DNA from: Ophelia neglecta
Taxonomy: Eukaryota
Direction of reading: 5' to 3'
NCBI GenBank assembly: GCA_965285935.1
Contig: OZ260664.1
Span: 81,902,001-81,966,000, forward strand
DNA length: 64,000 bases
Positions 1 through 64,000 of this stretch are shown one piece after another; position 1 is the stretch's first letter; every line of letters begins with the position of its first letter. The position numbers were made by a program, and so were the translations under genes. The notes below the pieces were generated by a model, which was given only the letters and a program-made list of their open reading frames with translations, was not told the origin of the DNA and did not search any database.

Positions 1-491
1 ATATGATTAATACTCACAATACTTGCATGGAACATATCTGATCTGATGAGAATATTAAGTTTGCATTTTATTAGCCTTTTTGCATGTACAATTTACAAAT
101 AGTAATTTTTCTATTTTAAAGTGACATTTATTTTCAAAGTCTATAAAAGCAAGTGACCTGAAATGCAGGACAATGTGTGCCTTGTGCATAACATTTTCTG
201 TGATATTTTTTTTTCTGTAGCATGATAAAACATTTCATTATTGCATCTGCCTGTGCTTGAAAAAAGGGCTGTACCTAAAAAGGTTGGGTTTTGCGTGAAA
301 AATGGTTTTATTTTGGATACCTGCCCCTCCATACTAGCAGTTTTTCTTTTTTATTTGAAGACCCTGCCCCCCTTGTAGTTAAATCATTCACATATAAACT
401 TCTTCATGACAAGATAACGATGACCCCCCCCCCTTTAACTAGACTGAACTCACTGCTTAACAACAAATATTTGTTTCAAACACAACATATC

Positions 492-652
492 CTGTGAACC
501 TGTGTTTGTGGTCACCTGTGTACTAAGGTCAATAAGTAATGGTCTGATCCCCATTCATGCCTGTTTTAACTGACCTGCCTATTAAGGCCACCTACATAAT
601 GGGGTCACTTTTTCCCAGTCCCTTGACTGACCTGATAAGATAGGTTTCATTG
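492..652. mobile_element. Degenerate TA-type MITE (CAGTGAAACCTG family)
   Basis: Shares ggtcacctgtgta, aaggccac, gacctgat and aggtttca blocks in the same order with the element at 37248-37377; the termini are decayed inverted repeats. Confidence 0.55.
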
Positions 653-1227
653 TATATGTATTTTGGAAATATTTTATTTTGAATTAAATTAGATAAGTGC
701 TGTGTAGATTTATGGTTGGCAGAAAGTCACCACTGCATATGTCCAAGTCCCTCTCCTCAGTATACATCAATGTACAAGCAACCTTTTAACATTGAACATG
801 ATACTCTCATTGAAGGTCCACTTTGATCAAGGGTTGGGCTTGTACCTGTTTATTTTTTTCTGTAACATCTTACAAGAAATCATAAACTCATACCTTTGGG
901 GTGCTTTACTGATATTAAATGACCTATGCTTTTGCACTACTTCTCAGATTGAAAGCATGAAATGTACACAATGCATATCTAATAAATGTGCCTCATAAAC
1001 AGTAGAAGTATTACTGGGAGCTTCTAAATTCTAGATTAATCTGTAATGTTTTTACATTACAAGAAGTATAATATATTTTTGTTTGTATTATGTACATACT
1101 GGTAGTTAATATGCAATAAAGTCCTAAGTGATATGACAAGTGCAATGAAATACATTATTATACAGTTTGTAAATAATAAGAGTACTTTACATCTTTGCTT
1201 CTATTATTGTTTCACTTAATATTTTAG

Positions 1228-1328
1228 CGATAAAAACTCCAAAGCCCCGAGCAAAGACAAACCGTCCAGCATCCCTAAGCCGGCTTCGACTACGGGTCAG
1301 TCTTCACTGGCAGGGCTACCTTCATTAG
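1228..1328 (+). CDS. CEP43: CEP43 internal exon (DKNSKAP...SSLAGLPSLG)
   Basis: ttttag acceptor, G|gtaagt donor, SSLAGxPSL motif. Confidence 0.8.
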
Positions 1329-4300
1329 GTAAGTAGTGGGAAAGTGTAAAAACATTTTTTATTTCATACATGACACTTCAAGTCATTTGTAGGGCTACCC
1401 GTTGGACAATGATAGTAATCAAGCTTCTCATTTTCAAATACACTTCACAGTGATTATTTTAAAAGTGAAGAAATAAGAACTTACTTGGATATGTGTCTTG
1501 TAAATTTAATATTATAACTTAGCTGCCCTGTTTAGTTTGTCCAAGAATTGCTGTTCCAAAGTAAACAAGGAATCCTGTTTGTTAAAAAAAAAATACATGT
1601 TCTGATCAAATATACTTTCAGAGCAAGGCACAGCAGAGAATGTGCCTGGTAGGTTACAGTCCTCTCACTGAGCTGGTTTATTTAAATGTGGATTCTTGCT
1701 GTTTATTATTTTTCTGTTTCTAAGCTCATTCTTTACATTCCTATATCCATTCCCTCACCACCTTCAATGGTAATTTCTTCTAAGAATCTCCATAAATTCT
1801 ATGATATTAAGATTCAGTAATATGTTTTAATTTATTGTTCTCACTACTGACTAGTTAAGGCTTGTGTTATAATTATTATTTAATGAAATGTTCAATGCAC
1901 TTAATCTTATCTTAAACTTATAGGAATAAATTTACCACTAGTGTTTTAAAGTATTACAGGAAGCTAGAAATTGCCCTGCAACTAATCTTAAAAAAACAGC
2001 CACAAAATGGCAGATCCTAATACTGTATATTGAAATATATTTTACAATTTGAAGAATAAACAATACCAATTTCATAAGGTCATAAAAGTGGGGAACTTTG
2101 GTAAGTGTCTGCACACTTATAGATTTTGCCTCAAATTTCTCTTTCCACGTTTTGGACCTTTTTCTAGTTTAATGAGCGCAATTAATTTATACTTAATTTT
2201 GAATTATAAAATATTACAGAATTCACTGATATTTTGTTTGTTGTACCAACTGGGTTAAATTTTGATCAATTTATATGTAATTCTCAAACTGTTCCTGTTA
2301 TCCTCATTTTAAAGCTTCAAAATAATTTACCCCTTTATGGGAGTGCTATGTGTGTTTGTTAACTCCCCCCCCCCCCATCTAGCTTTTAGAAACTGCTGTG
2401 ATGCTAACCCAAGTTCCTTCTTTTCATGGCCTAATGGCCTCTATACTGTTATATACAAGGAAAGTATGTATTTTGTTTAAAATTTTGAAAGATACAATTC
2501 TTCTCTCAGGGATAGGGATCCATATTAATTCCTATTTGTATGGTCAAGAAATACTTTTATTTCAGGTTTTGGTGGACCAAAGGCTGGGAGTGATATGGAG
2601 AAAGACATTAAACAAATTGATAAAAATCTGGCAGACTTAGGTGTTGGTAAGCAGACAGATTTGATGTAGTGTACTGTGCAGTAATCCAAAGGGGCTAAAT
2701 TGACACTGGTAATATGAGATTAGCAACTGCCAAATCTACCAAGACTCCCCCCATCCACAATCCCCACCCCCTGACATAGTGGCTGGGGGACTCTCACATT
2801 TTTGCCACACAAACAAGCTAAACCTTACATTTTTACCAAATACAGAACTTGGCAACCCCAAGCTGTTATTAGTTATGTGGTACTTCTCTAGAGGTTATTA
2901 AATGTAAAGATTAATATCATGTGACAAGGGAAAAAAATTATATGCCTGGCTCCAATGGGAATAAAGTCAAAATAGATCCTATGAAGTGGTATGGACAGAT
3001 ACGTTCCATCGAGCATTAATTTCCTCTAAGTTGCATTATTGTTTGATTTTTCCTATGTGGTATAAATTATAAAGACACTGCTTCTGCAAACCACAAAGTA
3101 CTGTGAGCAGTAAACATAGCTAAATTGGCATGTAAGTTGATTATTGTAAAAGTCAAATGCCTTCATAAAAAACCAACTTGCTCTACCCAAAATTGTAATA
3201 CCTCAGATTCTACCGAATTAAATTCCACCCATTTGTGCAGAATGACAAAAGACTAAAGCCTGTTGCAGCCAAAAAAATCCTGGGTTATGCTGTACAATAT
3301 ATCGCATTTTTTGTAGAAAGACAATATGTGTATGTGTAACAAGACTTTCAGCATGTGTTTGCATAAGTTATCAAATAATAACAAAGATCCGTCCATTTCA
3401 ATATGCCGCTGTGATATTCCTAGTGGTCACAATGTACTAATCCTGAGATCTTTTTATCAGATGTTCCTGAGGACGACTATGACGATGACTTTGATAGCTC
3501 AAAGTAGGTGCCTTACTTTCATATACAGATAGAAAATGCACCATTTATAATATTATCTTATATTTCTAATGATAATAGGACTTAACTAGACTATTGTTAA
3601 GAGGCTGCCATAAAGAAAAATACAATAAACATGCACCCTGTTATAGTAAATTTGATTAGCTCCTGAATGCAACAATATCAACCTCTAGCTTTTCAATAAT
3701 TGTATTTTGAGTTAATATTGATTAATATGAACCTTGCTTATCCCATCCCTTCAGACACTCCAACCCTGAGTCTGCCTCCAGGTGACCTTAAATACCTCCC
3801 TCTCGCTTCTCGGCTCAATGTCACTACTGTATTATCACTCGGCTCTATTTCTGCATTGGGCAATATTTACTACTTGTTTGACCTGTAAACTGGAGTAATC
3901 ATTGTCTATTTTATTGCTTAGTCATCAACAAACTGAATTCTAACCATGGATATTGAAGCTGGGCAGTGGGAGTTCCTGTTTTTTGTTGTGTTGAAGTTAT
4001 GGTGTCTTTATCACCAACACTGCACGAGTTCTAAGGTGCATGGTCACTTTTTCTGCTTCATTCCCTGCTCTATGAAGTGAATAAAGTACATGTACATGCA
4101 ATGTTCATCATATACAGCCCATTCAATTGCACACATATTAAAGTAGTTTTATTTTACCTGACCAAATTGAGAGTAGTATTAGTCCTAGCTATGTACAGCT
4201 TCAAACCCCCAGGCCATACACCAAGACGATGAAGTGTTCCTGTGTTTATCACCAATATTTGTGCTGCTAGTTGTAGGATTACTGGTGTTAGCTTATTTGT

Positions 4301-5607
4301 GATAAAATGTCCCAGTCACAGAATCTTAGTAACTGGGTGATTCAGAGCAGAAAAATGAACCAATTACCCACTCACTAGTAGATGTGGATCTATTTTACTG
4401 ACCACCTGGTGTCTTTAATGGTTAAGAACCATCCTTGGAAACATAGATTTAGTAAAAGCAGTGAAAAATAGATTGAATTGTAGAATGAATCTTATTATTT
4501 TCTTGGAAGCTTTTCTTGTTGGCCTAAAATATGTGTACTATATTTGAATTACTGTAAAACCCTTAAACTTAGCTGCCCTTAATATATGCTGTTTTGGCAC
4601 AAAAATGATTTCACTGTCTTTTTCATTTTGCATTTTAGAGGTATCTACAATAGGTACTCACTGGGCCTCTTAATTTTTGCATGGCTTTTAAAATTTCAGG
4701 GTTTTGACCCTACTTGTGAAATTAGCAGTTTAACCGTTTGACAGTATCACCAGTTGATTAACTGTAGAAAACTTGAAAAAAAACTGAACTAATTGTTAAA
4801 AACTTAATAATGGATTGTATGTAATATATAGATTATGTATGATGTGTTTTGTTACAGTATCAGTCCATTTGGGGTGACGCCAAGATCTGCCAGATCTAAC
4901 CACGATGTAAAAAGTATAGAAGACGAGGAGATCGAGGAGGACCTGTCTGTGGCGTCTGATCTGCTTCATAGTGATAACAGTGGGGTGAGTAGCAAATTAG
5001 AGAGCTGGGGGAGGGGGGGGGGGGGATCTGTATGTGTCTTCTGATCTGTTACATAGTGATAACAGTGGGGTGAGTAGCAAATTAGAGAGCTGGGGGGGAG
5101 GGGGTAGGGAGATGGGAGGGGAGAAGATGTGCCTTGATAATATGGCCTGTCTGCTTTGTACAGATAGCAGTGAGGTTATCAGGAAAGTAAACAGCTGAAG
5201 GGGGGGGGGGGGGGGGGGAGCAGAAGGAAGGAAAGAAAGGGTTTTTTTAGGCATCTGATCTGCTTCATAGAGATAACAGCAGGGCAAGTAGGAAAATTGG
5301 CAAAATAAGGGAAAGAAAAAGGCTAGTGCCTGTTCAGTGTGGTGAAGGCAGTAACTTGGTCAAAGGCAGTTACTGCTATATGCAGTGCGATGTTAAATTT
5401 GGGTTAATTTTGTGTATGTGTACTACACACTCAAAACTAATTCAAAGTTAAGGTCTTACAGGATGTGTCAATTAGTATTAGTATATTTTAGCCTAATATG
5501 ATTAATAAATATTGTTTCAGGTGGATGACCTTACCACTGACAGGACAGTATCTCCAGAAGCCCAGAGTACGGCCTTTGACTACGTAGAAGATGTGCTTCA
5601 ACCCTAG
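1228..5607 (+). CDS. CEP43: CEP43 / FGFR1OP (centrosomal protein 43), 3' part; 5' exons lie upstream of the window
   Basis: Five exons (1228-1328, 2566-2646, 3461-3503, 4858-4984, 5521-5607) splice at GT-AG with consistent phases 1,1,2,0. They give ...SSLAGLPSLG-FGGPKAGSDMEKDIKQIDKNLADLGV-DVPEDDYDDDFDSS-...EEIEEDLSV...-VDDLTTDRTVS...FDYVEDVLQP*. This is colinear with the recalled human FGFR1OP C-terminus (SSLAGAPSL, KDLKLISDKIGSLGL, EDDDYVDDFNS, EEIEEDLSV, LDDLTQDLTVS, DYLEDVA). Confidence 0.88.
2566..2646 (+). CDS. CEP43: CEP43 internal exon (FGGPK...KDIKQIDKNLADLGV)
   Basis: tttatttcag acceptor, G|gtaagc donor, phase 1-1. Confidence 0.82.
3461..3503 (+). CDS. CEP43: CEP43 short acidic exon (DVPEDDYDDDFDSS)
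   Basis: tttttatcag acceptor, AA|gtaggt donor; matches recalled EDDDYVDDFNS. Confidence 0.8.
4552..4744. mobile_element. Degenerate TA-flanked MITE (CTGTAAA... termini)
   Basis: ta|ctgtaaaac ... gtttgacag|ta; same terminal signature as 17076-17311 but decayed. Confidence 0.45.
4858..4984 (+). CDS. CEP43: CEP43 penultimate coding exon (ISPFG...EEIEEDLSVASDLLHSDNSG)
   Basis: ttttgttacag acceptor, GGG|gtgagt donor; EEIEEDLSV motif. Confidence 0.87.
4955..5300 (+). repeat. Four tandem, variably decayed copies of the CEP43 exon end plus 5' splice site, separated by G-runs
   Basis: tctgatctgcttcatagtgataacagtggg|gtgagtagcaaattagagagctgggg at 4955; near-identical copy at 5040; degenerate copies near 5147 and at 5254. 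Confidence 0.85.
5521..5607 (+). CDS. CEP43: CEP43 terminal coding exon (VDDLTTDRTVS...DYVEDVLQP*)
   Basis: tgtttcag acceptor, TAG stop at 5605-5607; DDLT-D-TVS and DYxEDV motifs. Confidence 0.88.
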   Translation: MDDLTTDRTVSPEAQSTAFDYVEDVLQP

Positions 5608-6125
5608 CAACGGCCAGGACATCAACTATATCAATCATTCTTACTGTTTATGAAATATTCTAATGCTGCATAAGGACCTGCATTGCACATGAGTTTCCTG
5701 GGCAAAAACGCATAAGGTATATTAAGTTTGTTGTATAGTGTACAGAAAGAAATATATTCTATATAATAATGATCTCCTAGAATATCTAGGTTGTTAAGCT
5801 CCGCCCAGATATGTTTAACGGGACCGAAAATGTAAAAGTAGTGTGATAAAGCATTTTGGATGTGATGAATTTTCACTTGATCGGTGCAAAGTGCCTCATT
5901 GTTTGTTATTTATAAATTGTCCTAGGTTCATCATTTAATATGTTTCATATTGACCTGAAGTGTGGCAGTCTAAACACAAGTTTTAAAATGTGTAAATTAT
6001 AGATACATAGCACTGTACCTAATAATAATTACAAACAATTATAATATGACCGTTCCATTTCGATACCTGGCTTTACTTTCAGATCAGCTCAATAAGTGTA
6101 AAGTGTGTGTCATTAATGATACCTG

Positions 6126-6352
6126 GTAGTGTCAGCAATAAGTACACATTAGTGTCAATAATAAGTACCCAGTAGTGTCAATAATAAGTACCCAGTAGTG
6201 TCAATAATAAGTACCCAGTAGTGTCAATAATAAGTACCCAGTAGTGTCAATAATAAGTACCCAGTAGTGTCAATAATAAGTACCCAGTAGTGTCAATAAT
6301 AAGTACCCAGTAGTGTCAATAATAAGTACCCAGTAGTGTCAATAATAAGTAC
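6126..6352. repeat. 23-bp minisatellite (GTAGTGTCAATAATAAGTACCCA), about 10 copies, in the probable CEP43 3' UTR
   Basis: Direct head-to-tail repetition with no spacers. Confidence 0.95.
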
Positions 6353-7779
6353 CTGTAAGTAGCCTTATCCCTGGATTATTTTTTCATTATTGATGACACA
6401 TATTAATTTTTCGAATGTTGACATCTATTTTCACAAATTTCAGTCACTATGTCTTTTATGTACTGTACGAGGCAGCTTGAAATGATATGTTTATTAATAA
6501 AGTAGTTGATTCATACTAGTATTAAAATGTAATATAATCATATCAGTTCAGTCCAATATTTCATTGAAGTGATTTCTGACTTGTAAAAGTCACATATACA
6601 TGTACATATACATAAAAAGTAAAAACGTAAAAGTACATAAAACACATACAAAACACACAGGCATATACAACACTATCCACATACGCTACACCGTACACAG
6701 AAAAAAATACATACACAAATGTGCATAGATCAAACAGGTTCCCCAGGGCCCGTAATATCATCTAATATTTTATGAAACGACATGTAGATACATTATTTTT
6801 GTTGATGACTCAAGTGAATACATATTTATTGTAGACATACCTGAAACAGTTTAATACTGGTTTGTTTTTATGTTAATGTACACTGCACTCAAAAAGTTAG
6901 TGATGTCCATAGCACTCAATGGGTTAACGTCCAATGTACTGTTCATCTTGTATTAATATTTTTGTCATGCATACATGTATATCCATCATTGGAAATGGCT
7001 GTTCATTGTAAGTTGTTGAAGGATGGTCATTTGTTTTTTCCTTGTCTCCTATTTGTACTAAACAGATAGTTTTTTCTGTATTGAACACATTGATGTTTTT
7101 ATTATTTTGGACAACTGTTTAAGTCTATTTGTCATTTGCCTGATTATTTGTGAGAATAAAATACACATAGTATCTACATCTCTGGTTATTTGTACAATAT
7201 TTTGTACATTTGGTTCTATCACTTGAATAAATGCACAGAAACAAAGTCAAATAAACCATAGAGTTCTGTTATTTTTGTGATGCATTTCATCAGCTTCCCT
7301 TATTCCTATTCTAAATTAATACTGAAGATCTGTAGGCAATTTTCTGGTCATTTTATTCCAGTTGGTCTTATTGCAATAGTATTTTGATAACTCTGCAAAA
7401 TGTGCTAATATTTGTTTCAGCCCCCCCCCCCCCCCCCCCTCCTCCCTCGCCACCAACCCTAGGTGGAAAATCTAAGTATATTTAGTTGCCAAAGAAATGA
7501 CAAAAAAGTACTAATTTCATTTTGCCTTTCTCCTTACATGAAGCAATTTCCAGTGTTTTGAGCAAGCAAAAACTTTGGTTGAGCGGGGGCGGAGGGGCAA
7601 TCTCCAATTGCCAGAAGTGTTCTTTTTTTGGAAAAGCTGATGATAAAAGTTTATAATTTAAATGTATTTTCTGCCAAATGGACTGACATGTTATGGCAAT
7701 GTGCTAACTTTGGAAATTGCTCAATAGTTAGCTTTTGTCGGCAGTGATAAGCCATACCTTAAGTAGCTACTTGTTTGTA

Positions 7780-7935
7780 AACAAACCCACGTGTATTGGC
7801 TTTTCTAGCAGTGGGAATCATTTCTGTGAGACACACTTCCTGTTAAGCCGAGGCAACAGAAGGTTACTTGTTTTCGTACAAATGCCGTCTATACCCTTAA
7901 ACTTTGACATATAATTCTACGAAAAAGGTACGGAC
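7780..7935 (+). promoter_or_regulatory. Candidate DPY19L3 promoter / non-coding first exon
   Basis: Locally CpG-richer; CACGTG (7788), ATTGG (7795), ETS-like ACTTCCTG (~7835); possible donor AAG|gtacgg (~7928). Exon 1A has a clear acceptor at 9604-9605, which implies an upstream leader exon. Confidence 0.3.
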
Positions 7936-8217
7936 CGAAACTTTATTATTATTTCTGGAAATAGGGCATGGCACAGTCTTATAGCTCCTGTTGGAATTAA
8001 GATGTTTCTTATCTGACAGCTCCGCCGCCCGAGGTCCTCCCAACTGTTGCCTACACACGCACACTACCATGCTACATAGAAAATTAGAAATAGTTGTCTT
8101 TTTCTTTTAATAGTTTGAAGGGCTGCTGAAGCAGCACCTATTTTAAATGTAGTGCAGATTCACGGTGAATGACGCATAACCCGTTCATCCTGTCACCTGC
8201 TCAGGGGCAGCCGACAG

Positions 8218-8287
8218 CACAGGGGCTTGTGTCAAAGCCTACGTTAGCTGGTTATATAGTATAGGTATGTTGACACAAGCCCCTGTG
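8218..8287. mobile_element. 70-bp mini-MITE, 18-bp perfect TIRs, 8-bp TSD (P- or hAT-type signature)
   Basis: TIR CACAGGGGCTTGTGTCAA / TTGACACAAGCCCCTGTG; GCCGACAG is duplicated at 8210-8217 and 8288-8295. Confidence 0.8.
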
Positions 8288-8326
8288 GCCGACAGCAACA
8301 GTGAAGAAGCAAGTAGAGTGTGGGGG

Positions 8327-8402
8327 AGGCTGTCGTTAACTGGTACGGCCCCTGTGTACTACCAAGGTAGTACACAGGGGCCGTACCAAATAACGACAGC
8401 CT
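8327..8402. repeat. Near-perfect 76-bp palindrome (37-bp arms, 2-nt centre)
   Basis: aggctgtcgtta-ac-tggtacggcccctgtgtactacc AA ggtagtacacaggggccgtacca-aa-taacgacagcct. Confidence 0.9.
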
Positions 8403-9647
8403 TTGTGAGGGAGTAGGCCACAATCTACCATCTGTTTTCTTCCCCTGTACTGTTAAAGCATGGAATGTCCTTCCCACTGCCCTGACCCTGGCAAAGACCC
8501 TTAATACCTTACGTGCCAAATTGTCGGCAGGCCAAGCCTATAATTCAAGTTAGTTATTGTAGCAAAGAATGAATATGTACAGAACAAACTATCGATCAGG
8601 TACAGACATTAAAGTATACAAATATGATAGTACAAAATTCATGTTTAACACTAACCTACTATAACCTAGGGTCAACAAGGATTGAACCCCTAGAGGGGTA
8701 TGTGCTATCTTATTGAATGGAATTTAATTGAGTTTATTGATAGCTATCAGGTGATTAAAGCCAAACCACAGGATCTCAATTTTAAGTTGAGCTTGACTTT
8801 CCCATGGAAAGGAACATGAATTTTGGTCTAGAGAGCGCCTTGAGCACCTTTTCATATGCCCCCTTTAACTTTTGTCAATTTTTTGGAAACTAAGTCAAGA
8901 AAGGCTACAGTGGGATGGAAACAAATGTTTGCCAACTTATCTAGTTGGTCTTACTAAATATAATATGGACATGCAAACAAGCTATTAATGTACGTGATAT
9001 GCCAGTTGAGCCTATATTGATTCTTTCCAAACGATAGTTTTGAGGAAATTTAAGTGCCTGTGACCACTGGCACTAGGCAACTTCAATGATATGTTACCCG
9101 GTACTTGAAGAGTGATGCCATCCGTTGCCTATGCCTGTGAGCCCTTTGCTGTCTAGGCAAGTAGTCAAATTATTCCTGAAACAGAAACAGAAATACATGT
9201 ATACTTCTCACATGAGTTTATCACAATACTTATGCAGAAATAAAGTCATTTTGGTTTGTACTTTTTTACATTCACCATTTTGGCGAAAATAACCCCATGT
9301 TTCCATGGCAACTCAGTCGCCTGAAGAAGGGTTAATTGATATTCAATGAATATCAGTTCATGTCGCTTTACTTCTAATGGGACCTTATAAAAGTATTTTA
9401 TATGAAACTGGACAAGGCATGGTGACATTTTGTTGAATTGAATTCACTTTTATCTTAAGATGGACGAATAAGAATTTTAATCCACTGAGATCTTTGCTAT
9501 ACGCACATGTGCCTGTTGAAAGAAAATTATTATTATATATTAAACTTTTAAATAGCTACACAATAGTAAATGTGAATATGCAGCTTGAACTCATTAATTT
9601 TTCAGGGTAGATATTGACTGGTGGACATGAATTGACTGCCAACTAAC

Positions 9648-9926
9648 ATGGCTGACGCTGCATCCAATGAGAGCTATGAGCTGAGGAGCAGGGTTAAAAG
9701 ACCTGGCAGTCTGAAACCGCGAGAAAGGGATAAACAGAAAGATGAAAAGGGGTTGCAGAATGAAATGTCTCTAGCCGGGGATGAAGATAAGACTGCTTAC
9801 GTGTGGACATTTCTTTCTGTTGTAAATGTGCTCATTGGATTGACTGTTATGATGATTATAGGACATAGATACTCTTCCTATGTACACCTTCTGCATGAGA
9901 ATGATATGTGGTTCTCCTCAATCAAG
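9648..9926 (+). CDS. DPY19L3: DPY19L3 alternative first coding exon 1A (93 aa: N-tail, TM1, LHENDMWFSSIK)
   Basis: Acceptor tttttcag ending 9605; in-frame TGA upstream of the ATG; AAG|gtaact donor in phase 0. Confidence 0.82.
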
Positions 9927-12900
9927 GTAACTCAAAAGATATCATATATCATATAGAGGGGGCGAAAGGAGCAGGGATAAAGCTATAAATTATAATTGAT
10001 GAGTTCAAAACTCATTACTAGAGGAAAGTATGGGCTCTTTACCGATTTCATGGGCTTTCAAGCTGTTCTGAAAAATATCAATTTTCCAAAATTAAATTAA
10101 GAGTAAAATATTGAAAGAACATACATTTTTTTAATCAATTTGAGATAGGGTAAGCACTCAATTATTCAATGGCCCATTCCTCTTTGACTATCTCTTTAGT
10201 TTTTTGCATGTGAGCAAATTACTCTCTCCTTGATGTTTAAGCCATAGGTACTTTCTTGGCTATTACAGGCTAGGAAAGTAAGCTTGCTAGGTTTTGAAAC
10301 TGATAAAAACTATCAAATATTTAGCCTAATCCAACTCCCCATTCTGGTTTGATCTAGAAGTTATTCATGATGCCAATGCAATGTTATCCATGTGATTACA
10401 TGTACTTTACTAATCAAAAGATAATCTCTCACAAATCTTCTCATTTGAAACAAGCTGCCATGCTTTATAAATTCATTGTGAATGTAAGCCATAATGTAAA
10501 ATTTTGTCAGTATTGGCCTATACCTTTACAATGTTTTGCCATCCGACTTTATTCAACATTATGTTTACCCACACCAATTATGTTCAACCTCTCAGAGAAA
10601 GATGTTGGAATAGATTGTGATGTCGACATTTTCAAGTTGTTGGATACCTTAAGTTTACTTTTGGCACTAAATTGTGGCCAATCATTTTTTCAGTCTGGTA
10701 AAAAATCTGCTATATCTGGTAAAGCTAAGATTGAGGCCTAGTCTTTGTTAAAGTTTCTTCAAAGCAGCGTATTACAAAAATAAAAAACTTTAGCCTATTT
10801 CCATTTCTTTATTCTTTGGAATATGGCTCGGTCTGACTTCTCTGATGGAAAAGTATTGTTGAAAAATATTCTAGTATATAAAAACGTATTCCTGGCAGGA
10901 TTCAAACCCAGGAAAAGAGTTTTCAAAGCCTTTGCTCTAAACCAATCAGCCATGGCGGAATGTACATACCGGTGGAAACAGTTGGCTAACTACGCTGTTG
11001 TGTTCACAATACGTAGGCTGCAGTGGCCACTGTGTACTGGAAATGACCATTGGCCATGTTGGCACTTTGATCACCATACTAGTGATCTTCTAAACCAATT
11101 ATCCTCTAAAAAAGTATCACCATATTACTGAATCATCTACTGTCCATCTGTAAAAGTGGTTTCAACACTTGTATGGTCATATCACCACGGTGTATACTTG
11201 TGACAGCGGGCTCAATGCCCTCTTTTAATCGCCACGGTGCCTACTTGTGACAGTGGGCTCAAAGCCCTCTTTATAGTGCTGCCTCACTGGAGTACCTGCC
11301 GTAGACACCAGACAGTGAACCCCATACTTACACTGGGTTGACCAGTCCTGATTCTACCCCGAAATATCTGGCTTGCTATATATAAGAGGTGCATGCACCT
11401 TGGATCCTTGTGTTTACTACTACTTGGGGGAAGTAGTCTTCTGCAAACATTGGACATGCATCCTGAAGTAGGTTGTTTTTTAAAGGGAATAATTGCAGAG
11501 CAATTTTTGGAATTCGATAGGAAATTAGAGCCCCAAATTCTGAATTTGGGGTTGTGAAGTGGCCCCCGCATTGAGATTAGGGCCCTTTTGCTTTGTAAGG
11601 TGGTGGGACAATTTCCGAATTTTTTTTGGGATGTGATATCCCTTGAACCATTCTGGGGATAATTTCATATCTGTATGGTTGTCTTCCATGGACATTTGCA
11701 ATGTGCTGAAAAGATTTTGGCCTGATCCAGAAAAACTATATGGCTGCCAAGGGCAGTCATTTACAATGTTGAAAAATGTCGTCTTGTTAAGGCCTTACGT
11801 TGCGAGATAGGCATATCAAATATCTTGAACACTAATTAATAGTAAATCATAAACAAGGAATCCAGTCATGACCTCCAATTTGACCTTGGGTCTTTTTCTC
11901 TAGGTCTCATTGTGGTTCAGCATATTTCATGGAGGTCTAAATAGCTAACAATGCAAGAAAGACATACTGGATTTATTGAAAACTAGGAAGTCCTATGCAA
12001 GGAATTCAATGCTGATCTTGTATTTGACCTCGGGTCTCATTTTGTAGATCAAATTGAAATTAAGGCTTTCTTTTGATAGTCTGGATCATCAGAGGTGCAA
12101 GATAGACATACAAATGTATTGACCACTAATAGGAACTCATAAAGTGTAGTGAATTAGCTTTTTTCTTTTTTAATATTCTTTAACAGAGAATAAAGAAAAT
12201 GAACACATTGCCCTCATTTTTATTCGTCTTACCTGCATGGTGCCTTATTTGCTATTTGCATTTATGGTCTGTGATCCCCTGTCTGCCCTTTAGATAGTTC
12301 AGTCACATTTGTACCTGGGCTCTTATACAGCTATTTAAATAGATACAAATGGTCTGGATGAACCTTAGGTGTAGGTGTGGTGTGGGAGTGTTATAAGAAG
12401 GGTGTTTAGCCTCTTTTTCTATTCCAGTGTATCTGCAGGTTTTTGTTTGGTAGTAGAAGAGAAGAATTTGCTGCTGCTGTTTCAATTGACCAGCATCAGG
12501 CCTGTAATCAACATGTACCAAGTTAAAAGAAGTGCACTTAGTTATCTTTGTGTGCCTGAAATATATCAGTTGAATTTCACCACGTTCACGGTCGATATTT
12601 TGGCAGAATTTACAATTGTTTTGGGGGAAATATGTTGTATACAGGTCTCAAGTTATACTTTGAAACATCATGATCAAACTCCTTTATTTCCACGGCGGTC
12701 TCTGTTAGTCTACCAGTTCATATTTCTTATTGATATTGCATAGAACTCCGCTATCTATCAGACAACAGTGCCATCCATGAAGCTGTGCAGCAGCCATTTT
12801 TCTCAACATCAGGATGAGAGAATGGTAGGGACACTTTCAGCTGGGCATGGGGATTCACCAATTGAACATTGGAACTTATTTTACTGGCATTTCTTCTTAC

Positions 12901-15900
12901 CTGTCAAAGTTACTGAAACAAAATACATAGGATGACTGCTGCGTGAACAAGCTTTGAAATATGTCATTTTCATTTTGGTTTGATATGCCTACATGGGTTT
13001 TTTATGAGAATCCCAGCCCTGCAAAATGACAAACCTAGCCTTGCTATTGATGTAGTCATATACAGAACTATCCCCTGCTAGATTAGGCCTAGTGATGTCG
13101 TCCTGACTGGCACTTGATTTGCATCTGGGTACTAGTAGTATTGTATTTAATATTGGGCTTATGTTGTTCATTGTTTGATAATGCAGGCATTAAACTTCTG
13201 ATACATGAATTCTGGAAATTGTTGATTTGTAATGTGAATTAATCTGTACACTGGCAGATGATTCCCAGTTGATGGTATTTACACTGTACACTGTACATGT
13301 ATGGATATTCAGCATGCAACTAGAACTACAGGGGTCCCTGTGATGTAAGGCCACCCCTATATCCAAAATAAGTGGCCCTACATTGCAGGTGTCCCTCCAT
13401 TGGAGGTACTTTAACATGGACAAGAATTTAAAAACTGTCCAGCCATCGCAGGTGGCCCGTCATCGGAGGGGCCCTACATAACAGGGACCACTAGTATTGA
13501 ATTATTGATTGTTAAGTTTATGATTATCTTATCTAATGATCATTGAACACATGTGGATACTAAGTATGGATATTAAAATAAAAATGTGGAACCTGTTGTG
13601 TAAGTGTCAGTAAAACCCAAAAAACAAATCCATCTGGATACAGAGAGCATCAGTCTTCCAGGACATATGTCTCTTGCTTGTCATTTCCATGTCCCCTCAG
13701 CATTCTCCAATAAACTAATTATAAACAACATTTTTGATACACTTTATTACTTGGATGGCTATTAAAATTAATGCAAAATTGAAGTACATTAATTTGCCTG
13801 CCACCTGTTTCATAGATAAAACAACTTACTCTCCACCATTTAGTAGTATGCTGCTGAAAGATATGGATCTAACCAAGCTCAACACTCCAGGTGTTGATTA
13901 GCACACATGGTGCCTTCATGCCTGGAATTTTTAACAGTATTTTTTTTCAAGTCCCTGATGTTAGAAACAAAGCTTTTGTATGTGGTGTGGCAAGATATAG
14001 TGGCTGCCCAATGAAAATGAATTTTTTTATTTAATTTGTCACATTGGGTTATGCATTGAAATGATCATTAATTGTCTTTATCTGCTATCAGATATGGACT
14101 CTCCCAGCCCATGTAGCCTATGAACAGCCTCTAATGTTTAAACTGTAATCACTATCATGTGTCCTAACTCTACTAGATATTACCGAAAGGGAAATGAGTC
14201 TTTTTTCTTCAAATTGAGCATCTCACAGATTCTGAGAATTCAAAATTTATTTGGCGACAATTTCAGTTTGAAAAAAGATCTGGATAAATACTTGCAATAT
14301 GTGTTCAGACAAAATTAAAGCTGTGCGACCTCAAGAAGTGCCGACAATACATGGACTGCAGATCAAGGCGCCTTGCACCTTGTTGAATTAACATCATGCC
14401 CAGAAATCACGGTACCCCAGATTGGAAAGCCTGTGCTGCATTTCTGTCCTTTAGTGTCATCAGATTTGACCTTGACCTATATTGTTAAGGTCAAAATAAG
14501 AGAAAAAGTTCTGCACAGTTTAGATGATTTAGATAGCTTTTAGAAAATGAAATTTTTTTACCCAATTTAAGCTTAGGTAGGTTTTACAAATGGATCCCAG
14601 TAGTCAATGATCGCTAGGATTGCCAGTTCTAAATAAATATATGATAACTGTTGTATGCGTATATTTTGGGATTCAACCAGAAAACTGATAACTGGAGTTT
14701 GCTTTGTTTTATGTAAAGGTTCATATAGCATATTAATAATCATCATGAATCAAAACCAAAGTACAATAATGAAATTGATTTTAAACTAACCTAGTAAGTT
14801 TTAATTTACTCTAGGATACCTAATATGCATTTTTAAATATTACTGGTGGTCAGTGGTAGGTATTTAGACATGTAGCCTCCTATTAGAAAAATTAATGTAA
14901 AAAATTAGTAAAGCTTCCCCCATGCACGCCAGTGAAGATGAACACTGAAAGCCTGCTGATTTAGACTAGTTTTAGGCCAATTACTTAAGCGTTGGAAAAA
15001 ATGAGACAAAGTTAGTTCTTCAGACGGTTAGAGGTCAACCAGTCGGAGAGGATTACCAGCCTATTAATATTTAAGGAGCAAGCCATTTCCAAATGGCTCA
15101 TATAAAATTTTCCTGGTAAAGGAATTAGATAACCTGACTTTTAATACAACTTCATGTGTCAAACATGAAAATCATGCAACTTACCTGTTTGGGTTCTCAG
15201 CCTTTCTGTGTGAAAGATACTGTCTTTTCCAGTGTTTACAATATCACATTTTAACTGATAGACAGTGTGGAAAAGATACCATTAGAAGGTGACATGCTCA
15301 CATCAGTACTGGCGTGCATTATTACATTTAATAACAGCACCAGTTGCTGTTGAATTTGGGTAGTTTCCAAAATCCTTGGCCAATTTCATTAAATTTGTAT
15401 TGCCCCATTGCTTCAAGAAAGCAATCCTCCTTGTGGGCCATATTAAGCCTAGTCTGCCGACAAGGATTTGAAGGAGATCTACGATTTTAGTGTCTCGTAT
15501 ATCTCGGGTTCCTTCAAGGAAGCCCCACTGATCAATATGTTGTGTTTTCTGAATGGCTAGGTCTGGATTCAAGCAGCTCTTCAGGGGTTTGGAGTGGGTT
15601 GGAAGTTTACATGGCTACCTGTGATAAGTCGATTAGTGCATTACTGTACCAGCATTATAGTACAAAGTCTGATCAATGCTGGATTGGGAATAAATTAAGA
15701 CACATGCACGGCAGAGTGGATAACAGATGGTGGGATCCTCCTTTATTCATGAAATAGATAGATTTGTGATAGAGCCTGTCTTACCCAGATGGTGCATGCT
15801 ATGTGAAACTCAATCAAATTGATTGTTTTTTTGTTTCTGTAAATGCTGTTAGTGTTTGGTCAATCAGGTAACTGGACTTCAGGCCTAGAGCAGGAATATC

Positions 15901-18900
15901 ACCGGCTTGTAACATGGTTCGTAAAAGAAACCAGCATTCTCCAGGCAAATCTAAGCAGCCTAAATCCAAGGAGATTACTGGCAATAGTCACATTGATGTT
16001 ATTGATGAGGTGAACGTTTATCTTCCGTGGCGGGAGATAGGACGATGTACATGGATACTGTTAGGGATTTTAGTGTGTATCAGTGTGGCCTACGGCCATG
16101 GCTGGTATATGAACAAACTACATGAAAATCGCTTGTGGTTTTCTAACATTAAGGTGAGGTTAGTTGTGACCTGGCTTTTCATTTCCCTGTGACTATATGA
16201 TTATACAGACTGATCATTGGTATTTGCCCTGTTCCCAGTGGCTCTATTGACATAGAGAGCAGCCCCTTGAAGTTTGCTCCTGTTAGTAGATTTCATCCAA
16301 ATAATTTTGTGCACTACTGGCCAGAAATAGGCATTGTAGTTTGATAAGTATCCTTTCGTGATCAAAGCATGAAATAAATAAGTGTATTGTTTCTTAAATG
16401 TTTTAATCCTTTATATAATTGTTCAAATGTCCAGGCCCTGCAGTATTGTGCCAATGGGACAGGCTAATCCCATATAGGAAGAGAAAATATAGGATGCATG
16501 CTTCAAGATGGCTTTGCATTATTATGACATTCTCATATTGACTAGGCCCCCTTTATACAATGATGCAAGCAATTAGGGCCTCCAATTTTTTTTCAGCTAT
16601 TAGATAGGGCATAATTTCCTTTGATTCCTCACATTGAGACTAACTTTTTAAGGTAGAATTCTGGTACTTTTTACTATGCAAATCTCAGCACTGTTGCTGG
16701 TCATAGTCTGAACATCAGACTACTCCTTCCACCACCACCCCCCCCCCCCCCCCGTCCCCCCACCCCCAGCCCGCCCCTTCCCTGTCCTGCACTCCATCAG
16801 ATAAAGAAAGGGCAGCAGTTTGAGGTTTCCATTCAGAGTAACCCCAGTTTCCAACCCTAGGTATGTAGCACCCTACCCTAATTGGATGCACCCTCCCCCC
16901 CCCCCCATATAATAATTATGGTGTTGGTAGTATGTTTCAATTTGATGCATATACACGAATGTGAATTTATTATATTGAATGTATAGGTCATGACCTATCT
17001 GTTAAAAAAATACTTAAATATTTTCATGGTTTTTCTTAAAAGTAGAGAAAGCCATTGGCCTTGATGACCTGCATACTGTAAACCAGGAAATTTTCGCGAG
17101 CAGGAAATTTTCGCGAGTTTCGCGAATAGCAGACACCCGCGAAAATTACCTGCTCGCGAAAATTCCGTGTCTAAATACTACTAGTTAAATCAGTTGCAAC
17201 GCATGACATACTTCACTTTCAATTTCAGAAGCGCGAAGTTTTCCTGGCGCGAAAATATCCTGTGGGGATTCCTGCGAAATTTTCCTGTCGCGAAATTTTC
17301 CTGGTTTACAGTATTAAATTAACTCAAGCTTGTGATTGTTGTTTGATTCTGACAATTATCAACCACATAACATGTACTCTCTGGCAAACCGTCTAATATA
17401 ACTACACTGTCTGTCTAACACAGTTAAGATGTTTAAAGGTTTGTTTTATTGATTTCAGGAGGTGGAGCGTGAGATTTCTTTTCGTACAGAATCAGGCTTA
17501 TATTACTCCTATTACAAGCAGATGGTAAACGCTCTGTCTATATCTGAAGGTAAGTTTATATTGTCACAACTAACATACCAGTCTGAAATCATGTGGCAAA
17601 TTTATACAGGTAGAAATAAATTATTACTGTAATTCCTCTAATTATTTAATAATTAATACACACTAGTTTCTCTAATTGTTTTAATTCATACACTCTTGTT
17701 TCCCTAATTTTTTTAAACATCTTATTATTGGTATAACTATGTGGAATCCTATTGTGGTGCCTGAAAATTGGCATTCTAAATGATAATGTTGGCTCTGCCT
17801 CTAATTATTCATTTTACAGGAATTATGATAATTTAGGTGTCTTAAATGTCGGGGGAATTACATTATTACATACATATCAAAAAGATAAAGGAAAGACTTA
17901 AAAAATATATAAATGTATACTTTAATAACACCTAGTGTTGTTAATGTAAATAATAGACTACATGATAACTATTAGTCAAGAATCTTGACAGCTAGACTTT
18001 TCCTCATTTACTAAAAGCAGTAGATTATTGATCTTTTTGTATCTGTGGTATTTTTAAGAGCCTGTTTCTACCTTATCTTTATGCACAATTGGGAATATTT
18101 GAAAATGTCCTGGTTTATATTAAAGTAACATGATTTGGTGCTAGATTTTGATGAGAGACAACATGTGTTTGATGTTTAGTAAATTTGGTTTACACATACC
18201 CCGGTAGGTCTCAATCAGCTGATGTATGACAACCTCACTGAGTACAGATCTACGATCAATGTTCTGGCTCGTATGAATGTCTACCAGGAGGTATTTCTGG
18301 CCATCATCTACAGAACTTTTCCTATTTTACAGGTAAAAATAATAATAATTCATGCTGTATTTTGTATAGCCTTATTGTTTAGAATTTCAAACATTCTGTG
18401 CAATGAGAAGTACCTGAACTTTTGATGTATTCTTAAACAAGTTGACGGGAGTTATAGATTGCCTGAATGAGCTGCTTCTCTGAATACATCATCTTTTCCA
18501 TCACTTAAGTCTGCACTTGACCATATTGTAATACAAGAAGGCTTTTTTCATGCTCCATATCTGGCATATTTTGTCTTTTTGACAGATTCTTATGGCCACA
18601 TGCCACACTGTTTTGATCACTGTATTATATGTTAAGTGTAAGACCACCTCCATAGTCAGGGCATAAAATTTGCATGTCCCTTGGATGGTCACAATTCACA
18701 GGTTTCACTTTTATTCAAAATATCCCCAAAATTGGACACAGTGCAAAATTAGTGTTAAGAATATAAACGCCCTCATCATTCCCTAACACCCGGAACTGTG
18801 TGTTTGATATATGATAATTTTGGGAACTACATTTTTGACCCCTCCTCCCCTACCCAACCCACCTAGCCATCCCTAAGGTTCATAATATATTTGGGAAGTG

Positions 18901-21900
18901 TTGTGGCTTATGCCTAATAATGTGTGTACATGTTCACATGTGTCAGAGTTGCTATTCTGTGTCTCAAACAGACATCTCAGTTTAAATCAAATTCCCTAGC
19001 CCCACAACAAAACATTGTGTCACTCTCCCTGTGACTTCCAATATAAACAAAGTTCTTGAAAACACTATAAATGTACTCACTATATATAATACACTGTGCA
19101 ATTATTAGATCTGATTCAGTATGCTGCATGACTTTGTTTGAAAATTTTTGATCCCCTCCCCTAGTCCCACCCAAGTGCAGGGATTTTCCTGGGTGAAAAA
19201 CCAATGGGACAATTGTCCCCATTGGGGTAAGAACAATGGGACATTTTGGAGAACAATGGGACATTTGGATCATGTACTTTCATCAAATTTAAAAATAATG
19301 AAGCAAGATTAGTCATTGCCTTACTACAACGTTTTGGGCGATAAAAGGGTAGATTCACGACCACGAGGTTACGGGCGGATCCGATCCTGACCGGCGAATC
19401 CCGAAGTAGGCGTTTACACGGCTTCCGATATTGCAAAGAGTGAAACATATATACGGCTGCGTTCGAGAGCTCATGCATGCGTTGCTACACTCGAACTAAC
19501 GTAACACGATGTTTACAGTGTATTGTGCCGTAAAATTTGTGCAGATCTTTCAACAAGACGCAATGCCTTAAATCGGATGCGTCAGAAATAAAACAAAGGG
19601 CCAAACTGGCGCAAGTATGAATGGGTTAATGCGTCACTTGAGAAATCATTGCGTCAGAGACGCCAAAACGCAGCCTCGGCAAATCCCTGCAAGTGGCTCA
19701 AAATATCACCCCAAAAGCTTGACCTCAGGACCTGTGCATGCATTACCTTTCCTATGGTATGCTGGATGGCCATGTTGGGAAAAACAGAAATTTTAACACC
19801 CTCCCCCCCCCCCTCCCCCCCCCTCTGGCAGCATACAGACAATCTCAATTATATACCAAAACAGGAGCCACATTAGCTTCCCCCAGTGGCATGGCAGTGT
19901 GGGACAAGGTTAGATAAGGTCGAGGGACAGCACATATACTGGTTGTTAAGCTCCATGGCCCCTTAATTTTTTCTTGTCCACCTCTTTGGATTTTTTTTCA
20001 GTATAAGTTAACTGATAATGCATCATGGAACAGTAACATTTGAAATTATAGTTTTTATTATGGCAAAAAGGTCAAATTAACAAAAAAAAAATGGAAGTAA
20101 CTAAGCAAAGCCTTGACACACAGAAACTATTCAGCCTTTTTGATGTGTTCATCATTCCATTCCTTTTACTGTGGAGGCATATTATGGACACTATAGTTTC
20201 ATTTAGACTTTGTCCTGAGTGGACTGTCAGACAGACATGTTTACTATCCTTTTCCATAGGTTGGGGGAGGGGGGGGGGGCATGAATTTCTAAACTACTTG
20301 TTAAAAATTGCAGCCATGGCTCAATTAGTAACAAAATTAAATGTTATTTTAATTAAAAGTATATAATTTATACATAATCTATATTATTAACTTCTTCCAG
20401 AGCAATTTTGAGCCAGTGTACTTCTACATAGATGTTATATTTGGTCTCCACGGGCTGTTGGTGTGTGCCATCTACCTAACCTCCTGGCTCCTCAGCGGGA
20501 CCTGGGTGGCCGGGCTGCTCACTGCTCTACTCTACATCTTCAACAAGTAAGTTCAGGGATACTAATCACTGCTGAGACAAACGCCCAGGGACAGACGGCT
20601 TTTTCTGAATAAATGCACTGCCTCAGCTTTTGGTTGTTTATGACAAATCAGTCATTGGGACTTGTTCCTTAACAATGGAGAGAATGACTGCACTCTTTTT
20701 GATGCTACCTGTAGACAGCTGGGGCATAATTCCCCCCCCCCCCCCCCCGAAAACATTACGCTAAGCACCTTTCAATTAATATAGTGTGGGATTTTTCAAT
20801 GCCTCTAATTTTCTTGTTCATTTTACAAACAATTTTATGGCAATTCAGGGACAGGGAGGTGTGCCATATACATATATATCAAGTCTACTGGTATATACAT
20901 ACAATGAGTATCTGCTCAAGGCTTTCAGTATCACAAACCTAGGCCCTGGGGCCTATCTCATGCCGGAGCAGCCACATCTAGCACATCAGCGAGCCTTACA
21001 CAATCAGTTGGCAGGGGGAGGGGGGGTGGGGGGGGGGAAGCTACCACCTTTCCAAAGGATGACTACTGAAACTGGTATTGAACCCGAGTCACCAGGGTGT
21101 GAGCTCAACTTGTTAGCACTGTACCATGTCTCCCCCAATATGGGATTTATGTGGTGTACAAGGGGAGGTGAGGGTCCTCCAGTTGTCTAGGTAAACCTGT
21201 GTTATCATATGGGTTATCTGCCAATGTGGTTAATGTGTCATATGTAATCACGCTGATTCGTTATGATAATGTATAATTTATTGTAGAGATGATACATTAA
21301 AAAGGTTGTTTCCTCTTTTAACCAAACAAGTTGATATATCAGTACATGGCTTAAATGTAGTGTTTCATAATGTTAGCTACAAGTGTGAATAGAATAGAGA
21401 AACGGACAATATAATTATGTTTAAGATACCAGCACAAATTTAGTTTTAACAAGTATTAGCTTTAATCTTTCGTACTGGATGCAAATTATTTTCCCAATTG
21501 TGTACATATTTCTAATTTCTTTTTGCTAAAACCATATAATCACACAACAAATCAATTACATATTGTGTGTGGCTAGGCGAGTACTGGCGACACAGTTTTA
21601 TTAAAGCGGAATAGGGCTAACAGCTTTCTCTCAGCCTCTTGTTCTATGCATACGTTAGTCGATGTGTGTGTATTTATAAGAGCCGACGTGGGCTGCCTAA
21701 ACCTGTGAAAAAAAACCTTGATCAAGGTTGGAAAAATGCCAAAGTTTGACCAGGTCCCCTTGAAATTGGTCCGTATTTCCTGGATTTTTTAAAACTCCAA
21801 TCTCTCAATGTATTGGTATTGGTATTCCCCCACAATCCATTTCAGAAAAATTATTTATTCTCCGATTTATCTCTCAAAGAAGAATATATACATTTCTCAA

Positions 21901-24900
21901 TGTACAAACATTAGTATGTAAACAATTACATGTAAATTAGTATCCCTAGACTTACTCACAAATTGTAGGCCTGTGTCTGAATTCACATTATGTTGATAAT
22001 ATGGAATTTTGATTAAGTAAAAGAAGGAGAAGAATATGTGTGTTATTCATGATTGTTTTAGCTTTCTTTCTCCATAACTGAAGAACAAGCCAAACAACTT
22101 CCTTAGTACAAACAACACAATGTGGAAAGTAACCAGCAGTGCTGCTGAATACACCAGTAGTATGTCTAACATCAGATATTGCCACCAGGGCATGTCCAGC
22201 GCATGAGCTCTCAGGTAGTCTCCACCATGTTTGATCACATGATCTACCCAATAGACCAATCGTTTGGCAGGAGCCTGGGGTTGATTTCTATACACGTTTG
22301 AAGCTGCCATAATAGAATTTTTAAAACTTCCATTGTTGATCACAAAATTAATGTTATTCAGCAAATCCTGAGGCTCAAACTCCAAGATGTTAACAGTCAG
22401 GGAAAATCCTCGATCCTTGGCTCGACCTGCATTAAAGTGTTGGTCCCCAAACATTGGAAATGATATCATAGGAACTCCGTTGTAGAGAGCTTCAAACTGG
22501 CTGTTCATGCCAGCATGCGTTATAAATAGTTTAATGCGTGGATCTCCCAGTAAGTCTGCCTGAGGTATCCAATCCATCAGCTTGATGTGAGATGGCACAT
22601 TCTCTGGAATAGAGGACAGTGGACATTTCCAAATCACTCCATATTTGACCTGCGCAATTGCTTTGAGTAATTGGTCAAAGTATTTTTTTGGTGTCATGCT
22701 TGAACCTCCAAAGGAGATTAGGATGGTCCCCTCTGGGTGCATTTTAAGAAAATCGTCCATTTCCTTTGACACAGGTTTGGCCGATTTCACCTTGTGACCA
22801 CCGATGTAAAATTCATTTGGCATCCGAGGGCTTGGATAGTCAAGGACAACATCATTTGCTAAGAGCCAGATGATATTTTCTCCTGCAATGGTTGATATAG
22901 ATTTAAAAGGTTTCTCAGGCACATATTTTGTGACCAGTGCATCATCAGCGTTGTAGACCCAGGTCAATGCATTAAAATCAATCATGTCCCACAAGTTTGT
23001 TAGGCGTTGGAGAAACGTCATCCCTGCTGATATATCGTGATTATTAGTCATCATATATGGTACAAATGATGGCAATGAAGGATTTCGAGCCAGCCATGGG
23101 TTGTAGGCAGCACTGTATCCGATGTGTCTCAGGCCAAGCTTGTGTGGAAGGATGTAGTAACACGCCGTGTGGGGGATTGTATCCACAATGACTAAATCAA
23201 TATCTAGTGAGCGAATATCCTCAAGTAACTGCTGGTCATTCAACAAGTTGTCACAGAATATATCATTGCCTTGTTGCATCTCAGGACTTTTATTAAAAGT
23301 TTTGAATGGAGTTTTCACTATTATTTCAAATATTTCCTCTGCTGTTAGCTGTGTAAGCTGGTACATATCTGGTTTTGAGGCTTTAAAAGTCAAGACATTG
23401 GTCTTAGGATTCTTTTGCCGAAGCTCTTCTAAGCCGGGGAATGTTTCAGTCACCACTATGAACGTTTCATGTCCTTTTGCTGCTGTGATTTCCCCAGCCA
23501 TAGCCATCATCTCATCAACATGGCTGCCCCATTGAAAAGGCAGCAGCAAAATCTTTTCTCCTGCTACAAAACTAAAACATGCATAAAGTAAAACAAATCC
23601 TGCCAAATTAAACATTGTCCCAGCATGTATAGTCCTACGGAGTTTCCTTTTAAGTGGTTGGGACCAAATAGTCAGCTACAATGCAACCTCTATTTCCTTA
23701 ACTTCAACCAGATTGGAACTTTAACCAGGTTGGTGTTTATTAACTAGGCTAGGACTGACCTAGTAGTGATCAGTAGTGTAAACAATCAAGTTCACTTACA
23801 CAGGGGAGTATACTGGGTATGTCCTCACTGTTGGTAGTTTGTTGAATAGCCCATTTCTTTTGGTGGAGGGGGGGGGGGGGGTCGCTGGGGGTGTGGAGGG
23901 AGCACCTTTTTGGCAATCTTGCTTTCTTTCTTACGATGTCTTGTCAAAATAAGGCTATGGCCACAGACCAGACACCTTTTCTATAACCCCCCTCTCCCCC
24001 CCCCCTTCTACTTTACATTCATCCAGGCCATTTCTTTGTTGTGTACCTACATGTATGTTAGAGTCTATATTTGAAGCCAATGACTCTATTACCAGTTATA
24101 TTAACCAAGTATGCTATAGTGCATATTTTCCGTTTAAAAATATTGCCACCTCTTCTAGCTGTGCTGCAATAGGTCATGCATGGTTGAGTTAGTTCAACAT
24201 AAGATAATTTCAGTTGTAGGTATATTATGCTCCCAGCAGTGCTTTTTATACAAGCTACATAAGGTGCAGAGTACTGCAGCCAACCCAGTAACCGGGGCTC
24301 TGTTCTAAGCACATATAACCCCATGTCTAGAAAGGCTTCACTGTTTGCCTGTAAAATTAAGAATTTGTTATAATATTTTTGTAATAGATCAAAATTGCTC
24401 GAATTGTTCCAAAATTTCAGTCACTCTCTACTTCTCAATCTAAATTTGAAATGCATTATAGTAAAAAAGCATTTGACAGATAATTATCATTTTTTCTTAT
24501 ATGGTATAGTATTTATAATAAACCTCGGAGTGTAGTTTTCATAAGATAATAATAGTTCTCTTACACTGGAACAACCAAACCAAAGGACTCGCTACTGGCC
24601 TGAACGGGATTTGCTAACTCCATTATAGCGCGACACTTACGCCCCTAGCGAGCTATCGCGAAACTAATAGAATCTTTTTTAGATCCATATCACACAAAGT
24701 CCAGCTTTGTTTGCAGCACAATATCCATGAAAGTGTTTGAAAGTGTATGAAAAAGTGAAAAGTGATTAAGTCAGTCAACATTTTTTCAATATCTGGAATT
24801 GCATTAGGAGTAGAGACTATGTGTTACTCACATGGCTGGCCAGCCTACCAAAGCCACCTAAATAGCATGTTAATCACACCTAGACAGAATAAACACTGCA

Positions 24901-27900
24901 GAGACTGGCATTTGTTGGACTGCTTGGATTACTCTTTAACTCAATCAGAAAACTTGGATAAGATATCCCCAACAGTACACAAACCTACCTTAGTTCAACA
25001 GTTAATTAATGGGAGATCAACAACAATACACAAAACTACCTTAGATAAACCAATTATCCAGCCTGGTTAATTGTCCCACAGTCTAGGGGGGTAGGGGTAG
25101 TAGAAGGTTGATAGTTATTTCCATATGTCAGGGAGGACCATAAAAGCAATACAAGTCTTTGCAGTACACATTTACCTACACAATGACACCTGACTTGTGG
25201 GTCTATAGGAAATATTGATAAAGAAGTTGAATTCAAAATCTACACCTGTACCATGCCAGTTTTGTATGACGGGAACAAACCAGTCTAGGGGGGTAGGGGT
25301 AGTAGAAGGTTAATAGTTATTTCCATGTGTTAGGGAGGACCATAAAAGCAATACAAGTCTTTGCAGTACACATTTACATACACGATGATACCTGACTTGT
25401 GGGTTTAGAGGAAATATTGGTAAAGAAGTTGAATTCAAAATATACACCTGTAATCGGTTTTAGATCAATTTACGTGCAATGATAGGCCATCACTGTGTCG
25501 ACTTTCTTTTCAAGATTTTGGGTTATTCCCGATAATTTAAAATAAAAAGGGTAAAATGAATTGTTGTATATGTTTAAAACAAGCGCAAAAAATGGGTCTA
25601 TAATTGGTTTTCTAAGCATCAGTCTGCTAAAATTGGTAATTCGATTTAATCCTCCATTGGTGAAAACTGAAGACTGCTGTTCTCGCGCGAGTTCGCATGT
25701 TAACGAACATTGCAATTTCAGTTAACATGGCGGTACATAGGTATCGCCCCGGAGTCGCGAGTCCTTAGTTTAGTGGTTCCAGTCTTACAGAACTTTCTTA
25801 TTTTCATTAGTTGAGGAATCTTGGCCCATGTTTGTTCATGTGTGTGTGTACATGTACATGTATAATGTGCATGCGATCTTATGTGCATTTGTATATGTTT
25901 TTAGATATGTATATAAGTGCACATGTATAATGAATGAAAGGGATGGTGTATGGGTATTGTCAAAATGGGTTTTCATTTGAGCAAGAAGCATATAAAGTGC
26001 CTTTGATTAGTTGATTAGTTATGCTATGCCACAATCTGGAAACTGGCTTGGAAACAGTGTGTAATATGATCTGTGGAGGATATAACTTGTAATGCCTATA
26101 TTGATATATTTAAGCTGGAGAATCAGAAATGCTATTTAGAAGTGTCCATGGTAATATATCAGAGTAATATTTACGAATTACGGTACAAACTGTGTAACTG
26201 TGATACTGTGTACTGAGGGGAGTGTTAACATTTGTGCAGGTCTGTTGATATCCTCCTTGCTTGCTAAGTCCATGGTGCCATTTCTGTCCAGGATTTCTGT
26301 ATAATGTATGGCAGAACAATTTTAGAGAGCCGGATATTTCCGCTCATTTTGCTATGATGTATTTCCGACGGTCTCTATTCTTGCTGGGGTTCCGTCCTGG
26401 CGCCCACTCCCTGAGCGTGGGGGCTGCAAGCGTAGTCTCGATATCTAGATAGTAGGGGTACTTTTTGGGCTTTGATCTCGTGCCAGAGAATTCCCGAATA
26501 AGGGGTACATTTTCGTTTTTTTCTCCTGAGAAATTGAAAAAAAGGGTCTTTTTATGTGCCTCCCAAGAAATAGAAATAAAGGGTTATTTTTACAAGCATG
26601 TGCAGAGAAAAGGGATGGAAAGTTACTATAAAAGGGGGTTAGGTGCTACCTGGAGCCTGAGAATAGGGGTATGATATTTCATCAAGCCTAAGTTAGGGAG
26701 GTAAAATAATTGGAAAACCCCTCGATAGCCTGTGATAAGAAGGTGAAAAATTCAATGCCTTTTCTGAGATAAGGGTCAGTTTTCAAAAGTGGTGAACAAG
26801 CATAGGTACCCCCTTAAATGGTGGAGTGGGGGGGGGGTACCATCAACATACTAATTGATTTTATATCTAGTATTAAAAAAAAAACCATTGATTCAATACT
26901 GTTTTCTTACAGGGTGGACACCACTCGAGTTGAGTATGTTGTCCCGCTGAGAGAAAGCTTTGCCTTGCCGTTTATTTGGGGACAATTGTTCTTCATCACA
27001 GTGTACCTAAAGCATGACTGTGGCAAAAGAAAACAGGCTAGTAAATCATCTAATAATAATTATAGACTTTACTGAAAAACTTGTTTTTTTTTTGAAGTTG
27101 TATGGTGAAATGCTTTTGTCTATTTTGATTAAATGAATAATATGTCTTAACCATCTAGATGCTAGCCATAGTGGGAACTCTGCTGTGTACATTTTGTTTT
27201 GCCATAACTTGGCAATTTAACCAGTTTGTGTTGCTGCTACAAGCCATGGCCCTGTTTGGAGTACAAGTGTTAGAACTGGTTCCTCTACACAAGGTATCAG
27301 CCATTGCTACTACTACTACTAGTGTTAATATGATTTGCACTATCTTTCCTCTCATGGGTACCTGTCTTGTTCTTTGTTCATGTAAGCAGCCGTCCAGTCT
27401 ACCTAAATCAGCACCCAGTATTCCCTTTAATATCTAGACATTGATAGCAATAGTATTTGTTGTAAATACAGCAGGATTCATTGAGTTCTTACATGACTGA
27501 CTAACATCAAAATTCTTGCTTTCGGACAAATATTGTACAAAATACATGTATGACTTAGTGTCTAACATTACAAAATATTTGCTGATTGATACACATTCCT
27601 TCTCTGTTTCAGATAGCGACGTTGTATGCCATTCAGACTGTGACAATGTTCGGTGTGTTCATTTCCCAGTTCATGAACACCATGATATTAACCGGTCTTC
27701 TTCCCAGCTTTCTAATAGGTGCTTGTCTCATAATGATGGCTCAGGTAAGTCTGTTATTACTTGCTCCCCCACCTCCACCCCCACTACTTTCAATTTAAAA
27801 AAAACCATGGAGGTTTTGAAATAAAGTACCAGTGGTTATCATATATTGTGAGAGGTGTTTGATCCCAAGATAGGATATACACTACTAATATATTTCCCAT

Positions 27901-30900
27901 CAATAAGTGACCTTTATGACATTTGTATAAATTCTGCACATTGTCTAAAGAATCAGGCCATTTGCTGCTTTGCTGTTAAAAGAGTTTCATCCAACGCCAC
28001 ATAATATCAAAGCCTCAGAGTAGGTTATTCAGGCTTAGCATTTTTCTTAGGCCTAGCTTGTTCAACTAACCCCATTACTTACCCAGGGATAATCGCCATA
28101 TCACTCGCTAGGGGTACACCTTGGTGCAACAATGACTACCCGGGTAGTTTAGTTTAACATTCCTGGTACATATCTCATGCTAGACTCTCTAAATTCTAAA
28201 AAAAATTGTTAATTAGTCACTTTGAATAACGAAGTACTTAAAATATTTATATATACATATATATGAATTATTAATCATGAAAATTGACTTAATCATTAAA
28301 AGTACAATGAAGAAAAATAATATGATTTGCTCTGTATAATCTTTTTGCAGAAGAAGCAGTTTTTAGCTGGTGAAGGGGTGATGTTAAATGTTGGCAGGAC
28401 ACTGGGTTCTGTTATCCTAGTCTTCGTTCTAATGATCTCATTTAATAAATTATCAAAAGTGAGTCACATTCTTCATCATTATTGAATAAGTAGGCTTTTA
28501 AAAAACCAAAATAGTGCCCAAATGCAGTATTAAATCTTTTCTAATAAACCAGATCAATTCCAAACTTGCTTCGCCCACAGTCATCCCCTTGCTTGGCCCA
28601 CAGTCATCCCCCTGCTTGGCCCACAGTCATCCCCCTGCTTGGCCCACAGTCATCTCCTTGCATGGCCCACAGCTAGCCCTTGCCTGGCCCTTAGCTAGCT
28701 CCTTGCTTGGCAAACAGTCATCCCACTGCTTGGCCCACAGTCATCTCCTTGCATGGCCTACAGCTAGCTCCTTGCCTGGTCAACAGTCAGCTCCTTGACT
28801 GGTCCATAGCCAGCGAGCTTTGTCCACGGTCATCTCCTTGCCTGACCCACAGCTGGCTCTCTTGCCTGGCCCACAGCTAGCTCCTCTCTCTCAAGCACCA
28901 AGTACTACCCACACTACTCCCAGCTCAACACATCTCATTCAACCCCCATCCATGCCGCCCCCTCCACTCCCCTCCCGAGCCATCCTTGTTGGGTTCGTTC
29001 TTTTTTTAAGTGTCCCCCTCCCCACCCCCCAAACACATACTCTCTGGATGACATAAATAAAAACACTACAGTCAGGACCTTCATCTTTGGCCTCTCACTT
29101 CCCATTCCTACTGTCCGCTCTCCACAAACGTGCCCCCCCCCCCCATCCCATCTAACCTCAGTTCATTATTTCCTTAGTATAGAGGCATGGCTGTTTATAA
29201 ACCTTGATGAATTCATTTTCAGATTATATTTCCCGACCAAGCAGATGAGCACATATACAAGTTTGTTCTCTCCAAACTGGGCTTTGAGCAATCTAGGTAT
29301 GAGTCAACTCTACTGAACTCTACTGAAGAAAGGAATTTACTGATACACATTGGATAAAAAGATTACGAAATATGATGTGATCCTCGTGAACAATATTGAC
29401 TGTATAGTTATTAGTTGAAATTATCTCTTTTCAACAAAGTTTTTTTAAGGTATTTTTGTTCCTTATGGTGCAGATAGGTTGTAAATACTATTAAATAGAA
29501 GCTTATTAGCTTGTTTAAAATCTGTATTTCAGTCTTTAGTTTTGATGTATATAATTGTTAAAGCTCTGTACACGTTTTGCAGAGACTTTGATGTCAACCT
29601 GTACCTGTGTAATGGAGCATTCACTATGCTGTCATGGGACACCTTTGAGAGACTGACAGGGAGATTAGCCTTCCCTCTCTATGCTGTGGTTCACAGTGTG
29701 GCACTGATGGCACTAGCTGTGGCACTGTTACAAAAGTGGAGGCAGGTTATTAATAAATTAAAAGATATGACCAGTGGACCATGGTCAGGTGGCACGTTGA
29801 TTAAGATACTATTTGTTCTCACAGGTTTGGGAAGATAGACAAAGGAGAAGATGAGAAGCAGCGAGAGAGAAAACATTGGTACCAGAGCCGCCCAGAGCTG
29901 GCCTATCATATCAGTAAGTACCAGAGCCGCCCAGAGCTGGCCTATCATATCAGTAAGTACCAGAGCCGCCCAGAGCTGGCCTATCATATCAGTAAGTACC
30001 AGAGCCGCCCAGAGCTGACCTATCATATCAGTAAGTACCAGAGCCGCCCAGAGCTGGCTTATTATATCAGTAAGTACCAGAGCTGTCCAGAGCTGGCTTA
30101 CCAAATCAGTATGTACAAGAGCAGGCCAGAGCTGGCCTATCCTATCAGTAAGTACCAGAGCCGCCAAGTGCTTGCCTTTAATGTCAGTAAGTACCAGAGC
30201 CGCCCAGAGCTTGCCTATCATATCAGTAAGTACCAGAGGCGCTCATAACTGGCCTGTCTTATCAGTAAGTACCAGAGCCATCCTGAGCTTGCCTCTCATA
30301 TCAGTAAGTACCAGAGCCACACAGAACTGGCCTATCATATCAGTAAATGCCACAGCCGGCCAGAGCTAGCCTATCATATCAGTAAGTACCAGAGCCGGCC
30401 AGAGCTAGCCTATCATATCAGTAAGTACCAGAACTGCCCAGAACTGGCCTATCATATCAGTAAGTACCAGGGCCACTCAAAGCTGGCCTATCATATCAGT
30501 AAGTGCCAGGGCCGCTCAGAGCTGGCCTATCATATCAGTAATGACCACTGTTGTCCCAGCTAGCATATCATATCAGTGGCATAGCAGTGCTAGTCCTGAA
30601 CTGACTTTCATATCAAAATGAACCAGGGCATTCTAGATCAGGCCCATCATATCAGTAAGTACTCAAGCCACCCGGATCTGATATCTTTTACAAAATATTT
30701 ATATGAAATAATCAGGAGTTCAGATTCTTCAAAACTCTTTCAAATAGACATTCTAGCTTTAAAAACAACAGCCACAAACTGTGCGATTCTGCTGTAAGTC
30801 AATTAAGATTACTATTTCAGTCCAGGCGGTGTTCTTTGGAGTCCTGGCTGTCAGTACATTAAGGATGAAGTATTTGTGGACCCCCTACATGTGTATACTG

Positions 30901-33853
30901 GGCAGTGCTGGACTCTCAGACCACACTGTATGGAGCTGGCTCGCTGGCAAGATTAAAAAACACACGGCAGATTCTGTGGTAGGCTTCATAATTTTGTCTT
31001 GATTTCTTTAATTGTATATTTAGCATATTGCTATGGCATGAGTATACCTTGTTTGTACAATTTATATGAAAATTGGATAGTCGATAATTTGGTTATATTA
31101 ATAATAAGGCAATTTGGTATGCACAATGGTTCCAATGTGTAACCAACCTTAACTACTGACAGAATACACCTTTCCTCAGAGATAAAATACACAATTTTAA
31201 GCCTTTTATCATATACTTATTTGACACTTTACACATATCTTGTGAGCTGAATATAAACCATGTCCTTGTTCCTTTCTCAGGTGTGGATAGGTAGACACCT
31301 ACTGCTGTGTGCTTTGATAGGAGCATTATTATATGTGGTAAGAGACAATACTGGTCTCCCAGTGGAATGTCAAAACACAGGCTGGACATAGTAGATTGAA
31401 GCTTGACCATTTTGTAATCAAAGTTGATGTAGCAATGCCCAATACTAATATCAACATGGAATCCACAGTCAAGCTAGTGATTTATTTATAGTTATGTGCT
31501 CATTTTTTTCATCATCTGCAATTGTATTTCATGTACTGAAGAATAAAGTTTGACATTTGATTTTGAAATGTTATTATAGCAGATTTTGGATTGGTCCCAC
31601 TTTTGTTAGTCACCAGTACCGAGCAATCACCCGCTCACCTGCCAAGTCACCATCTAAATGGATTCATTATTGTCCTGGCTTGAGAGGCCTTCTCTATTAC
31701 AAGGGTGACCAGGGTAGTCATGATATTGACCCTTGTACCAATCCCGTTGCAGGCGTTGCCTCCCACTATGAGTGAGCTGGAGGAGCTGAGGGAGTTCTAT
31801 GATCCAGACACTGTACAACTCATGGAATGGATCAAGTATGTACTCAATACTCCATCTTAAAGTTCTACATCCCCGCTTCTTCAGAATGTTTAATCGTTAA
31901 TTCCTGCCTGCTGTTGCCCTGGCAAATGTCAAACTATCAGTGCTGCAGTAGAATGGGGAGTAACCTAAAACTTATATCACCATCATAGAACTACTAATGT
32001 TATAATATAATACATGTACATTCATGTGGTTAAATAGCATTAACTTTTATGTAAGTTTTGAATGGTAACATTTGTTATTTGTGTCAGATTATACATTGTA
32101 CATGAGGTGAACACTGACTGTTTATATCAATAAATTGTAAAAAAAATATGTAAGGCCTGTTCTGAAGATCCCCATAATTCAACTAATCATAAGGCCTTTT
32201 TTTAAAGATCATCATTCCAGTTAGATTAATTTGACATTGACATTTGATTTGATTAAGTGATATAAGTAGTATCATCCTCTCCTGATGATATAATAGTTGG
32301 AGCTCTCCTTGCACTCAAATTCTAGTAAATAGGTGACCATGTTCAGACAGAAGCAGTCAAATCTGTTCTGAAGTGGGATTTCACACATATATGTCTATTC
32401 TTATACTACTATATGTGTTTCTCAGGTTTGAGACCCCTAAGACGGCCGCGTTCAGTGGCAGTATGCAGCTCCTAGCCGGGGTGAAGCTGTGTACCGGCCG
32501 ACCAATCACCAACCACCCTCACTACGAGGACAAACTTCTCAGGGAAAAAACATTCCAGGTTAAACGAAGAGTTTATTATTTGCAGGCCACTTAAATCTCA
32601 TAACTTTGGGATGTCTGACACCTAGGAATCTTCCCTCTTACCATGTCACAAACTAACTTCATTAGCCTGCTGAACAAATTTCAATCCCTTTATCATCATG
32701 TTCAGGACTATCCCATGGTGAATGATCATGTCCAGGAGCTGTGTTTTATATTAATTGTTAATCTAGGCTACATGTAAACGGACATGTAAAAATGCATAGG
32801 TGATGCAGTTGTATAAAATTTGTTATGCGTGAGGTACCTGCCCTTGTATGCAGGGCCGATAGCGACTTGTTGTAGCTGAATGTTTGTTTTTGTATTGTAG
32901 TTGTACCAGATGTATGCCAGACAGCCCCCGTTTTATGTGTACAGCATGCTCAAGTACCACGGAGCCAGCTACGTGATATTAGAGGACAGTATTTGTATGG
33001 CTCCCTCCAATGACGGCTGTCGACTTCCCGACATTCTTGACAGAGCCAACGGCCATGTACGTCATAACATAACATTTCAACTGGTGAATTTTTGCATTAT
33101 TTTTCCTATAAAACAGATTATAAAAAGTCTGATGTCTGATGCATGGCAATTTGTCAACCACAATTGTGAGTAGTAGTCTATGCCTGCATAGAATACTACT
33201 AGGCCTGATGGACTAGTAGATATGGCAATTTTGAACAGGCCTAATGAGCCCATTTAAAACACTACATGAAAGTTACTTTATGAAACTACATAAGGCCAAT
33301 GTTGTATGAAGAAGGAGCTAAGTAATTTATTTGCTCAGAAAATGACCATGAAAACCGGAACTTAAACATAGCCAGATAAAATTAAATGTGAATATAATGT
33401 TAGTATTCTGTCAGTCATTGCCTGAGTTTGACATTACTACTTAATAATTATGATAATTAGTAATTGCAATCAACAAAAGATGTTTAAGTTGCTCACAAGG
33501 GTGTGAGTGTGTGAGTGTGTTTGTGTGTGTGTGTGTGGGGGGGGGGGGGCAGGGGATACAATATTTATGACAGTTTACAATAAATGTCACAAGTGAACCA
33601 TACTACTTCATTTTCAGTAAAAACTACTTATGTTCTTTGCCCACAGATCCCAGATAAAGCAGAGCCAGAGCCTGGTCTGGTAGATGCCTACAGCCCACGC
33701 TTCTGTGATGAGGTGCGCCATGCCAAGGGGGAGTACGGTAAACTCTTCAAGCAGGTGTTCATCAACAAAACATTCCGTATATACAAACTGAAGCCAACAG
33801 AGCCCAACTCCAAGCCCATCATACACCCAAACAGTCTGCCTCCTGTAGTGTAG
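9648..33853 (+). CDS. DPY19L3: DPY19L3-like protein C-mannosyltransferase (GT-C fold), complete multi-exon gene
   Basis: Exons: 1A 9648-9926 or 1B 15914-16153, then 17459-17549, 18208-18332, 20401-20546, 26913-27036, 27159-27293, 27613-27744, 28351-28458, 29223-29296, 29583-29741, 29825-29913, 30821-30978, 31281-31337, 31753-31835, 32426-32558, 32901-33056, 33647-33853. They splice to one ORF (2217 nt with 1B = 738 aa; 751 aa with 1A). Motifs LHENxxWFSxIKEVEREISFRTExGLYYSYYKQ, DTTRVE, PLRE, TWQFNQF, DEHI, RDFD, RMKYLWT, ELREFYDPDTV, GSMQLLAGVKLCTGR, NHPHYED and LEDSIC match recalled DPY19L3 rather than DPY19L1. Confidence 0.93.
10891..10958 (-). mobile_element. tRNA-derived SINE head relic / pseudo-tRNA
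   Basis: The minus strand has A-box-like TGGCTGATTGG and B-box-like GGTTTGAATCC at tRNA spacing, but the anticodon stem does not pair. Confidence 0.4.
11181..11370 (-). mobile_element. Probable SINE central-domain fragment with an internal 47-bp tandem duplication
   Basis: 47-bp duplication at 11181 and 11228 (seen directly). atagtgctgcctcactgga...gaccagtcct resembles, from recall only, the Nin-type SINE core of invertebrates. Confidence 0.4.
13329..13494. mobile_element. TA-flanked MITE
   Basis: ta|caggggtccctgt ... acagggaccactag|ta imperfect TIRs; internal aaggccacc / gcaggtgg subterminal repeats. Confidence 0.6.
15914..16153 (+). CDS. DPY19L3: DPY19L3 alternative first coding exon 1B (80 aa: N-tail, TM1, LHENRLWFSNIK)
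   Basis: In-frame TAA at 15869-15871 upstream of the ATG; AAG|gtgagg donor in phase 0 joins EVEREISFRTE. Confidence 0.88.
17076..17311. mobile_element. 236-bp TA-flanked MITE (Tc1/mariner-type target), TTTCGCG-rich
   Basis: ta|CTGTAAACCAGGAAATTTTCGCGA ... TCGCGAAATTTTCCTGGTTTACAG|ta; 24-bp TIR with one mismatch. Confidence 0.9.
17459..17549 (+). CDS. DPY19L3: DPY19L3 exon 2 (EVEREISFRTESGLYYSYYKQ; catalytic-loop Glu)
   Basis: tttcag acceptor, G|gtaagt donor. Confidence 0.93.
17627..17863. mobile_element. Degenerate TA-flanked MITE
   Basis: ta|ctgtaattcctc ... gggggaattaca; internal ctctaatt repeats. Confidence 0.45.
18208..18332 (+). CDS. DPY19L3: DPY19L3 exon 3 (YDNLTE...RMNVYQEVFLA)
   Basis: ggtag acceptor in phase 1, CAG|gtaaaa donor. 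Confidence 0.9.
20401..20546 (+). CDS. DPY19L3: DPY19L3 exon 4 (EPVYFYI...SWLLSGTW)
   Basis: cttcttccag acceptor, AA|gtaagt donor; not in the supplied ORF track. Confidence 0.92.
21066..21135 (-). mobile_element. tRNA-derived SINE head relic
   Basis: Minus strand TGGTACAGTGC (A-box-like) and GGTTCAATACC (B-box-like); no full cloverleaf. Confidence 0.3.
21854..21859 (-). terminator. Candidate polyadenylation signal (AATAAA) for the nested UGT
   Basis: TTTATT on the + strand about 190 nt past the UGT stop; a second one lies near 21597. Confidence 0.35.
22047..23615 (-). CDS. UDP-glucuronosyl/UDP-glycosyltransferase (GT1, animal microsomal UGT), intronless, nested in DPY19L3 intron 4
   Basis: 522-aa uninterrupted ORF with a signal peptide, GSH catalytic His, the UGT signature [63 protein letters not shown], a C-terminal TM helix and a KLKQS (KxKxx) ER-retrieval end. 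Confidence 0.97.
   Translation of the reverse strand: [522 protein letters not shown]
24565..25783. mobile_element. About 1.2-kb non-autonomous DNA transposon with ~31-bp imperfect TIRs
   Basis: Left end actggaacaaccaaaccaaaggactcgctact vs reverse-complemented right end actggaaccactaaactaaggactcgcgact; CTTAC is repeated on both flanks; no transposase ORF. Confidence 0.65.
25079..25452. repeat. About 172-bp direct duplication (25079-25250 and 25281-25452)
   Basis: cagtctaggggggtagggg...acacctgta occurs twice with scattered substitutions; period 202. Confidence 0.92.
26913..27036 (+). CDS. DPY19L3: DPY19L3 exon 5 (VDTTRVE...PLRESFALPF), probable GC donor
   Basis: ttttcttacag acceptor; CAG|gctagt donor gives a gap-free alignment to recalled DPY19L3. 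Confidence 0.88.
27159..27293 (+). CDS. DPY19L3: DPY19L3 exon 6 (TWQFNQF)
   Basis: catctag acceptor, AAG|gtatca donor. Confidence 0.88.
27613..27744 (+). CDS. DPY19L3: DPY19L3 exon 7 (QFMNTMIL)
   Basis: tctctgtttcag acceptor, CAG|gtaagt donor. Confidence 0.9.
28351..28458 (+). CDS. DPY19L3: DPY19L3 exon 8 (TM segment, ...FNKLSK)
   Basis: ctttttgcag acceptor, AAA|gtgagt donor, phase 0-0. Confidence 0.85.
28574..28884. repeat. 23-bp minisatellite (CCCACAGTCATCCCCTTGCTTGG-like), about 13 diverged copies, intron 8
   Basis: Units start at 28574, 28597, 28620 and so on. Confidence 0.9.
29223..29296 (+). CDS. DPY19L3: DPY19L3 exon 9 (DEHIYKF)
   Basis: cattttcag acceptor, AG|gtatga donor. Confidence 0.9.
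29583..29741 (+). CDS. DPY19L3: DPY19L3 exon 10 (RDFDVNLYLC...), GC donor
   Basis: ttttgcag acceptor; AG|gcaggt donor is required to keep the frame into exon 11. Confidence 0.88.
29825..29913 (+). CDS. DPY19L3: DPY19L3 exon 11 (FGKIDKGEDEKQRERKHWYQSRPELAYHI), shortest form
   Basis: tttgttctcacag acceptor. The A|gtaagt donor at 29914 joins exon 12 to give RPELAYHIIQAVFFG, which aligns with recalled human KPETAYNLIHTILFG. Confidence 0.88.
29880..30680 (+). repeat. 39-bp minisatellite spanning the exon 11 / intron 11 junction, about 20-21 copies
   Basis: Unit TACCAGAGCCGCCCAGAGCTGGCCTATCATATCA|GTAAG; units 1-3 are identical and divergence increases 3'-ward. Confidence 0.97.
30821..30978 (+). 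CDS. DPY19L3: DPY19L3 exon 12 (STLRMKYLWT)
   Basis: tatttcag acceptor in phase 1, GTG|gtaggc donor. Confidence 0.92.
31281..31337 (+). CDS. DPY19L3: DPY19L3 exon 13 (last TM, VWIGRHLLLCALIGALLYV)
   Basis: cctttctcag acceptor, GTG|gtaaga donor, phase 0-0. Confidence 0.82.
31753..31835 (+). CDS. DPY19L3: DPY19L3 exon 14 (ELEELREFYDPDTVQLMEWI)
   Basis: gttgcag acceptor, AA|gtatgt donor. Confidence 0.92.
32426..32558 (+). CDS. DPY19L3: DPY19L3 exon 15 (GSMQLLAGVKLCTGR...NHPHYED)
   Basis: tttctcag acceptor, CAG|gttaaa donor. Confidence 0.93.
32901..33056 (+). CDS. DPY19L3: DPY19L3 exon 16 (YVILEDSIC...GCRL...ANGH)
   Basis: tattgtag acceptor, CAT|gtacgt donor. Confidence 0.92.
33647..33853 (+). 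CDS. DPY19L3: DPY19L3 terminal exon (PRFC...VFINKTFRIYKL...*)
   Basis: ctttgcccacag acceptor, TAG stop. Confidence 0.92.
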   Translation: MPDKAEPEPGLVDAYSPRFCDEVRHAKGEYGKLFKQVFINKTFRIYKLKPTEPNSKPIIHPNSLPPVV

Positions 33854-36800
33854 ATATATATATATATAGATCTATATACTTTAGTTCCTTCATAATAAGT
33901 GACTGAATTGTCAATGAATATTGAAACTGAAGGTGTTAATAAAGTAATGCTACTTACTAATATTAATGAACCATAATGATGTGCAGGGTCTCCAAATATT
34001 CATTTGAATAGCAATTGCATAAAACAACTTGGGGGAGTGTACAATAAATTCATTCACATGAACATAGTTGTTGTCTCAGGTACACATAGAGTGCCCCTTC
34101 CCTTAAACAGTTTGCTAAAAATTTACTAATCACATTTGAGTTTAGAGCAAGCTCAACCTCAATTCAACGTTTTCAAGTTCTAACCAAAAGTATTTTCTTG
34201 GTACTTCATACTTGGGGAAGTAACACTGGTAATGGATTCCTATTTTGGCTGAACAGCTATGACTTAACACACACAGCCGTTCAAAGAATGATAATCTGGC
34301 TATAGAAACCATTGACTTGGCCGAGAACAAACCGAGTGGTGTAAGAGCTATTTCTGATGACACTCTAGGAAGAAATGATCAGGATAACATGTAAACATCA
34401 CACTCTTCCTCTATCAAGGAAATCATAGACACTGCATTGTGGGATATTAAACCAGTTGGAGAATTAAGATGGAGATATTAACTGGGTCAAATTGAGATAT
34501 ATATAGCGAAAATGATATTAATCTTGCTGAGTAACTGGCGAATTGTTGTGTTATAATGCATATGTGCATGCTGTGAATGGGGTTTAATCTTTGTATAATA
34601 TTTAGAGGCACTTAGCAAATATTATGAGGATACTTATCATGAATTAAGGTCAACACTTTGCCCCCCCCCCCACTCTATCTGTACCCCCCACCCAACAACC
34701 TCCTCCCCCCCCCCTGTTTCCCCCTTATCCCTCACTGACTAAGCTCATATGGATCCAACATCAAAACCATAGAATGAATAAAATATCTATGTATTGTAAG
34801 TAGTGCTGGTAGTTCAGTGCACAGTCACTTTATCAGTCAGCAAGTAACGGTAGTTTTTTTGTGGGGCACATTTATATAAACAAATGTTTTATATGTTTAC
34901 TGAGTAGACTAATTTTAATTTGGACATTTTGTAAATGTACTCTGTATAGTATTTTATTAAATGTTGTGCAGTCGCCATAAGAAGTGTGACGCCATAAGAA
35001 GTGTGACGTCACCATGTGATATAAAAATGATTAGACTTTTTAAATGTGTTAATGTTTTAATAATATATTTAAGTTGCTCATATACTATGTATATTTCGTG
35101 AACATAAGTTGGAACATCTGCTACATGGTTTGACACATCCTGAGTATAAAAATTCTATTCAGTCCCTTCCTTGAGGAATGGCAACAATTGCCTGTCAACC
35201 TCTACTATGAGGCTAGCTATTTGTAGGTATTGCTCAACTACGCCAATCAATCATGTTTCCTTTAATTCACTATTTTCAATATAAAAGGGTCTTTGAAACC
35301 AATGCCTTAATTTCATTTTTTGAAGGTGGTAAGAGCTCATATGTGGATAATAATTTTAATTGAACAGCTCTAATAATCATTTCCTGAGAATGTACTTATT
35401 TGCTCACACAATGACAATGTATATATAATTTGTTGATTAACAATTTGCTCATTTACTTTATGATATCTAAGATATATAGCAGTTACATCTACTATTTAAA
35501 ATCAGCCTTATTACAGGTTAGATAATTTATTACTGCTCAGTAGGATTTAAAATTAGTATCTTAATTTGTTGTTTATATAATAGGAAAGGAGTGTATTATT
35601 TCAAACCATCCATTTCTGTTCATGTAGAAGTTGTGTCATCTATAAAATAACACTACTGTAAAGGGAAAGTGCATACAATACCAACTTCAAGTTTTACTGG
35701 TTAATTCAAAGCAGTTGAATAATTCAGGCTTCATATTCAAATTGTAATATTAAATTGCCATAAATTAAATGGGTAAAACATTTTGCCATAGACCATCATT
35801 TTAATGTTATAATGATTGATATAAATCTAAGACCATTTGAACATGTCTCCTCCTTAATAGACCTACCTGGTAAGTATTACAGCTTTTTGCTTGGATGTAA
35901 TGGTTGTGAGTTTAATGAGCAGCCCATTCAGGTTTTTTACCAACCATAACAATTGGACCTAAGAGGGTCGACATTGACAGGGATCTGATCCAAATAAATT
36001 GTAAAGAGGTACATGTTTTGTAAATGTGTTTTCTTTTGATTATAAGACGGCAATTTTAATGAAAGACTAAGTTGATATTTTTGTCATATGAAGACATAGA
36101 TTTGCTTTTTAATTAGGCAGAAACACACAAGAGAATAATCTTCTGCCCTTACATATTATTGCACTTAACATGCTGTGAATGTAAACATTGGGGCCTCAAG
36201 GGGGCAAATGGGTGTGTAAAAATCGACTTTGACAATAAAAGTTAAAGAAATTGAGTAGTTATTAATTTTGAGATAATAAGCATATCCTATAATGTACATG
36301 TATATATACATGTACATATTTAAAAAAAATTGGCTGCCATATTATTTAGAAAACAGACCATTAGTTACCACCAATGTGAGAGGAAACGGTATATAAAGGC
36401 TGTCCCCTTAAGGACTTGGTATCAAGTGGGTATCAATATGGTTCAGTTATAGTCAATAATTGCCCTTTACCCTTTTTTAGAAAGTGAAAAAGTGACAGCC
36501 TCTTTTGGCTGATGCTTGACAATCATATAGGGCCACATTAGCTACATGTATAATCCAAACATATAATTATATTGGCCTGGGAAATTTGTTTGAGAAAAGT
36601 GTGCAGTTTCTAAACAGTTGTCAGATGGAGCTGTCAGCCATTGAATAAAATTATAAATAGCCTATTTAAACTGTGTGCCATACTTTCTTAAGGTTATATT
36701 TCATTTTGGACATGTACATCCTTTCATTGAATTCTTCAAATGGTACTTTGATCGTTATGGTGAAGTTCTTTCTCAATGTGTATGCCCTTAACACTGTGTG

Positions 36801-37247
36801 GTATGTAATTTAGAGAAGCTATCAGCCCTCCCACAAACCTTGAATGTATATGTCATGTAATGTGTTTTGTCATCAGTATTTGATGTGTTTGTTTTTGATT
36901 TTGACATACTGCTGATATTTCACTGTGGAGGTAAAAGAAAATATGTTTCAAACTGTGTTTCATTGTGATATTGTTAATTTTTGCTCATTGCTCATTGCTG
37001 TGTCATTGATAGTTTATCTGTAATGTATCATGTCAGGATAATCGTGACTGTGAAGCAAATAAATGTCTTGGTACAAAAGCATTCGTCATTTGTTACTTTT
37101 TGCACCTCCCCAGTTTAAACTGTACCATAAGCCTGTGAGTAAGGAGATGTCAATATTGGTAGTTGTACATTTCAAAGCCAATATGCATTTGAGGTAAGAC
37201 CAGCTTGGAAAACCCAACTTTTTTCCCACACTCACTATATACATCTA

Positions 37248-37377
37248 CAGTGAAACCTGTCTTTATGGTCACCTGTGTAATAAGGTCATCTGTCCACTAA
37301 GGCCACTAAATGATAGCCCAATCTCCATTGTACATTTTTCCGGTCGCTTACCTGACCTGATTAGACAGGTTTCACAA
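37248..37377. mobile_element. TA-type MITE (CAGTGAAACCTGTC...GACAGGTTTCAC)
   Basis: Inverted termini gtgaaacctgtc / gacaggtttcac; related copies at ~492-652 and partially ~18590-18708. Confidence 0.7.
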
Positions 37378-40300
37378 TATATATATATAGATTAGATAGA
37401 TAGATAGATACTCATATACTTATATATAGCAAGGGCAAAGATTCACATTTTTTCATGGATGTAAGGACTTTGTTTACCTCGAGTTAAGGGAGAAGGAACT
37501 TAAAAATGACTCTAGAATTATGTTGTGATACATTTCATACAAACTTGTGAAGCTCTGTTTAAAATGATGCCAACACTGCATTCTCTCAAGTCGTTCTTAC
37601 CTCAGAATAAACTCCAAAGATGATAAGCTAGTTTTTGTTAGCGTATTTCTCAAGTAAGTAGTCAGATGCAACAAGCATTTGTAAAAAGTGATAAGGAACT
37701 TTTTTGTATGACCTATGAAGAGGGCTTGTACTTTTGAATTATATAACCTTACTTTCATGGTTTTGAAGAACCACCCAGTTGGTGAAAAATGTGAGGCAAG
37801 CAAATTTTCCCCTATAGGCCTGCCCCCTGCTGCTTCATGCAGGCATATCAGAGGAAAAAATGAAGTGAGCTCATATAATTATTCAAACAGGTGTCTGCAA
37901 AGTGATACATTATATGAAGTAGATATAAAACAATGCCCATTAGTCCTTATGTATATGAACAGTATGCTGACAATTGACAAATACTTAATGTCACACTATT
38001 CCTTATAGTAGGATAACTATAGCTAGTCTCCTTTTTAATCACCATCTATCATACAGGATCGGTACTCCTCATCACACTGTCTTCTATATTATCAGATATT
38101 TCCATATTTTCTACACTAGCATATACACTAAAGTTACACTTTTAACGCATTCATGTCAATGACCTGTTTCTAGACTTGAAGGAGCAGCCACGTGATAAGT
38201 CTGTGATCTTATGACTGGTTCATCAGGCACATAGGGAGTGGTTGACAATCCAGAGGGGTCATGACTTATAGTTGACCTTATAAACCTCCTGAGCTAATAA
38301 TAGTGCCCGGTTTTGTAGTGCAAAAGTAGAACGGGTACCCAACAGAGAAAGGAAATAAAGCAAGAATGTTCCATTAAATCGGCCCGAGATCGTCCGCCCA
38401 CACACATTAATACCCAGTTCCCCTACTGTCAAAAAGCTAGTGATGAAATTAAGAAGAACAAACCTTAATAAGACTTGCATTTCTTTTCAACTATTTGGCC
38501 AGAACACATGAATAATGATTTTGCGCTCACCGTAGGACGAAGATGAAATATGCTCTAGGCTTTTGTAAGCACTAAAAAGACTATTTAAAGTTCTGCCATA
38601 CTGCAAAGACCAATAAGATTAAAGAAGGTTATAAAATATCAATGCATTCTAACAAGGAAAAGAGTTATACAGCCCCGATAGTGCAATATATTTTCAATTT
38701 TAAAAAGCAACCATTTTAGTGAATGCACACGTACAACTGCAATGTACGATTTTTAATCAGTGTGAAGCACATGTGTTGTGCCTCGGATAGATCAGAATAG
38801 ACGACTTCATTGTCATTCCATTCTTTAAAGGTGAAAATCAAGACTTTAAAAAAAACCGTAACCTAAAACAGATTACGCAGTCATTCCAGTCATTTACTGC
38901 GAACTTCAAGGCGCTAAAACAAAAGAAACCAGAACCCAAACGGGAATAGTCTGATAGAAAATAATGATTATATATTGACTCTCATCGAAGGATAGATAGA
39001 TATATGTACCAGTTCAATAGATGGATGGATGATGGATAAAAACTGGTGACTATTTCTTATTGCGGTACTGTTATGGACTGTTTTATTTTGTAACATGTTT
39101 ATTACTGTTGGGAGGATGGAAAAGATTTATTGATGTGTGTGGTGCTGTGGCTGCAGCTTCCTGGTGATTTTGGACCGCTTTAGTGACCTTTTCTTGACCA
39201 ATGGTTTGGCTGTGTCTGCCGGGTATCCTCTTCCAATTTATCAGTATGATGAAATAGTTGATGGGATTCTACAAGTCCTCAAAAAGTGTGTTTTATTATA
39301 AAACCGCACTAAGTTTCTTCATACATCAACTCTATAAAAAGTAAAAGGTATTATCATGGGTTACTAATCAGTCATTTTGCCTGGTGTCTCTTCTTCATGT
39401 CTTGGCCAACACACACCTTTTTGGGATTCAAACCCGCGCAAGAACGACATCAGAGATTCGCGCTATAGAAAAAAGATATACATATATATATATATATATA
39501 CACTGAGTTCTAGCTACCCTGCTAAGCTAGCATGGATATACCCTACTCTTTTTTTCTATGTCCCAACTTAGTTTTCATATTCATCTTCAATTTCCTGATT
39601 ATATGGTGTAAGTACGTGCTGGCTTGTGTTCGTAGAATCCGGGGAATCCCCCGGTAACGTAGAAATAGGGGGAATATTCAATGGTTTTCACCCTTCTGTT
39701 AGTAATGATGACTATTGTAGTTCTCACCATGCCCATATCTACGAATATAGCAGATTTGCCGGGTATTAAATCCGACTGGACTGCGCTTAAAGTTCATGTC
39801 GGTTATAAGATCATGTTTTTCAATTTTGAAATAATTTTCATTTTATGTTGAATGACATGAATTTGCTTAAGGAAGGAGCTGGACGTTATTAAAACTGTTT
39901 TTTTTTTTTGGGGGGGGGGGATTAGACTTCATATATAGATATTAGTATAAGAGGCAGAATGATTAAAGTACAAGATCCAAAAGTGAGGCTGATAAATCCG
40001 TCGAAGAACATTCAACAATATTTTTTAGTAATGTTTCCGTTCCAAACGCTTTTAGCCAGACTGGATGCATTCTTGTCATGTTGTTTTTGGGTAGGCCTAC
40101 TAGGCACATCGTTAAGTTGATCGAAGTCTGGGCGAAACTCTTTCTTCAACGAGGACAGTACTTAGGGAATTTTCAGGTAACACTTATTATACAAAGGAGC
40201 GATGGTAAGCTCAATTGACCAGGTCAAAAGCGTAGAATTTATGACAGACTAGCCTCGGAACATTTTGGCCAAACATCTAGTTGGCCTATGACAACCTTGG

Positions 40301-40891
40301 AAACTAATGCTGTGTCATAATTTAGGTAAAAGTACAAAACATAAATTGTTTTGTTCCATGATATAAAAGTTACCTGCTGTGAAGAAATATAATTGATGAT
40401 TTGAATATGTAAATACACACTCTAATGAAGATTTTTGTCCTAAGGTGGGCTATTTTCTAGGGTAAAAATATCATAACCAGGCTGCTTGGCTCACAAAGAA
40501 CCGTTTTAGTCAGGCACATATCATGGGTAACGCCCTTGCCAAGGAATGTATTTTAGATATCTTATTTAATATATGCATTAATGTCGTTTTTGTTCATATG
40601 TCACACTTAAATCAATTAAAAACTTTTTATTAATATATCTGTAAATAACAATATAGGCCTACCAAAAAACGCCTCTAAATACCAAACTTAATACCCTGTC
40701 GCCAATTGTACCCAAACTCACGACAAACTCCCATGCTAACCCTTAACCAAGACTACATGATATTGACCTAGAGGAAGCTAAAACGTCTTATGTATTGCAT
40801 CCGCACGGACCAGCCACCGGTAGGACCCTCACTAATTAAAGCTACATTAACGTATATTAAAGATGTACGTGTCTGTCATTATGATCACTCG

Positions 40892-40953
40892 ATCATACAA
40901 TCAATCATACAATCAATCATACAATCAATCACACAATCAATCACACAATCATT
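40892..40953. repeat. 12-bp tandem repeat (ATCAYACAATCA) running into an assembly gap
   Basis: About 5 copies immediately before the N run. Confidence 0.85.
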
Positions 40954-41089
40954 NNNNNNNNNNNNNNNNNNNNNNNNNNNNNNNNNNNNNNNNNNNNNNN
41001 NNNNNNNNNNNNNNNNNNNNNNNNNNNNNNNNNNNNNNNNNNNNNNNNNNNNNNNNNNNNNNNNNNNNNNNNNNNNNNNNNNNNNNNNN
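40954..41089. other. Assembly gap (136 N)
   Basis: Run of N. Confidence 1.
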
Positions 41090-44000
41090 TGCGACTCTCA
41101 TTGTGTATCCATATAGGCCTATAATAATTTTCACCAGTGCATCACAAGTCACCGTATACAAATCAAGAGATTAAATAGCTTGAGGTTAAAATACAGAAAC
41201 TGCTAAAGCACTTGGTAATTGAAAATTAAGGCCATAGCAAACATTTCTCTAAGAAATATCAATTATGTTGTAAACCCCTTTTTTGAAATATTCAATGATG
41301 CAACTCTTCTCACTGCATAAAGCCATACAGATACTATAGTGTATTATAGTTAACTGCAGTAAAGAAAAAGATTTACTTGAATACTGTCTTCTAAAGTTTA
41401 AGTAAAAACGTACAAAAATTGTAACGTTGAATCAAATATTGAGGACCACAATTAGCATGGATAATTTCAATTTATTTAGAAAGAAACCTAGCATGTTATG
41501 TATGTCAACATATATTTCAAAAGGCCATATTGAGCATTATAATGGTAATTATCACAACCAACTTCCCAAAGTTCGTAAAGAATAGGGTATATTAGGAAGT
41601 TTGTATACGCTATCACATTAAAATAACTATCGTTATCAAATATACCTGCACAGCTATAATGTAGTGTGTACTGAATAAACTGCAATATACACTGAAGAGG
41701 GTTACCACTTCAACACCAGCGTTAAATTACTAGAATGTATCACTAGACAGATTACTACGATCTTAACTATTGTAATGACAAATAAAACAATTTGTTTTAC
41801 TATAGTGTATACTACAGTGAATACTATAAAATAAATATGTAGTACTTTTTAACTATAATACTTTTTTCTTCATAACGGAAGACACTTTATATCAGTGGAA
41901 ATATAACTAATACAATTATTGTAAAAATGATACAGACGACAGATTTTCCCAAATGCAAAAGCTTTTTTACTGCAAAATGCACCCAGTGTACCGCAATCTC
42001 GCATAGCCTATCACAACCACAGATGTTTCAGCAACAACCGGTAAAGATTTCAGGCACATCCGTTCGTAGACGAACCTGGAACTCCATGTTGCACTGCGGC
42101 ATTATTATATAGATATACCTCAAGTAATGTTCACTACAGTAGGTGCCCAATTAATGACGTGTGAAGTAAGCTATAGTTTGAATACTATACTTTTACTGTA
42201 GATTTCTAGACGTAGTTTGGAAGTTTACAAACATTAAAATGATAATAATCTGCATGTCAGCATCAGGAATATCTAGTTTTTCCAACAGCAGCTGCATATG
42301 TCATGAACTGAATTGCATGTGTTAATTTGGTAGGCAGTGTTGACAATTCATATCTTTATAGAAAACTGAAACCACAAAAGTAAAGAAGATGAAAATAAGC
42401 ATTCTACAGTCCTTACTAATGATAACATTTTAAGACGGAGGCAACTTTTTTATTTCACTTCAAAGTTAAATTTTAGATTTTAACATTTTCCATTGACTTG
42501 AGTCATAATGATTCACAGAAAGTTACCCAGATAGTCGTCTATAGATACTAATCTTAACTTTGACCTAAATGCTAAAAGTGACAATCGCCTTATTTGGTGA
42601 CATTTATGCTTGAAATGTGTGAAGAGGTCAAATATCATCGACCATAGATATTGTGATTCGATGGAAGTCGCACAGTTAGTCAGCTGCCAATTCAAAGTTT
42701 ACCATCTCCTTAAATTTGAATGAGGCTTTTAATTGGTGTCAGTTAAGCCTGAAATATGATTATAAGGTCATTTACCATCGACATGAGTCTTATGAGTCCC
42801 AGCATGTCGCCCAGTTGGCCGCCTGCGAATTCAAATATTAAGCTTGACTCTAAAATTGAAGGTAACATTTGCCTTAAATTGTATGAATTAAGCAGTACAG
42901 ATGTTTAGGGGGTTATTTTAAAATGATATCAGTCATTGTCAGACACAGAATGCAGCACAGTTGGCCAGAAGCTTTAACCTAAAATTTGAAAGAGACCATA
43001 TTCGCCCCTAAAGTGTGTCAATTAGGCTTGTAGAGTGTTCATTTGTCCATCTTCGTAATTTTATTCTTGTAATTTAAGATTACGTGAGAAATTGCGTTGA
43101 CTACTGGGTATTTGCAGCCAGCTTCACGTCCATGTCTGATACGATGAACTAAGAACTAGTTCAAAATAACGTTTCATGCAAATGTTTATAGGGGTGGATA
43201 CACAGCTATTGCCTGTAATATACCGCCACAAATACTATGACAAGTGTGAATGAAACGAAAAACAAATGACATGACGAGTGAAAGCCGAAAATGTATATGT
43301 ATGACAATAAAGACTTCTTGAGAAACAAATGAAATGATTGTTTTATACTTGCAATGTATGCCCATCAGTGACATTACACGCATATCATACTATTTCCCTA
43401 ACGCACTGGTGATTATTACAGTGAAATTGACTGCATTAGGTATACAATCCATTGCCAAAGCGTTACTAAAGTTCGCAAATGGGGTCCGATCTTGATAACC
43501 TGGCGAAATGCCTAGTTCTTATTTCCTAAATACAGTACCACATTAACACATGCAATTCAGCTCATGACATATGCAGCAGCTGTTGGAAAATGTATATATT
43601 TCTCATGTTGACATGCAGATTAGCATCACTTTAATGTTTGTGAACTTCCAAACTACGGCTAAAAATCTACAGCCAGATTCATGTTTTAGTGGAAAAATTA
43701 ATTGGCAACTGGCAGCCAACTGTACGCTCGTGTATCTGGCTTGCTCTGCTGCCCTTTTAGACAGATAGACAGTTTACTCTCATGACAAGATGTAAACAAA
43801 CCATTGTACTGATTAAAACGTAACTTAGCTAGATTCATTCCTGGTGGGGATACAAGTTATTCAGGACATCCAGTCTACCAGACTGAGAATAATGTAATAT
43901 TATTATTATTATACAGAGATGTCGGCGCTGCATTACCTCAATTTAGTAAGTTGCAATTAAATACGTATTTTGCTGATTTCGTTAAAATATACATCTTGTT

Positions 44001-44749
44001 TTAGCACTACATGTTTAGTTGCCATGAGAAATGTCAGCCGTATAGAAAATTTCACCTAAGACCAAGGCACATGGGAAAGAGCACGGACTCTGCCAGGGTA
44101 TATGGCGAAGCTGCTAACCCCAACTACAATGTACTAACCAATTACCAGGTTCAGTCCTCTAGCTTCTGATCAAACACAATGGGAACTTCACAGTGTAGTT
44201 ACCAGGATATGGACCGCTTTCATATTAAAAGGCTGCTTTGTAGATTTGGAATGCAATTAAAACGGTTTAGCTGGAACATGGCGGTAATGATTGGAATATT
44301 ATTGTGGCCGTGATGTTTCTTAGGAGAAGGACTGGTAGGTGGCGGTCACACTCCTTGTCTACAAATGCTAGAGGTCATTTTATGAAAATAAAAAAGCGCC
44401 CACTTTATGAATGGCAGCGCCATTCTAGCGTAGTTTAAAAACATACATTCAAGGCTGTGTCAAGTTTGTGAGCATTGGTTCCATTCAACTACATGTATTA
44501 TATTTGTTGACACAAAGGGATAAATGCCACCATGGGCGATCATCACGGGTTTGCCACCTGTTAACTTGAAAGGTGGAAGGCGCATCAACAGTTGGAAGGC
44601 TATATGTTCCACGTTAAATATAGGCGATAGACTTGTATCTATGGACGAATTGGCGCGTACAAAATGCATTTATTCACTCCTGTGCTTTCAACTTCAAAGA
44701 ATTTCTTATGTACCCCATATTCAAGGGATTGAAATTAAGGTGCTGAAAC

Positions 44750-45135
44750 TATATAAGTATGCATTGCTAGTGTCTCAGTCCTCCTTACGCGTGCGTTTAC
44801 AGGGGTAACGGACTTGTGAATTTATCGGGAAGGCAGACGAGACAGCTGACTAGCAGACGACAGTTCTCGTCAATATATGTTAACCTATGTTTACAATGAC
44901 AAAGAGGAAGGAGTCCTAAAACCATGGCAAACAGGATCCTTGCGATTGTTCGTACACAAAAATCATTAACACGGATTTAATTTGGAATATTATACCGGGT
45001 TATTGAGGATTTGTTTGGCATTCTCTCCAAGCTTTTATTCATGTGGATTATTCTTCGACGAAGTTTATGGAAGGATTGCTTTGACAGAAAGCGTTGAAGA
45101 ACCTACTAATCTTACATATTCCCTATACGGTAAGT
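44750..45135 (+). promoter_or_regulatory. Candidate TATA + Inr core promoter and non-coding first exon of an unidentified gene
   Basis: TATATAAG at 44750; TCAGTC at 44775 (A is 27 nt downstream of the TATA start); strong donor ACG|gtaagt at 45130; every ATG-initiated ORF in between closes before the donor. Confidence 0.45.
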
Positions 45136-47243
45136 GAGTGTGAATTTCATTATTGTCGGTGATAATACTTACTCGCATTGTTTCACGTTCATTACATTTT
45201 AAACGTGGTCTGTAAACCGGATGTTCCTATGGAAAGCTGTTATATATATTATATGCATTCCATTAGAAACCGATAAATACATCGGGCTTCCCGATCTTTT
45301 AAATGTCACGAAGACATATACACTGGGATATCCATACCATGTATGTTTCCGTATAAGTATAATTTAGATATTAACCTAGTGTGTTAGTGCCAGTTTGGGA
45401 GTTAACATATACATTTGTACATATTGGGTCTAGCAGAGTCGAGGATAGTAGGCCGTATGTTGACAAACATGACTGAGTCCAAATGTATATGTATCTATAA
45501 CTTTGATTCGCGCTACTGGATGCCTTTCAACGTTAAAATTGCCAGCTATTGAAAATGAAAATAATTTGAAAGTTTCTCTTTAGGGTGCTTGAAATCTGCC
45601 CTCAAGCATGTCCTCAAATTGACTTGTACATCCCTCAACTCTTTTTCTCGAAAAGCAGCTGGCCAGATGTTTATAGATGATAGTTCACCTTTCCAGCGAA
45701 ACCTTTACCCAATTTGTGTTAGACATGTAAATCAAAAGCTTAAGTACACAAATTACACATAGAAATGGCATGACCTGTAAATAGGCTAAAGGTCTCAATC
45801 AATGTTATGTTGTAATGTAATGATGAAGCTCGAAAATAGCACCTTGATGATGTTTTCCAATTCATTGGTGCGTTAATAAAGACATCATAAGCTGATGTTA
45901 ATACTTTAGTGTTTTTATGGCATCTTAAAAAAGATACTTGTTAAACTGATTCTAACAGATAAAAAGGGGATATTTTTGTAAATTGAACAACCATGATATG
46001 CAATACAGAGCTTTTAATTTAGGGAATAACAGAAATGGAGCAAATTATGGAATTTAATACTGGGCTGTTAGAACCAATACTGAGAATAACAAGTTTCATG
46101 TTCAGTGTTAAGATAAAAATTAAAATTGGGCAACAGCCCTTTATAGATGTCAAAAGGGAGGATAGGTACATGCTTTACATTTCTAACATCAATTGTAATA
46201 TGACGTTTATACCCATTACTAATGATACCGGGGACCATCCCCAGATACTTTCAATTACTTGCACTCCGCGACTTAATTATACATGTACTCACAGTCTGCC
46301 ATGCATATAGTCTAATGAACTTAGTAGGGACTACTGCTTGATGTTATATAGGTACATTCCAACATTATGCACTTAACTTTTTTGTGTTTTACTGGTGTGT
46401 ACATTAACTATAGATACTCGATCGGGTTGCGCATGTTGTGTCAAGTGATAATAGCCACGCAATTACCCCGTAGGCAGATATATATTTAGACCAAGACAAA
46501 TGAAAGCATATTTATGAGTGCATTTTATTGTATAATTTACCTACCTTAAGGTTCCAGCTTTGTAAACATAGCTATTCTGGTTCTCAAAAACTTCATGTGT
46601 ACTGCATATCCATTATAATTATACACAAACATTACCATACTTTAACTTTGAGCGAAATGTACTATATTCATTCATTAATATGTTTATTAAGCATAGCCCT
46701 GACAGTTGAATAGATTGTGTAGTATGTTGACTGCTGATACCTGCTCTAAGAAACGTATGGACAATACCATACATCGTTTAATTCCTGGGGAAATGAGGTT
46801 AATTCAATGCTGACAATATGGGGGTTTTTGCCCAAAGTGTATTAGTAAGTAGTTCAACGAATCATTTAATTCCGCAGGAAAGGAGCTTTAATCGGCGCAC
46901 GTATAGGGCGAAGTTTAACGCTACATGCTGTGTGGATTTAAATGTTGCATTATATTATCCGACCTGACCCAGTACTTTGGTCCTCAATATTAAAGGCCAG
47001 GCTTGTAGATATTTCTGACATCTTCCGAATGCAATAGAACAAAATAAACCCCCTTATAAATCCGATCAGTTAGGCTGGATAGGAAGGGTCACCGTCTGAG
47101 AGACCCGACTTATATCGCCGTCATTGAGTTTCACACCGGAGTTATTTATTATAGGCTTTGCTGTAGTGATATTGAATCACAAAGGGTTCTTCTCCTTTTT
47201 CTCAGTGCCTTGAGATAAAACGAAACATCCGATTGCCTATACA

Positions 47244-47275
<32 letters not shown>

Positions 47276-50200
47276 GGGTAAAGCCTTTTTTGAGCGTTAC
47301 TTGTTTAATTTACTTGTCGGCTTATACAATGTTTTATAAGGTCATTGCCCAAGATCAAGGTCACAAGGATTTACCAAAAAGGTACACCCACAAGTTTTTT
47401 CTCTTAAGATTATCGGCAAAGGCCAAAAATTTGGCTACCTCAAGAAAAATTAATTTTGCACAGGTTCTGCGAAAAACTTACCAAATCCTTTTTCGCTACT
47501 TAGCTGAAACTTGGCCTTGAATATCACTATTTGCAATTGGAGCTCATAGTTGAAAGTCAGGGTCACACATTTAGCTAAAACTCTGATATTCAATATGTTT
47601 TTTAGAGATTTATGTCAAGCAAAGGTAGCGCTGAGGTGTCCAAATTGCAATTCTAGTTTCCCTTCTCTAACAGTACAGATTGTAGTAGACAGTCCTCAAT
47701 TGGTACGGCCGACGACCAAAGCCGTCGTTGTTGCACGCGGCGGTTATTTTCCTGGACTTATACAGAACAGACAGTCTGCGGAACGGCAAACGACAACGCC
47801 GTCTTCGAGTTACATCCGCATATTGCGGAGTGATTTCCCTTAGCTTACGCAGACTGATAGGCCCTGGTACTGTCGTCTGCCAACACCGACATCGAGTTAC
47901 ACACCTTGACCTACAGAGCAGACAATCCATGCAAAAACAGTGACGGATCTAGGATTTTGGGAAGGGGGGGGGGGGGGCAAAATTTCCAAGGCTGACCTAT
48001 GATTTAGCGAACGGGATTGCTGACCAACCCTCTGAAACCACCTTGCGTGGGTCCAGGAATTGGCCCTGGCACGGCCTTACCTCTTGCAAAGAGGGGGGGG
48101 GGGGGGGGGGCAGGGCATTAATATCGACCAGTGAGAATACAAATCAAATCAAATCAAAATATTCTATTGAGCAGTTGAGTCTGCTGATAAACAAGCTATA
48201 TACCATGCTCATTTCCAATCGTTCAAAATTAACTGTCATACAAATTGTCCGTAAAGCTTACAATTCTAACTACATGGAGATTACAGTACGAAGAAGCTAA
48301 GAAAATACAAGCCCAATATCATTTGGGCATTATACACACTATAACAGATCAGAAGTAACAATCAAGGGCGCTTGGTGGGTATACAACATTCACCCGTATG
48401 ATAATTATATTAGTACACAGTGTGTAAGGAACATTTATGCATGAACTCGTAGCATGAAGACGATATGTATTTCAAGTGGACTGTTTCCCGAGGACGGTTG
48501 GTTGTTTGTATGTATGGACTCGTTTGATTGCAGCGGGGGATTCTTTACAAGATTCATTTGCGTCGGATATTCCTTATTAGTAATTAATGGTTTCTCGGGG
48601 GGTTTTTGTGGGAAAAATGGCAAAAGTTGTTTTACCCTAACTCGTTTGCTGGTCAGCAATACCATGGTAAGGAATTGGGCTTTTTGGGGTACTTTTTCTT
48701 TGGTGGCCTTTTTCTATAAAAATACAATGTATGGGTATCAACAGTTATTTTTGAAAAGAAAACAATTTTATGTACATGAGTATGTTTTTAAATCACTAAT
48801 CGGACAATACCCGAATGTGGGTAGCCGTCCAAATTTTAGTGTGCGGAATTTGTTGGATTCGTCATGCATATTATAAAATTTTCTTTTCAAAGTGATTTCG
48901 AAAAATTCTGAATAACCCCATACGCTAGTTTGAAAAATTTAAAAGTATCAACTGATTCGACAGTGGACAGAATGAAAGCCACAACTCAAACATTTATTTG
49001 AAGACGAATATACGGGTTTTTTTCCCGCGTGTAAGGTTTAGATACGAAGTTGTCGAAGACTTAAAGATGTCTAGACACACAATAATGTATCATTAAAACT
49101 AATCTGTTTTTAAGATTTGTCTTTGGCACAAATAGATTACGGTAAAGTATTTTCACTGCTTGCAGGCAATTGTAAGCTTTATTTGTACTGATATTATTTG
49201 GAATTGTATTAAATTGTAAAAAAAAACCAACAATCAAAAAACGTAATTTATCAATAATATTTGCGAAAAAGATCACATGACGCATTTAGTTCTAGATGAA
49301 ATCAATCGTCAATGCATTGGTGAAATACAGAGCGTCATAAATCTTATAGTCAGCTCAATTACAACATGATACGGGGTCTACTTTTAGGTGTTTTTTTTTT
49401 CAGTTTTGTATAAAAATTCGTCGTTTGGGTACGATAGAATGATCCTTTTCAAAGAAAGAAATGATTGAAAATATGCGTCAACACCATTGATGGGATGAAC
49501 CTCATCCCAGCGACGCCCGTACAGACATAATGTACGTTTTTAAAAACCTCCCTCTGAGCTGATTTTATAAAACTGAAATACCCGTTTTAATCATTTTACA
49601 GGATTTATTAGAATACCATCTTACAATTGAGGTTGTAATTCAATTATATATTTAGTGACATCTTTCTGCAAACATGAAAATGCCTTTATATGTGTACATA
49701 CTGTACAGTAAATTCCGGACATCGGATAACAGTCTGAATAAGGGTAAACTATTAAAAACAGTCATGCTAAATAAATAACAATCGTATATTGTTAACGATT
49801 GGAACTTGGTAAATTGCATTAAAAGTTTAATTGCAAAAAACCAAACAAACATTAATGCACTTTTCTTGTACGGAATTTGGCCCAATTCACAGTGGACTAC
49901 TGATTTTTGGGATTACATCTCCAGACAAAAGTGAAGTGCGGCAAAATAACGAGGCCATCTACCTCCTTAAATATAGATTAGTTTTCCATCTCTGATTATA
50001 AAACATGATCATGCGTGATCTTTTTACGGTTAGACAGCTTCACTCCCCGAGCCTTGAATTTTCCAGAAAAAAGCTACTAACAGCTCCGGCTCATATCCTC
50101 TACCCGTGCATTTAAACATAGATTCTCTTTAATGTGGCTTCGCCAAAAGTCCAAACCGTTGTGTGAAAAATGCGTTGATTGTCTAGTAGGTTTTTAAAAA

Positions 50201-51249
50201 AATTAAAAGATTTTGGAGACTGCCTTATTATTTAGGCCGTTTTCTGACCGTGAGCTATAAATAATCTGTTTAAGTAATGAAAAATAATTGTTACATAAAG
50301 TTTACATGTACTTAAGTCAAGAGAATGCTTTTTAGGAAACCTTCGTCATATGCTCAGATTACATGATGTTAAATTCTTTTGATCCCGTTTTTGAAGAAAC
50401 TAGTAAACTGATCTATGTAGCATGGTCGATTAGGACACGTAACTCGTGAAGTTTAAATGTTATTTTTGTAGTGTTGACACCACACACGTGAAAGTAACTT
50501 ACCCGATCTCTCAGCAGTGATATATGTCACCCAGGTGAACTAGTCAGACATCAACGCCGCAAAGTAAAATTTTGCAAACTTGTATAGGCCTACTGACGTG
50601 AGGTGAATTGTTGCAGCATGAATATATATATTTAATAAACACCTGCACTTGCTGGCGAGTACCGCATGTATACATGAAATTCAGAACTAATACGGAATGA
50701 CGGTACAGTTGTGCACCAAGCATACATACAATACAAAAAATGAACAATAAATATACATACACTTTATAATTATACTTGATTCCAACAATGTTTTGACAAT
50801 TATAGACATATTTACATGATGGCCATATAGTTGGTTCGCGTTCCTAAAGAGGAAAGACTAATTACAGGAGACATTTTGTATTTTTACAATTCCTTGCAGG
50901 CCCTACACATAGTTACCTAGCTATTATACCCTTCTTAGACACATTGACTAGTTTGTATAAAACTAAAGTAGGTATGTATCTCTATTTGTGCGGTGTTTTC
51001 CTATTACTGACAATATCGGCGAGACGCCTATTTGTTGGCAAGTAATGAATATATACGAGATTATCTCTGAAATATAAGGATATAACGATTGAGACCTGTT
51101 GTTTAGATCTTAACATTTTAATAAACAAAGTGACAGATTTTCGAAATCCAACTATTTCTTTGTACACCATATCTTTAATATGGCATATCATGAATAGTCG
51201 TTATAAATTTAAACCTACTTTATGGTAAGTATGACACTGCATTAAGCGA

Positions 51250-52800
51250 CACTCTCCTCCTTGCTTGGCCATTAGAAGCAGGCTAGTAACGCCCTTTCTT
51301 TCTGATTAACAGAACACTGGAGCACCAGTTTGTGTCATCCCCTTTCTCTTTGCACAAAGGACATTCCCCACCACAGTCTGCCTTCCTCCGGTCTCCTTGT
51401 AAATCTTCAGCCTTGAGTAGTATACAATACTGTTTATTTTCCAGGTGATCTCTATATCTATGACAATGTTACATTTTGCAGTAACGTGTAAGTTTTTCAT
51501 TGTTGTTTCGATGGTACAACTCCTGTGCTTAGCCAAGAAGAAAAGTGTTGTCTGAAGGCTCTACTAAGAATGTTTCTATTCCTAGGCACATTGGCCTGTT
51601 TATGACATAGGTGTTGATGTTGGCACATATTCATATCGCGTGAGAGCTCCTATCGACATTTGGTAAAGCATAATTTTTGTGCTCGGTCCAAGAATATTAC
51701 GTGCCATGCATCAAAGTAGTTTATTGTCCAAAACTGTTTCAATCCGTAGCCATCCTTAAGTAGCTAAGTGCTGGAAGTAGCTCGGGGGCAGGTTCTAGAT
51801 TGTTTTGGCATGTTTTCTGTGAGCGACGTCCAATAGTTCTACATATAGTTGGGTATCGGAGAGGTAGATGACTTTAGTACATATACAGGAAGCTAGGGAA
51901 ACACAAGTGTCAAGTAGAGGTCGACCGATACTGGAGTGTTGTATTTTCCATTAGAGGTCGCTGGACCAAAGCTCTAGGGTTATTGTTGTCTTCTAGGCTT
52001 TTCTATCCTGTCTTTTATTACTTGTGTAATTGCTAGTGTGCTGGCGGCCAGTAGCACATGCAGACGAGTAACACACTTTGTCTCCGGGATATCTTTTCCA
52101 TTCATTCGGATTTTCTGGTAAGTGTATTCTTTCACCGAGCTCCACACCTCATGATTTCACATTTGATGGATGACAATTGAGCCTCCACTCTAAACAAGAC
52201 ATTTTTGCTGTTCGACACATATTTTGTAATCTGCTACTGCTCTTAGCAGCAAGCGTGTTATCATTTGCAAAAAGAAACGATGTATCCGACCAATATAACT
52301 AGAACTGTGAGTCGCCCGGTAATGGACTATAAAGGAAAGCTTTTTGTCAGTCTAGTTGAAAATGTAACACATAGAAGTAAGTCAACAATGAATGTTTTCC
52401 GATAAAGTCCTGACGGAGTTCCTACAGTTTTGATAGCTTAGTCTTAGCAATCTGTACACTTTGCCTTTTGGTAAAACAATCAGTCAGTCCATACAGAATC
52501 GAAAGCCTTTAACAATCTAGTAAGGCCACATGGACAGTGTTTGCGGTGCTTTTGTTTTCTTGTCTCATTTGTCTTCATTGTGTAGCGTGTATATTTGACA
52601 CACCCGTTTGACCAACGCTTTTATAATGGGTGTAGAAATTTCTGCTTTCTGTCCATTTGTCTTTAGTTTGTATAACTCGAATAATTACAGTGCAAGGGAT
52701 CTTCCTATAAATGTTTTTCTTGGGAGGATATTTTTTATCACCTCTATACCTTTCCAAAACGATTATGGGATAAGTTCATGTATTAAAATATCCTTGAGTA
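51250..52800 (-). mobile_element. Decayed non-LTR retrotransposon (LINE) reverse-transcriptase region
   Basis: Minus-strand translation across stops and frameshifts gives VHVALLD..KAFDSVW (~52492-52535), FLFANDNTL..LQNM..EWRL..KCEIM (FADD-like core at ~52260-52271), then NGKDIP, IKDRIEK, LYLTLVFP and LDVAHRKHAK, in canonical LINE RT order. Boundaries are approximate. Confidence 0.75.
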
Positions 52801-55800
52801 GTTAAGTTCTTCAGCCTTGTCGCATGCGCTCCGCGGCAACAGCCGATGTCGTGCCCACCCCCCTTGCCTAGTTTCATTGCATTTATCGCCTTTAAAGTTC
52901 GTCTTTCTGTATGAATTCTCCCATTATATTGTTATTTGATTTAATTGATTCGATTTCATATTCTGTCAACTTTGATTCCACGTAAAATTGAGGTCTTCAT
53001 CAATTTTTTCGTCATGGCAGGAGATTACTAGTTTTTCCAAATAATCTTTCCGTTCAATCCTTTTATCATCAGCATCGCTAAGTATTTTCCCATTTTCTCA
53101 GCGTACCATGAAAAAAAAGTTTGACTCGCCTTATGGGCCTCGCTTTTTATTAATTACTTGCCAATACAGTGTCAGCTTCATTTCTCCAGGCCTTATCAAA
53201 TCTTCCTGACCTCTGTCATTCTCATCATGCGTTGAGTTTTATTTGAAAAAAGACCATAGTTTTAGGAATTTAGAGCAATGCTAGACTCGTTAACTAAGTG
53301 ACACCAATTTACCATACCCTCTAAACGTGCTCTCCAAATGGCATTATGTATGGCATAAAACCTTATGTAGATCTACCTAAAGGCTAAAGCTGATATATAC
53401 TTCTCACAGGTTAACAAAATTACACCACATACACAAATAAGCATCCGAACCGTTATCCTCGCTAATTTTAGTCAATAGGGGGAGGGGAGTAGGTGGGTGG
53501 GGGCTTGACATATTTAATCACTTAGTTCCACAAATCACTAAAAAAAACTTCAATCACTAAAGAATGTAGAAAGAGTAAAAAAGAAAGCAGGAACATTATG
53601 TTTTACATTAAGGCATAGAAACTTACATCTTCCTTTTTTGGATACGGATACTGAATATTATAAGTGTTAGGTTTTATACTAGTTAAGCCAGCGTCTCGGG
53701 TTATTGGAACCGTAAGTAGCTACGATGGTTTTAAACTGTAAAAAACTACCGGGGTGAACCGTTCCAAACCGTGGAAAAATTGCGATCCGTGGTGGGTCCG
53801 CGGCGTCGCCGGGACGCCTGGAGCGACCTAGCACTCTTTTTCACGTTAAAACTGTCCCGCTCGTCTTGGTTTAAGAACCGGGGTCACCGTGGTAAACCGG
53901 GATAATGCCGCGTGAAGATGCGACTAGGGCTTTACAGTCCGCCCTGGCAGGATTACTTGTTCGAATATTAAATTTGGACCAATTGTTGTAAATACCTATA
54001 ACCCGAGTGTGACTCAAAATAGAATATTCCCATACCCGGCATTTCAAATTCTATTTTGTAGAGGCCATAGACATGCCGAACACATAAGATGTACCACGCC
54101 GCACTAGGCCATGGTACACATTAAACACTCAGCGCGCATATATTCTTAACATGCTGTAGGCATATATTTAACGAATATTACACCAACAATTATAACTTTG
54201 TGTAACCATACCTTGTCAAAAGTGTGCCTAAAAATCCATAGCCAACTTAAAAGCAAAATTGCCTTTTGAGGACCTTGGCCTAAGGCATGGCTACATATAT
54301 ATCATGTGGGAAAAATAGCCACCCGCATGCATGTGCAGTGAGTTTATCGGGCACTGCCTTATCGGATGAACGTTCCCCAGCGAAAGATAAGTGTCTAAGA
54401 ACGAGGTGAAACTGGAGAAGGAAAAAGATGTCTGCATTGACAGTCGTGCCTGAGCTGTTCGGAACCAAATATTTGCGTGAACTTATTTCGCGTAATTCTC
54501 GTCTTATCCTCGTGTCACGAAAGTAAATTCTCACGAAATGATCATGTTGCGGGCCTAACGAGATTCACTGTATTTGATATATAGTAAGCATGTGGCATGC
54601 AAAATACGAAACTAAATTCCCGCGAAAACGGATTTATCTATGAAACGGCCAACTACGTATTATCATTAGGCCTATAGGCCTAGCGACTATAGGCCTATTG
54701 CGTTTAAATTAATAACGTAATATTTTCACCGCCTTTTAAAGGGACATTCCTGGCACGACAAAATTAAAACTAGACTTTTTCTTGTAACTTTTTTGGGTAT
54801 TATACTGATGGTTTCTTTAATTGTTTGAATGTTATTTTGCGTGAAAGTTGGCTGTGGTTGAATCAAACGGTTTTCTTTAGTGCAGCAGGTGTATCAGAAT
54901 AATCGGGATGAACTGAAACAGGACGCATTGCTTTTCGTTTAATTCTTTCACATTTTCTCAATTTCTTTAATGAATCCGGTTTTACACCCTTGAGGCACCG
55001 AGGCACTTGCTGGTGGTGTGAAAAATTGTTGGGAAACCCGCCCCAGGGAGAATTGTTGTCTTCTGAGCAGCACTTTTAACAGTTTGTTTCGTACTCACAA
55101 AACGACACTAATCGATTACCTTATTGGACAGCGCCTACAGCGGGAAACGTCGAACTGTGAGTTCTATTCAATCTGTTAAGGTGTTGCTGTTTATTCCACC
55201 ATAAACTCACCTATTCGGCATACTTCTTCATGGCTCTGCTTTGGCCACCGATTTAATCGACCTTGATCGCAGGGAACGAAAATCTGTCTTTATTAAAACA
55301 AAATGTTCATAGATTTGGTCTTTTGCTAATCAAGTGTTTATTGTTGTCCATGGGCCGAGTCCCTGAACCAGATGGTTGAAACATTACTTTGCCAATGAAT
55401 TCTGGCCGGCCGCCGAGCTATTCCATCTAAAGTTACCTGGAACTCCTGAGTATTGATTGCCCCTCCTGCCACACATTCACCGACTCATTGACCCCGCTCA
55501 ATGACCCTGAACTCCCGAAGTATCCCCGATTACGCCCTCCTCAACACGCCTTGAAACTTTAGTTTCCAGTGTTTCTTTGAACAGGGGACCAAAAAAACGT
55601 ATAGTTCATGTACTTAAAATCTTCAAGGGGATCCACTTAGAATTTTTCACATCCATGACACATTCTCAAACTGCAAAAATAAACATAATTGTGCCTACCT
55701 GCTAATAATGCAACTAAATGTATTCCTCCTTGAAAAATAAACAAGCCATTGTGAATCGCTTTAATGCAGTTTGTAAATCTTTCCCGCCATGTTTGCATTC

Positions 55801-58800
55801 ACCAGCCTTATCATTGACCGCTAAGCCTTGTCAACGATCGTCTGTCTAAAACCGGTCAATCCGTGCAGGCTGAGGGGTAGATGTTTGGTATTATGTATAC
55901 TAATAGAGTAAATTATCAAATATATAGTTACGGTTATATAGTTATTAAACCTTATCTTAAAATTCTCATATCCCAAATCCGCCTCCCCCCTCGAGCATCT
56001 TGCACTTAACACTTCGTGTTGGCATTAGCATATAGGCCTATGCATGTAGGCTTTTATTATATATAAACTAATATTTTCATTTAACAAACAAAGATTTTAT
56101 TATGAATATCAGATATAAAAGAACAGGTTGTAAATTATATGTAATAAACAATAAAAAAATGTTTGATGCGAAAAAAAAAAACATGAAACTGAATAAAGTG
56201 ATCAAAATAAATTGAAAAATCTACCTTCATAGCATTTGTTTAGTTCAAGATTTCTCAATACTTCACAAAGTCAATTGAGCATGGCTTAAGAAAAACCTAA
56301 CTGACACTTTTCCATTATATTATGACATCAAAATAATCTGTGGGTAGTAACTTGAGGCTCACCAACAATGTGTGTATTTACAACCGTTTCAAATTGAGAA
56401 CTAGAAATCTTAAAAACCCATATTGTCATGTTATTAAAAATAAGGAGCCGTTTATACCTTATTGTTGTACATAAAATGGTACGTTCGTATTTCGGTATAT
56501 ACAAACTGCATGCTAGCATTTCTAGTAGGATGTGTGGTTATCGGAAACCAGAAAATATAGACCTGCAGTAATATTTACACACAAACAGTGAGACCGTCAG
56601 TAAAAGAACTTTTTTTGGACAGGATGCTGAAAGCTAGCGTCCGATAATTTGCCATGCCATACAAGCCTTTTTGACCTGCCACGTGCATATTCTGGCATCA
56701 AAACCTTCGGGGTTGATATTTTGCCTAAAATGAATCAATTTTCGGTCACACTTCGTGACAGGCGATTTTCAATGTCAAGTGCTGTAAAATATATATTTTT
56801 ATAACCTTCTTGACAGGAGAGTTCCCATACGAGACACATAATCACATTAAATTGGTGTTGATAAATATAAAGCATACCTTACGTACATATTGGTCAGTGA
56901 CCATAAAGTATGTTCAAATGTTTTGACCAATATTTTGTCCAAAGACAAGCCACAGGATGTAGATCATCCCATCCCTTGGGGCGCATTAGGAATTGTGAAA
57001 TTATTTCTATCTGGAACAAAATGGCACTGTTTCTGACGTCAGTGCCTCCGGCTAGTTATTGTTCCAAAAACGCAGGTTTTCGACCAGGAACAGAGACCCC
57101 GTGTGCGGTTAAACAGGCAAATATTCATTTTCTTCCAGGCCTGAGGTATTTTTTTAGGGGAACCTGATGATAATAATGATTTTCATTTCAACTTACATCT
57201 AAGATGATTTACCATATGACAAATACCCATCGCAGGTGCCAAGGTTGCAGACGAAAACAAAATGTACCCGGAGGGCTTTATTTTAGCATAGGTGAATATC
57301 AAATATAGAGTGGTCAGTGGCGACCTATGGCCCGCATGTATACCAAGCCTATAGATGCTGGAAATCTCAGTGAAACGTTTAGTAGGAAATAGAGCATATA
57401 TATATGGTCAGACACTGCGAGCACTGCCAGTGTTGGTTCATAGGTCGTCGCGGTGTGGGCTGTAGCTTGTCTTTGGACCTATATCACTGCCATCTGGAAG
57501 AGTGTGTGTAAACTAATATTTTACTATCCAGGCAAGTTTAGATATTGCAATATTTTACATCAAAAATTTTGTTGGTAACAGATGTCAGGATGCGATTGGG
57601 GTTAGTTGAGGGATGATATAGGTCAGTATGGCGGGGGGGGGGGGGGGGTCAGTACAAAAAGAAGACAGATAGCTTTAGCATATTTGGCAAGATCAATGGA
57701 TCAGCTAACAAAATTCGATGTGGGTAATTTATTCTAAATTTAACGTATACTTGTTTTATTTTGGTCAAGATTTGACACAATGATGCCTGTAAGGCATTTG
57801 GGAAGATAACGCTAGGTAATTTAGTGTAGCTACGAGTTTTCAACCGTTTGGTTTATGATATAGTAAGGGAATTTAGGCGCTATTGGTACATCCCCTTGTT
57901 GGTTTAACGTTTGACGTACCCTCTCTCCCCGGTCAGGCAGTCCTGTCTTTGATTATACGGTTTAAGGGAGACAAGTAAACCTCAGGCTCAGTGCAGGCCG
58001 TTTAGTGTCTATGAAGCGACAGATATATTTGGAAAGAGGACAACTGGGCGCAAGAAGGAACCTTACTGCGACTGTGACTGGTTATTGGAGAGAAAACAGC
58101 CAAATTTGCACTAGGGATAACACTTAAGAAAGAGGTAATATTGAATTTAGTTTAGCATTTCTAATCTTCTAAAGGATTCTTTCACATATCGTACAAGTTG
58201 GGTTACTGTGCATTTTGATGGAAAACCATTTTACGTTTTCTAAACAGGTGTCGCGCTAGCATTTCTTCTGCTAAATTTACAAGCTAAACTAACATGAATA
58301 CAACGCATATGGAATAATTAATCCAGAATATTAAACGATACATCAAAACAGATAGACAAGAAGCTAAAACGAATATTTAGATTCTTTAACATCCGCACGC
58401 CCCATCTTGAATTAAGTAATTCAAACTCGTAGATTCGGTATGCATACTGAAAAAGTGTAAATGAATTCTTCGCAGATGCCCGTTTTCTGTCATAGCCGAT
58501 GTATATCAATTATACTTCACACGGTCCACACAGCACATTGGACTTGTAGTTATGATAATGAGTTATTTTATTCAGTGGATGTCAAATGCAAATTACTAAA
58601 CATCTAACGTGTTACTGTAAAACTCTGGATTTCGGCAGCAGGAAAAGTTGGGGATTCCTTTTTTACCATAATTTGGCACTTTTAATTTTGGTAAATTTGT
58701 TTAAAAGACATAATGACTTACGAATTAAATTACCGTGATCTTGAATTTGTCTTAGGAAATGTCGGTCTTTGTAGCAACCGCCAGATCCCTCGAGTTTTCC

Positions 58801-61800
58801 TGTCTGCCAACAGGAAGCGATTTTCAGTACGTCATGCCTGGAAATGGTTTGCAAATTAAACTGAATCCAATAGTTTTCACCCGCGACAGGCAGTGTAGGT
58901 CTATTACAGTAAAATACTACATAGGCCTGCTATAATCAACTTATATATTCATACAAACTGTTAGACTATGCATCGTGCATCCAGGTTAAGAAGTAATGGG
59001 TACGATGTTTTTTAATTTATAAACACTGATGAAGTAAAAATGACCCAAGATACCTATAGTTTTCCACAATGGAGGCATTTATCTTTATCCTATAAAAGAT
59101 ATTCTGGCGTGTGTAAGTGTACCAACGGGTGTTTGGGATCAGGGACAATAATGATTTACAAATCCAGGTAAACTGTTAGGGCAGCTCAGAATAAACATTA
59201 CACTTATAAAATAGGGTTTAAGTAAAGTGTGGTTTCTTTGATAAAAAAAAAAATCACAAGTAGCATACAAAACTTTTTGCGTTTTTCATTAATTATTCGT
59301 GTAACAATAGGGGAAAAAAAATAAGTTTCCTGTGCACAATAACTCAGATTTTTGTGTACATACACCATGTTATTATTCTAGAAAGTTTACACTGAAGTCT
59401 CAATATTCAAGCAAGGAGCGGGTGTGAACACCTATCTGGTACTGCCGATTCTTTATATTTCCTTATAAAGGAACTGCGAATCCACAAATACGCCTTGTTT
59501 GCCCTTTGGAAGCGACATGAATATACGCCCTACATCCTGTCTATTCGTAGAACTGCGCACAAACGCCAAGCATTTAATTACGTATTTGCGAAGTATTAAC
59601 AAATAGGGCCATAGTAATAGTTTTCAAGAATCAAGAATATGCGTCTTAAAATTCAAGGCTGTATTATCACTGAAACGGTGTTGACTGAATTCTCTTTCAA
59701 AGAGTTTATTCACAAGTGTCTGGCTCTACGGAATGTCACATACACTTTCAATCTCCTGATGTAATTATAGCCTACCTCTAATATCTTGGTTAACATGGTG
59801 CGGTCGTATAGCTGGAACAGTTGTGTGTTGCTCTCGAATTGGAACGTGTTAACATTCAAAAGAAACTTGTCATGAAACTTTGGACAATCAGATGCTTGAC
59901 ATGAAGTGTTATGGAACTTAAATTTAATATCGCATAAGCTACGTTGAGACATATTTTCCTGCTCGGTGCGGTTGTCATATGCTACTCTGTTTTGACTGTA
60001 ACGCCCCCGTCAAATCAGTTTAGATTCAGTGTCTCATGACAGCACTCACCCCACATTGGGGAATTTCTCAGCGTTCAAAATTACAATATTCAATGCAAAG
60101 AAACATTTTCAAACATTGGTGCATGGCTAGACCAGAAAGCAATGACTTATAAATTTCTTTCCCAAATACGCAAACAGATGTTCACATTCTTTGGCGATTA
60201 GAGAAAAACGCTACGGAATTCATCTCAACCTAATGTTTACAGGTGTACATAAAGGTTCTTTTATGTTATCGATTATTTAGTGTAAAAGATAGTGTAAAAA
60301 GCACCTTTTTAGAATAACCCTTGAATGCATGAGAATAAATATCACGAAAGTTCAGAAAAGAGATATACGGATTGTTACCAATTGAAAAACAATATTTTTC
60401 CTGTTACTTTTAATGAAATGCTTATTCATAATATGCAAATTCATAAACACAGGATCAGACAGTCATCTAGGCTCCATGTTCCATTTTGTCGAACCTCTAG
60501 TATACAGAAAACTATTAAAGTACAGGGTGTGAAAATTTGAAACTGCATCATGTCGAATTGAGATCCAATGAAAAATATCACCCTTTAAACCAAATTTAAA
60601 AAAGTCTCTGTTATCATCTGGTAACGCTTTGTTAGATTGCCGATAATCTGTGTGGATTCATACAGATTAATCTCAGTATAATTACCTTTTTTTGTTTCTT
60701 ATCACTATAAAATGCCAAAGTATGAGAATAGTTATGTGTGCTTGTCTGCCATTTTTTTGATGTTTTTACTGCCCAGTATTGTATATAGTGTAATCCAATG
60801 ATAGGACGTAAGCTACTTTTGTTCTCGGACATTCCCCCTTTGCCATGTGCCTTTTGGATTAGTTGTAACATACAACGTATACTTTCATCTATTATCATGG
60901 CAATAAACACTTAAATACTTTAAAGGATATAATTTCATTTTTTATCATTGGTTTTTTTTAAGGGGACGCAGCCTTGTAAAAATGGCTTCTATTGACAGTG
61001 TTAGTCAGTTGTCTGGTATGATACGGCCGTAAATCCGAATTAAATGATCATTAAGATCCATCTGAAGGTCCTATATATGATCGGTGGCAAGAATCCATTG
61101 TGAATATGTACATTATTATTTTTTCAATTGTATACAATATGTCAAGATTATATTCCTTTTATCAAATATTAGTGGCGTTTGGGAGTTCCTCGGTTACCCA
61201 GTGGCGGCACGACCTGCTCTTTTATGTCTTTTTTTCCTTCCGACTGTGGTGAAAATGAGCAAGTCACTACATTTTACCGCAATTCTGTAAATATATTAGC
61301 GTGTGACTAGATTCTCTGTTCTAAAAACCCCTCGAACTGCGGCTCATGGAGTTAGTTTTCCCAGTTATCTCTCTGGTAAATATGTTTCCTCTAGGTCAGA
61401 TAGTTATTAATAGATATCGCCATGAGGTTACAGAGTTACTATTTAATTTTTTAACCTTTTACAGTTTTATCTATCGTTGGAGATATTTTCTTGTTTATTA
61501 TGAGTCATTTATTATGTTCAGTTTGCATATATATTAACATGAGGTCATTTGATGATATCTATATTTCATTATGGATAGTATTTATCATTTCGTCAACGTC
61601 CACGAGGAGCACAGATGAATCACCAGCAAAAAGGAGCCTAAAAACAAGGAAATGCAGGAATTATCAGGTTTTTACATGTTTTTGAAGGAGCGTTCACTCG
61701 AGAGCTTGGTTTAAACAGACATAGGTGTAAAACACTGTAAGTTGTGTAGTGTTAGCTTTGGACCTTTTTGTCTCGCTGGCTCTTGGACTAAATATTATGT

Positions 61801-62258
61801 CGATGGGTACATGAGCTCTAAATGGGAAAAAAAACACCCATTTTTGGTAAAAGCTTAGTCGACAAAGTTCACTTACACTCGAATATAGAATAGGTAATAC
61901 TTTTTCAACAAGCAGGGGATTTGTGGGAAAATATCTCGCAAGCGCTGTCCAAAAACACTCAACAGCTCCGGGCTGTTCGTCGTTTTTCTTTTGAACGCAC
62001 AAACACATGTTTATACCATTTTTTTTTTCAAATTTATGGCCCGATAGCGATTTATTGTTGTAATGATATTTAAAGAGCTGCTGAATAGCTGTGATAGAGG
62101 CAAATAGGTAACACGCATGTATATACAGCAAATTGTAATGAATTCAATGGATGCCAGTAGTCCCGTCCCTGGAAGATGCTTTGGATGATTTTCCAGTGAT
62201 CCCCATGAATAACCCCAGTTATCGCTCATGTGCGTTCGTTATATTATAGTCCAAAACT

Positions 62259-62482
62259 GGCTTTTTGTTAAAGGCGAAAGCGAAAGCTTCCGCGAAAGCC
62301 GCAGGGCCTCTTTAATTGAGCTTATATGAACACAATAATAACCCCACCCTTATCCATTTATATCAAAAACAAAATTGAGATGTCTGGGTTAGGGTTGGTT
62401 ATAAAATAACTGATATTTTAGATTATTGTGTAACCAATGCTGCTTTTGCCGTAGCTTTCGCTTTCGCCTTTAACACAAAGCC
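62259..62482. mobile_element. 224-bp MITE with 30-bp TIRs and 9-bp TSD (Mutator/MULE-type signature)
   Basis: GGCTTTTTGTTAAAGGCGAAAGCGAAAGCT vs the right end has one mismatch; TCCAAAACT is duplicated at 62250-62258 and 62483-62491. Confidence 0.9.
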
Positions 62483-64000
62483 TCCAAAACTACTTAAATT
62501 TCGTTTTAGTATCATTGAAATATATCCGAAACAGTAAATTCTGCCAACAGCGACCTCGACCCACGGATTATGGTAGGGTTAGTATCAGAGTAGGGGATAT
62601 TAAAATTATTTCAGTCCATTTAAAATTGGGGATAAGAAGGGTTTGACAAATATATTTTAATCCTTTTTAAAATATGTTGATCTTTCAGGTTCAGGCACCC
62701 TCTCTTTTGTATTGTTTAAAAAAAGGAAGGCTTGGGGCCACGAGACAAAATAATTGGGCGCCAACATTTCTTCTAGCCCCCCCCCCCCCCCACCCCTTCA
62801 AAAATCTAATGGTGCGTTATTTAGATATATATATAAACGGGAGCTATGAAAATGTATTTAATTGTTCCAGATAAAATGAGATCTGCGTTCTACCTATTCA
62901 TATTCTGTTTTTGTAAAATGTCAAATAAAAATGTGAAAAGGCGTTTTACATGAATAACGAAAATATTTGTACAAACCTATGAAGTATATGAGAATAATTC
63001 ATTAACTGTCTGAATATAATTTAGATAGCAGTTAAAAACTAAGTCAGACTAATTAAAGTGGAAACAAGTGTGAACAAGTATATTTTTGGTTTTAACTAAT
63101 AACTCTGTCAACATCTGGTATATAATAGGGGGAAAAGACAGAAATCTGGAGCAGGTGTCCCCGGTGGTGCGGGGGTACCCCAAGCGGCGGTGGTGGCCGC
63201 GGTGGGACCGGTGGCGGTGGCGGCAGTGGGAGAGTTGGTGAGGCCTCTGTTAACAGCCCTAATATAGACCATTTATCTATGTACAATCATGTACAACGAT
63301 TCTAGATACAAAAGTGCCAAGGATCATCTAATGTAACAGTAGACATGCATAAACAGGGACACTCCGAAGGTCATTTTAGACGTACTGCACTCGTTCACAA
63401 TGTTTAGTAACTATGTATATCAACCACACTGTGAGTGTGAACAGATCGACGCATTGCCTAGACTTTACCACAGTGAAGAGAGTGATGACCGTACTTGTTT
63501 ATAAACAGATACATTAAGAGTGCACTTCCTTTACCAATCAGAGTATTGCCATCCCAACAAATTTACTTTCTATTACGACATTTAATGACAATTTATTACA
63601 TCGTAGTAATAACATTACTTAATTCTTAATTTTTGGCATGTTCGAAAGCTGGATACAGATATCCGAGGTACAGACCGTATTAAACAGAAATGTTAACCCG
63701 GTAATTGTATCAAGTTCTCATTTCTGTCGCGATATGACGAATGAATGGACAGGGATGACATTACCGAACAAAAGGATGATATGATCTATTACTCACATTT
63801 TATAACACAGGATACGAATGAGCAAAAAGGTCACTTAGAAACCTATTATTACAGCCGGTTGCCATTTCCTTGAACAACATAGAAACAAACAGCTCAAATG
63901 TTTTATATCTCTATGTGACTTTCGAAGCGAGGGGCCACAAACGTGCATATATCATGCCTGTGTTAATTTCCACATTTACTTTATATAGCTTCACCACCTT

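What the first reader, a model, noticed from the sequence alone, without database searches (positions are those of the whole stretch)
9606..16153. Two paralogous, mutually incompatible first coding exons swap the N-tail, TM1 and catalytic-loop entry of a C-mannosyltransferase
Seen: exon 1A (9648-9926) and exon 1B (15914-16153) each have their own ATG preceded by an in-frame stop. Each encodes a basic RxR-containing tail and one hydrophobic helix, and ends in the same motif (YVHLLHENDMWFSSIK vs YMNKLHENRLWFSNIK) at the same phase-0 donor. Either joins exon 2 (EVEREISFRTE). They are highly diverged yet both intact, which suggests an old duplication kept by selection. None of the six AGs within about 60 nt upstream of the 1B ATG allows an in-frame 1A-1B join, so the exons are alternatives. 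Established (recalled): the Glu of RTE is the catalytic residue in C. elegans DPY-19, and vertebrates divide WxxW/WxxC acceptor preference among DPY19L paralogues. Inference: this lineage may diversify localisation, partners or acceptor selectivity from a single gene using a variable-first-exon design.
Basis: partly seen in the sequence, partly recalled or inferred. Interest (0 to 1): 0.8.

Follow-up and report, generated by a model that had tools for sequence, protein, structure and literature searches.

The report
Two alternative first exons in DPY19L3
A worm gene for the enzyme that attaches mannose to tryptophan carries two old, diverged copies of its first coding exon; both are kept intact in a distant second species, so the gene very probably makes two enzyme forms differing only in tail, first membrane helix and the start of the catalytic loop, though no RNA data were available to show it.

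Summary
Exon 1A (9648-9926) and exon 1B (15914-16153) each have an ATG behind an in-frame stop. Each encodes a tail and one hydrophobic helix, ends in LHENxxWFSxIK at a phase-0 GT donor, and joins exon 2 (17459) in frame. All six AGs upstream of the 1B ATG are out of frame.

New evidence:
- An unrelated public contig (L015) holds the same order, 1A-type, 1B-type, exon 2, with both exons intact.
- A third species has an intact 1B.
- Only exons align between species. Synonymous sites are saturated (pS 0.71-0.81) and pN is 0.22-0.42, so both exon types are under purifying selection.
- 1A is not the suspect copy. It is the canonical type: 71 first exons from other animals all resemble 1A more than 1B.
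- Two other species have a single exon 1 within 10 kb either side.

The catalytic Glu and the residue that sets sequon preference (Tyr here, L3-type) lie in shared exons, so a change of acceptor preference is not favoured.

The only sequencing runs found were DNA. Splicing of each exon to exon 2, and the promoter layout, are therefore inferred. This is a new member of a known kind, tandem-duplicated alternative exons. The scan had noted this stretch only as this same finding.

The parts
9606..9647 (+). Possible 5' leader of exon 1A, behind an acceptor-like tttttcag ending at 9605. It contains a two-codon upstream ORF (ATG AAT TGA, 9627-9635). Whether this is an acceptor or lies downstream of a transcription start is unknown.
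   Evidence: Sequence read. No RNA data.
9648..9926 (+). Exon 1A coding part, 93 codons. It encodes the cytosolic tail (53 aa), TM1 (about residues 54-72) and the start of luminal loop EL1 (LHENDMWFSSIK). It has a strong Kozak context (A at -3, G at +4) and the phase-0 donor AAG|GTAACT. This is the canonical type.
   Evidence: 71 first exons of other animals score higher to 1A than to 1B. The orthologue in L015 at 10001-10303 is 47% identical over 58 aa. pN 0.42 against pS 0.74.
15853..15913 (+). Leader of exon 1B, with six AG dinucleotides (all out of frame with the ATG) and an in-frame TAA at 15869.
15914..16153 (+). Exon 1B coding part, 80 codons. It begins with MVRKR, which is invariant in three species. 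It encodes a tail of 41 aa, TM1 (about residues 42-60) and the EL1 start LHENRLWFSNIK, with the phase-0 donor AAG|GTGAGG. This is the derived type.
   Evidence: Orthologues are P0001/L013 (60% aa, 68.5% nt over the exon only) and L015 at 16629-16868 (48%). The 1B clade has support 99. pN 0.22-0.32 against pS 0.71-0.81.
17459..17548 (+). Exon 2, shared by both forms: EVEREISFRTESGLYYSYYKQM... The Glu of RTE (17489-17491) aligns with the catalytic Glu71 of C. elegans DPY-19.
   Evidence: Pfam Dpy19, 45.7 bits; alignment to PDB 7zlg; paper.
18189..33793 (+). Remaining shared exons of the DPY19L3-type gene, covering Pfam Dpy19 positions 56-626 and the C-terminus. They hold the equivalents of Ce Arg211 (TRVEY, about 26920), Tyr395 (NLYLC, about 29600) and Arg471/Leu474 (RMKY, in 30811-31002).

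Best explanation
The window holds the DPY19L3-type tryptophan C-mannosyltransferase gene of an invertebrate. Other follow-ups of this scan call it an annelid, which I did not test. The gene's first coding exon was duplicated in tandem long ago. Both copies, 1A and 1B, are maintained as protein-coding sequence. Each carries its own start codon and ends at the same phase-0 donor. Including both would break the frame, so each mRNA must use one or the other, spliced to exon 2. The result is two enzymes with an identical catalytic body (catalytic Glu, donor-binding arginines, sequon-determining Tyr). They differ in the cytosolic N-tail, in TM1 and in the first 12 residues of luminal loop EL1. These differences most likely affect where, when and with what partners the enzyme works, through tail and TM1, rather than which sequon it modifies. 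1B keeps an invariant N-terminal MVRKR, a di-arginine-like signal. 1A keeps the canonical TM1 and HENDMWFS entry but has a longer, more acidic tail. Shown here: the exon anatomy, paralogy, frame incompatibility, conservation of the arrangement and purifying selection. Inferred: that both 1A-exon 2 and 1B-exon 2 mRNAs exist. Also inferred, at roughly 55:45 against a shared non-coding leader with mutually exclusive splicing: that each exon has its own promoter. Any functional difference between the two forms is likewise inferred.
For: The anatomy and frame logic are shown directly by the sequence. There are exactly two exon-1 copies in the window and in the second species, and each is single-copy in the genome. 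L015, from another organism, has the same order: 1A-type at 10001-10303, 1B-type at 16629-16868, exon 2 at 19690. Its 1A-to-1B spacing is like the window's (about 6.3 kb against 6.0 kb). Its exons have ATG starts, strong Kozak contexts and GT donors in the same phase, and its AGs before the 1B ATG are again out of frame. Only exons align between the window and L015 (exon 2 at 78%, exon 3 at 79%, no non-coding match). Only the exon aligns between the window and L013. Synonymous differences are saturated while non-synonymous ones are not. 1A ends in the family-wide HENDMWFS motif, which continues directly into the EL1 loop of the DPY19 fold (Ce residues 49-60). It can therefore only be useful if joined to the DPY19 body. 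1B orthologues form a clade with support 99. The shared body keeps the catalytic residues. Two other species have a single exon 1 within 10 kb either side.
Against: There is no transcript evidence at all. The three runs that hold 1A are genomic DNA, with introns covered. 1A alone found no relative in the word search. 1A conservation rests on one other species, with 40-47% identity. Within the sequenced sample, 1B carries three non-synonymous variants (S18A, S57T, G61S) and one synonymous variant in 240 nt, no fewer than the listed variants in the flanking intron (classification by my own reading of the codons). This could mean mild constraint in this species. The promoter layout is unknown. 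Acceptor-like sites lie upstream of 1A in both species and of 1B in two of three, but such sites are common in AT-rich DNA.
Confidence: 0.75

Rival explanations
1. The same two alternative coding exons are chosen by mutually exclusive splicing from one promoter and a shared non-coding leader exon upstream of 9606. Transcripts that include both exons would be removed because the frame breaks (nonsense-mediated decay).
For: Acceptor-like sites with pyrimidine or AT-rich tracts lie 42 nt (window) and about 97 nt (L015) before the 1A ATG. They also lie before the 1B ATG in the window and in L013. Frame incompatibility of adjacent duplicated exons is a known way to enforce exclusivity (background literature found).
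Against: L015 has no convincing pyrimidine tract before 1B. No conserved upstream leader was found between the window and L015. ATG-bearing 5' exons usually have their own promoters (general knowledge).
Confidence: 0.33
2. One of the two exons is an unused relic of a partial duplication, and only the other is spliced to exon 2.
For: No RNA evidence exists for either junction. 1A had no word-search hit. 1B shows 3 non-synonymous and 1 synonymous variants in one sample.
Against: Both frames, start codons and donors are intact in a species so distant that introns and synonymous sites are randomised. An unselected frame of 80-100 codons would not stay open or stay recognisably similar. 1A is the canonical type, and 1B is intact in three species.
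Confidence: 0.05
3. Both exons sit in one mRNA. 1A acts as a long upstream ORF that runs out of frame into 1B and only regulates translation of the 1B-initiated enzyme.
For: All acceptors before 1B are out of frame, so a 1A+1B mRNA would terminate the 1A frame early.
Against: 1A is conserved at the amino-acid level specifically in TM1 and in the family motif that continues into the DPY19 fold. That pattern is expected of a part of the enzyme, not of a regulatory uORF. Such an mRNA would be a target for nonsense-mediated decay.
Confidence: 0.05

Closest known systems
Tandem duplicated exon substitution events / mutually exclusive homologous exons (e.g. human and Drosophila sets in PMC9741552, PMC8373072, PMC5740500)
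   Same: Adjacent homologous exons of similar length and the same phase, old, both under selection. They are enriched in membrane proteins and give isoforms identical except for one homologous segment.
   Different: Here the duplicated exon is the first coding exon with its own ATG, so choice may be made by promoter use rather than by splicing alone. DPY19 does not occur in the main text of PMC9741552. No held paper links DPY19 with mutually exclusive exons, and the one paper holding both DPY19L3 and 'alternative first exon' is unrelated.
Variable-first-exon genes with shared constant exons (UGT1A, clustered protocadherins; recalled, not tested here)
   Same: The N-terminal part of a membrane protein is swapped while the downstream exons are shared.
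   Different: Only two variable exons are present. The variable part does not hold the substrate-binding determinants. Individual promoters have not been shown.
Vertebrate DPY19L1-L4 paralogues
   Same: Diversification of C-mannosyltransferase function within one lineage. The gene here is L3-type, with Tyr at the Ce Leu474 position (PMC12990085).
   Different: Vertebrates diversified by whole-gene duplication, which changed the sequon-determining residue. Here one gene varies only the tail, TM1 and EL1 entry. This genome has just one further DPY19 gene, on contig C2, with a different exon structure at this point.
Lepeophtheirus salmonis DPY19L3 isoforms X1 (850 aa) and X2 (728 aa)
   Same: Annotated N-terminal isoforms of an invertebrate DPY19L3.
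   Different: They differ only in the extreme cytosolic tail and share TM1 and the HEN motif. This is not a duplicated-exon swap.

Membership tests
DPY19 C-mannosyltransferase (Pfam PF10034, GT-C) | Match to the Dpy19 profile above the curated cut-off along the gene | tested here: met
   nine exon matches in the window cover profile positions 21-626, each above 27.2 bits; exon 2 scores 45.7 bits. Exons 1A and 1B alone give no Pfam hit; one search places their last 12 residues at Ce 49-60 and one search places exon 2 at profile 26-54, so they sit at the very start of the profile (my inference).
DPY19 C-mannosyltransferase (Pfam PF10034, GT-C) | Catalytic Glu (Ce Glu71) in the RTE motif of EL1 | tested here: met
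   Exon 2 reads EVEREISFRTE. One search aligns RTE to Ce 69-71. One search gives the role of Glu71.
DPY19 C-mannosyltransferase (Pfam PF10034, GT-C) | Donor and peptide residues Arg211, Tyr395 and Arg471 | tested here: met
   TRVEY, NLYLC and RMKY, compared by eye with the Ce numbering derived.
DPY19L3 subtype | Tyr at the position of Ce Leu474 (disfavours Trp at +3) | tested here: met
   RMKY in 30811-31002. The rule comes from PMC10154233 and PMC12990085. The nearest named full-length relative is L. salmonis DPY19L3.
DPY19 C-mannosyltransferase | C-mannosyltransferase activity of either isoform | not testable with these tools
   Needs expression in a CMT-null cell line with a TSR or RNase2 reporter.
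Tandem-duplicated alternative (mutually exclusive) exons | Adjacent homologous exons, same strand, same phase, each compatible with the shared neighbour exon | tested here: met
Tandem-duplicated alternative (mutually exclusive) exons | Joint inclusion is not viable | tested here: met
   (window). L015 was checked by reading.
Tandem-duplicated alternative (mutually exclusive) exons | Both copies conserved and under purifying selection in other species | tested here: met
Tandem-duplicated alternative (mutually exclusive) exons | Transcripts that contain one exon or the other, never both | not testable with these tools
   No RNA run for this organism was served. The three holders are DNA.
Variable-first-exon cluster (UGT1A/protocadherin type) | Each variable exon has its own promoter | not testable with these tools
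   Needs CAGE or 5'RACE.
Variable-first-exon cluster (UGT1A/protocadherin type) | An array of many variable exons | tested here: not met
   Exactly two copies in the window and in L015.

The most novel reading that the evidence does not exclude
The two first exons send one C-mannosyltransferase to different membranes or partners. One possibility is an ER-retained MVRKR form and a second form, with the acidic tail and canonical TM1, working at another membrane or translocon context. This would be a single-gene counterpart of the way mammalian DPY19L2 works at the inner nuclear membrane of spermatids (recalled, not tested). If so, TM1 and the N-tail, not the active site, would be a natural handle on client choice in C-mannosylation.
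Probability: 0.15. Interest if true: 0.6.

Novelty: new member of a known kind. Interest (0 to 1): 0.38.

Why it matters
C-mannosyltransferases are thought to diversify by whole-gene duplication that changes sequon preference. Here one gene has kept, over a very long time, two versions of only the N-tail, TM1 and the first residues of the catalytic loop, with the whole active site shared. That gives a natural pair of constructs for asking what TM1 and the cytosolic tail of a DPY19 enzyme do: localisation, partner or translocon association, stability. Structural work leaves this part largely uncharacterised. It also adds a GT-C glycosyltransferase to the list of membrane proteins with tandem-duplicated alternative exons. 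It does not change the general picture of either field.

Tried and rejected
1. RNA evidence. The look-up of sequencing runs with exon 1A returned three runs of one sample with kind unknown. Read laying on 15300-21200 showed contigs running through the introns, so these are DNA. No junction, transcription start or expression information could be obtained, and both tools are capped at one call.

2. The word search with 1A found nothing in the 51-163 aa range. This says nothing about longer proteins.

3. Pfam gives no hit for 1A or 1B alone. The PDB sequence search with 1B gave only chance matches.

4. The profile word search with the three 1B sequences found no further clear 1B-type exon. A scan of JGI metagenome contigs found none. 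The breadth of the duplication is therefore known only for three species.

5. Loci of P0033 and P0064 came back without DNA. L018 has one exon 1 and no exon 2 within 10 kb, so it is uninformative.

6. The tree of 48 columns does not resolve when the duplication happened relative to other taxa.

7. No non-coding conservation was found that could mark a shared leader or promoter.

8. The spliced protein models (1A + exon 2..., 1B + exon 2...) were deliberately not joined, searched or folded. Exons were searched one by one by reference.

9. The relic reading and the uORF reading were considered and rejected (see rivals).

10. The 136 N at 40954 were left alone.
Full report
**Observation.**
- Exon 1A runs from 9648 to 9926, 93 codons. 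An in-frame TGA lies at 9633 and the donor is AAG|GTAACT.
- Exon 1B runs from 15914 to 16153, 80 codons. An in-frame TAA lies at 15869 and the donor is AAG|GTGAGG.
- Both end in LHENxxWFSxIK, and both donors are phase 0.
- Exon 2 begins at 17459 after tttcag and reads EVEREISFRTE, so either exon joins it in frame.
- The six AGs at 15851-15892 lie 61, 46, 31, 25, 23 and 20 nt from the 1B ATG. None is in frame, so 1A cannot be read through into 1B.
- Each exon has one strongly hydrophobic 19-mer, a strong Kozak context (A at -3, G at +4) and an RxR.

**The gene.** The window is contig C7:81902001-81966000 of a 762 Mb assembly.
- Pfam Dpy19 (PF10034) matches nine further exon stretches between 17444 and 33095.
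- tblastn with the salmon-louse DPY19L3 (P0047) carries the gene on to 33793.
- The genome has one other DPY19 gene, on contig C2. In that gene the homologous FERDRHFSHLSGLERELAFRTE lies in a single exon.
- Alignment of P0047 to the solved C. elegans enzyme (PDB 7zlg) puts the Glu of RTE at Ce Glu71. It puts the last 12 residues of exon 1 at Ce 49-60.
- Glu71 is the presumed catalytic base (PMC10154233).
- The shared exons keep the equivalents of Arg211 (TRVEY), Tyr395 (NLYLC) and Arg471.
- At the position of Leu474, which sets the +3 sequon preference, they have a Tyr (RMKY). That is the DPY19L3/L4 state (PMC10154233, PMC12990085).

**Paralogy.** Each exon is single-copy in the genome. The only other hit of each, in a six-frame search of the whole assembly, is its partner (E 0.03-0.1, 31% identity). 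A profile built from 77 exon-1 sequences finds exactly two copies in the window, at 80.8 and 60.7 bits. Nothing else scores above 8 bits.

**Which exon is canonical.**
- A full HMMER search with 1A found 71 proteins at E < 1e-3. Nearly all are short ORFs called on genomic contigs of other animals. They end ...LHENDMWFSNIK and then read into an intron.
- Every one of them scores higher to 1A than to 1B.
- The one full-length named hit is DPY19L3 of Lepeophtheirus salmonis.
- 1A is therefore the family-typical exon and 1B the derived one.

**Conservation of the pair.**
- The best 1A hit, P0002, lies on a 39 kb ENA contig, L015. That contig carries a 1A-type exon at 10001-10303 (47% identical over 58 aa). 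It carries a 1B-type exon at 16629-16868, which starts MVRKRG and is 48% identical. Exon 2 lies at 19690-19779 (90% identical).
- The order is the same and the 1A-to-1B spacing is similar. The exons have ATG starts, GT donors in the same phase and out-of-frame AGs before 1B.
- A third organism has an intact 1B. This is P0001 on Logan contig L013, 60% identical in protein and 68.5% in nucleotides over exactly the exon, with unalignable flanks.
- Between the window and L015 only exons align.
- Nei-Gojobori counts:

| Comparison | pS | pN |
|---|---|---|
| 1A, window vs L015 | 0.74 | 0.42 |
| 1B, window vs L013 | 0.71 | 0.22 |
| 1B, window vs L015 | 0.81 | 0.32 |

- Synonymous sites are at or near saturation while protein change is held back. 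Both exon types are therefore under purifying selection, and the duplication predates the split of these species.
- The three 1B sequences form a clade with support 99 on a long stem. The two 1A sequences are each other's nearest rows but are unresolved.
- Two other species (L016, L017) have one exon 1 within 10 kb on either side. In L017, exon 2 follows about 130 nt later. The duplication is therefore lineage-specific, not ancestral to animals.

**What differs between the forms.**
- 1B keeps an invariant MVRKR at the very N-terminus, plus LPWR, W.LLG and HEN(R/Q)LWFSNIK.
- 1A keeps the canonical (V/I)N(V/L)(L/V)IG... helix and HENDMWFS. Its tail is longer and neutral to acidic: 11 K+R against 11 D+E in the window, and 7 against 16 in L015.
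- The active-site and sequon-determining residues are all shared. I therefore expect the isoforms to differ in regulation, sorting or partners rather than in WxxW versus WxxC preference. This is inference.

**What is missing.**
- The only runs that hold 1A are three runs of one sample. Laid on 15300-21200, their contigs cover the introns, so they are DNA.
- There is therefore no evidence for either splice junction, for transcription starts or for tissue use.
- The same contigs show four variants inside 1B: S18A, S57T, G61S and one synonymous. The classification is from my reading of the codons. The changes are conservative, but this is not a picture of depleted variation.
- The choice between separate promoters and a shared leader with mutually exclusive splicing cannot be made. 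Acceptor-like sites precede 1A in both species and 1B in two of three, but such sites are frequent in AT-rich DNA.
- The spliced isoform models were not joined, searched or folded.

**Comparison with what is known.**
- Alternative homologous exons that arose by tandem exon duplication are a well-described class. They are old, conserved and enriched in membrane proteins (PMC9741552, PMC8373072, PMC5740500).
- No paper in the held library links DPY19 with mutually exclusive exons. The only paper holding both 'DPY19L3' and 'alternative first exon' is unrelated. DPY19 does not occur in the main text of PMC9741552.
- The salmon-louse DPY19L3 isoforms differ only in the far N-tail and share TM1.
- This is therefore a new member of a known kind.

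**Organism.** Other follow-ups of this scan call the genome an annelid. I did not test that.

**Verdict.** Old, selected, mutually incompatible alternative first coding exons are well supported by comparative evidence (confidence about 0.75). Expression and promoter layout are unproven. The suggestion of altered acceptor selectivity is not favoured. Interest is moderate.

Noticed in passing
window 17074-17311: All three DNA runs have contigs that skip these 238 bases (joint 17073>17312). The skipped stretch has word depth in the thousands. It looks like a high-copy short repeat inserted in the reference haplotype but absent in the sequenced sample, 147 nt upstream of the exon 2 acceptor.
   Followed up: no
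window 19172-19689: A second insertion/deletion difference of 518 bases between the reference and all three runs, again in very high-copy sequence, in the intron after exon 3.
   Followed up: no
G000:C2:83432257-83464581 (L014 about 2258-2356): The genome's second DPY19 gene encodes the homologous ...FERDRHFSHLSGLERELAFRTE in one exon. The exon 1/exon 2 boundary of the window's gene is not shared between the two paralogues.
   Followed up: partly
P0005 (63 aa, another organism): This ORF contains the exon-1 end motif twice (MATLHENDMWFTNIKV ... MATLHENDMWFTNIKV). It may be a local tandem duplication of the exon end, or an assembly artefact, in some other animal.
   Followed up: no
P0047 / P0076 (Lepeophtheirus salmonis DPY19L3 isoforms X2 / X1): The annotated isoforms of 728 and 850 aa differ only in the cytosolic tail before TKDSIFTSQMK and share TM1. 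This is an N-terminal variant of a different kind.
   Followed up: partly
window 16657-16915: A proline/glycine-rich low-complexity stretch (PPPPPPPPPRPP on +, GGGGG on -) in the intron between 1B and exon 2. Reads seem cut there (16718-16789). Probably a simple repeat.
   Followed up: no
window 4832-5448: Repeated ...SDLLHSDNSGVSSKLESW... open frames on the + strand upstream of the DPY19L3 gene. Not examined.
   Followed up: no
window 29825-30820: Another first-stage note reports about 20 tandem copies of an exon end plus donor inside this same gene. I did not examine it. It lies between the shared exons at 29512-29748 and 30811-31002.
   Followed up: no

Follow-up and report, generated by a model that had tools for sequence, protein, structure and literature searches.

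A minisatellite reiterating the intron 11 splice donor of a predicted DPY19L3 orthologue in Ophelia neglecta

In a predicted DPY19L3 orthologue of Ophelia neglecta, intron 11's authentic 5′ splice site is reiterated by a head-to-tail array of minisatellite-sized 39-bp units, the first of which straddles the exon-intron boundary. This architecture belongs to a known class, the "mirage" or F7-intron-7-type splice-donor minisatellite, of which examples are known from amphioxus and at least five human genes. We found the array in a 64,000-nt stretch of genomic DNA (hereafter the window) and consider it probable that it is a near-neutral VNTR of this type, with silent downstream copies and use of the first donor. 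Such an array would have arisen by a tandem duplication spanning the exon-11/intron-11 junction of DPY19L3, followed by amplification and reshuffling through the usual turnover of minisatellites by replication slippage or unequal exchange, which would have left the copies downstream of the first as intronic pseudo-sites. The spliceosome would take the most upstream donor (29913/29914) and thereby yield the canonical protein, while no more than a small fraction of transcripts would use donor 2 or 3 and gain 13 or 26 amino acids in the cytosolic loop IL5; the array itself would be near-neutral, length-variable DNA. The features of the locus are as follows.

29491–29741 (5′ limit approximate), plus strand: coding exon ~10, ...RDFDVNLYLCNGAF...LLQKW, covering TM10 and the first part of the cytosolic loop, from tblastn; its end at 29741 is placed from phase and from where the orthologous donor lies in a related species, L001.
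29742–29824, plus strand: intron 10, 83 nt, probably GC-AG (GGAG/GCAGGT), judged from phase and from comparison with L001.
29825–29913, plus strand: exon ~11, 89 nt, with a purine-rich 5′ part and ending ...RPELAYHI; its last 34 nt lie in repeat unit 1.
29914–29919, plus strand: predicted authentic 5′ splice site GTAAGT (TCA/GTAAGTAC), which yields family-typical protein spacing.
29879–30541, plus strand: clean minisatellite, 17 units of 39 bp, from Tandem Repeats Finder and read contigs (units 5–13 and 15–17).
29953–30231, plus strand: in-frame pseudo-donors 2–9 (candidate sites), each step adding 13 amino acids, with intron-side GT starts at 29953, 29992, 30031, 30070, 30109 (GTATGT), 30148, 30187 and 30226.
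30246–30248, plus strand: first in-frame stop, TAA, in unit 10; later donors would yield premature-stop transcripts.
30542–30697, plus strand: decayed units 18–21, of which unit 20 has TCAGTAAGT still intact, with 30654 as the last exon-side base.
30698–30820, plus strand: rest of intron 11 at its 3′ end, unique sequence containing a pyrimidine tract and the sole acceptor (...tactatttcag).
30821–30978, plus strand: exon ~12, (I)QAVFFGVLAVSTLRMKYLWTPYM..., covering TM11 and the predicted Dol-P-Man-binding Arg of RMKY, from Pfam Dpy19 and alignment to CeDPY19.

Tandem Repeats Finder delimited the array at 29879–30541 (17.0 copies, 86% matches, 0 indels, score 969), and beyond this clean part approximately four decayed units extend as far as about 30697, giving a total span of 29879–30697, or approximately 820 of the intron's 907 nt. 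The original prediction, in which an exon end and its donor recur in tandem about 20 times, is thus matched by 17 clean and some four decayed units, and its description of the unit and of the recurring phase-1 donors proved accurate as well: unit 1 consists of the final 34 nt of the exon (29880–29913) followed by GTAAG, and the 9-mer TCAGTAAGT (TCA/GTAAGT) is present 15 times, every time in phase 1, with its last exon-side base at 29913, 29952, 29991, 30030, 30069, 30147, 30186, 30225, 30264, 30303, 30381, 30420, 30459, 30498 and 30654. The donor of unit 6 is GTATGT, not GTAAGT. Units 1–3 are mutually identical and each later unit carries 1–6 changes; donors 1–5 are identical over a context of at least 34 nt, as expected from the claim that the first donors are indistinguishable in sequence. 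The predicted frame and stop arithmetic also stood, with 13 amino acids gained for each unit read through (SKYQSRPELAYHI and variants) and the first in-frame stop on read-through being the TAA in unit 10. Variants are common to adjacent units, which points to internal duplications within the array. All donors share an acceptor that ends at 30820, in unique sequence outside the array. Zhuo et al. reportedly described, in 2007, introns that originate in tandem arrays providing both of their splice sites; we rejected an origin of that type, as the DPY19L3 array reiterates donors only and its acceptor is unique. A search of the 762-Mb genome found the 39-bp unit only at the DPY19L3 locus, and we therefore ruled out a dispersed repeat or transposon as its source.

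Reads from three DNA runs of one sample, the only runs listed for the organism, compared as Logan contigs, equal the assembly with zero differences at 30029–30383 (355 nt, units 5–13) and at 30434–30673 (240 nt, units 15–20), and read depth is elevated across the collapsed identical units of the array. The copy number of the identical units 1–3 (29879–29995) is taken from the assembly, being beyond the resolution of short-read contigs, and in run X3 contigs are absent over 30012–30183 (units 4–8), a segment present in runs X1 and X2; contigs cannot size the array. The perfect identity of units 1–3 and the gap in X3 would fit an assembly artefact, with the array, or its length, absent from the animal. 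However, because independent contigs from separate runs reproduce the diverged units without difference and depth is raised at the collapsed ones, we conclude that the array is real and regard an artefact of assembly as scarcely credible. An adjoining 23-bp array has one unit more in the reads than in the assembly, and the window contains a run of N at 40954–41089.

By best-match names and identity, the host gene is a predicted DPY19L3 orthologue, as originally claimed. The named best matches of the nearest full-length homologue set are all DPY19L3, not L1, L2 or L4, and the window's protein is 50–60% identical to bivalve and brachiopod DPY19L3, with Branchiostoma DPY19L3 ranking 63rd in similarity. 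At least 13 exons, including exons 12–16 and upstream exons, match DPY19L3 homologues by tblastn, and the host gene is otherwise intact. Exons were searched singly, and protein lengths were counted exon by exon. Exon 12 matched Pfam Dpy19 (PF10034) at profile positions 432–477 of 653 (E = 4.9e-11, 42 bits, cut-off 27.2); searched alone, exon 11 had no match in Pfam because it is too short, and exon 12 had no match in the PDB. With a full-length homologue (Elysia) used as a bridge to the CeDPY19 structure, the LRMKY arginine of exon 12 aligns with CeDPY19 Arg471, the Dol-P-Man phosphate-binding arginine at the luminal end of TM11, substitution of which (R471A, R471Q) abolishes activity (PMC10154233). 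The DNA reads reveal three allelic SNPs in exon 12, all at third codon positions. The exon at 29825–29913 translates to FGKIDKGEDEKQRERKHWYQSRPELAYHI in the +1 frame. In agreement with the original prediction, RPELAYH(I/L) is the conserved start of the helix that ends in RMKY; it is single-copy in homologues, and we therefore placed the end of exon 11 at 29913. From homology to the CeDPY19 structure, the loop upstream of it is predicted to lie on the cytosolic side; its length differs from homologue to homologue (up to 30 amino acids above the median), consistent with the claim that the extra units would fall in a tolerant, probably cytosolic loop.

The array is of lineage-specific origin, because the related species L001 has the same exon 11 (77% protein identity) and a donor at the same place, but an intron 11 of only ~219 nt, as against 907 nt here, that lacks the array. 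In L001 the intron 10 donor is GT where the window probably has GC. When we used the 140-aa read-through ORF as a protein query, the one match was a genomic ORF of a related species; none of 120 full-length DPY19L3 proteins was more than ~60% identical to that of the window, so that none of them is from this species. Further arrays of the kind occur in the same genome, namely an 89-bp × 17.7 splice-donor array (AAG/GTAAGT) at an intron start and splice-donor arrays of 102 bp × 5.2 and roughly 35 bp × 25, and a CEP43-like gene in the same window carries an 85-bp × 2 donor duplication at 4939–5104. In these, too, an exon end and donor have been amplified at an intron start, but each lies in a different gene, has a unit of its own and arose independently, whereas the DPY19L3 unit is in frame, as are its first nine donors. 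We favor ordinary turnover as the source of the DPY19L3 array because such arrays recur in this genome and window.

The original prediction went further and proposed a loop-length dial combined with an NMD sink, that is, a graded isoform generator in which several of donors 1–9 are used, loop IL5 lengthens in steps of 13 amino acids, donors 10 and beyond lead to NMD, and array length tunes the mix. A unit length that is a multiple of three, the identity of donors 1–5, the frame that stays open through unit 9 and the variable length of a predicted cytosolic loop are all consistent with this proposal, as are the use of the first two pseudo-sites in IFI6 and CBS and the preference for downstream sites in vitro. 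However, given the substitution load of units 2–9, the probability that they would contain no stop is 0.30, so the open frame is what would be expected by chance. Moreover, a test for coding selection on units 2–9 against units 10–17, which lie beyond the stop, gave no signal, synonymous changes amounting to 7 of 20 (35%) in the former and 11 of 32 (34%) in the latter. Protein length likewise argues against a dial: in 61 homologues the distance from DFD to RMKY is 87–126 (median 96), and here it is exactly 96 with donor 1 but 135–200 with donors 4–9, such that no donor but the first matches the family median and the loops from donors 4–9 would be longer than in any of the 61 homologues. In addition, repeats of the RPELAYH kind are absent from the DPY19L3 homologues examined, a search among proteins of 77–245 aa turned up none that was transcript-derived and contained repeated units, and the studied natural cases use the first two pseudo-sites at most. 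The generator is in our estimation unlikely, and a form of it peculiar to a short-intron, lophotrochozoan-like animal, in which several of the nine donors that are in frame and identical or nearly so are used, the array allele sets an IL5 isoform ladder and later donors lead to NMD, very unlikely.

A different role is suggested by the TCAGTAAGT core, which in units 2–17 is changed at 2 of 144 sites, compared with 49 of 480 elsewhere in the unit (Fisher p = 2e-4), and is the least-changed of all 39 nine-nt windows. The contrast persists when the comparison is restricted to A/T sites (p = 0.024) or to G/C sites (p = 0.04) and when unique events are counted (2 vs 33, p ~0.005), and units past the stop also retain the core, so its conservation is unrelated to coding. 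Silent intronic copies might accordingly be retained because, as clustered binding sites for U1 snRNP, they raise the efficiency of the first donor or protect the intron; the authentic donor is U1-complementary over 7 contiguous bases (+1 to +7), its exon part is without a match, and competing sites located upstream reportedly accelerate proximal splicing (Hicks et al. 2010, as far as it is cited in PMC3413131). Against such a U1-recruiting array, the signal was derived post hoc from a single array, the counts are non-independent because the units are related by descent, and the contrast weakens when the decayed tail is included (core 8.2% vs rest 14%, rank 6 of 39). The related species L001, furthermore, manages without an array. 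As a general rule, donor-core conservation was rejected on three other arrays: in the older 35-bp GOPC array of the same genome changes are more frequent in the core than outside it (19.6% vs 13.6%), and two young arrays are without power (the 89-bp array, which contains indels, was compared by wrap-around alignment). We therefore hold the U1 role to be doubtful. Nevertheless, pure neutrality does not predict a better-kept core, and this local, post hoc signal in one array is unexplained; it weighs against the near-neutral minisatellite that we prefer, as do the downstream-site preference of duplicated donors in vitro (PMC3413131) and the short introns (intron 10 is 83 nt), which suggest intron definition, since both of these would favor downstream donors. 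The precedents, moreover, are mammalian and amphioxus, from lineages other than that of Ophelia neglecta. That the near-neutral array leaves splicing to donor 1 is what the studied cases of the same architecture, together with protein-length conservation, lead us to infer.

Structurally, the array is ordinary, a further instance of a minisatellite that started on a splice donor, of a class that recurs in the same genome. It has modest value as a natural in-frame trial of 5′ splice-site choice outside mammals: with 15 exact strong donors, spaced on the 39-nt unit and the first nine in frame, products of alternative donors would escape NMD and be easily seen. If the U1 role were true, copy number would tune mRNA output, not protein length.

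The novelty implied by the original prediction does not hold, because the class has already been described in human and amphioxus genes. One of these, IFI6 (6-16), has a unit of 12 nt (4 aa). In intron 7 of human F7, the most upstream of the 5–9 identical donors of a length-polymorphic 37-bp VNTR is the only one used (Borensztajn et al. 2006, PMC1557585). As in DPY19L3, the first unit spans the boundary, the pseudo-donors are identical and there is one acceptor; the F7 unit differs in containing 4 nt of exon rather than 34, in its length of 37 nt, which is not a multiple of three, in its weaker donor (UGG/gugggu), in its 5–9 copies and in being mammalian, with donor use established by experiment in F7 and predicted for DPY19L3. 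The first-donor positional rule, which the original prediction had offered as an alternative, is thus the experimental outcome in a gene of the same architecture (PMC1557585). LMNB2 (100-bp unit) and PDGF intron 4 (81-bp unit), in which the authentic donor alone is used (PMC1557585), likewise begin with a unit that straddles the exon-intron boundary and comprise 10–18 copies, although their units are longer than 39 bp and mammalian. In IFI6 intron 2 and CBS intron 13, where the donor is reiterated 15–25 times, the authentic donor and the next two pseudo-sites are used constitutively (PMC1557585), a precedent for a small isoform ladder; use ends at the second pseudo-site, and graded use across the array is absent. 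The amphioxus mirages (Adh3, globins, TnC, PGBD5) are, like the DPY19L3 array, minisatellite-like tandem duplications of an exon-intron boundary in an invertebrate; they are length-unstable, undergo concerted evolution within clusters and leave regular splicing undisturbed by RT-PCR (PMC3087553, PMC3902484), but they are cephalochordate and affect 3′ boundaries too, whereas the window's DPY19L3 is nearest to those of molluscs and brachiopods. By contrast, a pair of strong, duplicated 5′ splice sites assayed in vitro, which as in DPY19L3 are identical U1-complementary donors competing for one acceptor, gave almost wholly intron-proximal (downstream) use (Hodson et al. 2012, PMC3413131). This outcome is opposite to that of the natural minisatellites, and donor choice in DPY19L3 is therefore no foregone conclusion; at stake is whether "most upstream donor wins", as in F7, or "intron-proximal donor wins", as in vitro, in a short-intron animal.

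The start of intron 11 of DPY19L3 is occupied by a single tandem array (29879–30541) with a period of 39 bp, 17.0 copies, 86% matches and no indels, which four more decayed units extend to ~30697, giving the array ~820 nt of this 907-nt intron. As the original prediction had described, the unit is exactly 34 nt from the 3′ end of exon 11 (29825–29913; +1 frame translation FGKIDKGEDEKQRERKHWYQSRPELAYHI) followed by GTAAG, the repeated donors lie in phase 1 (the 9-mer TCAGTAAGT occurs 15 times, in this phase every time), read-through of one unit adds 13 aa, and the first stop met on reading through from exon 11 is the TAA at 30246–30248, in unit 10. When the array is cut in register, units 1–3 are identical, unit 4 carries one change, unit 5 two and later units one to six (the donor of unit 6 reads GTATGT); the youngest copies are those on the exon side. 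Variants are common to neighbouring units (13/14, 16/17, 11/12, 5/6 and 8/9/11), which indicates repeated internal duplications, the usual mode of minisatellite turnover. Taking our analyses together, we think that this splice-donor minisatellite is probably near-neutral and its pseudo-donors silent, perhaps with minor isoforms longer by 13 or 26 aa, and that ordinary turnover by internal duplication would have expanded it in one lineage.

The array was checked in reads using contigs from the runs that cover it, which were three DNA runs of one sample and no RNA run. These contigs reproduce the assembly without difference over 30029–30383 (units 5–13) and 30434–30673 (units 15–20), and over the identical units they break while depth rises 2–3-fold, as expected for a collapsed repeat. 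The array is therefore present in the reads, with the count of three identical units coming from the assembly only, and an assembly artefact is scarcely credible. One run (X3) has no contigs over units 4–8, a weak hint of an allelic difference. The flanks at 29622–29805 and 31003–31240 are highly heterozygous in the runs, with ~1 variant per 12–25 nt, and none is listed within the ~800-nt array (29826–30620); this contrast may reflect an effect of mapping or filtering on repeats, or homogenisation. Across the whole 762-Mb assembly the unit has no match beyond its own locus, ruling out a dispersed element as its source. In a related species, found through a protein match on an ENA contig, the orthologous exon (FGKIDKGDDEKQKNRCHWFQNRPELAYNI) has its donor at the same place and is followed by an intron of only ~219 nt that lacks the array, a comparison indicating that the array is a lineage-specific expansion.

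With full-length homologues as queries, tblastn places ~16 coding exons of the host gene on the + strand, from 9.6 to 33.8 kb. Its nearest named homologues are all DPY19L3; identity is 50–60% to bivalve and brachiopod proteins, with amphioxus, echinoderms and vertebrates more distant, so that by this protein the animal is lophotrochozoan-like and lacks near relatives in the databases. Searched singly, as all exons were, exon 12 (30821–30978) hits positions 432–477 of the 653-position Pfam Dpy19 profile (E 4.9e-11), and its three allelic SNPs all fall at third codon positions, as expected of a working gene. Two separate ORFs (9636–10046 and 15917–16153) each show a match to the exon that in DPY19L3 homologues encodes the N-terminus (tail, TM1, HEN..WF), and may be alternative first coding exons. 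The intron preceding exon 11 is as follows.

29742–29824, + strand, intron 10, 83 nt, GGAG|GCAGGT

It looks like a GC-AG intron; at this donor position GGAG|GTTAGT is present in the related species, and the nearby CAG|GT at 29745/6 does not fit the phase of exon 11.

Homologues carry a single RP(E/D)LAYH motif, always 22 residues ahead of RMKY, whose Arg aligns, via an Elysia protein, with Arg471 of CeDPY19, a residue that binds the Dol-P-Man phosphate and whose mutation leaves the enzyme inactive; TM6 and TM11 form the dolichol groove (PMC10154233). From homology and the published topology (13 helices, N-terminus cytosolic), the charged stretch ahead of RPELAYH would be the cytosolic loop IL5, so that the earlier placement of the insert in such a loop appears sound. 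In a tandem duplication of this kind any extra units would add length to IL5, and the final RPELAYHI–IQAVFFG helix start would stay intact. The public Lingula anatina DPY19L3 model (P0111, 1082 aa) repeats ~350 aa from the middle of the protein, so that the RPELAYH...RMKY block occurs twice; the repeat probably arose by duplication during assembly or annotation, and is not a 13-aa ladder.

The original prediction also proposed that the array could act as a loop-length dial and NMD sink tuned by VNTR copy number. Against such use of several donors, 7 of the 20 changes from consensus in units 2–9 are synonymous, the same proportion as past the stop (11 of 32 in units 10–17), giving no signal of coding constraint in this comparison. 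Nor is the open frame through unit 9 evidence of selection, because units 2–9 would be stop-free by chance at their substitution load with P = 0.30. Among 61 full-length homologues the distance from DFD to RMKY is 87–126 residues (median 96); donor 1 gives exactly 96, donors 2 and 3 give 109 and 122, and donors 4–9 give 135–200, above every homologue. The dial, the sink and the tuning are thus unsupported, and we regard real multi-donor use as unlikely.

One observation departs from the prediction of neutral decay: across units 2–17, 2 of the 144 sites in the 9-nt donor core carry a change vs 49 of the 480 outside it (p = 2e-4, Fisher test), and the core is the least-changed of the 39 cyclic windows. 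The contrast persists within A/T sites, within G/C sites and when only unique events are counted (2 vs 33, p ~0.005), and is weaker with the decayed tail included (8.2% vs 14%). Units past the stop contribute to it, so selection for coding isoforms cannot be its cause. A role of the copies in recruiting U1, which could coexist with near-neutrality of the array, would account for it but strikes us as improbable. Two other gene regions of this genome were confirmed to hold arrays of the same kind. The signal is not general in the genome: two younger arrays, with units of 89 bp and 102 bp, carry too few changes for comparison, and in an older one (~35 bp x 25, seeded on CAG|GTAGGG in another stretch, L014 6116–6960; G000:C7, ~78.767 Mb) the core has changed more than the rest (19.6% vs 13.6%, p = 0.04), the opposite of the DPY19L3 array. 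The signal remains local, post hoc and unexplained.

Tandem repeats abound in this genome (20 TRF rows in the 64 kb window), which by itself makes junction-spanning arrays likelier. Further tandem repeats in the window are the following.

4939–5104, + strand, second exon-end and donor duplication, in a neighbouring gene, 85 bp x 2.0, match 90%, each copy carrying ...GATAACAGTGGG|GTGAGTAGC
6107–6353, minisatellite, 23 bp x 10.8
25079–25452, minisatellite, 202 bp x 1.9
28565–28885, 23/24-bp minisatellite (CTTGCTTGGCCCACAG...) in the upstream intron
40892–40951, minisatellite, 12 bp x 5

A third, decayed copy of the 85-bp duplication lies at ~5250–5300 (GCAAGT), and at 28861–28881 all three DNA runs have 23 letters more than the assembly, a one-unit length difference.

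The architecture belongs to a class already described. Intron 7 of human F7 carries a VNTR that begins with a 37-bp unit straddling the exon-intron boundary, and there only the most upstream of 5–9 identical donors is used physiologically; the pseudo-sites are functional, each becoming active only once all upstream sites are destroyed, and even at up to 91% of consensus strength they do not compete (PMC1557585, Borensztajn et al.). The alternative offered in the original prediction, a positional rule favouring the first donor, agrees with these experiments on the same architecture. The authentic donor and the next two are used in the IFI6 (6-16) and CBS minisatellites, and the authentic donor only in those of LMNB2 and PDGF (PMC1557585 introduction; a later review agrees), while the amphioxus "mirages" (Adh3, globins, TnC, PGBD5) leave regular splicing undisturbed (PMC3087553, PMC3902484). 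In vitro, by contrast, two strong duplicated donors splice almost entirely at the intron-proximal site (PMC3413131), and this animal has short introns, intron 10 spanning only 83 nt. Use of the first donor at DPY19L3 is likely, but this in vitro preference and the short introns keep it from being certain. The array is of modest interest as a new case within a described class, and offers a clean, natural setting in which to test how 5′ splice sites are chosen outside mammals.
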